Shown: positions 1-64,000 of the stretch, one piece after another | How positions within the stretch are numbered: the first letter of the stretch is position 1 | How the letters are laid out: each line of letters begins with the position of its first letter | Source of the DNA: Jimgerdemannia flammicorona | Taxonomy: Eukaryota | Reading direction: 5' to 3' | Assembly: GCA_003990765.1 (NCBI GenBank) | Contig: RBNJ01000009.1 | Coordinates: forward strand, 1-64,000 | DNA length: 64,000 nucleotides | The notes under the pieces: model-generated | What the model was told of the DNA's origin: nothing | Seen by the model: only the letters and a program-made list of their open reading frames with translations | Databases searched by the model: none | Program-made: the position numbers and the translations under genes

Positions 1-59
1 TTTTTAGTCTTAATCTATCAGATATAATTACATTCTCCCTACCCACTACCCAATCCCCT

Positions 60-3000
60 AAGGTGGCTCCCCATCCACACCTTTATGCTTGAATACCACT
101 ATTCCTCCCACCACTCCAACTCTCCCCTTACTCTGCTCACAAATTTTCTCAACCAAATAGTATCACCAACTACTCTGCAGACCCCACCCCAGCCACCAGC
201 CCATCAGAATGTCCCCCATCAAACCTTCCCACCTCAACAACTACTCCCCTAAACTCAAATGCTTCCCTTCCTCAAAAACAAACAGTCAGTAACCTGCCAG
301 CCCCACCTATACTGCCAATACCAACTCTAGAGTGAGCCACTTCTTCTCAACCCCCCCCCACCAATCTATCTTTCAGATCCTCCCATCAACCCCACACATC
401 ATCCCCCCTGTTCACCACCCCAATCAATTCCCAACTGCTAACCAAAAGTCCACCAGTATCTTGTACTTCCCTAGTCAATGTTCTGACATCTGTACAAATC
501 CCCCTTTCTGTCTCACATTGTAGTACTCCTCACAGTCAAAGTTTTCCCCCTCTACTAAGTAGCATGATCAGAAGTTGAGCATGACATTCCTCTACAGCAT
601 GCACCACCAGACCACTCAGTACTTAGGTGGCAACTATCACTATATCTCTACACTTTAGTCTCAGACCCCATTCCAGTCTCACTTCTCCCCAATACCTGCC
701 AACTGCCAACCACTAGGCCATACATCCTATCCCAACCCCCTTTGGCACTTGACTCCATCACCAATATCAAAGTCTATAAGAGGGGTACCCCTCAGTAATA
801 CTTGGTCTCATCTCAATATTGCTGGGCCCTAAGATACCTCTTCTTCATCTCCTTACCAGTGAATGCTAATGCAGTGAGCCCCATCCACTACACCCCACCA
901 GAAGCTCTTAAATCTCATTCACCCAGTATTTGAAAGCCTAACCAAGGACATTAAATCTCTAGTAGATCCTCTCAGTGAGTACTACATCTTCCAGACCTTC
1001 TTTATCAGAGGAACCCAGCTATCACCCCTCAGTTCTACTGCTCTCCTCAGCCACCAAGCTATCAAACAATATAACTTCTTTGAAAAGTCAACTAGCCCAA
1101 GGCCTCCTCTAGCCACTGGCAGTAATAAAATATCTTAGCTAATCTGACTCCTCTGCTCAGCTCAGATCCAATCCTTGGCCAGCCTCAATAGCCTCTTTAC
1201 CACCCAGGCTAGAAAGTTCAGATAATATACCAAATACCACAACTTCAATAACCAGTAGACATTCAATATTGTGATTAATCCTACCAAAGACAGGTGTCAG
1301 CCTCCCCAACCCTGCAGGACCTATCCCTAGATGGCCACTCACTGCTCCCACTAAGGTTATGGTAGGACTGATCTATATATGGAGAGATAGATGTCCAAGT
1401 ACCTTACAGCCTCTTCAGCAGAGACAATTGTTCCAATGACATCTCCTTCTACCAGGCCATTATCTAGCAGCACCATCATTTCACACTTGTGCCAGATAAG
1501 TTTTACTGTATCTCATATCACTCCACTGTTTCTCAGAGTTCCTCAATATCAGTAATTGACTCCAGACCAACTACCATATCATCTGCAAAGGCACCAACCT
1601 TCCACACAATGTCGAATATAGAGAGCCCCACTATCTTCTACCAAATTCTATCCATCAATGGCTCTAAGGACAGAGTATATAGAATAGGGGACAGTGGGTC
1701 CCCTTGGGGTACATCTCTATCCAGAGGGAATGCTACCCCTCTATACTCATTGCACATAAGCACTGCTCTACTCCCATCTAGCAGATTGATCATGATCACT
1801 TAAAACTGCTGAGGGACACCAATCCTATCCAGAACCTTCTCCAGCCAGACCCATAAACATGGTCATATGCTTTCTCCTGATCCAGAAAGACCAACCTTCC
1901 ATCCAGTCTATAGGCCTGAGCCCCTTCAATAACACCATGCACCCAGGCAGTGCTATCTCTAATGAGCCAGCCACCTACAAAGCCTCACTGCTCCTCACCC
2001 AAGACTTACTGAGCCACCTTCTGCAACTGCACCACCACCACCTTAGTGACCATCTTCCTGTCCATGTCTAAGAGCATGATGGACTGCCAGTTCTTCTAGT
2101 CCTCCCTCCTACCCTTGTCCTTGAATAGCAGGGCCACCAACCTCAGATCCTACTTACCCACCCACCTCTCTGACTGTAGTACTGAATCACAAAGTGCTAT
2201 CAACTCCTTCAGTACTCCAGAGATATTCACTATCTTCATCCAAAAGTCTCAGGGCAAACCATCCTCTCCAAGTGCTGTGCCTGGCATAGTTATAGTAAGA
2301 ATCTGATGAATCTCCTCCTCCTGTACTGGCACTACCAAACTATCTAGCCCATCAACTTGTAGTGGGTGCCAATCCTCCAAGGCATGTTCTATGCTGGCAG
2401 CATCAGCCCCACCCTCCTTCTCACTCTACAAGCCACTCCACCTCTCCTTAAATGAGCCCAGAATGTCCTGTGAGCCATGTATCAGTACACCATCAATATC
2501 AAGAACCCCCTCCCACCACTGCTTCACTCTCCTTACCCAAAGAGACCTAGAAAGGAACTCAGAGGGCCTCTCTCCTACCTCCAGCCCCTGCTAGCGAAGC
2601 TATGCAGCCAAACTCCACACCTGCATCTTCTCTTCCTCTTGTAACACCTGTTGTAATTCTGCAACCTCCAGCTTTACCCTCCTCACCCTCTAGTCCCTAC
2701 CCCCTCCACATTCAAAAGCCCTGCCCAATCTTCCAAAACCCTGCCAAATGAGCAGAAGGCCAGGTCACTCTCCTCCTTCTCTGCTTTCCTGATACCTTGC
2801 CAGCTTCACTCTAGTAAACCCTAGTAGCCTCCTTCAGCCTCACCCACCAGACACTAACTGTAGCCCCTTTCTGTATCCAGTTTTCAATTCACTACTGAAT
2901 GTCCTCCACCCACTTTACCAATAAACCCTTCTCCACTAATAAAGAGGAATTGAGACACCAATGTCCAGGCCCATCCCCACTCCCCCCTTAAAGGCCCTGC

Positions 3001-3635
3001 CTCAACAGACTCCAGTGATCAGATCATGGACACCACTCAACCTCTAGTGACCTCCAAACATCCACCCCCCAGCAGTCTGCCATCAGCATCCAGTCAATCC
3101 TTATATACAGCCCATTTGCCCAGTGCATGTATACTCTCTGATCTCTCCAGAAACCCCTTCCAGTATCCCCCAGAGCACTCTGCCTCTCTACTTCCTCCCA
3201 TTTCTCCAACCCCTCACTCCTGTCTGCAGTCTCTTGCCCTCTGTCAGTTCTATCCACCAATGCCTCCCAGACCATATTAAAGTTCCCTCTAAGAATATCT
3301 ACTCCAGTCTCTACAAGATTCCAACTCTCCAGGAGTCCCTTCACTCAATTCACTCTCTCACCATATATAGCAGGGCAGTAACAAGACCTCACCATAACTA
3401 GCTCCCAGCCAGGTTGAATCCACTTTCCCCAGACCAGCCTGTCTCCCCAGCTCCTTGTATCCTATATCTCCCCTCTGCCTCTCTGGACCAGGATCCCAAT
3501 CTTACCCTTCCAAACTACCACACCTCCCTATTCTGTCATCTATTTCAGTCTGTCTAAGTCATATTTACATCTATGCCTAACTGAACCCCACAGCCCATTT
3601 ACATTCAAAGAGAAAATATTAGTTGTACTATTCAT
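60..3635 (-). pseudogene. LINE ORF2 (APE endonuclease + reverse transcriptase + degenerate C-terminal Cys motif)
   Basis: Motifs listed for copy A, plus GNFN (GDFN-like) and SDH endonuclease motifs near 3280 and 3020. The 3' end is approximate. Confidence 0.88.
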
Positions 3636-3666
3636 AGAAGATAATATTCTAAGTTATATATATCCT

Positions 3667-5674
3667 CTACAACTCCACATTTATCTCCTCCTATGCCAAG
3701 TCCAAGCCATATTCCATAGCCACCTCCTTCTCTTCAACCATCCTCATCTCCAATTCAACCAGAAGTTCCATTAGTTCCCTATCCTCCTTTTTCTTAAACT
3801 CCTCATGATACTCCAGGCAGGCCTCCTGCCAGAGCTGCAATCCATGATGCTCTATCTAACAGAAGACATCTCACTCACCAGCAGCAACTGCCAGCTTGGC
3901 CTTCCTCTCCTTATCAACCTCATACCCTTTCTTCTCTAGAAAAACTGCAAGTACCTCTGCCTTCAGTACCTCTATCACTCCATCACTATGCAGGATCTAT
4001 GCCCAATACTCATTACTTATTACCCTCAGGTCCACTTCTCCGAACTCTTCAGCTGCAAAGTTATTCATCATTCAGTATATCTATAGTAGGTTTCCTACCT
4101 CCTTTCTCCCTGGAGTTGCTGGTCTTCCTCTATCTAGTATTGAGGTATCTGCCTCTGTACTCACAGTCTCATTCCACTCCTTCTCTGGGATATTCACTAG
4201 TTCATTCTCACTAGCTACCACCACCCATCCCCCCTTTGCTACCTCTGGAACTCCAAAGTACACTCATTGGACTCCATGCATTGGCACATCCTCTCACCTT
4301 GCTCCTCACAGTCAGTCCCCATCTGATGAGAGGAGGAGTATCCTCTCAGACTTCAAATGTACCATCCTCATACAAGTCCTTGCTCAGTACCTTCCTGGTC
4401 TCCTCTTGACCCACCTCTACATTCTCTCTCCTACTGCTGGTCCAAACACTCACTTTGGCTCCTCCAGAATCCTCACTATCATCTGCAGTCCTCTTTGCCA
4501 CTCTCTCTAGATTCACCAGCAACTTTCTCTATCTCTTGCATCCTTAGGATCTCTCCCACAGCCCCTTATCAATGCAGACATACTTTTTCTCAATAATCTC
4601 CAAGTACATCAACTCTATATATACCTTCCAAGTCTTCATCCTCCACTCCACTATACCACTCAGCTCCTTCAGTGCCTCTAACAGGTCCTCTTCCTCCTCC
4701 TTACTCCTCTTCACCCTTGTTACCTTATACATAAAGGCTCCCAATACTATTATAGAAGGTCAATCCTGAGCCTTCCCAGTAGCCTCTCTCTCTGCCAACT
4801 AAATCCAGATGTCAATATCTCCTGTCCTGAAGGAGGTCCCCTTCCAGACTCTGAACCCTACATCAACCACCTCTTCATACTTGGCCATAACCTTCTCAAC
4901 TCTTCTCATCTCTACTGCAGTTACTGTAGAAACCCCTTTCACCAGGAGTTGCACCACCCTGGGATCCCACCTCAAGTAATGCAATATCAGAACACACACC
5001 TTCTCAACTGTCAACCCAGCCTTCAGTGTGTCCTCCAATAGCCCAGTCTTCTCAAAGCCCACCTCTACTCCTTCTAGGCCCCTCAGAAACTTGATAGACA
5101 CTGTACCATCCATCTGCTTTGCAATCAGCCCCAGAACTATTTTTGTCATCACTGCTAAGCCCTGAAAGCACAAGGTCACCACAAACTCTGAGATTGACTT
5201 CTTGAGTAATGGGGCTACTGCCAGGCCTATTATATTATCAGCCAGATTACTAGGCCTCATGTCCTTCCTACAGCTTGGTCTACTATCAGCAGTTCTATCT
5301 AGATTTTTTTCCAGATTGTCCATCATACTCCTATCAGCAGTCACCCCCTCAGCTGCTATACTGCCAACCCCACTACTCTGGCCCCCCAGAGAGACTCTCC
5401 TCTATAGCTACTGCCCTGCATTCTTTACCATCTCCTTGCCCCTCTACAGCCAACCCTCTAGTTCAGTTGCCATCTGTCTCCCCTTCACTGTATCTATGAA
5501 GCTCATCCTCTCAATCCCCTGTCCTCCAACACTGCTCCCTCTCCTTCCATGTCCTCCTGCCAGCAAGCCTCTCATACTTCCCCCCAAATCAGAGCCCCTC
5601 CCCACATGTTGCCAGCCAAACACACTTGGACCCCCCTGCCCAGTACACACCTTGGAATGCTCATCACTCACCAT
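3667..5674 (-). pseudogene. LINE ORF1 (~670 codons, RRM-like middle, acidic helical C-terminus)
   Basis: ORF fragments 5444-5674, 4799-5344, 4544-4744 and 4081-4263 are colinear and homologous to fragments in copies B and C. Confidence 0.75.
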
Positions 5675-5759
5675 GTTACTAGTATCATTTCTCCAAAAAC
5701 TGTGTCATGAGTGTTGTCAGAGAGTTCTATAACCTGAATATTACTGGAGAAAGATGGTT

Positions 5760-6966
5760 TTTGGCATGGCTTGAACCCCCAGTTACTTGTCAAAAAAAGC
5801 AACAAAATGTTCTAAAATTCCTTGTTGGTCCTTGGTGTTTCGTGGTATAATAGTCAATCTGGATGCAATAGTTGATTTCGTTATTGGGACGGGTTCTTGG
5901 GTATGAGCAGTGATTTGTATGTAGCGCAAGCAGTCTGGCAATTTAGCGGTTTCCTTATACGATTACTGCGTGACGATCTCTGACGATCTCTGTGTGACGA
6001 TCTTGTGAGCGGTATTCCTTATGCGGATTTCTCAAAAATGGTGGGTGGCTCGGTTTGGCATGGATTCTCCTGAATCGGCGTGCTTCTTGAATAATAACTT
6101 GGTTGGCATGGATAACTTGATAACTCAGATAACTCGGATGACTCGAAAATGGCAGATGATTCGGATTCTTCCCGAATCGACGGACTTCTGGGAAATAATT
6201 CAGATGGTGGATAATTCAAGAGCTCGGATGCGGATTCTTGGCAAGTTACATCAAGACTGGCTTTGTTTGCATCATAGACTGGCTCCACTGTGAAGTTGTA
6301 TCAGATAGACTGGCTTGTGGCAAGGTTCCTTAAGGCAGACTCTCTGGGAATAGTGGATAACTTGAATAATAACTTGGATTCTTCAGGCTTATCTGGCAAG
6401 CAAACCAAAACATAGCTAACTCTTCTTTGTATCAGAAAGTGAACTGGAGTAGAAATGGCAAAGCTCACAATCTCCTAGTAGTGGTTGTAGAGCAGGCATT
6501 TCTCCTAAGTATTGCAATCCAATTCCTTTAGGATCAAGTGGCTTTTGGCAGGTATACCCCTTGAAGTGTAGTAGGCAGACTTGTCTTTTGCTTTGGATTC
6601 AATTTCAGACTCTTCTTTGTATTGGAAAGTGAACTGAAGTTGAAATGTGTTCTGAATTTCAGACTGAGGTTTATTCACTCTCATCTCTGGGGTATTTTAT
6701 ATAGTTGTGGTTACTATCTGGTTACTACATTGCTGATTTTAGATTGCCATCTATGGCAAGTATTCCTGGGTAGTACAGTGTACTGGACCAGTACAGTGTA
6801 CTGGCTTGGTACAGTGTACTGGACCAGAACAGGTAAACATACTTTTTCTGGATCTCTGGCTAATTATACAGGTTGGCACAGTAAAGCAGTCTTGGTTGCT
6901 TAGTGCACCAGATATGGTATGTGGCCAATTTATGATTTCGGCAGTACAATTCTGCTGCTCGTCACA
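5760..6966 (-). mobile_element. LTR of family A (probably solo), with internal tandem repeats
   Basis: Homologous to 10451-11206 and to the reverse complement of 15164-15920. Ends in GTCACA. Shares the GAGGTTTATTCAC...GGGTATTTTATA block with the Gypsy LTRs. An 18-bp unit AGTACAGTGTACTGGACC occurs about 3 times at 6771-6826. Confidence 0.65.
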
Positions 6967-8100
6967 ATAGATCAAATCCATCATGCTCTTTGTGACACAT
7001 TACTCCACTCCGGCAAAGCTGGCGAACGAGTTTCCGTAATCGACGATCAATTGCCATATAGGGTTCCTCGATTCTGAGAATGACGGTATAAAACACGGAT
7101 GCTTTGTTGGAAAAAAGTTCATGACAAAACCACCGTCAAATATGCATCCCATTCTATTCACATGAACTTATTTACAAATTTACATAAATTATGTCTGGAT
7201 GGCTCTCAAACAGTAACACTCCTGCAGGGTGTGGTGATGTGAAGTTATGGGTAATTATTAATATTTCCCATCCCCCGATTATATTCATTTGATGCTCCCA
7301 AAAAAGTGTTCGACCTTCTGTTTTATTAGGTTGAATGTTTCACGGCTCGCCAACTTTCCCATGTTGTCTTGGTAATTGGCGTGAGCTGCTACCGAGGAGC
7401 TCTGTATGGCACCCGACCAGTGGACACGTTGTCCGAAGCCTTTATCCCTATTGATTTCTTATTCTCGGCCTGGTGGGTTGGTTGCTTCCTCGAGCATGAA
7501 TATCCTGCCGATAAGATGGCCAGGACCCAGCAACAATGTATATGCCGTTCGATAGCGACATTACCCATCGGTGGATGTGCAAGACGGCACGAGACAATTC
7601 CAGCGAAACTTATACTTGAACATAGCTCGTCATGTCAGATTGCTCGGATATATCTTTATCACAGTTCCGCCTCTTTGCCAACGTGATTGGGTCCCGCGTG
7701 CACAACAAAATGTACGCGGAATGAGGAAGAATCTGCCCAAGAAGCGTATTACGGACATTCAGCGATTAAACCCTGGCCTCACAATTAAGGTGGATTGCGA
7801 GGGATTCGTCCTTGATGAATTCGCGGAGTCCATCATCCTGGCCGCTGGCCTATGTCCGTGAGGTGTTCAATTTTTGCAGCTTGGCAATTGTGCTCTTCGT
7901 TGATGCGGATTATTTCCAGGTGAACATTTTCAGGCGTGTGGCTTCGTTATGCTGGCTTTCTTCCAATTGATGATGAGTGAGTTTAATTGGAGCGTTTTCT
8001 TCGACGATGCGGGGCTTCATTTGACTTGTCGCCATCCTCTTCAATGTGGGCAGGCTCTGGAGCACTCAAAAACTATTATTTTCTAAAATTTCTCTTACCT

Positions 8101-8460
8101 TTGGAGCCTTCGCTTGTCCCGCCAGTTCAGTTCAGCAAGTAATCGTTCCATGACCCCCCTCAAACCCATGTTCTACGACCACATGTTCAACGGTCTCCTG
8201 CGTGCGATCAGTAACACGAGAGGTCATTGAGCTCAACAATTGCACGCGCCTCGCCAACACTTATCGGCTCCTCCCGAAATTCGGAGCCTTCGCCTCTCCC
8301 GCCAGTTCAGCAATCAATCTTTCTGCGACCCTCACAACCCAATGTTCCGCGACCACATGTCCAACGGTCTCCTGCGTGCGATGATAACATGATCCAGTTG
8401 CTCAAGGTCATTGAGCTCAACAACTGCACGCGCCTCTCCAACGTACCCTCCCTCAACTGC
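8101..8460 (+). repeat. ~180-bp tandem duplication encoding LRR-like fragments
   Basis: GGAGCCTTCGC...CCCGCCAGTTCAG at 8103 and 8283. GGTCATTGAGCTCAACAA at 8222 and 8406. Translates to KVIELNNCTRLSN. Confidence 0.75.
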
Positions 8461-8468
8461 TTTAGAAG

Positions 8469-8598
8469 TCTCGCCAACACTCTCTCCAACACTCTTGCCA
8501 ACACTCTTGCCAACACTCTTGCGAACACTCTTGCCAACACTCTTGCCAACACCTCGCTAACACTCTTGCCAATACTCTCGCCAATACTCTCGCCAACG
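8469..8598 (+). repeat. 12-bp minisatellite (CTCTYGCCAACA-like, about 10 units)
   Basis: Directly visible repeats, read as (LANT)n in ORF 8227-8805. Confidence 0.9.
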
Positions 8599-8879
8599 CA
8601 TTCGGTGTCTTATATTCACGGGGTGCATGTGTATCTGGCATCACTCCTGCAGAGGTCATCGCTATTTGTCACTCCCTTCGTTTTGTCAACGCCTCTCACC
8701 CCTCGTTCAACAAGGCCCCCCGCCATCTCTCCGGCACCCGTGCCTCAGACGGTAGCCACGAGGTCGCTCCCCGCAGGTCAAACAGTCCACCAAGTCAATG
8801 TCTAGCTATAATGTCCAACGAAACAAATAACACGGACCCCGCAAGAGGACCCATCGATGTCTAGCTCTATCTTAATATA

Positions 8880-11206
8880 GATATCTTCTTTCTTCTTATG
8901 GCTGATAGCTTCTATTATCTCTGGGTGAGTAGTCTTGATTTCTTTAAAGTATGTATCCTTTGTTATTTTGTAGATAACTCTGATTTTTACAAGTAGTGAG
9001 TTTTTTATTTATCTAACCAGTTGGTCCAACTTGATATTGGAGTTCTGGATTTTACTTTTCTCTTTCTTCTACTTCTTGACTGGCTCTCTTTCTTCTGGTT
9101 TTCTATATTCTTGAAGGAGTTCTTATAGGATTTTAACCAAAAGACCTTTCTTATCATCTTTCTTATTATGATTACTTCAGGTAGTTTCTTGTCTAATATT
9201 GAAAAATCCTTATACTGTATCAATTTATTCTTCAGACCTTCTGATATCTAGAATATAGATATACTAGATAATGTTTGGGGAAATCTCATTTATAAAGATC
9301 ATTAGATCTATATATAATACTCTATTTTGTAGTATTGAACCTAACTATATATATTCTTTTTTGGATTCTAATGAAGAATGCTCTATGTGATTCTCTGAGA
9401 TTTATCTTTATCTTTATAATGAATTCTTGGGCCTTATAGCAGATTTCATTTTATATTTTTTTTTAATAAACCAGTGAGTCATGGCTTCATATTCTACTTT
9501 CTAAGATACTGCTGTCTGAATGGCTTTCTAAGTTCTATATATATATTATTTACTATTCAGTTGAAATTTCCCTTAGCTAGTTCTCTAAGTTGGACTTTGA
9601 AGATAGTAATTTTTCTCTAGACAGTAAGATTCTTTAGAGCTTCTATTACTTTGATCACATCAGAGGATTCTCTTGAGTCTTCTTCTGAATATTCTGTAAA
9701 GGTTGATATTAGGATAGTCATTTCATGATTACTGTCTTTTGTTTCTAATTCTGGTTATGATTTTAGTTCTGATCTACTTTCTAAGTTATTGCTAGAGCTT
9801 AGAATACTTGAGTATCCTGAAGATGGAATTTTTGGTCTTGGAAAAGATACAGTAGATCTGGGTATTCTTAAAGATATTGAGCTGAAAAGATCTATTGGTC
9901 CTAGTAGTAGTGAGATTGATAGTACTTCTGCTGCAAAGAACTAATATTGAGCAATATGATCTTCAATTTCTTATATATATTTGTAAAAGTTTAGATATAT
10001 TCTTTTATATTTTCTAACTAGATCAGATCTCTTAGTAATAAGTCTACTATAGAAAACCAATATTAAATAGTGTAATCTTTAAATTTTTATTGTTAAAGTT
10101 TCTAATAGAGTCATCTGTATTGTCTAGTTGATCTGATTGGATCAGATCTCTTAATAGTGAGTCTCTTAGTACTAGTTGAGAATTTTGTATTATACTGACT
10201 TTTAGTTGAAATTCTTTTAATACTGAATAATTAGCAAGTCTTGAGGTAATTACTTCTCTTTCTTTCTAAATACTAGTAATGACTCATTTTTCTTTAATAG
10301 TAGAGATTAGTAGTGTGTCCAATGTATCCAGTTTGGCTATTGGGTTTTTGTAAGCTAAAAAGTCATATAAATTTTAGAAATCTTCTCAGTTAATTCTCCA
10401 AATATAATATATTAGCTCAATGAAGACAAATTACAAAATTGGAACTACTATGTAGTTTAGCTTGAACTTTTAGTTACTTTGTCAAAAATTAACAAAATGT
10501 TCAATAGTTTCTCTCAAAAATAGGGGTAAATTCTGTTTTATGTATAATATAAATGATTTTGATAATATTTACAAATTAGGCAGAATCTGTATAATATGGC
10601 AAATTTGGTGGAGTTTTTAAATAAAGCAGGTTTCTTAAATATGGCAGATAATGTGGATTTTTCCTAAATCAGTAGGTTTTTTAAAAATGGCAAACATCTT
10701 GAAGTAGTTACTCAGATAAAGCAAATTCTTTCTAAATCAGCAGACTTCTTCTTCTTTATATCAAAAAGTAGACCAGAGTGAAAAAGGAAGCTCACAATCT
10801 TCTAAGTAGTATCTGTAGAGTAGGTATTTCTCCTAAGTATTGCAATCCTTTCTAGATTAAGTGGCTTTTAGTAGATATATATCTCAAAGTATATTAGACA
10901 GATATGTATGTCGTTTACTTTAGAACTTTTTGGACTGAGATTTATTCACTCAAATCTTTGGGGTATTTTATATAGTTGTGGTTGCTATCTGGTTGCTATC
11001 TGGATAATTATACAATATACCCTAGTGCTATTTTAGGAAGGGAGTGACTAGGTGTGCCTGCTGGGGATAGGTGTGTCTGCTGGGCACAGATCGACATACC
11101 TGATTTGGTATGTCTGGCTAATTATATAAGTTGTGGCACATGTGCATAACTATGCTATGCCGAGTGTTCATGTCATCTGGCTATACTATGTTATTCGCTC
11201 GTCACA
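8880..11206 (-). mobile_element. Degenerate LTR element remnant: family-A LTR (10451-11206) plus AT-rich internal sequence
   Basis: TGT...GTCACA LTR homologous to 5760-6966. The adjacent 8880-10450 is strongly CpG-depleted and TA-rich. No protein motif was confidently read. Confidence 0.5.
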
Positions 11207-12118
11207 CAGTATCATCACGTCCAGCATCACATTCTGTTGGGGACTGCCAGCACACTCTATTTATGGGCAATAACAGGTTTGTCGGTTCGGCGCCACTTCC
11301 ACTGCATACCCGAACTGCGCACAACATTCCAATCTGATAGGCACAGCCCATAGCCCGGAATGCACAGTCCTTGCATATAGTAAGGTTCACACTCGACAGA
11401 TGCTTGGTTGGTCAGTAGTAAGGTGGATGACCCGGGCATGCCGCAGCAAAAGACTCAGGCAAGAGTCACGGAAGATTTCCAGGTTAAGAGGTTATTTAGA
11501 TTTTGCACGCAATTGAAATTTTCAACTGAGAACTGCGGCTACAGATATAACAACAAAAATTTATGGTCTCGTTCCTGCTGGGTATGCCCTACTGGGCACG
11601 ACATTAACATCATTTTCGCCCGTGCCACCCACACGTCGGTAGGTAGGTAACGGGTTGGAACAGGGCATTGTGAAAGCTGCTGCTGTATGGTAAACAGAAT
11701 AACGAGGTTCAGCGAGCTGGGAGTGTCTGTTGAAAACGTGAGTTCGCGGGATGCTGGGAAATTTTTAAGGCAGCAGAGAGTCAGTGTGCTGAATCAAGAG
11801 CCACCAGTTCCGGGTAATGGAGCCAATATTGCATAGAGGAGCGGTGCGCCGGTTCCACATTTTGGGAATAACTCCGATCGCCCCGAACTGCGCCACAACG
11901 TGTTCCTTGAGTGTAATCTAAAAATTTGTCATCCTACCCCTTTCCATGTTAGGATAACCATGGAAAAAAATAAAATAAAATTGTAATGACTTCACACATT
12001 TCAAGGTGTGGCGCACTTATGCGGTGTGACGGAAGAACAGCAATGCTCGTATACTACAAAAGGCTGATGGACCTACTCCCACTTTTTGCACAAGAATAAC
12101 ATACCTAACAAATTCCTC

Positions 12119-14356
12119 ATGGACCTGAACGCAACCTTCGATTCTTCTTTCCGTAGAAGAAGCAACCCTTGCGAATCCTGCCGCCAAAATAGACGGAAAT
12201 GCGTTCCCAACCCGCACGACTACGATGGGCCATGCTACCGTTGCGAGCGGATGAATCAACGGTGCGTCTACGGGCCGTCCAAGAAAAAGGAGAAGCCCAA
12301 AGAGCTCCAAAAAGATGAGGACGCCTTCAAAGAGAGGGCGAAGATGATAGGGGACGTAGCGGAGCTGCAACGGCAACTGGCTTCGTTCCAGAAGGATGTG
12401 GTGGCGTTGAGGTCAGTGCCCATCTTTCCGGCGTTGGAGGAAATGGTGGGACTTGGTACTGGATTTGGTGGTGTCGAAATAGGTAATGATGTTATATTAT
12501 TATCTTACAATTTAAATATATTACATCAATAGTAAACCCACCACCTTGTTGAAAACACAGATACCCCTGATTCCCCGTGGAGCTCAGATTCCACCATCTC
12601 CGAACCCACTAACGATGTCGAACTCTCGTTATCCTCCATAGAAGCAAGCGTTTCTACTTCCGCAGCGACCTTCAGCGACGACGCAAGTAGCGACACGCCG
12701 GTCTCTCGCCCCATCAAACGTCGTATACCCAACTTGAATCACCAGCCAGTCCTGGAAATGTTCCGACAACCCAACTGGAAGATAACAATACGATCAGGAG
12801 GTATCCGCATCCACACGGACATCCGCACCTTCCAGGACCTCATGGACTTCGCGCTGCACAACACTGACCGCATGCACTCGGACGACCCAACAAACCCGCT
12901 CTCGTCCGCCTACCTCCTGCGCCACCATCGCACCGGGAACCGGCCTTCCCTGCATGTGACGAAGATGGACTTCGTCGTGAGCGACACGTGCTTCATCACC
13001 ATCAAGGACGCAATCAGGAAAAAGGTGACCAAGGTGACGGTGTACACCCCCATTTTGCCATCGGGGGTGGATCATGCAATAGTCCAGCAGCTCTTTGGCG
13101 GCTACTTCGAATGTATGAACACCCTACTCCCGCTCTTCTACCGCCCGACATTCTGCAAGTTCTTCTACGACCCGCAGGATCTTATCTCCTCTGCCGTCAC
13201 CAACGCAATCTGCGCTATCATGTCATCGCGACATTGCGAGCACGTGAGTGAGATATTCATGGGCTTGCAGATCAACGCGGAAGAGCAGAGGAAGGTATCG
13301 GACCATTTCGCTGCCAAGGCGAGGGATCTTTTGAGCGAGGTATTCGATGAACCTCGGTTCGGCACTATGGTCGCGATGGGGCTCCTAATGCAGTACATGC
13401 TAGCCTCTCTGAATCCGTCAAGGGTGTGGATGTACACGACCGCGGCGTTGAGGATGGCCGAGGAGCTCATGCCCCTGTACCTGCTGGAGCCCGGTACGGA
13501 TGACCTGGACCTGCTGGCCGAACGCGAGATGTTCAAGCGCCTGTTTTACTTCTTGAACGTCATAGGTGCCAAGATCCAGTCCATGCAGGACCACGGCAAT
13601 TGGTACATAATTGAATCCACGTGGAACCACATCCGAGTGCTGGGTCAACCCAAGCCGCTCCCGGGAGAGGAGGACCTTGTAGCGCGGGCCGTTTCCTGCT
13701 TCGCCTTCGTAATCGAGCTGGGCAACTGTCAGGTCACCAACGATTTGACGGACATGCAGTATATCTACGCTAAGCTCACCGACAAGCTCTCAATCGAGTC
13801 GTGCTCGCGTATCGAGACCTCGTTCATCCGCTGGTACAATAATCTCCCCGCCACATACCGCGTCACCCCAAATATATTCCAGTATCCGTCGCCGGAGGAG
13901 CTCGCCCGCGCAGACCCCTATACCCTCAACCTGGCTCTCTTCTTCTACAACTGCTGGCTCAGGCTGCACGCCTACTTCCTCCCCTCCCTCGAGCCCGGCG
14001 ATTCAAACGCCCTCGCCGCCGAATCTGAGGCCACCAAGCTATCGTTCCGTTCGCTAATCATCTGCATCAAGTCCGCCAATATTGTCACTGCCATTTCTGA
14101 GCACATGTTCGCGCGATGGTGCTGCATGGTAGACCTGGAGAGCCTACTACATGCGAGCGACGTGCATCTCAGGATGTCCAGATCGAAGAACATCAGGCTC
14201 GCGGCCATGGGGAGGGAAAATTTGAGGCGGAGCATGGAGATTGTCAAGGGGATCATTTGCAATGTACCCGGAAACAACGCACACGTGTCAAGGTTTTATA
14301 CGTGTTTGGCCGGGTCGTTGGCGACATCGTTGGCCAAGTTCGGGATTCATTTTTGA
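12119..14356 (+). CDS. Zn(II)2Cys6 fungal transcription factor with Fungal_trans-like middle region; predicted intron 12483-12560, ~719 aa
   Basis: CESCRQNRRKCVPNPHDYDGPCYRCERMNQRC binuclear cluster followed by a coiled coil. YFECMNTLLPLFYRPTF is typical of the middle homology region. GTAATG...ACACAG (78 nt, AT-rich) joins the two ORFs in frame; a donor at 12456 is also frame-compatible. Confidence 0.9.
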
Positions 14357-14669
14357 ATCGAGCCGAAAAGAAAGGGATAAGTGGGAATGCTGGCAAGTTT
14401 TAGTCTTCTTGCTTTTGGAAGGGGAGCGGCGTTTATGGTGTGGCGATGGGGCAAGTTATCCTAGGAGACATTTTTGTGTATTTTAATGCATATAAATACA
14501 TTATCGGTATTTTGAGGAATACCCAATTGAATTAGAATAGACTGACCGATGCAAGTTGGGGAATCAAATAAGACACGATATGAGGGTTACCACTACAATA
14601 AAGGAGAAATTATGTTAGTTATATTGGCCACACATAACAAGCTTTGTTGAAAACCACATGGTACCCATA

Positions 14670-14823
14670 TAAAAAGGGTCAGGTTCAAAGCCAGGTCAAA
14701 TTCAAAGATAGCTCAGCTATTTTTTGTGGTTTGTAAATTTCTGGGTCAGCCATTTTTCGAGTTTCAATAATTTCTGGGTCAGCTCAAAGGTGTGCATAGG
14801 TCGGGTCAGGTTGCAGAGCTCTA
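14670..14823. repeat. Possible hAT-like transposon terminus with GGGTCAG subterminal repeats
   Basis: At least four GGGTCAG motifs, ending in GTTGCAGAGCTCTA (reverse complement begins TAGAG). Partner end not found. Confidence 0.3.
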
Positions 14824-15163
14824 GCCGCCTCCATCTCATAAAGTGAAACCAGCAAGGACCCTACCACAAGCCCATATATACTCGCAAGCTTGCCATAGGT
14901 GAGTTGACAGATCTCTCTGCAGACGCCTTCCACAACATTCTACGAGACACATTTGTGACTCCCGAATACGACCAGTTGCATTTGGGTCTGAATGCATTCC
15001 GAAGAGCCGGGACCAGATGCAGCTGAGCCTCATAACATCATGCGTGATATTGTCAACATGGTACCAGGATATGGGGGCAAATTAGGCTAGGAAATAACTG
15101 GTTGCTGCTGAACGTGATGAGGAATGTAGACCTCACCCTTGTGCCCGCACTGTCTGAATATAC

Positions 15164-15920
15164 TGTGACGCGCGAAACGCATAGTATAGCCAGACGACGT
15201 AAATACTATAGTTACCCTATTTCTGTGGAAATTGTATAAATAACCAGATAGCCAAAGAAGGAAACAGACAGTCAATGTCCACCATACAGTGAATGCCTGA
15301 ATGTCTGCTGTACAGTGGATGTCCACTGTGCAGTCAATGTCTGCTGGACAGTCAATGTCCACCTCAATTCTACAGTTAGCCATATAGCAACCAGATAGCA
15401 ACCAACTTGTATAAAATACCCCAGAGACGAAAAGTCAAAGAAAAGCAGAAAGCTTCCTTTTCCACTCCAGTTCACTTTTTCATACAAAGAGAAGAGTCCA
15501 AAAAGTTCAAAAGCAAAAGACAAGTCTGCCCACTATACTTTGAGAAGAATACTAAAGCCACTACTAGGAGATTGTGAGCTTACTTTCCACTCTGGTCCAC
15601 TTTCTGATACAAAGCTTTGAAGAGAAACCCATCTCTTAAGGAATAAGCTGCCATTTTTAAGAAGTCTGCCAATTCAGGAAGAATCTACATCATTCAAGTT
15701 ATTTCCCAGAGAGTCTGATATAGGAATCTTATCTCAAAGCTAGTCTATCTGATATAACTTTGTAGTGGAGCCAGTCTTCAATATAAACCCACACAAACAA
15801 AGTCAGTCTTTGATATAACTTTGCTAAGAATCTATATCATACAAGTCATCTGAGTTATCTAAGTTATCAAGTTATCTGCCAAACTGAGTTATCTACCAAA
15901 TAATCCATTAAGAAATACCA
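15164..15920 (+). mobile_element. Family-A LTR, truncated, opposite orientation
   Basis: Starts TGTGAC. Reverse complement of blocks in 5760-6966 and 10451-11206. 18-bp tandem units at 15269-15362. Confidence 0.65.
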
Positions 15921-15923
15921 CCA

Positions 15924-16630
15924 AGAAGTGGGACTAGAATGGGGCTTGAGCTTGGAGTGAGGAGGTATGGAGATGGCTACCACCTAAGTACTGGGTGGTT
16001 TGGTGGCATATACTGTAGAGAAATATTATACTCAACTTTCATTCAGGCCACCTTATAGAGGGGAGAAGTTTTGACTGTAAGGAGTGTTGTAATATAGGCC
16101 AGGAAGGGGGATTTGTACAGATGCCAGAATATTGGCTGAGAAAGTACAAGATACTTAGAGACTTCTGGCTAGTAGTTGGAAATTAACTAAGTATTATGAG
16201 AAGGGGAGATGGTAAGAGGGGTCAGTGGGAGGACCTAAGAGATAGATTGGTGGGGAGGATTAGAAATAAGTGGCTCACTATTGGTTGGGTGTTAGCTGTA
16301 TGGGTGGGGCTGGCAGGACACTGGCTGTTTGTTTTTGAGGAAGAGAGGTAGTTGGGTTTGGGGGAGTAGCTGTTAAGATGAGAAGGATTGATAGAGGACA
16401 TCTTGACAGGTTGGTAGCTAGGATGGGGTCTGCAGAGAGATCATCAGTATCATTTGGTAGAAAATATTTGTAGGCAGAGTGGGAGGAGGGTTGGAGTAGT
16501 GGGTGATAAGGTAGTGTTCAAGCATGAGGAGGTAGAGGGGGGGAGGGGGGCCCTAGGGAGATTGGGTAGTGGGAGGGGATACTATATTTATATTTGATAG
16601 ACTGATAATAAATAGCAAAGTCCAAGAGAC

Positions 16631-16686
<56 letters not shown>
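15924..16686 (+). mobile_element. 5'-truncated LINE (3' end) with poly(A) tail
   Basis: Reverse complement of ~1-690 of copy A. Pure A run at 16634-16686. Confidence 0.9.
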
Positions 16687-16690
<4 letters not shown>

Positions 16691-18066
16691 TAAACAGAAG
16701 AAGTAATTTATTTATAATATAAATCATATATTTTTAGATACTATAAATAATAATATACAAATGATATAAAATAAATTAGCATAAAGTCATATAGATATAT
16801 CAACTTATAATTCAACAGTACTAAATTTTTGATCTTCTTTATCAATTACTATAGCTTTCTAATAGACTTTTAAGAAAATCAAGAATATTATAAATAATGA
16901 GATTCCATATATACCCAAAATATATAGTATATAAAAGTAAGTAAATAATAGAGATTCTTAAACAGAGTATTATTGTTACTAGTATTATTATATATAATGA
17001 CAATAATTTAATTGTCAATAGACTATAAATTATCTATTACCAGCTCTAGGCTCTTTATAAGATTAGCACCCATGTATGTTATTTTGCTGATATTTATAAA
17101 GTCTAAGATAATATCATATATCTTCCAATCACCATCAATCTAATGAGCTGTTATTCCAAAGAAGACCTTATAACATCCAACAATTAAGTATAAGTGATAT
17201 CTTTGACTTAAGTCCTGCTAGTCTTACTTTTACTTGAGTCTGCAATAATTCAAATATCTTATAAAATCATATTAGTTAATAGAAGGGCCAGATCAGGGTA
17301 TAATATATGAAAGAGATACTTGAAGCCAGAGTTTTTAATAGTGAAAAATGACTGATATCTAATGGAAATTCTCATCATTTAAAGTCTTGTTAGAGTGATT
17401 CTATTTACAATACTAAAATTTGATAAACTATTTTTCTAATATTCTCCTAAGTACTTCTCAAATTCCATTCTAACTATTATCTTTCTTAGATCAGTAAGAA
17501 TTCTCAGTATACTGGAGAGGTAAGAGTATAATATTGTAATACTTTGAGAGATATCATTTAGGATTGTTGATATTGCTATCCTTCAATATATACCTCTAAG
17601 TTATATAATAGTTATAACTGATGAGCTTGCTTTGTAAATTCTATTAGAATAGTGATATATAAAACTATATTAGAACTATAACTACTTACAACTAACCATC
17701 CTATAACTGATGATCAATCACCCTTATTATCAACTACCTTTATGACCAACAATTCTTATGACTATAACTATTAGTATATAAAATATAGAAAACTATCTTT
17801 ATGATATAATTCTATATTTAGCTATAATTAGGTTTTATTTTTATTTTTTTCTCATACTTATTAGTAATAATGAACCAGTGGATATATCTAATATATTCTC
17901 CAATATATTCTTAGATATATTATCTGATAGTTTAGAAATTTCTTCTAAATTTAGTTCTTGATCTTTAGATATTTTAAAAAGTATTTAATAATGATAGAGG
18001 CTAGAAGCTTGAGTGAGAGACTAAGAGCTAGAAAGTGATTAGGAAGTGGAGAGATAAACTGGGGAG

Positions 18067-18293
18067 TAGTACTCCTAATAAATTGAATTAAATGTTCAAT
18101 TTGATTTGAGATTTGATTTGAACTCTATTTTTTAAATATAATAACTTGATGAAAATATATTCAAATTTAATGATCATTAGCTTGTTAGATTTGGACATGT
18201 TTTCATTAAGTTATTATATTTTGAAAAATAGGGGTTGAATCAGACTCTCAATTTGATTTGATTTAAATTGATTCAATTTATTTGGGAGCACTA
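18067..18293. mobile_element. hAT-type MITE, palindromic
   Basis: TIRs TAGTACTCCTAATAAATTGAAT / ATTCAATTTATTTGGGAGCACTA. 8-bp flanks CTGGGGAG / CTGGAGAG (7 of 8 match). Confidence 0.8.
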
Positions 18294-18346
18294 CTGGAGA
18301 GTAGCAAGCTAGGGAGCAGGGAATATGGCAAAGTTATTTTATATAT

Positions 18347-18740
18347 TGTGATGTATAGTATGAAATAGAAATAAGAATCAGGGGAATAGATATTTGATTG
18401 TGGTACCTGAATCCAATTTCCTGATTTATTATAGTGTAGAAATTACCTTTACAGCAGATACTACATCTAAAATATTATCAGTGAAACTCTTGTTACTTTC
18501 ACGAATTTCAGATAGGATTTCACATGAGATTCTACCTGAGAATTTCACATGAAAAGACTTGATACTTAGCTGCATATTTAGTAGCAGAATTAGTGCACAA
18601 ATCTGTATGAATAACCCAGTATTTTAGAGTGAATAAACCTCAGTCAGATCAAACCAGTTCAATTCAAAAGTCTTCTTTACATACCCTTCCTCCCCATTTC
18701 AAAATCCTACCAACTCACCAAGTTCCGCACCCACTATGTT

Positions 18741-18743
<3 letters not shown>
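18347..18743 (+). mobile_element. Solo LTR (family B)
   Basis: TGTGA...TTACA termini, ATAT on both sides, high similarity to 23936-24278. Confidence 0.85.
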
Positions 18744-18771
<28 letters not shown>

Positions 18772-19250
18772 TGATTTGATTGATTGTGGTGGCTTTTACG
18801 TTCAAGGATTCTTGGTGCACAATATTTATTTACCCAACCTAATGAACCATGTTTCAAGCTAAGAATGATATTTTTATCATATCCTTTCATATGCCAAATA
18901 TATGGACTGGAAATTGGTTTCCGTAACATCTTATTATTTTGGCGTTAGAGTCAATGTTTGACGCATCCAAACAAAAACGCATCCAGATATGTCTTTTGAC
19001 GAATATTCATGTTAAAAAAAATGTCTTTTCTTTCCCAAGAGGGTGGGAATTAGGCGATTTCGTATTTGTAAAGTGCCAAGGTCAATCCTCAAAGATGGGA
19101 CAGGCCAGTCCCAACTACAGTTGAAAAACAGTTATCTGGCGTAAGCCATGAATGATCTTTGGGGATCAAAGTTTTTCCAGACATGTGACCTGAATATATT
19201 TCCCCTTTCTTAATTGGCTCTTGGTGCTATCTCACTTCCAATCGGTCCAA

Positions 19251-19961
19251 ATGACACAACTTGCTCAAAAGTCTGCCTACCGTGGCCTTGACAGCTTCCC
19301 GAACGAGATCCTTGTCAAGGTCCTTGTCCTCGTCGGCCCCCACGACATCCTGCAGGCCGCACTGGCGTATCGTCGCATTGCTGAGTTCACACGGACCGAC
19401 TGGCTGTGGCAGCTGAAGCTCCTCGCGGACTTTCCCAGCGCCAACCCCGAACCCAGCGACACGTCCTACCTGAACGCCTATATCCGCCTCTCCTCTAAAA
19501 TATTCCTCGCGAGCTACCGGGCCAACGTCGCCTGGCTCAACAATCAACACTGGTCACGTATTCCCGATCTCTCGTCGCCGTATGGCCAGATTATCTGCCT
19601 GAGGTCGGTCCGGTGGATGTCGGCTAATGGCGAGTTCCGCAACGTGCGTGTCGGCCATTATGAGGTTGTTTGGCGGCTCAAGGTTGTGGGAAGAGGACAC
19701 CATACGTTGTGCAGGACATGTTTAAGTTACGAAGTCATTGACGGGAATGTGTTTTTGGAGGAGCAACCCGGCGTCGGATTCTGGAACACGTTGAAGGAAG
19801 GCGAATGGACCGAGTACAGGTTCTCACAGCCTTTAATTATTACCGATTCCGATGCTGGGAAGACCGTCAAGTGCCTCATACGGGACATTGGTCATTACAT
19901 CAAGAACGGACTGTGTTTGGACTGGGTACAGATGGAGCGCGTCGGGTCGAAGTGTCAATGA
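19251..19961 (+). CDS. F-box protein with C-terminal PP2/Nictaba-like (phloem protein 2) domain, 236 aa
   Basis: F-box LDSFPNEILVKVL...DWLW. C-terminal pattern VAWLNNQHW / LRSVRWM / YEVVWRLKV / GEWTEY / KNGLCLDWV resembles the PP2 consensus. Uninterrupted ORF with normal CpG content. Confidence 0.8.
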   Translation: MTQLAQKSAYRGLDSFPNEILVKVLVLVGPHDILQAALAYRRIAEFTRTDWLWQLKLLADFPSANPEPSDTSYLNAYIRLSSKIFLASYRANVAWLNNQHWSRIPDLSSPYGQIICLRSVRWMSANGEFRNVRVGHYEVVWRLKVVGRGHHTLCRTCLSYEVIDGNVFLEEQPGVGFWNTLKEGEWTEYRFSQPLIITDSDAGKTVKCLIRDIGHYIKNGLCLDWVQMERVGSKCQ

Positions 19962-22379
19962 TGAGATGGAAGAAGGAGGGGTGTTGGTTGGGCACCCATC
20001 CTCTTCGATGTAACAAGAGACGTAATTCCAAGTCTTCAAATCAAGTAGAATAGTAGTTTAATACAGTGATTGCATCAGCAGGAAATATTTATAAATATGA
20101 GATTACAGTCATAAATGTGTCTCATTTCTATAATTCAACTCGCGGGACGCAGACATAATTGTTGAAAGTTTAATGTCACCCCGGAAAAATTAATAAGAGT
20201 CTAACGTTGCACGTGTAGAAAGACAACGGTTTGGTTTGTTCTTCAACAACTGATTTCTGAACTAGATTCCCTCCTGTGAAAAACTTACATAAAAGCAACA
20301 TCATCTCATCATTCATAGCCAAGAGTAATGTAATTGAAAATAATAATAATTAATAATTAATTTTGAAAATAAATTTAGACAATAAGTAAGTGATGCAATT
20401 CAATACTGGCTTTAAACATCTTTGTACTAATAAAAAAAGTGATGAACTATGCCAAGGTGCTTTTATTTATTATTTTTTATGTATTCATTCTCTATTATGG
20501 CGCGCTCCATCCGGCATAGGAGGTAATAGTTCGAGACTTCCAGACTGACGGTATTCCTAATGATTTTGTGTAATGGTCGTGTTTACGAACAGCTCCTTGA
20601 ATCGGCCATCCCAACAAGGCCTACCCAAAAATGAACCATTGTCACGCAAACAACAGTGGTTTTGGCCTCAAGTACGACATCGCCTTATAGACAGACGACG
20701 TAACCACTTTCAGTGCTGAAGGTGTCGAGCTTGGCGCTTGCCGCGCCGTATTGCGGCTGCAAGGTGTGTTCGATTACTCGATTTTTGTGTTTTGTAGTGT
20801 TTTGTAGGCCTGTCTCTGAAGTTATTTGGTCCCATCAAGGTGTCCCGTCCCGTTTTCAAGGGAATTCTGCAAGAGAGCGTCTCCCGGTGAGTTGGCCTCC
20901 ACGGTTTCATTTACACCAAATCAATCGGCGACATCATAATCATCACCGCGGTGGACGTCCACCGCCCAGCGAGCCTCCTTGCCTTTCCAAAGCTCATGGC
21001 AATGGTCCTGGAGCGTGCTGAAGACATTCCCGACTTTGGCGTCTCCTCGTCCCTCTCCAACGAGGCCGTTACGTCCATTCCATGGAGTGAAGAGAACAAG
21101 GATCTCTACCCTGCGCTCCTCCAGCATTCTACACTTGACAGACCTCTCCGAATCTGCTACCGATCTGCCTTTTTCTGCACCCTGCGTGACTATCAACTCG
21201 CCCGCATTGCCTGAAGAGCCACACGGAGGCAGTCGACAGGTTTGCGTAGGTGTCTCCGCACTATATGGCATTTTGTCACCACGTATGCAAGAATAGTGTG
21301 CCCAACGTGACACTCGTCCGGAAATCAAAATCAAATCGAGAAAGTCCAAATCGAGGAAGTCAAAATCAAGTAAGTCAAAATCACAAGTGGGATTGATCGA
21401 AGGTCGGTTTGCGTGTAGTCATCTTAGAAAATGGGCAAGGTCGTGGAGTTTTCCGTTGGGACCCCGGAATCAGAGAAGCAGACGGCGCGGATCTCCGTCC
21501 CCGTGTCGACGACTTGGCTTTGCTAATGGGACATAGTGTTTGAGTCCGTTTAAGTTAACCAACACGGAAAATCCATCGGCCAGATCGGATTAGTAGGCGA
21601 AGTGTACACTAGCTTCTGATATGCATCCCAATTCATCGGCTGGTCATTCCATTGTTGGCAGGACAGTCATCGGAACATTTTGGGGCAAAGAGGGATCCAC
21701 GACTATGGTGCCCCATTTTAGAGTGGCAATATAGTGTCCTTACATCCGGACAAATATAACCGTCTTTGTGCCTATTCCATTAACGGAATCAACTGTGGGA
21801 TTGTATTGTCCAATCTTCCGGAGAAGGTGTGCCCTGCCATTGTTTTGAGCACTCATCCAAGTATCGAATAAATAATCGTCGTACATTGTCCTTAATCTTG
21901 TCTCCCCTCCTATGACACCTCATTCGCTTCTTACCTGATTTAGATGAAGCCTATTACGCTTATGCTGTATGAGTTTGCGATTATTTTTTATTTGGTCCTT
22001 TGCGAATTGCTGCTATAACCGAACTGTGTTGCTCTGGTAAAATCTTACGATCATTCGTTATAATAAACTAACATTTCAACGCTTGGTGATCTAATCTTGA
22101 AATGTCATTTTTATCTGGGTAATTTACGCAAAATGTGTACAGGTTCCTAGGATCATCGGTTGAAGACTGAACAACCGAAACTAGAGTAGCATTAATAGGC
22201 ATATGAGTGACTGACATAATCATCATTGTAATAAAAAGCAGACATAATAGAGTCAAAGAAGCCCTGTATAAGGAATTCAAGATAACAGACATGAATGATG
22301 CATTCTTTCTTTTGGAGATATCTATTATATGAAACAAGAGCATATACACCATATATCTCTTGTAGTCAACTTACATCTA

Positions 22380-23830
22380 AGTCATCTTAGAATAATTCAA
22401 TATAAGTGAATACAAGTCAGTAAACACCCCTATGGAAACTTTGGTAAAGTTAAGGAAGCCTAAGACTGACAATAACAAGAACTATATAAATATTCTCTAT
22501 TAGCAAGCAATGGGTATCTTATGTATCTTATACTAGAAATGAGACCCAACATCTCATAACTATAAATAAGTTGGCACAGTATTCATTATACTATAATAAT
22601 TTACATTAGAGTGCTATTAAGGGGATTTTCAGATATATTAAAGAAATGGTATACTATATGCTTACTCTAGATAGATTAAGTGAGAGTAATAAGGACAATG
22701 CTATATAATTAACTGATATATATAATGCTGATTGGGCTGGAGACTTAAATTATTGCCAATCTACAACTGTATACTTCTTTTAGTTTAATACCAAAGAAGT
22801 TGTATCTTGGTAAATATATAATCCTTACACTATAATGTAGACAAATTTGTCTATAAAATATATATATATATATATAATTTTTATATAAGTAGAGTTCAGT
22901 GGAAATATCATCTATATAAGTAGAATATTAAGTATTATTTATAACAATCAAAGAAGCTATTTGGCTATACTAGCTGTTAAAGAAACTTGACTTTGATTAG
23001 GAATAGTATTCTATCCTTATTTATCAGAATATCTAGTCTATAATTACTATGGCCAATAACTCTATTTGTTATAGCAAAACTATATTCATTGATATACAAT
23101 ACTATTATATAAGGAAATATATAGAGAATAGAACTATATACTTAGAATATATCTCTATAGAGTATATGATTACAGATTTGGTTACCAAAGTTCTTCAGAG
23201 ACTTAAGTTCAAGCAATGCACTTAGTGCTCCAGATGAGTTAATTTAATTCAGATTGGATTTGAATTGATTCGGATTGAATCCTATCTGGATCAACTTGGA
23301 TGAGATTTGAATACCATCTGGATTGATTTAAATCTGATTTCCAAATTAGACAATTAAATGTTTACATCAATAACTTGATAAATAATTATTCAATTTTGAT
23401 GTTCCTAGTATCATTGGAATACTCTTAATAAGGCCTTTCTAATGATACCAAGAACATTAAAATTGGATTATGTATTGCTGAGCTATTAAGAAAAACATTC
23501 TTTTAATAAAATTTCCAAAATCAGCAAGTGGAATAATTTCCAAAATTGGTGAGTCAGATGTCTTCCTTGATAACTCAGCAATGCATGATCCAATTTCAAT
23601 ATTCTTGGTATCATTAGAAAGGCCCTATTAAGGGCTTTCAAATGACATCAAGATCATCAAAATTAGATAATTATTCATCAAGTTATTGATATAAACATTT
23701 AATTGTCTAATTTGGAAATCAAATCAATGGTTGATTCAAATCCATCCAGATGGGATTCAAATCTGATCCAGATCAACTCATTTGGAGTACTAAATATATT
23801 GAAGAAATAAGTCATACAATGAACTATATA
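22380..23830 (+). mobile_element. Ty1/Copia RT/RNase H remnant, interrupted by a MITE
   Basis: YNADWAGDLNYCQSTT (~22721) and SKTIFIDIQYYYIR...EYMITDLVTKVL (~23072-23195) match Copia RNase H motifs. Confidence 0.8.
23223..23792. mobile_element. 570-bp foldback hAT-type MITE
   Basis: TIRs TAGTGCTCCAGATGAGTT / AACTCATTTGGAGTACTA, with the inverted repeat extending about 270 bp inward. Flanks AATGCACT / AATATATT differ only by transitions, consistent with a decayed 8-bp TSD. Confidence 0.85.
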
Positions 23831-23935
23831 TCAGTAATAGAACTATACATCAGTAATAGATAATCATGAGATATCTCATGATGAAAAGAAAGTAAAAATA
23901 AAATAAAATAATAATAATACAATATATCTTTCTAT

Positions 23936-24278
23936 TGTGACGTATGGTATGAAATAGAAACAGGAAATAGACATTTGATCGTAGTACCTGAATCCAATTT
24001 CCAATTTAGTATAGTCTTTTACTGCGGACACTGCTATCAGTGAAACTCTTGTTACTTTCACGAATTTCAGATAGGATTTCACATGAGATTCTACCTGAGA
24101 ATTTCACATGAAAAGACTTAATACTTAGCCACATATTTAGTAGCAGAATTAGCGCACAAATCTGTATAAATAACTCAGTATTTTAGAGTGAATAAACCTC
24201 AGTCAGAACGAGTCAGATCAAACCAGTCCAATTCCAAAATCCATCCAACTTACTAAATTCCGCGTCCACTACGTTACA
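23936..24278 (+). mobile_element. Solo LTR (family B)
   Basis: TGTGA...TTACA termini with a 4-bp TSD CTAT. Confidence 0.88.
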
Positions 24279-24456
24279 CTATATATATATCTCTTCAAGT
24301 ATTATATTGTATTATTATTTACTAGTTTTTCTTCTTTTTCTTCTTATTTTCCACTACTAGAATCTATCTACATTCTCTATTTTCAAAACAGATTTTTATA
24401 TTTTGAGTATGGGTAAATAGCATTCTTTTAGTATATATTTATAGTTATTTTGTATT

Positions 24457-24457
<1 letters not shown>

Positions 24458-24503
<46 letters not shown>

Positions 24504-24924
24504 GTTATAAGAACTTCCACTTTATTATCAGACTATCTATAATATATTAATACAAATGAGCACCTCATCCTATCTCATTTGAAAACTCTCTCTCTCTTTT
24601 ACCATTCTCTTGAAACATTACTGACCCCTCTACCACTCCACTCCTCTTCTCACTTTTCTTATAGATTGTCTTTACAAATTACTTCTGATACTCTCCACCA
24701 GCACTCCCACTCCTCTACCACCCATTTAACATATCTGTCATCAGCCACTTCTATCTAACCACCCTCACTCCCAATATCAACTTTTGACTCTCCTCAAATA
24801 TATATAACCAATGTCCTGTAAGTCTGATCCAAATCACCAGTACCTATCCTAATATCAACCACTTATCTTCCAACTTCCCCACCCACCTCCTCCAGAGGTC
24901 ATCCCACTTCCCTCCCACCACCAA
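24458..24924 (-). mobile_element. Short 5'-truncated LINE insertion with poly(A)
   Basis: T run 24462-24500. Flanked by an 18-bp direct repeat TATAGTTATTTTGTATTT at 24440-24457 and 24925-24942. Confidence 0.8.
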
Positions 24925-25770
24925 TATAGTTATTTTGTATTTACTACTTAGTTATATTATATTATATTATATTATATTACATTCTTATATATTATCTCAT
25001 TGAGTAGAAGTATTAAAATGTCTAAAGTCTATCACAATTATATTAAGTTATATTATTTTACACTTATCTGTTTGAAAGTAATAGCTATATATTTATGATC
25101 TTTTTTAGATTATTTCTGAGAATGTATTTAATTATACTAAATAATAATATGATATATCAATCTAGTATTATCTAAAAACTATAGTAGAAGATATTAAGTT
25201 CTGTAATTACCAAATATAGTTTTATTGGAAATAAGATAATATGACTATTAAATAATACTATATAATGTAATGTTGTGGATGCTTACTCTTGAAAGTACAT
25301 CGGATTTCTGTATCTTGAATACTTGATCTTCTCTGACTCCTCAGAGTCCTTGGGATGCAGGGGTGGGTGAGTTCGAAGTGTATCTGCCTGCAGGCTTACT
25401 AGTTCCTTTGTTTTCTCTTTACTTTGAACTATTTCGATCTGAGGTTTATTCACTTGAAGATACTGGGTTATTTATACAAGTTTGCTAGCTATAAGGTGGC
25501 TAAGTAGTGAGTCATTCTGCAAGTATCGGATCTTTCAACATCTGCTAGGATTTTGCTGATTGCAAACATTCTAACATCTCCTAAATCTTTGCAAACGTTA
25601 AAGTTTCGGCACTTTGCAGAATATTACTGCTATTTATGTGGCTAAACTATATTGGGAATCGGATTCAGGTACCGTGATCAAATGTCTAATTCTCCTGTTT
25701 CATGTTACTAATTCGGATCAACTGTCACATCTTCCTCCTGAATAGGTGATTCATCCTTGGAGCATCCTAT

Positions 25771-26232
25771 TCACTTGAACTCCCAGGCTTCTACGATTTG
25801 TATCTCCTTGTACTGTGCAATTTGTGCTATTATGTTCTTCCAGTGTTGCCTCTTGACATATCCAAACTCTCCTGGGGTTACTTCTCGGAAGTGGGCTAAG
25901 GCTGCTTCGTCATCCTTGAATAACTTATGTACTCTTTTTGCAATCGTAATTTGAATGTAAGAGAGCTGACATTCCTTGATCCAGTCTTCTTTTCCCATCT
26001 TTGGCCTTGAATTCAGTAGCTGTCCCAACTTGAAGTATTCCTGAAACTCAGTTCAGTTCTGGTAGGCCTTGAAATGTGAGATTCGTGATAAGTGCATCTG
26101 CACTATACTCTGGATGCTGTCGAAGGATTCCTCTATCATTGGTGGCTCAGTGGAACACCACTGTCTTTCTATAGCTCGCTAGGCTGTGCTAGTGATCTTG
26201 AGGGCAGCAGCATTACTTCATTGACTGGTCAT
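25771..26232 (-). pseudogene. Extra ORF3 of the Gypsy element, 153 aa, unknown function
   Basis: 462 nt here and 462 nt in copy 2 (50675-51136), with conserved translation. Internal stops are explained by C>T/G>A changes. Confidence 0.7.
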
Positions 26233-27415
26233 GATACTTCTTGATTCGGTTTCAGTGAATGGTAGTAGAGATGATTGTACCTGAGAGTTTTCGTAGCCAA
26301 AAGGTGGTCCCTTTTATATCTTGCACAAGGTAAGGTCCTTCCCACTTAGGCTCCAGCTTTCGTGACCATGAAGCTTCTACCATATTCCAATACACCAGGA
26401 CTTTGTCTCCTATCTTGATAATCTCCAGGGACTTGTGAGTCTTTTCTGCAATATTCTGTTGTAATGTCTGTGCCTTGTTTATGTAATCCTCAGCCTTCTT
26501 CCTTATTTGGTGCAATTTCCGTATCTCTGTGTCCACTCATTTCCATACAGCATCTCCATTGGACGATAGGGTTCCTTGAGAACTTTCTTCTCCAAACAGC
26601 ATTTCTCGAGGGGTGAAGTGGGTACTTTGTGATCTGATATCCCAGAGAGCAGATAATGCTATTGGCAGATAGTGATACCAGTTTTCATAGTTATCACAGA
26701 TCTTGGCAATAACATTCTTGAGGGTCTTGTTGGTCCTTTCTGCTTGTCCATTTCCTTGAGGGTGATAGGCTGTAGTCCAAATGTGCTGGATCTTGTATTT
26801 CTTGTAGAGAACCTCAAAGAACTGGTTCACGAATTCTGTTCCTCTGTCTGTAGTTACTTACATTGGGGTCTTGAACCGGCAGATGATTTCTTTGTAGAAG
26901 AAATCGGCAATTGACTGTGCATTGGCTTCCTTGAGGGGTCCTGCTTCTATCCACTTCGTAAAGAGGTCTACGATGACAATGATATATCGGTTGCTGGTCA
27001 AGGTCAGGGGTAGGGGGCCGATTACATCCATTGCTATGTGGGCAAATGGTATCGGTTCTATATGTGCTGATCCCGGGGCTTGGTTCCATTGGTCTTGTTT
27101 TTGTTTCTGGCATTTGTCACACGTTTTGACAAATTGTCTGATATCTTCCTCCATTCCTGGCCTCCATATTATTCTTCTCGCTTTATCGTATGTATTGGTT
27201 CCTCCTAGATGGCCGAGTTCATGTACTGATTTCATTGCTTGCTCCTTCTTGTATTCTGGTATGACTAGTAGTTTTCCTTTCCTCAGTGTTTCTCCATCGG
27301 TTTCAAATTGTTTCCATGTCCGGTTGATAATCATTTGTATCCATTCTTCCAGATGTTGGGGCATCTTTCGCTATCCCAGATATGTGATGATTCCGTAGTA
27401 GAGCTCCTTATTCAT
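26213..27415 (-). pseudogene. Gypsy integrase as a separate ORF (HHCC, DDE, GPY/F; no chromodomain)
   Basis: HELGH...CDKC, IAMDVIGP, TDRGTEF, GQAERTN, WEGPY. Own ATG at 27415 in a different frame from RT/RH. Confidence 0.9.
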
Positions 27416-30400
27416 AATTGATTTGTTGGTTGGGGGTGTTTCAGGGTGTCCGTGAGAGAGCATCTGCATTGGAATTTGTTCTTCCAGGGCAGTGTACAAT
27501 GGTTACATCATAGGCTTGTAACTTCATTATCCATCTGGCATAGATTCCTTTGGGTTGTCCAGTTGTCAGTAGCCAGATGAGAGCTGAGTGGTCTGTCTGA
27601 ATGGTGAAGTGTCTTCTGGCCAGATAGTAGTGGAACTTTTCCACAGCCCAGATGACTGTGAGACATTCCAACTTGTAGGATTTGTATTCTTTTTCAGCTC
27701 CTCGGGTTCCGCAACTAAGATATGCAATGACATACTCCTTTTTGTCTTTCTTTTGAGCTAGGACTGCTCCTAGTCCCTGTGCACTTGCATCAGTCTGTAG
27801 GATGAATTCTTGAGTCCAATTGGGTCGTCTGAGGATGGGTGCCTGGGTCAGTCTGACCTTGAGTTCGTCAAATGCTTTTTGTTGTCTGCCAGTCCACTGG
27901 AACTTGATGTCCTTCTTGTTGAGTTCGTAGATTGGACCTGCGATGTTGGAAAATCCTCTGATAAATCTACAATAGTAGGATGCAAGTCCCATGAAGGCTT
28001 GGGCTTCCATCACAGTGGTGGGCCTTGGGTATGCCGCTACTGCTTGTATCTTGAGGGGGTCTGTGTGTGTTCCATCTCGATTGATAATGTGGCCAAGGTA
28101 GGAGATTTCGATTTCTGCAAACTTGCATTTCTTGGGCTTGATGTACAGGCCATGCTTTCTCAGACTTTCCATTATCTGCTGTATGTACTGTAGATGTTCC
28201 TCAGGTGTCTTGCTGTAGATGATTACATCGTCCACATAAACCATCATCCATCTTCCCATGTTATGGCGGAAGATTTTGTTCATCATTTGCTGGAAGCTTG
28301 CTGGTGCATTGCACATCCCAAATGGCATTCGCAGGTAGATGTAGGTTCTATCTGGGGTTATGAAGGCTGACTTTTCACTTGCCATTTCTGTGAGTCCGAT
28401 TTGGTGGAATCCTGAGTATAAGTCCAATGTGCTGTAGTACTGTGCTTCATCTCCCAGTGTTATAAGGATGTCGCTGATGAGGGGCAGTGGTTGGCGATCC
28501 TTCTTGGTAACTGTGTTAAGCTTTCTGTAGTTGACACAGAGTCTTGGGGCAAATTCTCCAGGCTTGCTTCCTTTTTTCGGGGCTAGTACAACTGGTGAAG
28601 ACCAAGGGCTACTGGCTTCTTTGATAATACCAGCTTCTTCCATCTGCTTGATTTCTTCTCTGAGCCATTCCCGGTAGGCTGGCGGGACAGGTCTTGCTTT
28701 TTGGTAAATTGGTTCAGTGTCTCCAGTATCTACCTCATGATAGTACTGTGGTGTTTTTCCTTTGATATCCTTGAAGTCTGTGGCAAGGACATCCTTGAAT
28801 TCATGGAGTATTTCCTTGAGTTCCTCCTTGAGTGGGAATTCGTTTCCAATGGTGTAGCCATGCTTGTTTGTGGTTTCCTCCTTCTTATGCTCCAGTTCAG
28901 TGATCTTGGTACTGGCGAATACTCCTTTTCCTGTGGATCCGAATCCTTTCTTTCCTCTTTTTGTTTCCTCCAACTTCTTGACTTCTATGATCTTTGGTTG
29001 TCGGACTGGGAAGATCAACATCTGTGCCAGTCGGTCCTTCTTCTTGATTGGGAATGGAATAGTAGGATTGTGATTCCTAGCAATGAGTAGTATTTCTCCA
29101 ATATAGTCTGAATCAATGACTCCTCCTTCAATCGTAATTTCACTTCTTGCTAAACTGCTTCTTGTCTTGAGGATCCTGACATGATCCTTTGGGATGGTCA
29201 TCTCCAGGCCGGTTGCAAGTAGAGTAGTTGTCTGGGGTTCAAGTACAGTTTTCTCCACTGTGGCGATATCCATTCCAGCTGCATTTTCCGATTTGTATTC
29301 TGGCAGGACTGCATCAGGGTGAATCTTCCAGATTTTGACCTTGATTTCTTCTTCATCATCACTGTCTTCCAGGAGGGCTGGTGGTTCGTCATCTTCCTCC
29401 TCCTCCTCTTTGGCTTGCTCCTTGAGAGTCTTTTCTCTTCTTTGGTGGTAGATTTCCTTGATTTTGCTGGTGCACTGGTAGCACTCATTGACATGCTCCA
29501 TACAGTACATTCGAATCCCATGTGGACAGACTCCTTGTGGTGCATATCCTTCTGCGATCTTCTTGCACCATTCTTCTTCACTCATCCATCCGACTTTCTT
29601 CTTCTTTTTCTGTGTGGTCACCATGTAAGCTTCTACTTACTCATCTTCCTCTATCTCGGCGAGCACTCCTTTGTTGACATTGATGGGAATTCGCATCTTC
29701 TGACCTCAGTAGATAATCTGCATCTTCTGAGCATTCAGGTTGATTATTGCTCTGGCTTTGTGAAGCCACTGGTTGCCAATAAGAATGTCATAGTTGGTTG
29801 CATTGGTTACTATCACATCCACTGGAATAGTTGCTCCTCCAAACTTGATGGGAATATCTCTGATTTTTCCCAAAGGGGTGGCTCTTATACTGTCTGCTGT
29901 GACAAACACCAACTTGGTTGCTTCTTTGACCTCCCATCCCAGGTGGTCTACTGCCTTCTTGCTGAGGAGGCATCCTCCTGCTCCTGTATCTATGATGGCT
30001 TCAAAGATTCTGTCTTTGATTTGGCAGGTTGCATAGGCGGAAGTCTTGCAGTTGTCTTCACTTTCTTCTCCAGAATCTTCTTGAACATTGTTGGCTTCAG
30101 TTATCTTCCAACCCTGCTCCTTGGTTGTTTCGGCAAGTCCAAATCTCATTTCCTGTCTAAACATAGGAATTTCTGTGAGCTGGCTGAAGGTTGCATTGAC
30201 TTTTTGTTGGCTGAGATCCTTGAAGATATCATACTTGAAGGTCTTGGTTTTGCAAAGCTTCTTCTCCTTTTCTCCTTCGCTAGCTGGAGTAGTTCCTTGG
30301 ATGATATCTTGAACTGCTTGTTCAAGCTCTATATCTTGATCCATTTCTTCAGCTTGGCTTTCCATGGCCATTTCCATCTGTTTTTCCACCAGGTTTTTCT

Positions 30401-31391
30401 TGGGTCTTCCTGGTGGTCTCTTGTAGGGTTCCTTGCGAACATCCTTCTTGGTAGTCTGTGCAGGGTAGGCCTCCTATTCTTCGTCTGACTCTCCAATTTC
30501 CTTGAAGGTGATGATGTTGGCCTGTTCCTTGTTTTTAGTAGCATTTCTCAGCTGGGCCTTGCGCTTAGTTTCACTCATACATTCATATGAGTAGTGGCCT
30601 TCTTCTCCACAGCTATAGTAGGTACCTTTCTTCTTGTCTGAGGTAGTGGCAAACTTCTGAATCAGGCGGTGATCTCTTCCTCTAATTTCTTTTACTACAT
30701 CCCCTAGGTGAGCAGTCATTTCAGCGAACTGCTTGGCAAGCTCCTCCATGGGGTCGCTGTTTCTCTGCTGCTCTGTAGCTCTCATTTGGGGTGTGTTTCG
30801 ATTGATCATTGTGGTGGGGATCACACTGGTTGCCTTGGGTGCTTCGATTCTAACTCCAGTGACTCTTTCCATTGTGTGGTCTTGTGGATGTCTGGCTATC
30901 CAATACCGTTGAGCATAGGTGACCTTCTGTGGCAGATCCAGAATTACTGGTGATGAGCAAATAGCCATAGCTATCTCTGGGTGGACTCCTTTCATGAAGC
31001 TTGCTTCAGCTACTTGATCTCGGATAGCATCAGCATAATCTGCAAGGATTATCTGATATCGGATTCGGGTGTAGAATGTGTTTGGATCCTCGCTCATTTC
31101 TTGGCATATTGTATTGAGCTAATCCTTCAGGGCTTGCTTAATCTCCTCTTTATAGTAGGTATTTTGAAGCCAGGTCTTCTGTGCTGTCAGTATGGCATCA
31201 GCATCATTTCCTGCATGGGTTGCAGCTGTGAATGCTGCTCTAGCAGGACCTCATAGGCTGAAGGGCATGAGGGCTACTTGCTGTGCTGCTGTCAGGGTTC
31301 TTACAGCGGCGTACTGCTCGAAATCATTGATGAAAGTGATGATTGATTCATCTGAGGTATATCCATGGAATACTGGTGGTCTCATATCCAT
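27408..31391 (-). pseudogene. Gag-protease-dUTPase-RT-RNase H polyprotein (single frame, scattered stops)
   Basis: MDMRPPVFHG start, Zn knuckle CGEEGHYSYEC, protease IDTGA, dUTPase motifs, RT MPFGM and YVDD, RNase H TDAS and ADALSR. All fragments are in one frame. Confidence 0.92.
28929..29345 (-). CDS. Trimeric-type dUTPase domain within the Gypsy polyprotein
   Basis: Five motifs in order: AGMD, RSSLA, GVIDSDYIGEI, DRLAQ, RGKKGFGSTG. Confidence 0.95.
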
Positions 31392-31973
31392 TTTGTCTTG
31401 GTTTCTTGCCTCAGTTTGTATGGTTGTTCAGGTGGTGGTGGTTGTTCATTGTTCAGCTTAAAAGTGAGGGATTCATCTTGAATCACCAGCCAATGGGCAC
31501 CAAGTTGTAACGTAGCAGATGCTTACTCTTGAAAGTACGTTGGATTTCTGTATCTTGAATACTTGATCTTCTCTGACTCCTCAGAGTCCTTGGGATGCAG
31601 GGGTGGGTGAGTTTGAAGTGTATCTGCCTGCAGACTTACTAGTTCCTTTACTTTCTCTTTGCTTTGAAATATTTCGATCTGAGGTTTATTCACCTGAAGA
31701 TACTGGGTTATTTATACAAGTTTGCTAGCTATAAGGTAGCTAAGTAGTGAGTCATTCTGCAAGTATCGGATCTTTCAACATCTGCTAGGATTTCACTGAT
31801 TGCAAACATTCTAACATCTCCTAAATCTTTGCAAACGTTAAAGTTTCTGCACTTTGCAGAATATGACTGCTATTTATATGGCTAAACTATATTGGGAATC
31901 GGATTCAGGTACCATGATCAAATGTCTAATTCCCCTGTTTCATGTTACTAATTCAGATCAACCATCACAATAA

Positions 31974-33660
31974 ATATCTTATCTGAATTATTAAGAATCT
32001 CAATATTTATAAATAATATTATTACTATTTAGAATCTTATTTCTATTATTTTAGAACTTTATAAAAACCATCTGAATTAGTATATATATCTATAATATAT
32101 AAGTTCTATTTGTTAACAGCTTACTACTTTACTCTAATTCTCTCCTCAAAATAATATATCTTTAAGACTATTAAGAATCTTACTATTATTTAAATACTAT
32201 TGAGTATTTAAACTCTTAAATAAAAGACCTGAAATACTTTATTAATAATTTTAATACTATGAAACATTATCTCAATATAACTAAGATATATTTTATCTAT
32301 TAGTAAATAAAAAAATCTGTCACTATTTCTATAATAAAGTCAATAATGATAAATAGAGAAAACTCATAAGTAAGCTTCTGATTACTCAGAACTAAATCAA
32401 AAAGACTCTCTATATCTATTAGAATATTCTATTATATATGCAAAAATATTACTTATCTTAATAAAGTTATTCTTTAAGATATCATCTATCTCTTTAAAAA
32501 GAATATAATTAACTTAAATCAGAGATAGTCAACTATATTAAAAATAATCAAGTTGCTATAAAAACTAATGATACTAAAATTACTCTATCAGAATACCATT
32601 TTTTCTCTCTCCAAAACAACCAATAATACTCTCTTATGAATATTATAGAAATCTTGAAGAGACTACTATATATAGTGGAAATACTTCAAGATATTACTCA
32701 AGCTATATATTATCTAGTAAACTACTCTAGCTGTTATATTACTTAAAAATCCAACCAATATATAAGTATCTGAGACTCTGAAACTAAAAGAAGATACTCT
32801 TCTAAAAGAAGTTCCAAGAAATATTTTTATTATAAGGCTCTTAAAAATAATTATAAATCTGAACTAAAAGAAGATATTTTTATCTCCAGACTTAGAATAT
32901 ATGGGTTATCTATTTATCTTTAGATCTTCTTTAGTTTAGAATATATTAAAAAAGATAATTATTCAAAGTATTATCTATAGATTACTTGACTAATCCTATT
33001 ATATTTAAAGAAGCTCAAAAATATATTTCATATCTCTAATATCTATTTCTAATAATGAAAATAATTAAGATCTAATATAATATAATTTTCTCTTTATCTA
33101 CTTATATAGTCATTCTTATAGTTTATCTCTTATTCACCTTATTTCTATATTATAGATACTTATAATATATTTATTACAGATTTCTACTTCTGTAAGCTAT
33201 TCTGAAATCTAATTTATATTTATATGAATAATAATATTCTAAGATATAATAAGATAGCTATAGTATTTGTAAGATAAATTATTATAGTATCTATATTAAT
33301 GAAATTTCTAACAAGAAATCTGAGATCTGAAATCCTCTGTTATATTCTAACTATATTAATACTTATTCTATATTATTCTTATAGTTAACCAACTTAATCT
33401 AATAATTTAATTGAAAAAACCTCAGTTAGTCTATTAATAAAATAAAGTAAAAAAAAACTTAAAATATATCTTCTGTCTCTAAGAGATCAGAATTTTAAAG
33501 AATAATAATACTTTTAGTAATAAAGCTTGAAGTGAAAGTTGATGAATTTCTCTTACTATCTAGAACTTACTATTTAGAATTAAAACTAAGAAAATAACTA
33601 AAGATATATCAGTTTAGTAAAAAACTTAAAGAAACTTTAAACAACTATCAGAAAGAGTAT
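31974..33660. repeat. Highly degenerate AT-rich repeat, probably the host site of Gypsy copy 1
   Basis: CpG-depleted, TA-rich, no readable ORF; unclassified. Confidence 0.35.
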
Positions 33661-34163
33661 AGTATGATAGTTGATCTAAATTAGTAATATAAATTGGAGA
33701 AATAGACATTTGATCATATTATCTAAATCTGATTTCTTAATTTATTATAGTGTAGAAATTGTCTTTACTATAGACATTACATCTAAAACATTATTAGTAA
33801 AACTGTTGTTACTTTTACAAATATTGAGATTTAACAATTATCAAGATTTAATAGATATCAAGGATTAATACTTATAAAAAGTGACTTATAGAAAACATAG
33901 TAATAACTTAGTCTTATATTTAGTAGTAGAATTATTATATAAATCTATATAAATATCCCTAGTATCTAGAGTGAATAAATCTCAGATCAAAGAGTTTAAG
34001 CCTCACCCTAGTAGTCTGATAATGAGATCAGACAGATACTACTTATAACTCTGAGAAGTCAAGAAGAGTTATAGAAATCTGCTACATTTTCCTGGTTATA
34101 TACCTGCTATGTTACTTCAAGTAAAGACAAATTTCTCACTTTCAAACTAAATAACAAATAACT

Positions 34164-34570
34164 GATATGAACTGTTACTCATACTTAATGAGCCTGGAAG
34201 CTATTCTGTAATATACAATTTGCTGCTACCCAACTTTTGGAAGAAGCTGCTATCTGAATTTTGAAGATATGAACAGTTACTCATACTCAATGAGCCTAGA
34301 AGCTATTCTGCAATATACAATTTACTGCTCTCTGACTTTTGGAAGAATGTCACCTAACTTTTGAAGATACAAAGTCTGTAAAACACACTCAATAAGCCTA
34401 GAAGCACTCTGAACTCAAACCTATTATCCAATTTCTAGCAAGCTGTTATATGTTGAAAGTCCACATAGAAGGAACTGGTTCAGAGATATATACATCACTC
34501 TCTGATAAGCTATTTACTATCAAAACTATACTTAATGAGTCTGGAAGCTATCTCATGATATACAGTTTAT
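34164..34570 (+). repeat. ~100-102-bp imperfect tandem repeats
   Basis: CATACTYAATGAGCCTRGAAGCTAT recurs at ~34179, 34283, 34385 and 34527. Confidence 0.8.
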
Positions 34571-35134
34571 CCATTTTCCACACCCTGAACTCAAACTCAT
34601 TGTCTTATTTCCTATGAGCCATTACACATTAAAAGTTTGCATAGGAGAAACAAACATATGCCAAAGTACTCAAAACTATATATTTTTGAGTTTAAATAAG
34701 ATATCTCAAGGACAAGATAGGAGGAAGTTGTGATAGTTGATATAAATTAGTAATATAAATCAGAGGAATAGACATTTGATCAGTATCTGAATCTGATTTC
34801 CTGATTTATTATAGTATAGAAATTACCTTTACTGCAGACATTATATATAATATATTATTAGTAAAACTATTATTACTTTTACAAATATCAAGATTTAACA
34901 ATTATCAAGATTTAATAGATATCAAGGATTAATACTTGTAAAAAATAATTCACAGGAAATATAGTCATAACTTAGCCTCATATTTAGTAGCAGAATTAGT
35001 ATATAAATCTACATAAATATTCTCAGTATCTAAAGTAAATAAACCTCAGGTCAAAAGAGTTTGAGCCTTACTCTAATAGTTTGATAATAAGATCAGACAG
35101 ATACTACTTATGATTCTGAGGAGTTAAGAAGAGT

Positions 35135-38100
35135 CAACTCCTTTCTCCAGTAATATTCAGGTTACACAACCTTTTGGCAACACTCATAACACAGTTTTTA
35201 GAGAGAAGAGTCTAGTAACATAGTGACCAATATATGTTCTGAGGTGTGTATTAGGCAGGGTGGCCCTAGCATGTTCGACTGGCAGTATGTGGAGAGGGGC
35301 CCTGGCTTGGGGGAGAGTATGAGAGGTCTGCTGACAGGAGGATGTAAATAGGGAGGGAGCAGAGTCAGAGGGCAGGGGACAGGGAGGGTAAGTTTTATAG
35401 ATGTGATGAAGGGAGGACAGCTATTGTCTGGGCTGAAGGGCTGGCTGAGGAAGGATAAGAAGATGGTAAAGATGACTGGGCATGAGGGAGTCGCCCTTGG
35501 CATTAGAGGCAGTAGAGCTTGGAGTATAGTGACTGAGATGAGTATAATGGCTGATGATGATGAGACTGCTAATCTGGAAAAAAATCCAGATGTGACTGCT
35601 GATGGTAGGACTGAGAGGATGGGGCTTGGATGGATGGAGAATCTGGCAGATGGTGTAATAGGTCTGGCAGTGGCCCTGTTACTCAAGAAGTCAATCTTGG
35701 AGTTCACAGTTACTTTGTACTTTAAGGGCTTGGTAGTGATGGCAAAAATAATACTGGGGCTAATTGTAAAGCAGATGGCTGGAGCTGTATCTATGAAGTT
35801 CCTGAAGAGATTGGAAGAAGTGGAGGTTGGCTTTAAGGAGGCTAAGTTATTAGAGGAAGCACTGAAGACTGGGCTGACTGTTGGAGAGGTGTGTGTTCTG
35901 ATAGCATATTGCTTGAGGTGGGACCCCAGGGTGGTATAGTTACTGATGAAAGGGGTGCCTATGATGACTACTGAGGAGATGAGGAGGAGAGTCAAGGAAG
36001 TCATGGCCAAATATAGAGAGGTGGTTGATGTTAGGTTCTGGGTCTGAGAGGGGACCTCATTCTGGACTGGGGATATTGATATTAGGATTCAGTTGGCAGA
36101 GAAGAAAGCTACTGAGAAGGCTAGAGACTGGCCTTCAGTGATGATTTGGGGGGCCTTCTTGTACAAGGTGATGAGGGTGAAGGAGAATGAGGAGAAGGAA
36201 GAGGATTTGTTAGAGGTATTGAAGGAGCTAAGTAGTGCTGTGAAGTGGAGAGCAAAGGCTTGGAAGGCATATATTGAGTTGATACATTTGGAAGTGGTGA
36301 ATGGAAAGAGGATTCCTGTGGATAAGGGGCTGTGGGAAAGGTTCCAAAGATGCAAGAGACAGAGAGAACTGTTGGTGAACCTAGAGAGTAGGGCAAAGAA
36401 GAATACTGGTGGTATTGAAATTATGGTGGGAGCTAAGGAGAGTATCTGGGCTGATGAAGATGGAGAGAATGCAGAGAAGGGGCCAGAAGTGAACAAGGAG
36501 GTGACTGGGTATGACTCTTATACAGATGGTACTTTTGAGGTCTGGAAAGACTTCTTAACCCCTATGTCTCTTATTAGGTATGGTCCAGCTTCAAGGGGTA
36601 GGGTGGCAGAGGATGTATCTATGTGGGGAGCCAGCAAGTATATTTTGGAGTTCCTGAGGTAGTGAAGGGGGGGCAGATAGTGGTAGCTGGTGAGGATGAA
36701 CTGATGGATGTCTAAGAGGAAGAGTGGGATGAGGCTGTGAGCATAGGAGCTGATATCTCAATACTGGATAGAGAGAGACCAGCAACTTCTGGAGGGAAGG
36801 AGGTGGGAAACCTTCTATGGATATGCAAGATGATGAACAACTTTGCAGTGGAGGAGCTGGGGAAGGTGGACCTGCAAGTAATGAGTGAAGAGCATTGGGT
36901 GCAGATTCTGCAGGGCAAGAGAGTGGTGGAGGCACTGAAGGTGGAGATTCTTGCAGTTTTTCTAGAGGAGAAAGAGTATGAGGTTGATAAGGAGAGAGAG
37001 GCTGAGCTGGCAGTTGCTGCTAGTGAGTAGGCTGCTTTCTGTTGGGTAGAGTGGCATGGGTTGCAGCTCTAGCAGGAGGTCTACCTGGAATATTATAAGG
37101 ATTTTGAGGAGAAGAAGGATGGAGAGCTTGCAGAACTTCTGGTTGGATTAGAGGCTAAGAGGCCTGAAGAGGAGGAGGTGGCTGCTGACCACAATCTAGA
37201 CTTAGCTCAGGAGGAGATGAATATGGAGCAGTAGAGAATATATCTATTATTTCACATTATTTCTTATGAATAGTACAACCAACATTTTTTCTCTAAATAT
37301 AAATGAGTTATGGGGTTTGTTTTGATAATGGAACATTTTTCCTTAGCTAAAGGGTTTGGAGGCTGATCTCTTTCTTTTGCAGGATGTCAGATGTGAGGAT
37401 GATTTGGATAAACTGGAATAGATAACCAAATGGGAAGGGGAGGTAGTTTGGAAGGGCAAGGTTGGGATTCTGGTTCAGAGGGGCAGAGGGGAGGTATGAG
37501 ATATGTGGAACTAGAGAGACAGGCTGGTTTGGGGAGAGTGGATATTTACTGGGTGAGAGCCAGTTATAGTGAGATCCTGCTACTGTTCTGCTATGTGAGA
37601 TGAACATATAGAGTGGGTGAAGGGTCTCCAGGAGGGAGGGGCCCTGGCAGAGGCTGGAGTGGATGTGCTTGGCAGGGACTTTAATATGGTCAGAGATGTA
37701 CTGTTGGATAGAACTGATGGAGGGCAGGGGGCAGAGGGTAGGAGTAGAGGTCTGGAGGAGTGAGAGGAGGTGGAGCAGCTGAGTGCTTTGTTGGATGCTG
37801 GTAGGGGGTTTTGGGGTTACAGGAGGGTATATATATATTGAGTAAGTGGCTTGGAGATAAGGATTGACTGGATTTTGACAGTAAACTACTGGGGCCTGGT
37901 TGTTTAAAGGTCACTGGAGACTGAATGGTGTCCATGGTCTGATCATTGGAAATTGCTGAGACAGGACCATTTTGGGGAGAGTGGAGATGGACAGAGACAT
38001 TGGTACCTCAACTTCTCTTTGTTAGACAATAAGGTGCTGTAGGATAGGTAGGCTGAGGATATTTAACAGAGAGTGGAGGGGTGGATACAAAAATGTGCCC

Positions 38101-40997
38101 CTGTTGGAGTTAGGTGAATGAGGTTGAAGGAGGCTGCTAGGGTCTATTGGAGGAAAGCTGGCAAGGTGGCTGGTAGACTGAGAAGAAAGAGGATATTGTG
38201 GGCTTCTGCTAGACTGATGAGGCTGTTGGAAGATTGGACAGATCTGTTGGCCCTAGAGAGGGTGGAGGACTGGAGATTGTTATAGGTAAAAAAGGAGGTT
38301 GTTGAGTTGCAACAGGTATTGCAGGAGGAGGAGGAAGTGCAGGTGCAGAGTTTGGCAGCAAGACTATGTTGGCAGGGGCTGGAGAAAGGGAAGAGGCCCT
38401 CTAAGTTTCTCATGAGGGCCCTTTAGATGAGGAGAGTTCAGTAGAGGTGGGAGGGGGTGCTTGATTCTGAGGGACTATTGGTGCATGGTATACAAGACAT
38501 TCTCAGGTCATTGAAGAAGAGGTGGAGTGGTTTGTAGAGTAAGGAGGAGGGTGGGGCTGATGCTACCACCATTGATCTTGCCTTGGAGGATTGGTACTCA
38601 CTACAGGCAGAAGGACTAAGTGACTTGGTGTTGTTGGTGCAGGAGGAGAAGATTTACCAGATTCATGCCACAACTATACTGGGTACAGCACCAGAGGTAG
38701 ATGGTCTGCCCTGAGATTTCTGGAAGAAGATAGTGGGTGTCCCCAGTATACTGGAAGAGTTGAGGGCAATTTGTGACTTAGTACTACAGTCTGGGAGATG
38801 GGTAGGTGAGCAGGATCTGGGGCTGGTGGTACTGTTGTATAAGAACATGGGCAGGAGAGAGGACTGGAAGAACTGGAGGCTGATCATGCTACTGGACATA
38901 GACAGAAAGTTGTTTACTAAGGTGGTGGTAGTGAGGCTGCAGAAGATGGCCCAACAGGTCTTAGGGGAGGAGCAGTGGGGCTTTGTTGGGGGCTGGCTCA
39001 TTCAGGATGGCACTACTTGGGTATACAGCATTATTGAAGGGGCACAAGCCTGTGGACTGGATGGATATCTGGTTTTCTTAGATCAGGAAAAGGCATATGA
39101 CCATGTTCAGAGGATTTGGATGGCAAAGGTACTTGATCAGATTGGCATCTCTCAACAGTTCTGAGTGGTAATGATCAGCCTACTGGAAGGGAGCAGAGCT
39201 GTACTCATGTGTAATAGGCATTGAGGGATGGCTTTTCTGCTGGGTAGAAGTATTCTTCAGGGAGACCCACTGTCCCTCATTCTGTATGTACTCTCCTTGG
39301 AGCCTTTAATGGATAGAATTTGGTGAAGGATAGGAGGGATTTCAGTATTTAGCATTGAGTGGAACGTTGGTATCTTTGTGGATGATATGATAGTTGGCCT
39401 GGGTTCAATTGTTGATATAGAGGTACTCAAGGAGACTATGGAGTGATATGAGGTACACTCTGGGACTAAACTCAATTAGCACAAGTGTAAAACAATGATG
39501 CTAGGTAATGGCCTAGTGGGGAGAGATGTCATCAGAACAATTGTCCCAGCTAGGGAGGCAGTGAGGTACTTGGGCATCTATCTTCCAGTATATGGGTCAG
39601 TTTTACTAAAACTCTGATGGGAGCAGCAGGTTGTTATCTGGGGAGAGGCCCTATAGAGTTAGGGAGACTGCCACTTGTCTCTGGTGGGGCATGTTTCCAT
39701 CTTGAATGTTTACTGGCTGCCAAAGTTGTGATATTTGGCTTATCAACTGAACTTCCCAGCCTAGATGATGAAGAGACTGCTGAAACTGGCCAAGGGGTGG
39801 ATTTGGACTGAGAGGAGGAGTCAGATTAGCTGGGAAATCTTATCTTTACCAGTGACTAGAGGGGGACTTGGGCTGGTTGACTTTCTGAAGAGGTTGTATT
39901 ACTTGAGAGCATGGTGGCTGAAGAGAGCTATAGAGCTGAGGGGCAGCAGCTGAGTTCCTCTGATGAAGAAGGTCCAGGAGATGACGTTCTCACCAAGAGG
40001 CTCTACTGGAGATCTACTGGCCTTAGTTGGGCTTCAGAACATTGGATATATGCAGTTTAAGAGCTTCTGGTGGAGAGTTACAGATGGGGTACATCACATT
40101 GACATCTGTTGGCAGAGAGATAAGGGAGAGATACCTTGAGGCCCAACAATGTGGAGATGGGACCAAGTGTTACTGGGGGACATTCTTCTCAGTGACTTCA
40201 ATATTGGTGATGGGGTTGAGTATCAGAGGGGATTGGGGCAGGATCTGTGGCTCAGCAGATAATAGTTAGTGGGTATCAGAGAAGAGTAAGACTAGAATAG
40301 GGTCTGGGCCTGGAGTGATAGCTGCTACTGAAGTATTAAGTAGTATGATAGTATATATTGAGGAGGAATGTTATGCTCAACTTCCACTTGGGCCACCTTG
40401 TGGAAGAGAGAAACTTTGACTGTAAGAAGTGCTATAATGTTAGACAGGAAGGAGGTTTTGTGCAGATTGGCTAGGGGAGTATAAGGTACTTAGTGACTTC
40501 TGGATAGTAGTTGAGAAGCTACTGGGTATCATGCAGAGGAGAGATGGTATGAGAGGTCAGTGGGAGGATTTGAAGGATAGATTGATGAGAGGAGTTGAGA
40601 AGGAGTGGCTTATTTTAGGTTGGGTTCTAGCTGTATGGGTGGAGTTGGCAGGTCACTGGTTGTTTGTTTTTGAGGAAGAGAAATGTCTGGGCTTGAGAGT
40701 ATAACTGCTGCAATGAGAAGGGTTGATGGTGGACACTCTGATGGGCTGGTGGCTTGGTTGGGATCTGCAGAGTGATCAGTAGTATCAGTTGGTTGAGAGA
40801 ATCTATAGACAGAGTGGAGAGAGGGTTGGAGTAGTGGGGAATAGGGTGATTTTTAAGTATGAAGGAGTAAGGAGGAGGAGTTCCCCTATGGAGATTGTGT
40901 AGTGGGAGGAGATAATGTAATTTTATATATAGACTGATAATAAATAGCAGAGTCTTAGTAACTATAAAAAAAAACAAAAAACAAAAAACAAAAAAGA
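35135..40997 (+). mobile_element. Full-length L1/Tx1-like LINE (copy B); ORF1 ~35219-37234, ORF2 from ATG 37266
   Basis: MNSTTNIFSLN start, DQEKAYD, QGDPLS, FVDD, A-rich tail 40966-40995. 13-bp TSD AGTTAAGAAGAGT at 35122-35134 and 40998-41010. Confidence 0.95.
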
Positions 40998-41202
40998 AGT
41001 TAAGAAGAGTTATAAAAATCCACCGCATTTCTCTAGTTATGCATCCACTATATTAGAATAAATAATATCTGATATTTTACTAATTTAAATAATTAGTTAT
41101 ATAATCTATAATCTATAAAATAAATAACTAGATATTATTACCTTAGAGTATATAGACTTTAATTTGAACTGAATAAATTAATATAAACATTGATTTAAAT
41201 TT

Positions 41203-41203
<1 letters not shown>

Positions 41204-41249
<46 letters not shown>

Positions 41250-44200
41250 GTCACTTGAACATCCTTTATTACTAAGTAATATATAGAGAGAAATATAATG
41301 CAATATACTATCCAACCCTGCTCACTACCCAATCTCCCTAGGAGGAACTTCCCCAATCCTTACTTATTTGAATACTACTCATCCTACAATTACCTCCATC
41401 TGACCCCTACTCTGCTGGTAGACCCTATTAATGAGCCAGTAATGGCAGCTACCCTAAGATCCCCAGCCCACCCACCAGTCAGTTAAGATATCCTCCATCA
41501 ACCTATCTCATCTCAATAATCTCTCAGCAAGACTCAACTACTACCTTTCCTCAAATATAAATAGCCAATGCTCAGCTAGCTCTATCTAAATTATTAAGGT
41601 CTAGCTATATATAAGTCACTCATTCTCCACTCCTCCTATAAGCTATATCTTCAAGTCCTCCCAACAGCCCCCCACCACCTCTCTCCTCCTCTGAACCCTC
41701 AGACACTCTTCTATAGTAATCCAAAAATATCCCAGCACCTCACACTCCCCTAGCCAATGTTCTGGCATCTGTACAAAATCTTCTTCCTGCTCTACATTAA
41801 GATAAACCTTACACTCAAACTTCCCACCCTCAATTAAATATCTTGAGCAGAAGTTCAGCATGATATTCCTCACCACTATACTACTTATAACTTAAGGGGA
41901 AGCCACCACTTGACTATAGCACTCCAGGACCAAACTTTAGTCCAGTCTCACTCTTTACCTATGCCAACACTCTGCCAACCCACTGGCCACATATTCAGCC
42001 ACATCTCCCACTGACATCCAACTCATTCTCAATATCAAATTTAATAAGAGAAGAGCCCCCAAGCAGGAGTCTATCTTAATGCCACATTATAGCCTCCAAA
42101 GTATCTTTCTCTCATCACCTTACTACTATAGTCCAATGTGATGTACCCCTATAGCAATCCTCCATCAGAATCCTCTGAAGTGCAATCTCCCACTGCTCTG
42201 CAGGCCTACCAATGATAGAAGATCTCCTATAGAGCCCCTCAGAGAAACCCTCATCTCCTATATCTTCTGCATCAAAGAGACCCAGCTATCTCCTTATAGT
42301 TCTACAGCTCTCCTCAATCACCAGGCCCTCAAACAATGAAGCTTCTTCAGAAAATCCACTAAATCAAGACCCTCTCAATTCACTGGAAGTGTCAGGGTAC
42401 TCCAGTCGATCTGACTTCAATGCTCTACCCAGATCCAATCCTTAGCTATCTTCAATAGCCACCACACCACTCAAGGAGGAAAATCTGAGTAGTAGGCCAA
42501 GCATCATATCTTCAGCAGCCAGTAGATATTCAGAATAGACACTCTATTAGCCAGAGAGATGTAGTGCCCTCTTTAGTCCCAAAACACCTCACTCTAACTT
42601 GAGACCTTGCTCTCCTATCAGGCTCTGGTCAGAACAGATCCATATCCCCTCTCTACCATTCTATTCCCTAGCACCATTGTCTCACACTTATATCAATTAA
42701 ACTATACTCCAGAATATATCTCATACTACTCTATCATCTCCTTCAAGACCTCTATATCTATTACAGAGCTAAGTCTCACTACCATATTATCTGCAAAGAC
42801 TCCCATCTTCTAAATAACTCTGAACACTGATAACTCTACCACTCTCTGCTATATCCTATCAATAAGAAGCTCTAAAGAGAGAGTATAAAAGATAAGTAAT
42901 AGTAGATCTTCTTGAGGAATTCCTCTTCCTAGAGTGAAGGTCACTTCTCTATATCTATTGTACAAAATTGCTACCTTGCTACCTTTCAGTAGACTGACTA
43001 TTGAAATCCAGAATTGTCATAGGACCTTAATACTGTCTAACACTCTACCCAGCCAGACATACCTCACCTGATCATAGGCTTTTTCCTGATCCAAAAAGAC
43101 TAGTCTCCCATCCAGTCTACTTATCCTTATCTCCTCAATGATACCATGTACTCATACAGTATCATCATGAATGAGTCAGCCCCCAACAAAGTCATGCTGC
43201 TCTTCATCCAGTACCTGTTAGACCATATACTATAATTGTACCATGATCACCTTGATAACCAACTTTCTATCTATATCCAGGAGTATGATTGGCTGCCAAT
43301 TCTTCTAATCTTCTCTATTGTCCTTGTTTTTATAAGTAAGATTACCAAGCCAAGATCCTGCTTGCCAACCCACCTTCCTGTTAACAGAACATAATTACAC
43401 AATACTACCATTTTGCTAAATATACTAGAGATCCCTACCATTCATTTCCAGAAATCCCAAGAGAGTCCACTTTCACCAAGAGTTATATCAGACTTAGTAG
43501 TAGAGATGATCTGCTGAATCTCCCCCTCCTGAACTGACTAAGATAGCTACTCAATACCATCTACTAGAGGTGGGTTCCAGTCCTCCAGAGCATGCTCAAT
43601 GTCTACAGCATCAGCACTCTCATCCTCCTCACTTCATAAATCACTCCATCATTCTTTGAGAGAGCTAAGGATCTGCTGTATGCCATAAACAAGTACACTC
43701 TCTGAATCAATCATGCCATCCCATCTCTGCTTTGTCTGCCTGGCCTGAATCAGCCTAGAAAGGTATCTAGAGGGCCTCTCTTCCTTCTCCATCTCCTGTC
43801 ACTATAACTGAGCAATCATTCCCTTTATACACATCTCCTCCTCCTCTCTCAAAACAGTTTGCAGCTCCACCACCTCCAATTTAACATATACTAACCTCTA
43901 ATCATCAATTGTCTCTAAGCTCAGCAACTTGGCCCAAGTACCCTGCAGCTGGATAAGCCTGCTGGAGGCCCACCACACTCTCTCCCTCCTCTAGCTTCCT
44001 GCAGTCCAACCAGCCTCCTTCCAGTAAACCCTTGCCTTCTTCTTTAATTGCCCTCAATGAGCTTCTATAGGGAGGCTCTCACTAATCTAACTACTAATCA
44101 TCTACTAAATATCTACAGCTCACCTGTCCCATAGCTCTCTCTCTGATAGCAGAGAGGAGTTGAGGCACTAATATTCTGGTCCATCCCTACTCTCTCCAAA

Positions 44201-46990
44201 ATAACCCTGTCCCAATAATCTCCAATAATCAGACTATAGATACTATATAGCCTCTAGTAACTTCCAAATACTCAAACCCCAGTAGTCCACTATCAGCACT
44301 CAGTCAATCCTAGTTCCCAGTCTATTCATCCAGTATATATAGACCCTCTTATCTCCCCAGATCACCCTATCAGTATCTATCAGGGAGCTCAGCCTTTTCA
44401 CATTCTCTCATATCTCCAGACCTCTACTCTTATATCCTGCTCTCCACCCTCTATCAGTTCTATCTATTAGCACATCCTGGACTATATTGAAGTCCTCACT
44501 AAGAACATTCACTCCAGTCTCAGCAAGAGCCCCACTCTCCCAAAGTCCCCTCACCCACTCTACCTACTCATTCTATACAGTAAGGCAGTAGCATATACTA
44601 ACTGTTACAGGTTCCCAATCAGATCAAACCCACTCTTCCCAAACTAGCTGATCACTCCAGCTTCTCATATCTTGGATCTCCCCTTTGCCACTCCTGACCA
44701 AAATCCCAACCTTATCTTTCCAAACAGCTTTACCTCTCTATTTCTTCATCCAATCCAGCCTATCCAAATCCTCTTCATATCTAATATCTTATAAAAGAAA
44801 GAGATTAGCTTCCAATCTCTTCAGCCAAGTAAAAATGTTCTGATGTCAAACTGAACCCCATAGTCCATTTATATTTAAAGAAAAAATATTAGTTATACTG
44901 TTCAAAAGAAATAATATTAAATATCCAGTATATCTTCTATAGCTCCACATTTATCTCCTCCTGTATCAAGTCTAAGTTATGCTCAACAGCTACCTCCTCC
45001 TCTTTAATCCTTTTAGCTTCTAGTTCAATCAGTAGTTTAGCAAGTTCCCTATCCTTCTTTTCTTTGAAGTCTTCATAATACTCCAAGCAGATCTCCTGCT
45101 AGAGCTGTAATCCATATCTCTCTACCCACCAGAGGGCAGCTTGCTCACTAGTAGTAACTGCCAGCTCTACCTCTCTTGTCTTATTAATCTCATATCCTTT
45201 CTCTTTCAAGAAAACTGCAAGCACCTTTACTTTCAGAGCCTCTATCACTCTATATTCATGTAAGATTTACACCTACTGATCATCACTAAGTATCCTCAGG
45301 TCCACTTCTCCCAACTCCTCAGCTGCTAAGTTATTCATCATCCAATATATTCATTAGAGATTGCCTACCTTCTTTTTATCTAGAGTTGCCAGTCTCTCCT
45401 TCTCTAGTATTAAGATATCAGCTCCTGTACTTGTGGTCTCATCCCACTCCTCCTCAGAGATATCTACTAGTTTAACCTTATTAGCCACCACTACCTGTCT
45501 CCCTTTCACTACCTCAGAAACTCTGAAGTATACTTGCTGGACCCCACACATAGGTATATCCTCTACCACCTGGCTCCTTGAGACTAGACCCCATCTGATA
45601 AGAGGAGAAGTATCCTTCCAGACATTGAATATATTATCTATATACAGATTATTGCTAGATATATCCCTGGCTACTTCTGGACCCTTCTCTACATTTCCTC
45701 TATCTTTGCTGGTCTAGACACTTGCTTTGGCTCTCCCAATATTCTCAATTCTACTAGCATTTCTCTTTACCTTTCTCTCCAGATTTACCAGTAACTCTCT
45801 CTGCCTCTTGCATCCTTGAGACCTCTCCCACAGTCCCTTATTAATATAAACCCACTTTCTATCTACTATCTCCAAATACATTAACTCTATATATACTTTC
45901 TAAGTCTTTATCCTCCTCTCTACTATACTACTCAGCTCCTTTAATACATATTTCTAACAAATCCTCCACCTTCTCCTCCTCACTCTTCTTTACCCTCATC
46001 ACCTTGTACATAAAGGCCTCTTACACAATTACTGATGGTCAATCGCAAGTCTTCTCTGTGGCCTCTCTCTCAGCTAATCAAATCCAGATATCAATATTCC
46101 CTATTCTGAATAAGATCTCTTCTCAGACCTAAAACCCAATATTGACTACCTCTCTATACTTAACTATAACTTCTTCAACTCTCTTTCTCATTTCTATAGT
46201 AGTTACTACATATGAGTACTTCTTTCACTAGCAGTTACACTACTCTGGGGTCTCATCTCAAACAATATGTCATCAGAACACATATCTCTCCAACAGTCAG
46301 CTCAGCCTTCAGCATATCCTTCAATAGCTCAACTTTCTCAAAGCCCACCTTCACTCCTTTTAAATTCTTTAGAAACTTTATAGATACTGTACCCTCTATC
46401 TACTTAGCAATTAGCCCTAAGACCATTTTTGCTATCACCACTAAGCTCCAGAAGCACAAAGTAACTACAAACTCTGAGATCAACTTCTTGAGTAATAGGG
46501 CCACCACTAAGCTCATTACACTATCTGTCAGATCTTCTATCTACCTGGGCCCCATCTTTCCAGCTCTACCATCAGCAGTCATATCTGGATTTTTTTCCAG
46601 ATTGCTAGTTACTGCTCCATCAGTAGTCATACCCCTAGTCACTACACCACTAGCCCTTTTACTTGATATTCTCAAGAGAGCCCCTCTCAGCCCTCCAGCA
46701 GTAGCCCTCTCCTTGCCACCCTGTAGCCATCCATTCAGTTTAGCTACCAGATCCCTCTACTTAACCTTCTTAGCAAAGCTCTTCCACTTCTTCTCTAACT
46801 GTGCTATACCTCCTTCTCAATTGCTACCAACTCTCCTTCCTCCTGACAAGATGTTTGGCATCCCAACTCTGCTCTCTGATCCCTCTCCACATACTGTCAG
46901 CTAAATATACTAGGGCCACTCTGCCTAGTACATTCCATAGAACTCTAATTCAAGAACATATTCTTAAGATATTTCTCTAAAAAATAGTGT
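41204..46990 (-). mobile_element. Near full-length L1/Tx1-like LINE (copy C, divergent subfamily)
   Basis: T run 41204-41247. DQEKAYD at ~43071-43091, FADN at ~42786-42798. ORF2 start region ~44904, ORF1 homology 44940-46940. The 5' boundary is approximate. Confidence 0.9.
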
Positions 46991-47039
46991 AAAAGTAGAT
47001 AATATATGTTTGCATAATATGAGATATATCAGAAAGAGA

Positions 47040-49481
47040 TAGTGTGACTAATAATACTATCTAGAAGATATTAAGTTTGATATCATTACTGACCATCAAT
47101 TACTCAAGTATATTAATACTCAATCTACCCTATTATATCTATAAGTGAAATAGAGCCTAAAGCTTCAAAATTTTAATCTGATGATCATCTATAAGTCTTG
47201 CAAAATACTTATAGTACCAGATGTCTTATTCAGATATCCAGACCTTACCACAATTATACAAGTTACCTTGGTATCAGAATTCCTAGACCAAATTAAACAA
47301 GCTTATAAAGAAGACACTATTGTTACTAGAGTTTTTTTGAATGAGCTTAAGGTTATATATATTATTATCAAAGACAACCTAATCTTCCATTAAGACAAAA
47401 TCTATCAACTTGATAATATAAATCTATATTATAAGATTCTACAAGAACACTATGACTCTCTACTCACTGATCATCTTAGAATTGAGAAAACTATCAAAAA
47501 CATTCAGTATTACTACTATTGATTAAGTATGGTCAAGGAAATCAAGAACTATATTACTAGCTATAATATCTGTTAGTATAACAAGCCTACCAATCAAGTA
47601 CTAGCTGGTTTACTATAACTACTACTAATTCTCATTAAGAAATTTAAACAAGTTATAATAGATTTTATAACTCAACTACTATGAATCTAATCTGATACTG
47701 ATGCTATCATCATATTTATTGACTGCCTGACCAAAACTATAGTTGCTGAACCTACTATTACTAATATCACTATATCTGAGATTATAAGAATCTTCTTCAA
47801 GTCCATCTTTTATCACTATAGCCTACTATAAGTAATTGTCAGTAACTATAATCTCAAGTTTACTAGTTATTTCTGGCAAACTCTCTTCAAAACTCTAGAA
47901 ATCCAATTGGCTATATTTATTGTCTTTTACTTACAAATTGATGAAAAAACTGAGCACATAAACAGAATCTTAGAATAAATACTCAGAAACTATATTTCTT
48001 ATAAGTAAGATAATTGAGATTATTATATAACTTATGTAGAATTTATATATAACAATACTGTCTAATTATCTACTGACCTTTTCTCCTTTCAGTCAAGATT
48101 CTGAGACCTCTATAAGTCTAGTTTCTTTTAAGAAAAATAGTTAAATTTAAGTTTTTACTACTAAGAACCTTATAAATAAAATAGATAAACTACTCAAGAT
48201 CACTATTATGAATCTTCAGAAAGCCTAACAATACTAAGCCAAGTATATTGATAAGAAATATGTAATGTCCAATATATTATTAGAGATCAAGTTCTACTAT
48301 CTATCAAGAATTTCAAGATATATATAATCTCAAGTCAACTACTCTTCAAACAAATTTCAGTCTAAGTATATTAAACTCTTTAAGATTATCAAATAAGTCT
48401 CTATATTCTTCTATCATCTTAAGCTACTTGAAACTATGAAGATACACTCAGTCTTTTATATATTATGTCTTAAGATCTAGAACCAGTCATTACTTTACTT
48501 TGATTAAATTCCCAAGTCATCTGCTTCTGTGATTATTGGAGATCATATCAAGTACAAAATTGAGAAAATTCTTAATAAATAAATTTACTATTATTATTCT
48601 GAATATCTGGCCAAGTAGATGGGCTACTCTAAATATAATACTATCTGAAAACCATTAGTTAATCTCAAGAACTCCCAAGACCTAGTCCAAGACTTTAAGG
48701 CAAAATATATTATCAAATCTCTATAGTGACTTTCTTGAATTATTGATAATCTATAGCAATTATTAGTGTCTTATATATTAAAAGTTTACTTTGGAACTCT
48801 AGAACTAGCAGAATATCTAGTAAATAAGAAGTATACTAAAATGAAACTACTAGTTGAATTTAAACCTCTCTCAAATAGTTAGTCTAATAATAGACCCTCT
48901 ATCCTATACAAGGATGGCCAGTCTCTACTAATATACTAATATAAGTTTGAGAAATTTTGATTAACTATATTTAGTTTATATAATTTAAAAACTCAATAAG
49001 GATATTAGTTCTTAAGGAGAGAGGAGTGTAATAATTGCATAGTTATATTTTAGTCTTAGTACTTTTTCACATCTTTTACTAGTTTTTTCTTAACTTTTTT
49101 TAAATATTTTACTATATTTCAGTATCTTTCAATTACCTAGAAATCTTCTCTTAGTATTATTATACTACTAGAACATTTTTGTCTTTTCTCAGTACTAAGT
49201 ATCTTGTTATAGAACCTTTTAGAACATTATAGAATTCTATTAGTCATCTTTATCAAGAATCTATTTCTTTATCTTTCTCTTCTTTTCTAAAGATCCTTCT
49301 AGATTTTTCTTTCAGATCTTATATAAATATCCTTATTTTCTACTTAAATAAAGCTCATAATATTTTCTTCCAGAATTTCTTTAAGAATACTTGAACCTAT
49401 AAGTATCTCTTCAAGCTACTTTAGATCTACTAGAATTACCAGACTTAGTCACTTTCTCTTAAAGAAACTAGAACTATTATA
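47040..49481 (+). mobile_element. Chromovirus-type Gypsy remnant (RNase H end, integrase, chromodomain, PPT, 3' LTR from 49027)
   Basis: FDIITDHQ, HYD..DH...EKT...EIKNYITSYNIC, chromodomain-like YKIEKIL...EYLAK*MGY (~48550-48700), PPT AAGGAGAGAGGAG followed by TGT. LTR end approximate. Confidence 0.8.
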
Positions 49482-50147
49482 CTGAGTTTTTTTGTATCTT
49501 GAGTCTAAACTTTTTAGTGATCTTTTTATCAAAATAGTACTTGCTTACTCTACTATTGATAAGGAATTCAACAAGATTTTCTTCAATTTTCCCTTATAAG
49601 TAGATATATTCAGAATTGTCTTCTTATCAGATAGCAATTATTTCTAAGGAGACTTCTTCTCAATCTTATATATCTCTATTTTTATTATTAATATTCTTAA
49701 TTTCTTTATCTCATTATTCTGGAATGATTGGCTTATAATTTTTGAATTTGAAAACATATATGTATAATATATTCTTCTAAATATTTAAAATAGTATATCT
49801 TAACTTGATGAGGATATTATCTTACTGGAATATATCTATTAATAATATACTAATACTATTTCTAGTCTCAGTCTTGAGATTTTTTAATGTAAATAATATT
49901 CTATATCTTGATCTTCTCCTTAGCCTTATCAGGATACTTTTCTATTGATCTGAAAGTTTTTCCTCCTCTATTGAAGAGTGATATATAGTTTATTTGTTTC
50001 TTTAACTTCAAGGTTATTATATATTACCTCAATGATAGCTTAGGTAATTCATTTTTTACATATAATTTTAACTACTTTCTATCTAGTATTGTATAGCAGA
50101 ATCTTAATTTTATCTTTAAATTCTTAGTCTATAACTCCTCTCGCTAT

Positions 50148-53100
50148 TGTAATGTAGTGGACACTTACTCTTAAAAGTATGTTAGATTTCTGTATCTTGA
50201 AAACTTAACTGTTCTGACTCTCGCAGAGTCCTTTGAGTTGCAGGGGAGGGTGGGTAAGTTCAAAGTGTATCTGCCTGCAGGCTTACTAGTTCCTTTGCTA
50301 TCTCTTTGCTTTGAACTATTTTGATCTAAGGCTTTATTCACTCTAAGATACTAGGTTATTTATACAAGTTTTGCTAGCTATGAGATGGCTAAGTTATGAC
50401 TATATTTCCTATAAGTCATTTCTTTCACAAGTATTAAATCCTTGACATCTATTAAATCTTTGACAATTGTCAAAGAGTTTAACATCTGTGAATAGTTTAA
50501 CATTCATGAAAACTTTAATGTTTGTGAAATGACTACTATCTGGGCTATACTATATTTGGGAATCAGATTCAGATACTGTGATCAAATGTCTTATTTCTCT
50601 GATTCATATTACTAATTCAGATCAACCATCACAACTTTCTCCTGAATGGATGATTTGTCCCTGAAATATTCTATTTACTCAAACTCTTATGCTTCTACGA
50701 TTTGTATCTCCTTGTACTGTACAATTTGTATCATTATATTCTCCCAATGATATCTTTTGATATATCTGAAATCTCCTGGGACTACTCCTCGAAAGTGGGC
50801 TAAGGCTGGTTTATCATCCTTGAACAACTTGTTGATTTATTTGTTAATCATGATCTGAGCATAGAAAAGCTAGCACTCTCTAATCCAGTCTTCTTTTCTC
50901 ATCTCTGACTGCAAATTCAGTAGTTGTCCCAGTTTGAAGTATTCCTGAAACTCAGTTTGGTTCTGGTAAGCTTTGAAGTGTGAAATTCATGACAGGTGTG
51001 TCTGGACTATACTCTGGATACTGTCAAAGGATTCCTCCATAACAGGCAGTTTGGTAGTGTACCATTGTCTTTTTATAGCTCGCTGTGTAGCACTAGTGAT
51101 CTTGAGAGCTGAGGCAGTACTTCTCTGGTTAGCCATAGTACCTCTTGAGTCAGTTTCAGTAAATAGTAGTGGGGATAATTGTGCCTAAGAGTTTTCATAG
51201 CCAAAAGGTGGTTCCTTTTATATCTTGCACAAGATAAGGTCCTTCCCACTTGGGCTCCAGTTTTCATGACTATGAAGCTTCTACTATATTCTGATATACC
51301 AGGATTTTGTCTCCTATCTTGATAATCTCCAAGAGTTTGTAGGTCTTTTCTGCATTCTTTCATTGTAGTATCTGTGCCTTGGTTATGTAATCTTTGGTCT
51401 TCTTCCTGATTTGGTATAGTCTCCATATTTTTCCATCTATATGTTTCCATATAGCATCTCCATTGGATGATAGGATTTCTCAAGAACTTTCTTCTCTGAA
51501 CAGTATCTCTTGAGAGATAAAGTGGGTACTTTGTGATCTGATATCCTGGAGAGCAGATAATGCTATTGGCAGATAGTGATCCCAGTTTTCATAGTTATTA
51601 CAGATCTTGGCAATAACATTCTTGAGGGTCTTATTAGTCCTTTCTGCTTATCTGTTTCCTTGAGAGTAATAGGCTGTGGTCTGAATGTACTGGATCTTGT
51701 ACTTCTTGTAGAGAACCTCAAAGAACTGGTTCATGAATTCTGTTCCTCTATCTGTAGTTACTTATATTGGGGTCTTGAACTAGCAGATGATTTCTTTGTA
51801 GAAAAAATTGGTGATTAACTATGCATTGGCTTCCTTGAGGGGTCCTGCTTCTATTCATTTTGTAAAAAGGTCTACAATAACAATGATATATTGGTTACCA
51901 GTCAAGGTCAAGAGTAGAGGACTAATTACATCCATTGCTATGTGGGTGAATGGTACTGGTTCTATGTGTGCTGATCCTAGGGTTTGGTTTTATTGATCTT
52001 GCTTCTGTTTCTGGCATTTGTTACAGGTTTTGACAAATTGTCTGATATCTTCCTCCATTCCTGGCCACCATATCATTCTTCTTGTCTTATCATATGTATT
52101 TGTTCCTTCTAGATGGCCAAGTTTATATACTGATTTCATTGCTTGCTCCTTCTTGTGTTCTGATATAACTAGTAGTTTTCCTTTCTTCAGTGTTTCTCTA
52201 TTGGTTTCGAATTGTTTCCATGTTCTGTTGATAATCTTTTGTATCTATTCTTTCAGATGTTGGGGCATCTTTTGCTGTCTCAGGTATGTGATGATTCTGT
52301 AGTAAAGTTCCTTATTCATGATCAATTTGTTGGTTGGCAGTATTTTGGGGTGTCCATGAGAGAGCATCTACATTGGAATTTGTTCTTCCAGGGTAGTACA
52401 CAATGGTTACATCATAGACTTGTAGCTTCATTATCCATCTGGTATAGATTTCTTTAGGTTGTCCAGTTGTAAGTAGCCAGGTGAGAGCTGAGTGGTCTGT
52501 CTGAATGGTGAAGTATCTTCTGGCCAGATAATAGTAGAACTTTTCCACAGCCTAGATAACTGCAAGATATTCCAACTTGTAAGATTTATATTCTTTTTCA
52601 GCTTCTTGAGTTCTGCAGCTAAGATATGCAATGATATACTCTTTTTTGTCTTTCTTTTAAACTAGGACTGCTCCTAGTCCCTGTGCACTTGCATCTGTCT
52701 GCAGAATGAATTCTTAAGTCCAATTGGGTCATCTGAGGATGGGTGCCTGGGTCAGTCTGATCTTGAGTTCATCAAATGCTTTTTATTATCTGCCAGCCTA
52801 CTGGAACTTGGTATCCTTCTTATTGAGTTCGTAAATTGGACCTGTGATATTAGAGAATTCTCTAATAAATCTGCAATAGTAGGAGACAAGTCCCATGAAG
52901 GCTTAGGCTTCTGTAACAGTGGTGAGCCTTGGGTATACTGCTACTGCTTATATCTTGAGGGGGTCTATGTGTGTTCCATCTCGATTGATAACATGGCCAA
53001 GGTAGGAGATATCAATTTCTGCAAACTTGCACTTCTTGGGTTTGATATAAAGGCCATATTGTCTTAGTCTCTCCATTATCTACCATATGTGCTGCAGATA

Positions 53101-56100
53101 TTCCTCAGGTGTCTTGCTGTAGATGATTATATCATCAACATAAACTATCATCCATCTTCCTATATCATAGCAGAAGATTTTATTCATTATTCATTAGAAG
53201 CTTACTGGTACATTACACATCCCAAATGGCATTTGCAGGTAGATATAGATTCCATCAGGGGTGATGAAGGCTGACTTTTCACTTGCCATTTCTGTGAGTC
53301 TGATTTGGTGGAATCCTAAGTATAAGTCTAAGGTGCTGTAGTACTGTGCTTTGTCTCCTAGTGTTATAAGGATGTCACTGATGAGGGGCAGTGGTTGGCA
53401 ATCCTTCTTGATGACTGCATTGAGCTTTCTGTAGTCAATACAGAGTCTTGGGGCAAATTCTCCAAGTTTACTTCCTTTTTTGGGGGCTAGTACAACTGGT
53501 AAAGACCAGGGCTGCTGGCTTCTTTGATAATACCAGCTTCTTCCATCTGCTTGATTTCATCTCTGAGCCATTCTCAGTAGGCTGGCAGGACAGGTCTTGC
53601 CTTCTGGTAAATTGGTTCAGTGTCTCCAGTATCTACCTCATGATAGTAGTGTAGAGTCTTTCCTTTGATATCCTTGAAGTCTGTGGCAAGGATATCCTCA
53701 AATTCATGAAGTATTTTCTTGAGTTCCTCCTTGAGTGGGAATTCATTTCTGATGATATAGCTGTGCTTGTTTGTGGTTTCCTCCTTCTTATGCTCCAGTT
53801 CAGTAATCTTGGTGCTGGTGAATACTCCTCTTCCTGTGGATCCAAATCCTTTCTTTCCTCTTTTTGTTTCCTCCAAATTCTTGACTTCTATGATCCTTGG
53901 TTGTAGGATTGGAAAGATCAGTATCTGTACCAATTGGTCCTTCTTCTTGACTGGGAATGGAATTGAAGGATTGTGATTCCTGGTAATGAGCAGGATTTCT
54001 CCAGTATAGTCAGAATTGATGACTCCTCCTTTGATAGTAATTTTGCTTCTGGCCAGACTGCTTCTTATCTTGAGGATCCCAACATAGTCCTTTGGAATGG
54101 TCATTTCTAGTCCAGTTACAAGTAGGGTGGTTGTCTGGGGTTCTAGTATGGCTTCTTCTACTATAGCAATGTCTATTCTGGCTATATTTTCTGACTTTTA
54201 TTCTGGCAGGACTGTATCAGAGTGGGTTCTTCGAATCTTGACCTTGATTTCTTCATCATCACTATCCTCCAGGAGGGCTGGTGGTTCATCATCTTCCTCC
54301 TCCTTCTCTTCCCTGATCTGTTCTTTGAGAGCTTTCTGTCTTCTTTCCTGGTGGATCTTTTTGATTCTGATGGTGCACTGGTAGCAATCATTGACATGCT
54401 CTATACAGTATATCTTGATCCTGTGAGGACAGACTCCTTGTGGTGTATAGCCTTCTGCAATCTTCTTGCACCATTCTTCTTCACTCATCCATCCTACTTT
54501 CTTCTTTGGAATAGTTACCATATAGGCTTCCTCTTGCTCACTCTCTTCTTCCTCCATGTCAGACAAGACTCCTTTGTTGACATTGATGGAAATTTGTATC
54601 TTCTGTCCCTGATAGGTGATTTGCATCTTCTGAGCATTGAGGTCAATTAATGCCTTAGCTTTGTGAAATCATTGATTGTCAATGAGAATATCATAGTTGG
54701 TGACATTAGTTATGATTACATTTACTGGGATGGTTGCTCCTCTAATCTCAATGGAGACATCTCAGATCTTTCCCAGAGGGTGGCTCTTGTGTCATCTGCT
54801 GTGACAAATACCAACTTGGTTACTTCTTCAACCTCTCAACCTAGGTGGTCTGCTGCCTTCTTGCTGAGAAGATATTCTTCTGCTCCAGTATCAATAATGG
54901 CTTCAAAGATTCTATCTTCAATCTGGCATATTACATAGGTAGAGGTTTTGCGATTATCTTTGCTCTCTTCTCCTGAGTCTTCTTGAATATTGTTGGTCTT
55001 GGTTATCTTCCATCCTTGTTCCTTGGTTGTTTTGGTAAGTCTGAACCTCATTTGCTATCTGAATGTTGAGATTTCTACAAGCTGACCAAAAGTTACATTG
55101 ACCTTTTATTGGCTAAGGTCCTTGAAGATATCATACTTGAAAGTCTTGGTCTTGTGAAGTTTCTTTTCTTTTTCTCCTTTACTAGCTAGAGTGGTTCCTT
55201 AGATAATATCTTGAACTGCTTGCTCCAGCTCCATATCTTGGTCTATCTCTTCAGCTTGGCTTTCTGTAGCAGTTTCCATCTGCTTTTTCACTGAGTTCTT
55301 TTTGGGTCTTCTCAGCAGTCTCTTGTAGGGCTCTTTGCAAACATCCTTCTTAGTAGTCTGGGCAGAATAGGCCTCCCATTCTTCTTTGTCAGAATCTCTA
55401 ATTTCTTCAAAGGTAATTGTGTTGGTCTGCTCTTTATTTCTAGTAGCATTACTTGGCTGAGCCTTGTGCTTGGTTTTGCTCATGCATTTGTAGGAGTAGT
55501 GGCCTTCTTCTCCACAGGTATAGCAGGTACCTTTCTTCTTGTCTGAGGTAGTAGCAAACTTCTGAACAGGGTGGCAGTCTCTTCCTCTGATCTCTTTTAT
55601 CACATCTCTTAGGTAGACAGTCATTTCTGCAAACCTTTTAGTAAGTTCCTCCAAAGGGTCACTGTTCTTTTGCTACTCTGTAGCTTTGGGCTGAGGTGTG
55701 TTTCAATTGATCATCATGGTAGGAATCACACTAGTTGCCTTAGATACTTCAATTCTGACTCCTGTAACCCTCTCCATTGTATGGTCTTGTGGGTGTCTGG
55801 CTATCCAGTATCACTGAGCATAGGTGACCTTCTGTAGCAGATCCAGAATCACTAGTGATGAGTAGATGGCCATGGCTATCTCTGGGTGGACTCCTTTCAT
55901 AAAGGTTGCTTTGGCTACTTGGTCTCAGATAACATCAGCATAATCTGCAAGGATTATCTGGTATCAGATTCTTGTGTAGAATGTGTTTGGATCTTCACTC
56001 ATTCCTTAGTATATTGTGTTGAGCTGGTCTTTTAGAGCTTGCTTGATCTCATCTATATAGTAGGTAGTTTGAAGCCAGGTCTTTTGTGCTATCAGTGTAG

Positions 56101-56890
56101 CACCAGTATTATTTTCCATATAGTTTTCAGCTGTGAATACTGCTCTTGCAGGGCCTCATAGGCTAAAGGGTATAAGGGCTACTTGCTGTGCTGCTGTTAG
56201 GGTTCTTACAGCAGCATACTGCTCAAAATCATCAATGAAGGTAATGATTGATTCATCTGAGGTATATCCATAGAATACTGGTGGTCTCATATCCATCTTG
56301 TCTGAGTATTGGGGCTCAGTTTATATAGTTGTTCAGGTAGTGGCAGTTGTTTGTTGTTCAGCTTGAAAGTGAGGAATTCATCTTGAATCATCAGCCAATA
56401 GGCACCAAGTTGTAACATAGCAGATGCTTACTCTTGAAAGTATATCAGATTTCTATATCTTGAAAACTTGACTGTTCTGACTCTCACAGAGTTCTTTGAG
56501 TTGCAGGGGAGGGTGGGTGAGTTCAAAGTATATCTGCCCACAGGCTTACTAGTTCCTTTGCTATCTCTTTGCTTTGAACTATTTTGATCTAAGGCTTTAT
56601 TCACTCTAAAATACTAGGTTATTTATACAAGTTTTGCTAGCTATGAGATGGCTAAGTTATGACTACATTTCCTATGAGTCATTTCTTTCACAAGTGTTAA
56701 ATCCTTGATATCTATTAAATCTTTCATTAAAGAGTTTAACATCTATGAATAGTTTAATATTCATGAAAACTTTAATGTTTATAAAATGACTGCTATCTGG
56801 GCTATACTATATTTAGGAATCAGATTCAGATACTGTGATCAAATGTCTTATTCCTCTGATTCATGTTACTAATTCAGATTAACCATTACA
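50148..56890 (-). mobile_element. Full-length dUTPase Gypsy element (copy 2)
   Basis: LTRs 50148-50633 and 56411-56890, TSD CTAT, PBS-like TGGTGCCTATTGGC. Same domain order as copy 1, more mutated. Confidence 0.95.
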
Positions 56891-56894
56891 CTAT

Positions 56895-58320
56895 ATAGAG
56901 TCTCTCTTCTTTGACTAGACTACTTTTTTCTATAAGACAGATATAGGTTTCTTTAGAAACTTCTATTCTAATATCTATGCTAATAGTTACTTACTTATTG
57001 ATTCTATGGTTACTTCTATATTAGAGTAGAGATTATAGCCAGCATTAGATTTATATACTTTATCTGAGATTTTATAGTAATATAAAATCTCTTGATTTTG
57101 ATTTTCCCAGATATTTCTTTGAGATCATCTTCTATTATAGTAATAGTATGTGAGTAAAATAGTTCTTTATTCATATTAGTCTTTTTGTCAGAATATTTGT
57201 AAGATATATATTCTCTCTTTTTTATAGTAGAAACATACTTCTTTCTTTATAAGTTTCTCTATTTTCTTTTAGACAAATTTTTAAATTCTCTTTATAATTT
57301 TGGAGAGTTATTTTAAGATTTATATTTCTTCTTGAATTAACATTATTTGTCTTCTTTATTGTTGTTTCTGTTGTTTCTTAGTCTTTGAGCTGCTAAGATA
57401 GTATATACTCTAGTAATAGCTTATCCTAAGTACTATTGTTCATATGAATAATTATAGAGTTATTCTTGCTCTCCAATCTTTTCTGATAATTATTTAAGAA
57501 TAGTATCAAAGAAGTATATTACTCTGGTTCTATTTATAGTTTGTTCTTATTAGCTATATTCTACTCTTATAGTATTCAGAAGAGTTTCTAATCTTATTAT
57601 AAATACTTCTAAGTTATCTTTTCTATTATTATAGAATTAGAAATTCTTGAGCTTAGTTCTGACTTTAGTAATATAAGTAGAGCTGTGAAACTATTGAATG
57701 ATTAGCTCTTTTAGACCTATGATATCTGGATAGACTTTATAGTTAGAGTAATTATTATCTCTTTTACTTATATCAATTTTGATATAGATTTTTTAGATAA
57801 AAGAGTATACTAGTATATTATGCCACTACTGAGCAACTATATCTGTAAAATGAGTAGTGACTTTTTCTACTTATAAATCTATAATTATATAGAGATCTTC
57901 AATCTTATAGTACTCATTATTATTAAGAGTACTGTTTAGGTTCTGATTATTATTTCATCCATTAGCATAATAATTAATATTGACTTATTCTATAAATATT
58001 ATTATTTAATCTGCTTTATTTTTAAATAATATAAGTCAGAGATCTTTCATAAGGTTATTTGTTTTGATTTTTTAATTTTTTGATTTTATGGACTTAGAGT
58101 CCTGTAGATTTTTATTAGAAGGGAACCTAAATTATATAGGCCAAAACCCTCCCCTATCACCTGTTATTTGTTTTGATACTGAGGTGAAAGACTTGAATAA
58201 ATATAGTCACTTAATTAGTCAGAACTGCTATCTTTTATCTATCAATATCATTCTACTATTCTCATTACTTATATAGTAAGATAGTAGTAATCTTTCTTTA
58301 GATACTATTACCTTGAAGAT
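56895..58320. repeat. Degenerate AT-rich repeat, likely continuous with 49500-50147 before the copy 2 insertion
   Basis: The TSD links the two flanks; CpG-depleted; unclassified. Confidence 0.35.
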
Positions 58321-58331
58321 AGTGTGATATA

Positions 58332-58473
58332 TAGTACTCCTAATAAATTAAATTGAATTGAATTTAACTCAAATTTAATTTGATTTAATTGAATTAAAGA
58401 TCCAATTCAATTCAATTCAATTTGAAATTTAATTTGAACTTTATTTTTCAAAATATAATAACTTGACAAATAT
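58332..58473. mobile_element. Left part of a hAT-type MITE (same family as 18067-18293), interrupted by Gypsy copy 3
   Basis: TAGTACTCCTAATAAATT start and shared AAATATAATAACTTGA block. Confidence 0.75.
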
Positions 58474-61400
58474 TGTGATGGTTGATCTAAATTAGTAACA
58501 TGAATCAGAGGAATAAGACATTTGATCACAATACCTGAATCTAATTCCCAAATATAGTATAACCCAGATAGCAGTCATTTCACAAATATTAAAGTTTTCA
58601 TGAATGTTAAACTATTTACAGATGTTAAACTCTTTGACAATTGTTAAAGATTTAACAGATGTCAAGGATTTAATACTTGTGAAAGAAATAACTTATAGGA
58701 AATATAGTCATAACTTAGCCATCTTATAGCTAGCAAAACTTGTATAAATAACCTAGTATCTCAGAGTAAATAAAGCCTTAGATCAAAATAGTTCAAAGCA
58801 AAGAGATAGCAAAGGAACTAGTAAGTCTGTGGGCAGATATACTTTGAACTCACCCACCCTCTCCTGCAACTTAAAGAACTCTGCGAGAGTCAGAATAGTC
58901 AAGTTTTCAAGATACAAAAATCTGACATACTTTCAAGAGTAAGTGTCTGCTACATTATAACTTAGTGCTCATTGGCTGGTGATTCAAGATGAATATCTCA
59001 CTTTCAAGCTAAATAATAAACAACTGTTACTACCTGAACAACCATATAAACTGAGTCCCAATACTCAGACAAGATGGATATGAGACCACTAGTATTCCAC
59101 AGACATATCTCAAATGAATCAATCATCACCTTCATTGATTATTTCAAGTAGTATATTGCTGTAAGGACTCTGACAGCAGCACAGCAAGTAGCCCTTATGT
59201 CCTTTAGCCTACAAGACCCTGCAAGAGTAGCATTCACAGCTGTAAAATATGTGAGAAATGATGCCAGTGCTACACTGATAGCACAGAAGACCTGGCTTCG
59301 AACTACCTACTATATAGATGAGATCAAGCAAGCTCTAAAGAACCAGCTCAACACAATATGCCAAGGAATAAGTGAAGATCCAAATATATTCTACACAAGA
59401 ATCTAATACTAGATAATCCTTGCAGATTATACTAATGTTATCTGAGACCAAGTAGCTGAAGTAACCTTCATAAAAGGAGTCCACCCAGAGATAGCCATAG
59501 CCATCTGCTCATCACCAGTAATTCTGGATCTACCACAGAAGGTCACCTATGCTCAGTGATACTGGATAGCTAGACACCCACAAGACTATACAATGGAGAG
59601 GGTCACAGGAGTCAGAATCAAAGCATCTAAGGCAACCAGTATGATCCCTATCATGATGATCAATTGAAACACACCTCAGTCCAAAGCTACAGAACAGCAA
59701 AAGAACAGTGATCCTTTGGAGAAACTTACCAAAAGGTTCATGGAAATGACTGCCTATCTGGGAGATATGGTAAAAGAGATCAGAGGAAGAGACTGCTGCC
59801 CTGTTCAGAAGTTTGCTACCACCTCAGACAAGAAGAAAGGTACCTGCTATACCTGTGGAGAAGAAGGCCACTACTCCTATGAATGTATAAGCGAAACCAA
59901 GTGCAAGGCCCAGCCAAGTAATGCTACTAGAAATAAGGAGTAGACTAATACAATTACCTTCAAAGAAATTGAAAATTCTGATGAAGAAGAATGGGAGGCC
60001 TATCCTGCCCAGACCACTAAGAAGGATGTTTGCAAAGAGCTCTATAAGAGACTGCCAGGAAGACCCAAGAAGAACCCAGTGGAAAAGCAGATGGAAACTG
60101 CCACAGAAAGCCAAGTCGAAGAGATGGACCAAGATATAGAGCTGGAGCAAGCAGTTCAAGATATTATCCAAGGAACTGCTCTAGTCAGTGAAGGAGAAAA
60201 AGAAAAGAAACTTTGCAAGATCAAGACTTTTAAGTATAATATCTTCAAGGACTTTAGCCAATAAAAGGTCAATGCAACTTTTGGTCAGCTTGCAGAAATC
60301 CCAATATTCAGACAGCAAATGAGGTTCCGACTTGCCAAAACAACCAAGGAACAAGGATGAAAGATAACCAAGACCAACAATATTCAAGAAGACTCAGGAA
60401 AAGAGAGTGAAGATAATTGCAAAACCTCTGCCTATGCAATATACCAGATTGAATATAGAATCTTTGAAGCTATCATCAATACTGAAGCAGAAGAATATCT
60501 TCTCAGCAAGAAGGCAGCAGACTGCCTAGGTTGGGAGGTTGAAGAAGTAACTAAGTTGGTATTCATTACAGCAGATAGCACAAGAGCCACCCCTCTGGAA
60601 AAGATCCGAGATGTCTCCATCAAGATTGGAGGAGCAATCATCTCAGTAGATATAATCATAACCAATGCCACCAACTATGACATTCTCATTGGCAATCAAT
60701 GGCTTCACAAAGCTAGGGCAGTAATTGACCTTAATGCTCAAAAGATGCAAATCACCTATTAGGGACAGAAGATATGAATTCCCATCAATGTCAATAAAGG
60801 AGTCTTGCCTGATATAGAGAAAGAAGAGAGCAAGCAAGAGAAAGCCTATATGGTAACTATTCCAAAGAAGAAAGTAGGATAGATGAGTGAAGAAGAATGG
60901 TGCAAGAAGATCACAGAAGGCTATGCACTACAAGGAGTCTGTCCTCACAGGATTAAGATGTACTGTATGGAGTATGTCAATGATTGCTACCAGTATACCA
61001 TCAGAATCAAAAAGATCCACTAGGAAAGAAGACAGAAAGCTCTTGAAGAACAGGTCAGAGAAGAGAAGGAGGAGGAAGATGATGAACCATCAGCCCTTCT
61101 GGAGGACAGTGACAATGAAGAAATCAAGGTCAAGATTTGAAGGACCCACCCTGATGTAGTTCTGCCAGAATACAAGTCAGAAAATGTAGCCAGAATGGAC
61201 ATTGCCACAGTAGAAGAAGCCATACTGGAACCCCAGACAACCACCCTACTTGCAACTGGACTGAAAATGACCATTCCAAAGGACCATGTTGGGATCCTTA
61301 AGATAAGAAGCAGCCTGGCCAGAAGCAAAATTACTATTGAAGGAGGAGTCATCAATTATGACTATACTGGAGAAATCCTGCTCATTGTCAGAAATCACAA

Positions 61401-64000
61401 TCCTACAATTCCATTCCCAGTCAAGAAGAAGAACTGATTGGTACAGATGCTGATCTTTCCGATCCTACAACTAAGGATCATAGAAGTCAAGAATTTGGAG
61501 GAAATGAAAAGAGAAAAGAAAAGATTTGGATCCACAGAAAGAGGAGTATTCGTCAGCACCAAGATCACTAAACTGGAGCATAAGAAGGAGGAAACCACAA
61601 ACAAGTACAGCTACACCATTGGAAATGAATTCTCACTCAAGGAAGAACTCAAGAAAATACTCTATGAATTCAAGGATGTCCTTGCCACAGACTTTAAGGA
61701 TATCAAAGGAAAGACTCTGTACTACTATCATGAGGTAGATACTAGAGATACTGAACCAATTTACCAGAAGGCAAGACCTGTCCCACTAGCCTACTGAGAA
61801 TGGCTCAGAGAAGAAATCAAGCAGATGGAAGAAGCCAGTATTATCAAAGAAGCCAGCAGCCCCTGGTCTTTACCAGTTATACTAGCCCTGAAAAAAGGAA
61901 GTAAGTCTGGAGAATTCACCCCAAGACTCTGTGTTGACTACAGAAAGCTCAATGTAGTCACCAAGAAGGATCACCAACCACTGCCCCTCATTAGCAACAT
62001 TCTTATAACACTAGGAGATGAAGTACAGTACTACAGCACCTTAGACTTGTACTCAGGATTCCACCAAATTGGACTCACAGAAATGGCAAGTGAAAAGTCA
62101 GCCTTCATCACCCCTGATAGAACCTATATCTACCTGTGAATGCCATTTGGGATGTGCAATACACTAGCAAGCTTCTAATGAATAATGAACAAAATCTTCT
62201 ACTATGACATGGGAAGATGGATAATGGTTTATATTGATGATGTAATCATCTACAGCAAGACACCTGAGGAACATCTGCAGCACATATAGCAGATAATAGA
62301 GAGACTAAGACAACATGGCCTTTACATCAAACCCAAGAAGTACAAGTTTGCAGAAATTGAGATCTTCTACCTTGGCCATGTTATTAATCGAGATGGAACA
62401 TATATGGACCCCCTCAAGATACAAGCAGTAGCAGCATACTCAAGGCCTGCTACTGTTACAGAAGCCCAAGCCTTCATGGAATTTGCCTCCTACTATTGCA
62501 GATTTATTAGAGGATTCTCCAACATCACAGATCCAATCTATGAACTCAATAAGAAGGATACCAAGTTTCAGTGGGCTGGTAGACAACAAAAAGCATTTGA
62601 TGAACTCAAGATCAGACTGATCCAGGCACCCATCCTCAGATAACCCAATTGGACTCAAGAATTCATTCTGCAGACAGATGTAAGTGTACAGAGACTAAGA
62701 GCAGTCCTAGCTCAAAAGAAAGACAAAAAAGAATATGTCATTATATACCTTAGCTATGGAACCCAAGGAGCTGAAAAAGAATATGAATCCTACAATTTGG
62801 AATGTCTTATAGTTATCTGGGCTGTGGAAAAGTTCCACTACTACCTGGCTAAAAGACACTTCACTATCCAGACAGACCACTTAGCTCTTATCTGACTACT
62901 GACAACTAGACAACCTAAAGGAATCTATATCAGATGGATAATGAAGCTACAAGTCTATGATGTAACTATTGTACACTGCTCTGGAAGAACAAATTCCAAT
63001 GCAAATGCTCTCTCATAGACATCCTGAAATACCGCTAACTAATAAATTGATCATGAATAAGAAACTTTACTATGGAATCATCACATATCTGAGACAGTGA
63101 AAGATGCCCCAATATCTGGAAGAATGGGCATAAAAGATTATCAATAGAACATGGAAATAATTTGAAACTGATAGAGAAACACTGAAGAAAGAAAAACTAC
63201 TAGTTATATCAGAACACAAGAAGGAGTAAGCAATGAAATCAGTACATGAACTTGGCCATCTAAGAGGAACAAATACATATGACAAGGTAAGAAGAATGAT
63301 ATAGTGGCCAGGAATGGAGGAAGATATTAGACAATTTGTCAAAACCTATGACAAATGCCAGAAACAGAAGCAAGACCAACAAAACCAAGCTCCAGGATCA
63401 GCATGTATAGAACCAGTACCATTCACCTACATAGCAATAGATGTAATTAATCCTCTACCCTTAACCTTGACTGGCAACTGATATATCATTGTCATCATAG
63501 ACTTTTTTACAAAATGGATAGAAGCAGAACCCCTCAAGGAAGCCAATGCACAGTTAATCATTGATTTCTTCCACAAAGAAATCATCTGTCAGTTCAAGAC
63601 CCCAATACAAGTAACTACAGATAGAGGAACAGAATTCATGAACCAGTTCTTTGAGGTTCTCTACAAGTACAAGATCCAGCACATTCAGACCACAGCCTAT
63701 CACCCTCAAGGAAATAGATAAGCAGAAAGGACCAATAAGACCCTCAAGAATATTATTGCCAAGATCTGTAATAACTATGAAAACTGGGATCACTATCTGC
63801 CAATAGTATTATCTGCTCTCTGGGATATCAGATCACAAAGTACCCACTTTATCCCTTGAGAGATACTGTTTGGAGAAGAAAGTTCTTGAGAAATCCTATC
63901 ATCCAATGGAGATGCTATATGGAAACATGTGGATGGAAAAATACAGAGACTATACGAAATCAGGAAGAAGGCCAAAGATTACATAACCAAGGCACAGATA
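58474..64000 (+). mobile_element. dUTPase Gypsy element (copy 3), runs off the window within integrase
   Basis: 5' LTR 58474-58959 and gag ATG ~59074. CYTCGEEGHYSYEC, dUTPase ~61123-61545, YIDD, integrase ATG 63053. Confidence 0.95.

Follow-up and report, generated by a model that had tools for sequence, protein, structure and literature searches.

A selected open reading frame between integrase and the polypurine tract of Ty3/gypsy elements in Jimgerdemannia flammicorona

Two decayed Ty3/gypsy elements carry a third open reading frame

We analyzed a stretch of 64,000 nucleotides from the Jimgerdemannia flammicorona genome (contig RBNJ01000009.1, positions 1 to 64,000; the window), which holds two copies of an LTR retrotransposon, both on the minus strand. 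In each copy, a third open reading frame (ORF3) follows the integrase (IN) ORF. The features considered here are as follows.

25266..25729, minus strand: 3' LTR of copy 1, 464 nt, TGTG...TTACA
25730..25739, minus strand: polypurine tract (PPT) of copy 1, AGGAGGAAGA on the element strand, immediately 5' of the 3' LTR
25771..26232, minus strand: ORF3 of copy 1, 153 codons plus stop; pseudogene with in-frame stops at codons 5, 18, and 60; profile match E 2.5e-60
26213..27415, minus strand: integrase ORF of copy 1, with its own ATG within ATGAATAA; Integrase_H2C2 and rve domains, without a chromodomain
26310..26361, minus strand: nucleotide block conserved three ways, near-perfect; falls within the integrase GPY/F region and 78-129 nt ahead of the ORF3 AUG
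27408..31391, minus strand: ORF1 of copy 1, encoding gag (CCHC), aspartic protease, dUTPase, RT, and RNase H in a single frame with interrupting stops
31506..31969, minus strand: 5' LTR of copy 1, 464 nt, followed by the primer-binding-site (PBS)-like TGGTGCCCATTGGCTGG
50148..56890, minus strand: whole element, copy 2, with LTRs at ~50148-50633 and 56411-56890
50675..51136, minus strand: ORF3 of copy 2, 153 codons plus stop; pseudogene with in-frame stops at codons 50, 89, 100, and 150; profile match E 1.1e-55

An initial annotation had placed an ORF of 153 codons between integrase and the PPT, and we found it there, on the minus strand at 25771-26232; 31 nt separate its stop codon (25771-25773) from the downstream PPT (25730-25739), which in turn abuts the 3' LTR (from 25729). 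The host elements have direct LTRs of the form TG...CA, a PBS, a PPT, and the gag(CCHC)-PR-RT-RH-IN order of Ty3/gypsy elements (Metaviridae), with Pfam domains running zf-CCHC, aspartic proteases, dUTPase, RVT_1, RT_RNaseH, Integrase_H2C2, and rve. The PBS-like sequence after the 5' LTR of copy 1 begins TGGTGCC..., and the two LTRs of this copy share 95% identity over a 300-nt stretch. Pfam matched no chromodomain in the read-through translation of IN or in ORF3 at E values up to 1, and judged by a chromodomain at the integrase C-terminus, the host element would not be classed as a chromovirus. The overall layout is gag-PR-dUTPase-RT-RH, then IN, then ORF3, with each ORF shifted +1 from its predecessor.

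Both copies in the window are dead, being old insertions that carry nonsense mutations, are depleted in CpG, and are rich in transitions; the window therefore contains no functional ORF3. The translation of copy 1 (25771-26232, minus strand) reads MTSQ, stop, SNAAALKITSTA, stop, RAIERQW...EAWEFK, stop, with three internal stops in 153 codons, and that of copy 2 (50675-51136, minus strand), at 462 nt as long as copy 1, has four. The initial annotation located the frame correctly, but its excerpt gave two of the three copy 1 stops as dots and left the broken state of both copies unmentioned. The IN frame of copy 1 is likewise broken by stops, one of them a TGA at 26252-26254. In copy 2, a strongly decayed element (CpG observed/expected of 0.04), IN runs from an ATG at 52319 to a stop at 51129-51131, within ATGGCTAA. 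A six-frame profile scan of the window found ORF3 as these two copies only, the next domain having an E value of 1.6.

The ORF3 frame evolves as a protein-coding sequence

A search of metagenome contigs returned a single further locus, L001, a near-intact element with the same layout as the window copies, in which ORF3 is open downstream of a 1258-aa gag-to-RNase H frame. Read-through translations of L001 contain one stop in gag (633-1892) and one in IN (4612-5835), and the IN frame is interrupted somewhere in 5076-5425. No additional ORF3 loci were found when viral contigs and prokaryote genome contigs were searched. Intact homologues of 153 aa (P0003, P0015, and P0019) are present in public metagenome and genome protein sets; a database protein search with ORF3 gave 10 matches (E 1e-28 to 1e-63), profile searching among 1.84 billion representatives yielded 5 at E<=0.001, P0022 included, and an alignment search gave 26 proteins. 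Matches at this level put the frame far beyond chance. Database homologues number roughly 45 in all. Public records label these homologues "hypothetical protein" or leave them nameless.

Comparisons at the DNA level rest on three copies, namely window copies 1 and 2 and L001. Copies 1 and 2 differ at 109 of 462 nucleotides, distributed over codon positions 1, 2, and 3 as 33, 20, and 56, and dN/dS between them is 0.11 in the ORF3 frame, rising to 0.94 and 1.17 when either alternative frame is read. This split and the low in-frame ratio show that the initial annotation was correct to describe the differences as of a synonymous type. It had also named a dN/dS near 1 with frame-breaking indels as grounds for rejecting the gene. 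We found instead a dN/dS of 0.089-0.112 in frame, versus 0.87-1.90 in the other two frames, across all three pairs of DNA copies, and no indels in ORF3 in any of the three. The in-frame values are comparable to those of gag (0.08-0.11), dUTPase-RT-RH (0.06-0.21), and IN (0.10-0.26) in the same elements. When only transversions are counted, the excess at the third position persists (7/3/24, 12/3/25, and 7/2/11 at positions 1/2/3 for the three pairs). Divergence among the three elements is considerable, with an ORF3 dS of ~1.2-1.8. These substitution patterns clearly indicate a genuine gene that selection has kept in intact relatives.

ORF3 proteins form an unnamed family of small, predicted soluble proteins

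ORF3 belongs to an unnamed protein family with at least two subfamilies, the window copies falling in subfamily 1. Members of subfamily 2 have 164-169 aa and a strongly acidic tail bearing Trp; protein identity between the subfamilies is 18-25%, and hhalign relates them at a probability of 97.3% (E 2e-11, 108 columns). Common to both are, in a core at residues ~35-127, the motifs IEES, EFQxY..G..LN, and TIAxR[IV]YxLF.D..AL.H..G, as well as an acidic C-terminus with Trp, either EAWEFE or a longer tail ending ...ELDEWD[LV]. The subfamilies vary in charge: pI values span 5.7-8.8 for subfamily 1 and 4.7-5.0 for subfamily 2, and the net charge is -2 to -4 over the last 23 residues in the former and -12 to -14 over the last 35-39 in the latter. 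The tail of the window's subfamily is short and weakly acidic, its acidic end comprising 6 residues.

We predict that the ORF3 product is a soluble, all-alpha protein of ~17 kDa. The initial annotation had seen no signal peptide or transmembrane stretch and considered the protein unlike env, a view that the homologues support, the highest 19-residue Kyte-Doolittle mean being 0.19-0.74 in all seven intact ones examined, with no transmembrane stretch. The AF2 prediction contains helices only and is confident in just one of five models (pLDDT 74, versus 44-55 for the others). In the model at pLDDT 74, a helix (81-88), a turn, and a second helix (92-105) are only suggestive of a helix-turn-helix (HTH); of 25 members, two match Pfam HTH_Tnp_Mu_2 weakly (E 0.031 at best), and a TetR regulator appears at Z 5.2 in the fold comparison, amid many unrelated helical rows. 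The protein is not basic, which disfavors DNA binding.

Searches of family and fold collections yielded nothing usable. Pfam returned no family for ORF3 at E values up to 1 or 5 (zero families for P0001 and P0002), gave only sub-threshold matches for 25 members, and showed no GDSL, DEDDy, or other enzymatic domain; PHROGs gave zero families for four of four proteins, the best E against PDB sequences was 0.27, and the ESM Atlas gave no usable match. As the initial annotation had recommended, the predicted structure was run through Foldseek, which gave nothing in the PDB at E <= 0.001; the best fold match in BFVD had an E of 0.04 and a TM of 0.22. VIA-align against 48,161 chains peaked at Z 6.4 (rmsd 4.2 over 64 residues, to a designed helical protein), and re-comparison of 998 Foldseek chains peaked at Z 5.8, both below the chance level for helical models according to the tool note.

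We found no internal homology between ORF3 and the element's own gag and IN (hhalign probability 0.25% for IN); the sole aligned piece of gag is a 10-residue acidic-Trp stretch (EEQEEWE). Longer or fused forms numbered zero among 67 candidates, which the tool note rates as weak evidence, and no homologue exceeds 169 aa. The possibility, raised at the outset, that ORF3 is a known integrase C-terminal domain read through in intact copies was ruled out by the empty Pfam result, the hhalign probability, and the lack of fused forms, and ORF3 thus stands as distinct from such domains. A limited word-combination search of the literature returned no description of the ORF3 protein or of an LTR retrotransposon with a reinitiation-coupled IN/ORF3 pair.

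Start and stop codons overlap at both ORF junctions

The RH/IN junction reads ATGAATAA, an AUG-N2-UAA overlap, in all three copies. At the IN/ORF3 junction of copy 2, which reads ATGGCTAA, the IN stop comes 5 nt beyond the A that opens the ORF3 ATG, matching the 8-nt RH/IN-like geometry described in the initial annotation; copy 1 has its ATG at the same place and, also as described, the IN-frame TAA four codons on, 17 nt past the A. This geometry holds for copy 2 but is not constant, the overlap being AUG-N2 in copy 2, N14 in copy 1, and N38-stop in L001, so that the IN stop lies 5, 17, or 41 nt from the A. The arrangement of three ORFs is itself real, and the AUG-NN-UAA overlap is also present in L001, an independent near-intact element. 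Seven codons ahead of the ORF3 ATG, both window copies have an additional TGA in the IN frame; the L001 codon at this position is CGA.

The ORF3 ATG is kept in all three copies, with an A at -3 in each, and the IN codons that overlap it vary (YHG, YHD, and YYG); beyond this ATG, the IN tail is not conserved and the ORF3 N-terminus is. The ORF3 ATG has no predecessor in its own frame, which extends open for just 13-27 codons upstream, and the closest upstream ATG in any frame lies 151, 137, and 62 nt away, in elements that average ~2.2 ATG per 100 nt. None of the aligned homologues reaches upstream of the shared first Met. Full-length members begin there, and shorter ones either have an internal Met codon as their start or come from short contigs that truncate them.

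We also examined the RNA around the junctions. Coupled restart needs an upstream RNA element, either TURBS motif 1 or a pseudoknot. A stable hairpin is not conserved in the 88 nt ending just past the ORF3 AUG (z +0.47, +1.91, and -0.09), and at the RH/IN junction a hairpin occurs in copies 1 and 2 only (z -2.6 and -2.0; L001, z +1.9). The conserved block at 26310-26361 corresponds to L001 5666-5717 and includes a UGGGA that lies 108-112 nt upstream of the ORF3 AUG in all three copies, where it also forms the Trp-Glu codons of the integrase WEGPY motif.

Alternative explanations for ORF3 and its expression

Two alternatives would deny ORF3 a role as an element protein. Conservation could reflect a cis-acting nucleic acid element ahead of the PPT, for example a signal for packaging or for plus-strand priming, and the region does adjoin the PPT and includes a 30-nt block (L001 5974-6003) with 93% three-way identity. 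This explanation, which we find scarcely credible, is already contradicted by the codon-position pattern: substitutions are strongly periodic at the third position, and dN/dS is below 0.2 in only one of three frames. The three-way nucleotide identity of ORF3 (0.63-0.67) is, moreover, no higher than elsewhere, and protein homology extends to a subfamily at 18-25% identity. ORF3 could otherwise be a transduced or newly captured fragment of a host gene with no part in the element's life cycle. LTR elements do take up host sequence, as the accessible part of PMC7264820 describes, and in its similarity history the 3' part of the element departs from RT/IN, with copies 1 and 2 being ~0.77 identical (dS 1.2) across the IN end, ORF3, and LTR and ~0.90 identical (dS 0.32-0.34) across RT/IN. 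However, ORF3 is present in all three diverged elements under selection as strong as that on gag and pol, and no homologue is longer than 169 aa or has a known domain; we consider capture very improbable.

Two others concern how the protein would be made. ORF3 could be expressed from a spliced subgenomic mRNA, as happens for the env and accessory genes of retroviruses and for some env-like aORFs of plants, with the overlap an incidental result of packing. Splicing is the usual route for the ORF3s of LTR elements in the available text of PMC5408684 and PMC7264820. All three copies have an acceptor-like CTCAG|G or CTTAG|G 49 nt before the ORF3 AUG, with no AUG between the two, both window copies have a donor-like GTAAGC near the end of U5, and an AUG-free leader of 137-151 nt would suit a scanning ribosome. 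Such hexamers are nonetheless frequent by chance, the U5 donor of L001 is weak (GTTTAG), inspection by eye showed no canonical CTRAY branch point, and splicing leaves the AUG-NN-UAA overlap that recurs at RH/IN in all three copies unexplained; we regard it as an unlikely route that still has a real claim to attention. Less likely again, and in our view improbable, is a programmed +1 frameshift, placed on or close to the IN stop, that fuses ORF3 to integrase as a C-terminal module, for example a targeting module in place of a chromodomain. ORF3 is indeed +1 relative to IN, as IN is to RT-RH, the integrase has no chromodomain, the ORF3 frame is open for some codons upstream of its ATG, and a stop codon in the A site is known to stimulate +1 shifts (antizyme, RF2), which we counted in favor. 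But a shift at the L001 IN stop would omit the first 14 residues of ORF3, which are conserved across subfamily 1, it is the ORF3 ATG and not the overlapping IN codons that is conserved, and no known +1 heptamer was identified. Aligned homologues also never extend upstream of the shared first Met, nor (as weak evidence) do any of the 67 candidates represent a fusion.

Proposed expression and role of ORF3

We lean, a little beyond even confidence, towards ORF3 being an accessory gene of a dUTPase-containing, chromodomain-less Ty3/gypsy lineage, made by reinitiation and acting as a non-enzymatic adaptor or regulator. The initial annotation had put forward a tricistronic retrotransposon whose accessory protein might serve in targeting, anti-silencing, or translation; we treat both the three-cistron expression and these candidate roles as proposals only. 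Translation would begin at its own AUG, most likely by reinitiation after ribosomes terminate IN a few to ~40 nt downstream, and this route would yield small amounts of ORF3 relative to Gag-Pol. In position, the AUG stands a few to tens of nucleotides ahead of the upstream stop, as coupled termination-reinitiation would call for. This process usually takes the form AUGNxUGA, with x of 2, 5, 8, or 14, and at longer AUG-stop separations the restart codon is always ahead of the stop, according to the portion of PMC5972666 available to us; fungal victoriviruses and hypoviruses employ it (PMC6631646, in part). Counting against reinitiation are the lack of a conserved upstream hairpin, which is needed in victorivirus-type restart, and the variable position of the IN stop (n=3 DNA copies), together with the earlier IN-frame TGA in both window copies.

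As an adaptor or regulator, the protein might dock its helical core onto a component of the element or onto nucleic acid, and its acidic aromatic tail might bring in a host factor in the manner of transcriptional activators or trafficking adaptors. Since the tail of the window's subfamily is short and weakly acidic, this reading leans on subfamily 2, which is known from proteins alone. In a bolder form of the proposal, a distinct long shot, three genes would be produced from one genomic RNA by two successive termination-reinitiations, and ORF3 would be the trans-acting factor for it, either a TAV-like reinitiation helper or an LTR transactivator with an acidic Trp tail. A polycistronic strategy like that of caulimoviruses or victoriviruses is undescribed for LTR retrotransposons in the available portions of the reviews cited here.

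Extra genes are known in LTR retrotransposons, few have an assigned role, and most of those characterized are env-like or enzymatic. The ORF3 family is compact, predicted to be soluble, strongly selected, and without detectable relatives, and its lineage also separates integrase as an ORF of its own and links its ORFs by start/stop overlaps. If reinitiation is true, a strategy of RNA viruses, pararetroviruses, and non-LTR elements would extend to LTR retrotransposons; if the adaptor or transactivator role is true, a simple retrotransposon would contain a regulatory gene in the style of retroviruses. The two subfamily alignments provide a profile able to recognize such ORFs in genome annotation.

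Comparison with known systems

Like the aORF-3S and env-like ORF3s described in excerpts of PMC7264820, and the bdelloid ORF3s in those of PMC5408684, the ORF3 studied here lies after pol/IN and before the PPT, in the same orientation, in all copies of the lineage and not just in a single transduced one. Unlike them, it has no transmembrane stretch or signal peptide and no GDSL or DEDDy domain, and whereas aORF-3S ORFs are separate downstream units, it begins before the integrase ORF has ended. Among fungal Gypsy elements, PosPlaTy3-5 (Novikova et al. 2010, PMC2864245) has a dUTPase between PR and RT, as here, and some elements in the same paper have an "add. ORF" that is likewise extra and can be compared by its mention alone, the accessible text giving neither sequence nor description. 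The elements of that paper are chromoviruses, in contrast to the window elements, whose integrase has no chromodomain match.

In the parts of PMC5972666 and PMC6631646 that treat reinitiation, victorivirus AUGA/UAAUG, hypovirus CHV1, the TURBS of caliciviruses and influenza B, pneumovirus M2, and SART1 likewise place the restart AUG just before the stop of a long ORF. The AUG-N(2,14,38)-stop overlaps of the window elements and L001 fit the published AUGNx-stop formula, with two junctions in series per element. The ORF3 junction differs from the victorivirus and TURBS systems in having no conserved upstream hairpin, and the UGGGA there also represents W-E codons. The retrotransposons named for reinitiation in these parts of the two papers are non-LTR only.

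A role for ORF3 in translation, similar to that of caulimovirus TAV, would be pure conjecture by analogy. Caulimoviruses, like our element, are reverse-transcribing, their successive ORFs abut or share a few nucleotides, and the 3' end of their coding region encodes an accessory protein; TAV has ~520 aa. TAV is the reinitiation transactivator of the polycistronic 35S RNA (PMC5972666, in the text available). ORF3 differs from the ORF VI family in its size (~150 aa) and in showing no Pfam similarity to it.

Foamy virus Tas/Bel1 is a small non-structural regulator with an activation domain, and its gene sits at the 3' end, after pol/IN and ahead of the 3' LTR. ORF3 shares no homology with it and is not basic, and the acidic end in the window's subfamily comprises only 6 residues. 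The likeness lies in the position of ORF3 between pol/IN and the 3' LTR, and in the acidic tail of subfamily 2, which is rich in aromatic residues and Leu, as is typical of activation domains.

The ORF3 frame and its element

Two copies of a single LTR retrotransposon family lie in the window, both on its minus strand. By Pfam, their domain order is zf-CCHC, aspartic protease, dUTPase, RVT_1 and RT_RNaseH, followed in a second frame by Integrase_H2C2 and rve, and no chromodomain was found in the element translations. The frame that the initial annotation had described after integrase (IN) is present at exactly that place, between IN and the polypurine tract (PPT).

Element copies and ORF3 frames in the window
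25266-31969, minus strand: copy 1, whole element, with LTRs of 464 nt (TGTG...TTACA)
25730-25739, minus strand: PPT of copy 1, AGGAGGAAGA, adjoining the 3' LTR and 31 nt from the ORF3 stop
25771-26232, minus strand: ORF3 of copy 1, 153 codons with three internal stops
about 50148-56890, minus strand: copy 2, whole element
50675-51136, minus strand: ORF3 of copy 2, 153 codons with four internal stops

All seven internal stops fall at codons for Arg, Gln or Trp in other copies, and both ORF3 copies in the window are pseudogenes. A six-frame profile scan of the window detected these two as its sole ORF3 sequences, the next best domain having an E value of 1.6. CpG is depleted, with observed/expected ratios of 0.31 in copy 1 and 0.04 in copy 2, and the LTR pair of copy 1 is 95% identical over a 300-nt stretch. 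A third related element begins at 59074 on the plus strand and runs off the window end, so that its IN and ORF3 fall outside; over the 17 nt of the gag start, it differs from copies 1 and 2 at one position.

For comparison, we used L001, a metagenome contig of 6479 nt with a near-intact related element. Its gag-to-RNase H (RH) frame encodes 1258 aa and its ORF3 is open at 5795-6256; the IN frame is interrupted between 5076 and 5425, and read-through translations contain one stop in gag (633-1892) and one in IN (4612-5835). In all three copies, gag codon 47, 46 codons past the gag ATG, is an in-frame TGA (...LLPVSL*GPARTAF...), located at 771-773 in L001 and, as computed from the gag ATG assuming no indel, at window positions 31251-31253 (copy 1) and about 56156-56158 (copy 2). 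This could reflect parallel C-to-T hits on one CGA or a conserved read-through stop.

Identity between copies 1 and 2 is about 0.8 in gag, about 0.90 across RT, RH and the greater part of IN, and about 0.77 over the IN end, ORF3 and the LTR; dS between them is 0.32-0.34 in RT and IN versus 1.2 in ORF3. The elements are therefore mosaic, probably through recombination between lineages, with a suggested breakpoint near L001 position 5350-5400. Judging from this pattern, ORF3 travels with the LTR-proximal module.

Other features of the window and of L001

Extreme GC skew marks window positions 1-6000 (-0.39 to -0.49), 36000-40000 (+0.39 to +0.52) and 42000-48000 (-0.36 to -0.49). Parts of these stretches are repeats with 70-75% identity (1142-5235 versus 42409-46521), and positions 1-6500 showed no convincing ORF; they look like another decayed repeat family of strand-asymmetric composition. 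Between repeats, a 246-aa ORF (19221-19961, plus strand) with an F-box-like start, FPNEILVKVLVLV..., as judged by eye, is probably a host gene. In the U3 of L001 (6380-6479), an 18-nt unit, GCAGATGTAGAGATCTTA, is repeated in tandem at least four times, and the contig ends within a further, fifth copy; the window LTRs contain two to three dispersed AGATGT-containing motifs (as in the copy 1 LTR U3); these are possible enhancer repeats.

ORF3 evolves under selection

A word-indexed search with the read-through ORF3 translation returned 10 proteins at E values from 1e-28 to 1e-63, and cluster look-ups of the matches supplied further homologues. Three of these (P0003, P0015 and P0019) are full length at 153 aa and stop-free. 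Between the dUTPase region and the ORF3 end, comparison with L001 shows a single indel in copy 2 and none in copy 1; the frame relations are thus ancestral.

Across three pairs of copies, in-frame dN/dS of ORF3 was 0.089-0.112, and it was 0.87-1.90 in the other two frames. The corresponding values were 0.08-0.11 for gag, 0.06-0.21 for dUTPase-RT-RH and 0.10-0.26 for IN. ORF3 is thus clearly unlike a frame with dN/dS near 1 and frame-breaking indels. Since C-to-T mutation in the host is heavy, we also counted transversions alone, which fell mostly at third codon positions (7/3/24, 12/3/25 and 7/2/11 at positions 1/2/3). The initial annotation had proposed a tricistronic retrotransposon with a novel accessory protein; this interpretation is partly supported, and the part that stands is that the accessory gene is real and novel.

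A predicted helical protein family with an acidic C-terminus

A profile built from 16 ORF3 homologues and searched against 1.84 billion representatives found only five proteins at E <= 0.001. One of the five, the 165-aa P0022 (E 1.6e-4), seeded a search that returned 26 proteins, to which cluster look-ups added more. These matches make up a second subfamily, 164-169 aa long, with 15 full-length members as counted from listed lengths. The two subfamilies are 18-25% identical, and hhalign aligned them with a probability of 97.3% (E 2e-11, 108 columns). They have in common an N-terminal helix, the motifs IEE[SH], EFQxY...G..LN and TIAxR[IV]YxLF.D..AL.H..G, and an acidic C-terminus with Trp. In subfamily 1 the terminal residues are EAWEFE; subfamily 2 carries a tail of 35-39 residues (...EGEYPPFIDFG..LW...ELDEWD[LV]) with a net charge of -12 to -14. 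Their pI values are 5.7-8.8 and 4.7-5.0, respectively. Database labels for the homologues are "hypothetical protein" or no name.

No membrane-spanning hydrophobic stretch was found in the homologues (maximum 19-residue hydropathy 0.19-0.74). AlphaFold2 gave a pLDDT of 52 with 16 close sequences; an input of 47 sequences yielded one model with pLDDT 74 and pTM 0.68 and four with a pLDDT of only 44-55. All models are helical, the best one with eight helices. We found no match to the family in Pfam, PHROGs, PDB sequences or the ESM Atlas, nor to the model in the PDB and BFVD by Foldseek. VIA-align likewise found no match among 48,161 chains (best Z 6.4) or among the 998 chains ranked highest by Foldseek (best Z 5.8), values within chance for helical models by the tool's own calibration. 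In the model, a helix (81-88), turn and helix (92-105) with invariant Arg100, Leu104 and Phe105 are suggestive only of a helix-turn-helix; no helix-turn-helix family matched ORF3, and the protein is also not basic.

We ruled out ORF3 as a relative of the element's own gag or IN, to which no relationship was found. The sole stretch of gag that hhalign aligned to ORF3 is an acidic Trp motif, EEQEEWEAYP (L001 residues 298-307; in copy 1, in the linker from the CCHC knuckle to protease), which resembles the ORF3 C-terminus (EAWEFE, DEWDL); the similarity may be due to chance or to a short linear motif common to both.

Start/stop overlaps and the route of expression

The start codons of IN and ORF3 both lie within the 3' end of the ORF before them, and each ORF is in the +1 frame relative to that one. 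The RH/IN junction is ATGAATAA in all three copies. At the IN/ORF3 junction, copy 2 reads ATGGCTAA, copy 1 ATG-N14-TAA and L001 ATG-N38-TAG, with 1183 nt from IN ATG to ORF3 ATG throughout. The ORF3 ATG is retained even though the IN codons that it overlaps differ among the copies (YHG, YHD, YYG), every copy has A at -3, the ATG is the first of its frame, and it follows AUG-free stretches of 151, 137 and 62 nt, the shortest in copy 2, where an ATG stands in place of ACG in L001 and copy 1. A real start at this ATG is therefore favored. Beyond it, the IN tail is not conserved and the ORF3 N-terminus is, which argues for initiation at the ATG over a frameshift at the IN stop.

As described in PMC5972666, coupled termination-reinitiation takes the form AUGNx-stop, with x of 2, 5, 8 or 14, and where the two codons are farther apart, the stop always comes after the restart codon; SART1 and LINE-1 are the retrotransposon cases named there. 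Fungal victoriviruses and a hypovirus, according to PMC6631646, combine AUGA or UAAUG with a pseudoknot upstream. The 88 nt ending just past the ORF3 AUG had no folding advantage over shuffled sequences (z +0.47, +1.91 and -0.09), which counts against a victorivirus-like signal. A hairpin near RH/IN is present in both window copies but absent from L001.

We found a 52-nt block (window 26310-26361, minus strand; L001 5666-5717), 78-129 nt upstream of the ORF3 AUG, that is almost invariant in the three copies, synonymous sites included, with three-way identity of at least 0.9 in its 30-nt windows versus 0.66 on average. It holds UGGGA and a purine run, AAGTGGGAAGGA, and, lying in the integrase GPY/F region, also encodes the WEGPY motif. 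The block may promote restart, serve as an internal polypurine tract or act as a splice signal. Acceptor-like and donor-like sites make expression from a spliced subgenomic RNA possible; reinitiation is the inference that we prefer.

Discussion

The ORF3 protein lacks any enzymatic signature and combines a conserved core, predicted to be helical, with a C-terminus that is acidic and aromatic; its gene sits where retroviruses keep regulatory genes, and on the reinitiation model the protein would be made in small amounts. For these reasons, we tentatively, and with low confidence, read it as a non-enzymatic adaptor or regulator, with a core that may bind nucleic acid or a component of the element and a tail that may engage a host factor. 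ORF3 is a new protein family in a known niche, the additional ORFs of LTR retrotransposons, and within that niche its unusual trait is the start/stop-coupled layout.

Follow-up and report, generated by a model that had tools for sequence, protein, structure and literature searches.

Integrase (IN) is encoded as a conserved cistron of its own in a deep clade of Ty3/gypsy LTR retrotransposons, judging from comparison of the window with its relatives, and this layout is kept across the clade. The window is the whole 64,000-nt stretch of Jimgerdemannia flammicorona DNA analysed here, and it carries three copies of one such element. In each copy, the stop codon of a long ORF1 overlaps the start codon of the integrase frame. 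The comparative pattern makes it probable that integrase would be produced by termination-coupled reinitiation and would not be cut from a polyprotein.

The three copies are all dead and belong to a single dUTPase-bearing Ty3/gypsy element, 6.7 kb long, with the junction at homologous sites of the aligned copies. Copy 1 (25266..31969, minus strand) is complete in length and decayed. Self-BLAST and a repeat search placed this copy, its 5′ LTR at 31506..31969 and its 3′ LTR at 25266..25729 (both minus strand); the LTRs are 464 nt long and 94.8% identical to each other. Copy 2 (50147..56897, minus strand) is complete in length and strongly decayed, with LTRs at about 50147-50634 and 56410-56897 that share 93-94% identity. 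Copy 3 (58471..64000, plus strand) has its 5′ LTR at about 58471-58957, and its IN is interrupted by the window end. Copies 2 and 3 are 90% identical and copy 1 is 84-85% identical to either, in agreement with the divergence of copy 1 that the initial annotation had noticed.

Pfam searches of copy 1 identified zf-CCHC, gag-asp_proteas, dUTPase, RVT_1 and RT_RNaseH in a single frame, and Integrase_H2C2 and rve were found in the +1 frame of the element. The zf-CCHC score of copy 1 (20.5 bits) just missed the cut-off of 20.8, and the relatives L003 and L005 scored 29.1 and 27.0. Flanking LTRs, a CCHC gag and the order PR-RT-RH-IN place the element in Ty3/gypsy (Metaviridae). No chromodomain (PF00385) was matched in a 562-residue read-through of the copy 1 IN frame and its tail, or in the precomputed Pfam domains of 120 standalone integrases, the best of 183 matches, and the element is thus not assigned to the chromoviruses, which carry this domain at the IN C-terminus. 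Two weak Pfam matches in the window, to Zn_clus (E 0.0012) and Fungal_trans (E 0.0029), make a fungal host probable, though both were under the Pfam cut-offs. No tRNA gene was detected by the tRNA gene scan. Only one sequencing run, a DNA run labelled 'soil metagenome', contained 21% of the element's words, and no RNA run was among the matches listed.

The ORF1 stop/IN start overlap ATGAATAA is located at 27408..27415 (minus strand) in copy 1, 52312..52319 (minus strand) in copy 2 and 63053..63060 (plus strand) in copy 3, as originally annotated, and these sites are homologous. In copy 1 the IN ATG occupies 27413-27415 and the ORF1 TAA 27408-27410. In each copy, the TAA ends the frame containing ...NADALSR, and ATG AAT AAG starts the integrase frame; frame reading and Pfam confirmed the +1 position of IN relative to ORF1. 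The longer motif ATGAATAAG occurs exactly three times in the window, at 27407-27415 (minus), 52311-52319 (minus) and 63053-63061 (plus). This count by itself is at chance level (1.58 expected; three or more in 15 of 100 shuffles), and the junction takes its meaning from the homology among the aligned copies, not from the motif count.

The ORF1 remnant of copy 1 (27408..31250, minus strand; Pfam and tblastn) carries gag(CCHC)-protease-dUTPase-RT-RNase H as one frame, closed by the TAA at 27408-27410. It was matched by the L005 ORF1 over 31250-27444 with 70% identity in tblastn. The IN remnant of copy 1 (26189..27415, minus strand; Pfam and tblastn) contains Integrase_H2C2 and rve with decay stops inside, and its original stop was probably the TAG at 26189-26191; the L005 IN matched it over 27415-26192 with 83% identity. 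Four decay stops interrupt ORF1 of copy 1, at 30474-30476, 29706-29708, 29637-29639 and 27441-27443. The last of these (minus strand) is a TGA two codons past ADALSR, and copy 3 has the same stop. At this site copy 2 has CAA and L005 has CGA, which indicates that the TGA of copies 1 and 3 arose by CpG decay. The TAA reported as the end of the RNase H frame is present in every copy, but in copies 1 and 3 that frame now closes earlier. Past the ATG, the IN frame closes after only 14, 24 and 15 codons in copies 1, 2 and 3. Read in the register of copy 1, the gag-RH and IN frames contain 4+3, 27+8 and 25+9 stops, respectively; copy 2 has also lost single nucleotides at two places. All three copies are CpG-depleted pseudogenes. 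Since both frames are broken today, with 7 to 35 stops per copy, the ORFs proposed in the initial annotation describe the ancestral layout correctly but not the present state.

Of 1402 candidates in a protein search with IN, 183 matched at E≤1e-10; the following figures are from the best 120. These standalone integrases are about 400-430 aa long, with a full range of 233-571 aa, and scored 201-690 bits, all above the best fused RT-RH-IN protein, which scored 189 bits at 33% identity (a search with 96 matches among 3243 candidates). Eighty-four of the best 120 begin exactly at the Met column of the window; seven are annotated 2-31 residues upstream and have Met at the column, and 29 are shorter at the N-terminus. 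Every one of the 91 proteins reaching this site thus has Met in the column of the window's ATG, with no other residue found. The conserved AUG opens a start motif, M-N/D-x-x-L-Y..., that sits where the RH and IN domains naturally divide. In a 90-row tree built from IN, a clade supported by an SH-aLRT of 100 contained 45 split or standalone rows, the window among them, and no fused row; the fused rows were outgroups. Members of this split-layout clade are as little as ∼34% identical to the window in IN. On the ORF1 side, the 11 proteins nearest to the RT-RH of L003 (51.9-57.2%) all have their C-terminus 1-19 residues from the point where ORF1 is projected to end. Standalone ORFs such as those of the IN search come from metagenome gene callers and make up a biased sample.

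Purifying selection acts on IN, as read from codon comparisons. Comparison of copy 1 with L005, the relative closest to it, gave a dN/dS of 0.11 for IN (402 codons), 0.09 for ORF1 and 0.10 for ORF3. Among 67 aligned integrases the DDE triad was invariant and the HHCC residues were at least 90% conserved. Within the window family, changes at the three codon positions of IN were 24/11/36 for transitions and 3/3/4 for transversions; for ORF1 they were 65/49/197 and 10/4/47, a stronger signal than that of IN.

The spacing of stop and start was examined in 24 metagenome loci carrying an ADxLSR-type RH motif at most 60 codons upstream of the IN ATG. The first stop of the RH frame lay between −31 and +8 nt from the A of this ATG in all 24. 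The junction was ATGA in L001, L003, L004, L016 and L023; L015 has ATGA as well, on a contig too short for the RH motif. It was ATGAATAA in L005, ATGAATAG in L006, TAATG in L010 and L013, and TGATG in L011. In a sister clade IN is in frame with ORF1, and all nine members have TAA, a 9-21 nt spacer and then ATG. The relative frame of IN is +1, −1 or 0; it changed at least three times among 11 main-clade elements placed on the IN tree, and the stop was always adjacent. In most main-clade members ORF1 overlaps the IN frame, which is open for 6-46 codons upstream of the AUG. L027, L071 and the in-frame clade show no overlap of ORF1 with IN, and L028 is exceptional in having a gap of ∼375 nt from ORF1 to IN. 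Uninterrupted ORF1 and IN were found in L003 (1566+ and 418 codons), L004 (1735 and 418), L035 (940 and 401), L052 (1122 and 392) and L072 (1080 and 403). The contig ends repeat each other in L004 (99% over 140 nt) and L023 (100% over 123 nt). A weak FRQ-like Pfam match at L003:7378-8115 was considered as a fungal flanking gene and dropped, because the terminal repeat of L004 suggests that this stretch is inside the element.

RNA features near the junction were searched as well. Folding of positions −100 to +20 at 12 junctions gave z-scores from −1.82 to +1.76, with no consistent stable structure of TURBS- or pseudoknot-like type in this interval. No Rfam family was matched at the gathering threshold in the window and five relatives. 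The last 60 nt before the IN AUG are rich in C and poor in G (C 0.33, G 0.16) relative to the upstream 500 nt (0.25 and 0.22), as measured in 12 elements that share ancestry and so are not independent. Nucleotide identity between copy 1 and L005 at the junction (0.74-0.81) was like that of the flanks, and no conserved island was seen. In the window family there is no AG dinucleotide across the 35 nt preceding the ATG, and hence no 3′ splice site close upstream of it.

Downstream of IN is a third cistron, ORF3, whose copy 1 remnant (25771..26232, minus strand; ATG at 26230-26232) represents a conserved small all-helical protein. Its ATG falls within the KKYH codons of IN, 41 nt upstream of the inferred IN stop. 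In six relatives the ORF3 start precedes the IN stop by 17-131 nt, and in L010 by a longer distance. Pfam gave no consistent family for ORF3, and no fold match was obtained with Foldseek against the PDB (best E 0.54) or with a wide VIA-align search (best Z 4.7). The overlap with IN points to another expression route for ORF3, for example a spliced RNA; accounts in PMC5408684 have the ORF3s of other LTR elements coming from spliced messages.

The clade of the element has three cistrons: ORF1 for Gag-PR-dUTPase-RT-RNase H, ORF2 for integrase alone and ORF3 for the small protein. On the proposed reading, ribosomes would finish ORF1 and stop at the junction, where part of the 40S subunits would remain bound to the RNA and begin again at the neighbouring AUG. 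The outcome would be free integrase in sub-stoichiometric amount from the full-length RNA, and this integrase would then need to reach the cDNA or the particle in trans. Because this clade has gag and pol in a single ORF, the RH/IN junction would be the sole translational dosage step of the element. Coupled reinitiation fits the data because the AUG is invariant, the stop stays within the narrow interval around it, the frame may be +1, −1 or 0, and some junctions have no overlap. At the sequence level, the stop overlaps or is near the AUG and the downstream AUG is conserved in an unfused ORF, as at known sites of termination-reinitiation. Against this reading, eukaryotic ribosomes seldom reinitiate behind an ORF longer than 1200 codons, and when they do a TURBS- or pseudoknot-like element is usually needed. 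The lack of consistent structure in the folded junctions, the unraised nucleotide identity there, the gap in L028, the overlap of ORF3 with IN and the weaker codon-position signal of IN in the window family also speak against it.

Alternatively, IN might be translated from an RNA of its own, spliced, subgenomic or read by internal initiation, and the adjacency of the stop would then reflect a compact genome in which long overlaps are costly. We regard this as unlikely, but it is the strongest of the alternatives. It would accommodate the start of ORF3 well inside IN, which is difficult for reinitiation, and is in keeping with the C-rich, G-poor 60 nt before the IN AUG, the lack of RNA structure in the folded junctions and the spliced ORF3 messages described for other LTR elements (PMC5408684). 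A separate mRNA needs no adjacency, yet the stop was kept within −31 to +8 nt in 24 of 24 loci through at least three frame changes. The window family lacks any AG in the 35 nt before the ATG, and no joint was seen near the junction among the aligned contigs, which are DNA contigs only.

Programmed frameshifting, by a +1 shift at GAA_UAA_G for the window lineage and a −1 shift elsewhere, would yield an ORF1-IN fusion to be cleaved by the protease. The overlap of ORF1 with the IN frame in most main-clade members would allow it, shifts are common in retroelements, and in antizyme the +1 shift is stimulated when the A site holds a stop codon (PMC5009743). We nevertheless consider frameshifting improbable: there is no shared shift site, and the direction varies among close relatives (+1, −1 and 0). 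In L027, L071 and the nine in-frame members no overlap exists, so frameshifting cannot join the ORFs there, and an invariant start Met (91/91) is unneeded by a frameshift. Of the two mechanisms named in the initial annotation, termination-reinitiation thus appears to fit the comparative pattern and +1 recoding does not. It is very improbable, finally, that the split goes back to a 1-nt frameshift passed down within a defective lineage, non-autonomous and mobilised in trans. All three window copies are dead and the codon-position bias of IN is weaker than that of ORF1 within the window family, as such a lineage would have it. The layout, however, is common to a clade reaching down to ∼34% IN identity with several members uninterrupted, dN/dS of IN is 0.11, and no fused relative above 33-35% identity was present among the matches listed. 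In a run with 1785 family pieces, no indel was found in 27282-27505 among 12 of 27 aligned rows. The closest relatives, some with both ORFs intact, keep IN separate, starting at the same Met beside the RH stop, and the fused forms are more distant outgroups. This goes against the refuting condition named in the initial annotation, related copies with RH and IN in one frame, and indicates that the split is not an inherited defect.

In the standard account, integrase is the C-terminal part of Gag-Pol, carried into the particle by fusion and released by the protease. In foamy viruses Pol is not delivered as a Gag fusion but is made from a spliced mRNA and recruited in trans, with PR-RT-IN still together. 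They resemble the element described here in making an enzyme apart from Gag and differ in that foamy IN stays within Pol. Victoriviruses use AUGA-type coupled termination-reinitiation. Stop-start overlaps of the UAAUG and AUGA types are described as driving reinitiation in caliciviruses, influenza B, the fungal hypovirus CHV1 and SART1 (PMC10275272; PMC2699510). In calicivirus VP1/VP2, influenza B M1/BM2 and CHV1 (UAAUG), as reported there, the stop of a long ORF meets an out-of-frame downstream AUG, as in our element, the downstream product is separate and scarcer, and fungal hosts are among the examples (PMC10275272; PMC2699510). Those RNA viruses have a defined TURBS or pseudoknot, whereas the present case is an LTR retrotransposon with integrase as the product, and no such element was detected. 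SART1 (Kojima et al. 2005, as cited in PMC10275272) is likewise a retrotransposon with a stop-start coupled enzyme ORF on a bicistronic RNA. It is a non-LTR element, its junction is between a gag-like ORF1 and a whole ORF2, and a downstream RNA structure is required; here the junction is between RNase H and IN, inside the usual Pol.

The Caulimoviridae belong to the same order of reverse-transcribing elements. Caulimoviruses are not known to carry an integrase, and they rely on a transactivator that the virus itself encodes. CaMV is likewise described as translating consecutive ORFs on one long RNA via reinitiation, with the TAV transactivator (PMC10275272; PMC5902531). The +1 frameshifting of Ty3/Ty1 GAG-POL resembles our element in its Ty3/gypsy architecture and in having a step of translation that fixes the proportion of two products. 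As outlined in PMC5009743, that shift is at the gag/pol junction, gives a fusion and uses a specific site and no AUG; here gag-pol is one ORF, and the RH|IN junction has an invariant AUG and a variable frame. The elements Tmt1 (Tuber), PosPlaTy3 (Postia) and Vesta, Juno and TelKA (bdelloids) also have dUTPase between PR and RT, but in the descriptions given their IN is within pol, unlike here (PMC2864245; PMC5408684). Tmt1 is grouped by its description in PMC12581995 with chromodomain-bearing elements, which sets it apart from our element. No separate IN ORF with a stop-start overlap was found for LTR retrotransposons in the article texts searched.

A broader picture may be proposed more tentatively than reinitiation itself, as a possibility that falls somewhat short of probable: a deep Ty3/gypsy clade would be tricistronic and translated polycistronically by stop and restart, in the manner of caulimoviruses and certain mycoviruses, free low-abundance IN would join the particle or cDNA in trans, and the ORF3 protein, of putatively new fold, could recruit IN or promote reinitiation. 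The junctions, more than 20 and diverse in sequence, form a natural set for the study of reinitiation after a very long eukaryotic ORF. Pipelines that expect a fused Pol may label such elements frameshifted or defective. If coupled reinitiation is correct, this would be the first stop-start coupled translation in an LTR retroelement found in the literature searched, and the translational dosage step would have shifted from the gag/pol to the RH/IN junction. A large and successful clade with its own integrase cistron would break the Gag-Pol rule, and it would need to solve the packaging or recruitment of integrase in trans.

The motif ATGAATAAG occurs three times in the window, at 27407-27415 (−), 52311-52319 (−) and 63053-63061 (+). 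Its count is not above chance (1.58 expected; three or more in 15 of 100 shuffles). The three sites are homologous and belong to three copies of the same LTR element: copy 1 (25266-31969, −; LTRs of 464 nt, 94.8% identical), copy 2 (50147-56897, −) and copy 3 (58471-64000, +; truncated by the window end). Pfam places zf-CCHC, retroviral-type protease (PR), dUTPase, RVT_1 and RNase H (RH) of copy 1 in one frame (ORF1), and Integrase_H2C2 and rve in the +1 frame, which opens at ATG 27413-27415. The RH frame of copy 1 ends ...NADALSRTP*NTPNQQINYE*, and its integrase (IN) frame reads MNKELYYGIITYLG*RKMPQHLEEW.... The homologous sites, the domains in two frames and the translated readings indicate that the overlap claimed by the initial annotation for all three copies is real.

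The IN frame of copy 1, with stops read as X, was used as query against protein databases. Among 1402 candidates of 217-692 aa, 183 matched at E≤1e-10. The best 120 of these 183 are standalone integrases scoring 201-690 bits; most show 40-50% identity at full coverage and are about 400-430 aa long. Proteins of 693-2000 aa gave fused RT-RH-IN polyproteins at no more than 33-35% identity, none scoring above 189 bits. Within the best 120 of 183, 84 begin exactly at the window's Met column, 7 were called 2-31 residues upstream yet carry Met there, and 29 are N-terminal fragments; no non-Met residue was found in that column. That column is followed by N in 54 and by D in 29 of the best 120. Across 67 aligned full-length integrases the DDE triad never varies, and conservation of the HHCC residues is 90% or higher. 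No chromodomain was found in the IN frame of copy 1 or in the best 120 of 183 standalone integrases; the element, which is Ty3/gypsy by its LTRs and domain order, is therefore not a chromovirus. From the ORF1 side, the RT-RH of metagenome locus L003 was used as query. The 11 most similar proteins (51.9-57.2% identity) all stop 1-19 residues away from where ORF1 is projected to end, without integrase, and at 47-52% identity split forms are mixed with extended or fused ones.

The nearest standalone integrase, P0001, is 75% identical. In language-model feature space its closest ESM Atlas clusters are standalone integrases, those of 451 aa coming most often from the phylum Mucoromycota and those of 407 aa from Rotifera. 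Split elements may thus also occur in bdelloid rotifers, a lead given by the cluster phyla only; bdelloid LTR elements likewise carry PR-dUTPase-RT (PMC5408684). The fused outgroup polyproteins P0135 (1625 aa) and P0139 (1632 aa) have Met at the homologue of the IN start (…W-MDDEWY…) and may thereby have been pre-adapted to the split.

Metagenome contigs scanned with the IN alignment yielded 79 loci. An ADxLSR-type RNase H motif precedes the IN ATG by no more than 60 codons in 24 loci, and in all 24 the first RH-frame stop lies −31 to +8 nt from the A of that ATG. The junction is ATGA in L001, L003, L004, L016 and L023, and also in L015, whose short contig does not reach the RH motif. L005, with IN 83-85% identical to copy 1, has the window's own junction, ATGAATAA. 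The others are ATGAATAG (L006), TAATG (L010, L013), TGATG (L011), TGATCATG (L012), stops at +7 and +8 (L007, L009), a stop at −31 (L027), and a stop at −26 with a 23-nt spacer and IN in another frame than RH (L071). In a sister clade all nine loci (L034, L035, L042, L046, L049, L052, L054, L072, L073) have an in-frame TAA, 9-21 nt, then ATG GAC/GAT CC. Relative to RH, IN occupies the +1 frame in the window, L005, L006, L009 and L027, the −1 frame in L001, L003, L004, L007, L010-L013, L016, L023 and L071, and frame 0 throughout the sister clade. The single exception, L028, has about 375 nt between ORF1 and the IN ATG. Both ORFs are uninterrupted in L003 (ORF1 1566+ codons, IN 418), L004 (1735, 418), L035 (940, 401), L052 (1122, 392) and L072 (1080, 403). 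ORF1 of L003, L005 and L007 encodes CCHC, PR, dUTPase, RT and RH. Contig-end repeats in L004 (99% over 140 nt) and L023 (100% over 123 nt) are what near-identical LTRs would give. In the only sequencing run found to contain the family, DNA labelled soil metagenome (1785 contig pieces), no indel was found in 27282-27505 among 12 of 27 rows.

An IN tree was built from 90 rows (34 of the 67 standalone proteins, copy 1, 12 split other-frame loci, 8 in-frame loci and 35 chosen fused rows). The window's clade comprises 45 rows with SH-aLRT 100 and none fused, and the in-frame group forms a separate clade, also with SH-aLRT 100. The fused label requires no more than 3 changes on the tree against a shuffled mean of 28, and 0 of 500 shuffles were as low. 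The relative frame of IN changed at least three times among 11 main-clade elements. Comparing the junction across relatives, as the initial annotation had suggested, thus showed IN split, not fused, in the closest ones. The split as an inherited defect was rejected, given the standalone relatives, conserved Met, adjoining stops and uninterrupted ORFs. Between copy 1 and L005, dN/dS is 0.09 for ORF1 (1260 codons), 0.11 for IN (402 codons) and 0.10 for a small third ORF after IN, ORF3 (150 codons). The low value for IN indicates that it was translated and constrained in lineages with the ATGAATAA junction. In the same pair, dS is 0.79 in IN and 2.18 in ORF1 (window 25771-27415 against 27408-31250), and nucleotide identity rises stepwise about the RH/IN junction. 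The dS step could reflect recombination exchanging an IN-ORF3 module, or saturation noise.

The window copies themselves are pseudogenes. Read in the copy-1 register, the gag-RH and IN frames contain 4+3 stops in copy 1, 27+8 in copy 2 and 25+9 in copy 3. Transitions (528) far outnumber transversions (16) between copies 2 and 3. CpG observed/expected is 0.31, 0.04 and 0.05 in copies 1 to 3, and 1.03 in the adjacent Zn-cluster transcription-factor-like host gene (12068-14353). The CpG depletion and transition excess suggest that repeats were targeted by a methylation-driven or RIP-like decay. A TGA two codons past ADALSR in copies 1 and 3 (27441-27443 in copy 1) was missed by the initial annotation; copy 2 has CAA and L005 has CGA at this position, and the TGA is a product of CpG decay. 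Indels that separate copy 1 from copies 2/3 in the coding region either have lengths divisible by three or offset one another. Differences from copy 1 that copies 2 and 3 share number, at codon positions 1/2/3, 10/4/47 transversions and 65/49/197 transitions in ORF1, and 3/3/4 and 24/11/36 in IN, so that the third-position excess is weaker in IN. The split layout is therefore real as an ancestral state, not as the present state of these decayed copies.

The window shows a nest of further repeat families. Four dispersed repeat pairs, spanning 73-94% identity, were found: 3573-5235 with 44843-46521, 16131-16430 with 40466-40765, 18476-18662 with 24035-24221, and 33720-33991 with 34784-35055. Two 187-nt repeats (94% identity, 5559 nt apart) enclose an F-box/PP2-like ORF (19194-19958, +).

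What is conserved at the junctions is an AUG at the natural RH/IN boundary and an adjoining stop codon; the junctions compared share neither a particular shift site nor a fixed frame. In fused relatives a homologous '..LxxYL...P' helix follows straight after the RH tail. Termination-reinitiation and +1 recoding had both been proposed, and the junction sequences favour the former: the ribosome would terminate at the ORF1 stop, then restart at the nearest AUG to produce IN. Three features favour this over both frameshifting, which would make an ORF1-IN product, and read-through of the ORF1 stop into IN: the stop remains next to the AUG although the frame changes repeatedly, the ORFs do not overlap in L027, L071 or the in-frame clade, and the stop in that clade is always TAA with a purine behind it (G in 4/9, A in 5/9), a context expected to terminate efficiently and resist read-through. 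IN could instead come from a separate mRNA.

No consistent RNA structure was detected at 12 junctions (z-scores −1.82 to +1.76), no Rfam family matched in the window or in five relatives, and there was no island of nucleotide conservation at the junction between copy 1 and L005. The sole recurring feature found nearby was a C-rich, G-poor tract in the 60 nt before the IN AUG of the window (27416-27475, −) and 11 relatives (C 0.33 vs 0.25, G 0.16 vs 0.22; Wilcoxon p = 0.002 and 0.007, the 12 elements not being phylogenetically independent). It may be an RNA feature, or just the Pro/Thr/His-rich RH tail.

ORF3 overlaps the IN end in another frame in L003, L005, L007, L009-L012 and copy 1. It lies at 25771-26232 (−) in copy 1, where it is 74% identical to that of L005 (5795-6253), and at 5960-6649 in L003, 7232-7636 in L007 and 3063-3779 in L010. 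The ORF3 start codon falls within or directly behind IN's conserved ...KKYH codons; in six relatives it precedes the IN stop by 17-131 nt, and in L010 by more. When 1.84 billion cluster representatives were searched with an ORF3 profile, 151 small proteins of 59-318 aa matched at E≤0.001, 68 of them at E≤1e-10. The AlphaFold model is confidently all-helical (mean pLDDT 93.9, pTM 0.83). It had no PDB match (Foldseek best E 0.54; VIA-align wide best Z 4.7), and ORF3 had no Pfam family.

A Ty3/gypsy element with stop-start coupling would be a new combination of known kinds. Victoriviruses use a stop-restart mechanism. Stop-restart at UAAUG and AUGA junctions is known in caliciviruses, influenza B and SART1 (PMC10275272), and the fungal hypovirus CHV1 uses the same mechanism (PMC2699510). 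The PR-dUTPase-RT arrangement is common to the window element and to fungal and rotifer elements, which the available portions of PMC2864245 and PMC5408684 describe with IN inside pol. In the main text of the openly available papers searched, we found no LTR retrotransposon whose IN forms its own cistron joined by a stop-start overlap; the word 'integrase' was not found in 300,000 characters of the frameshifting compendium PMC5009743. As a consequence of such coupling, IN would not be delivered as part of Gag-Pol and would have to reach the particle or cDNA in trans.
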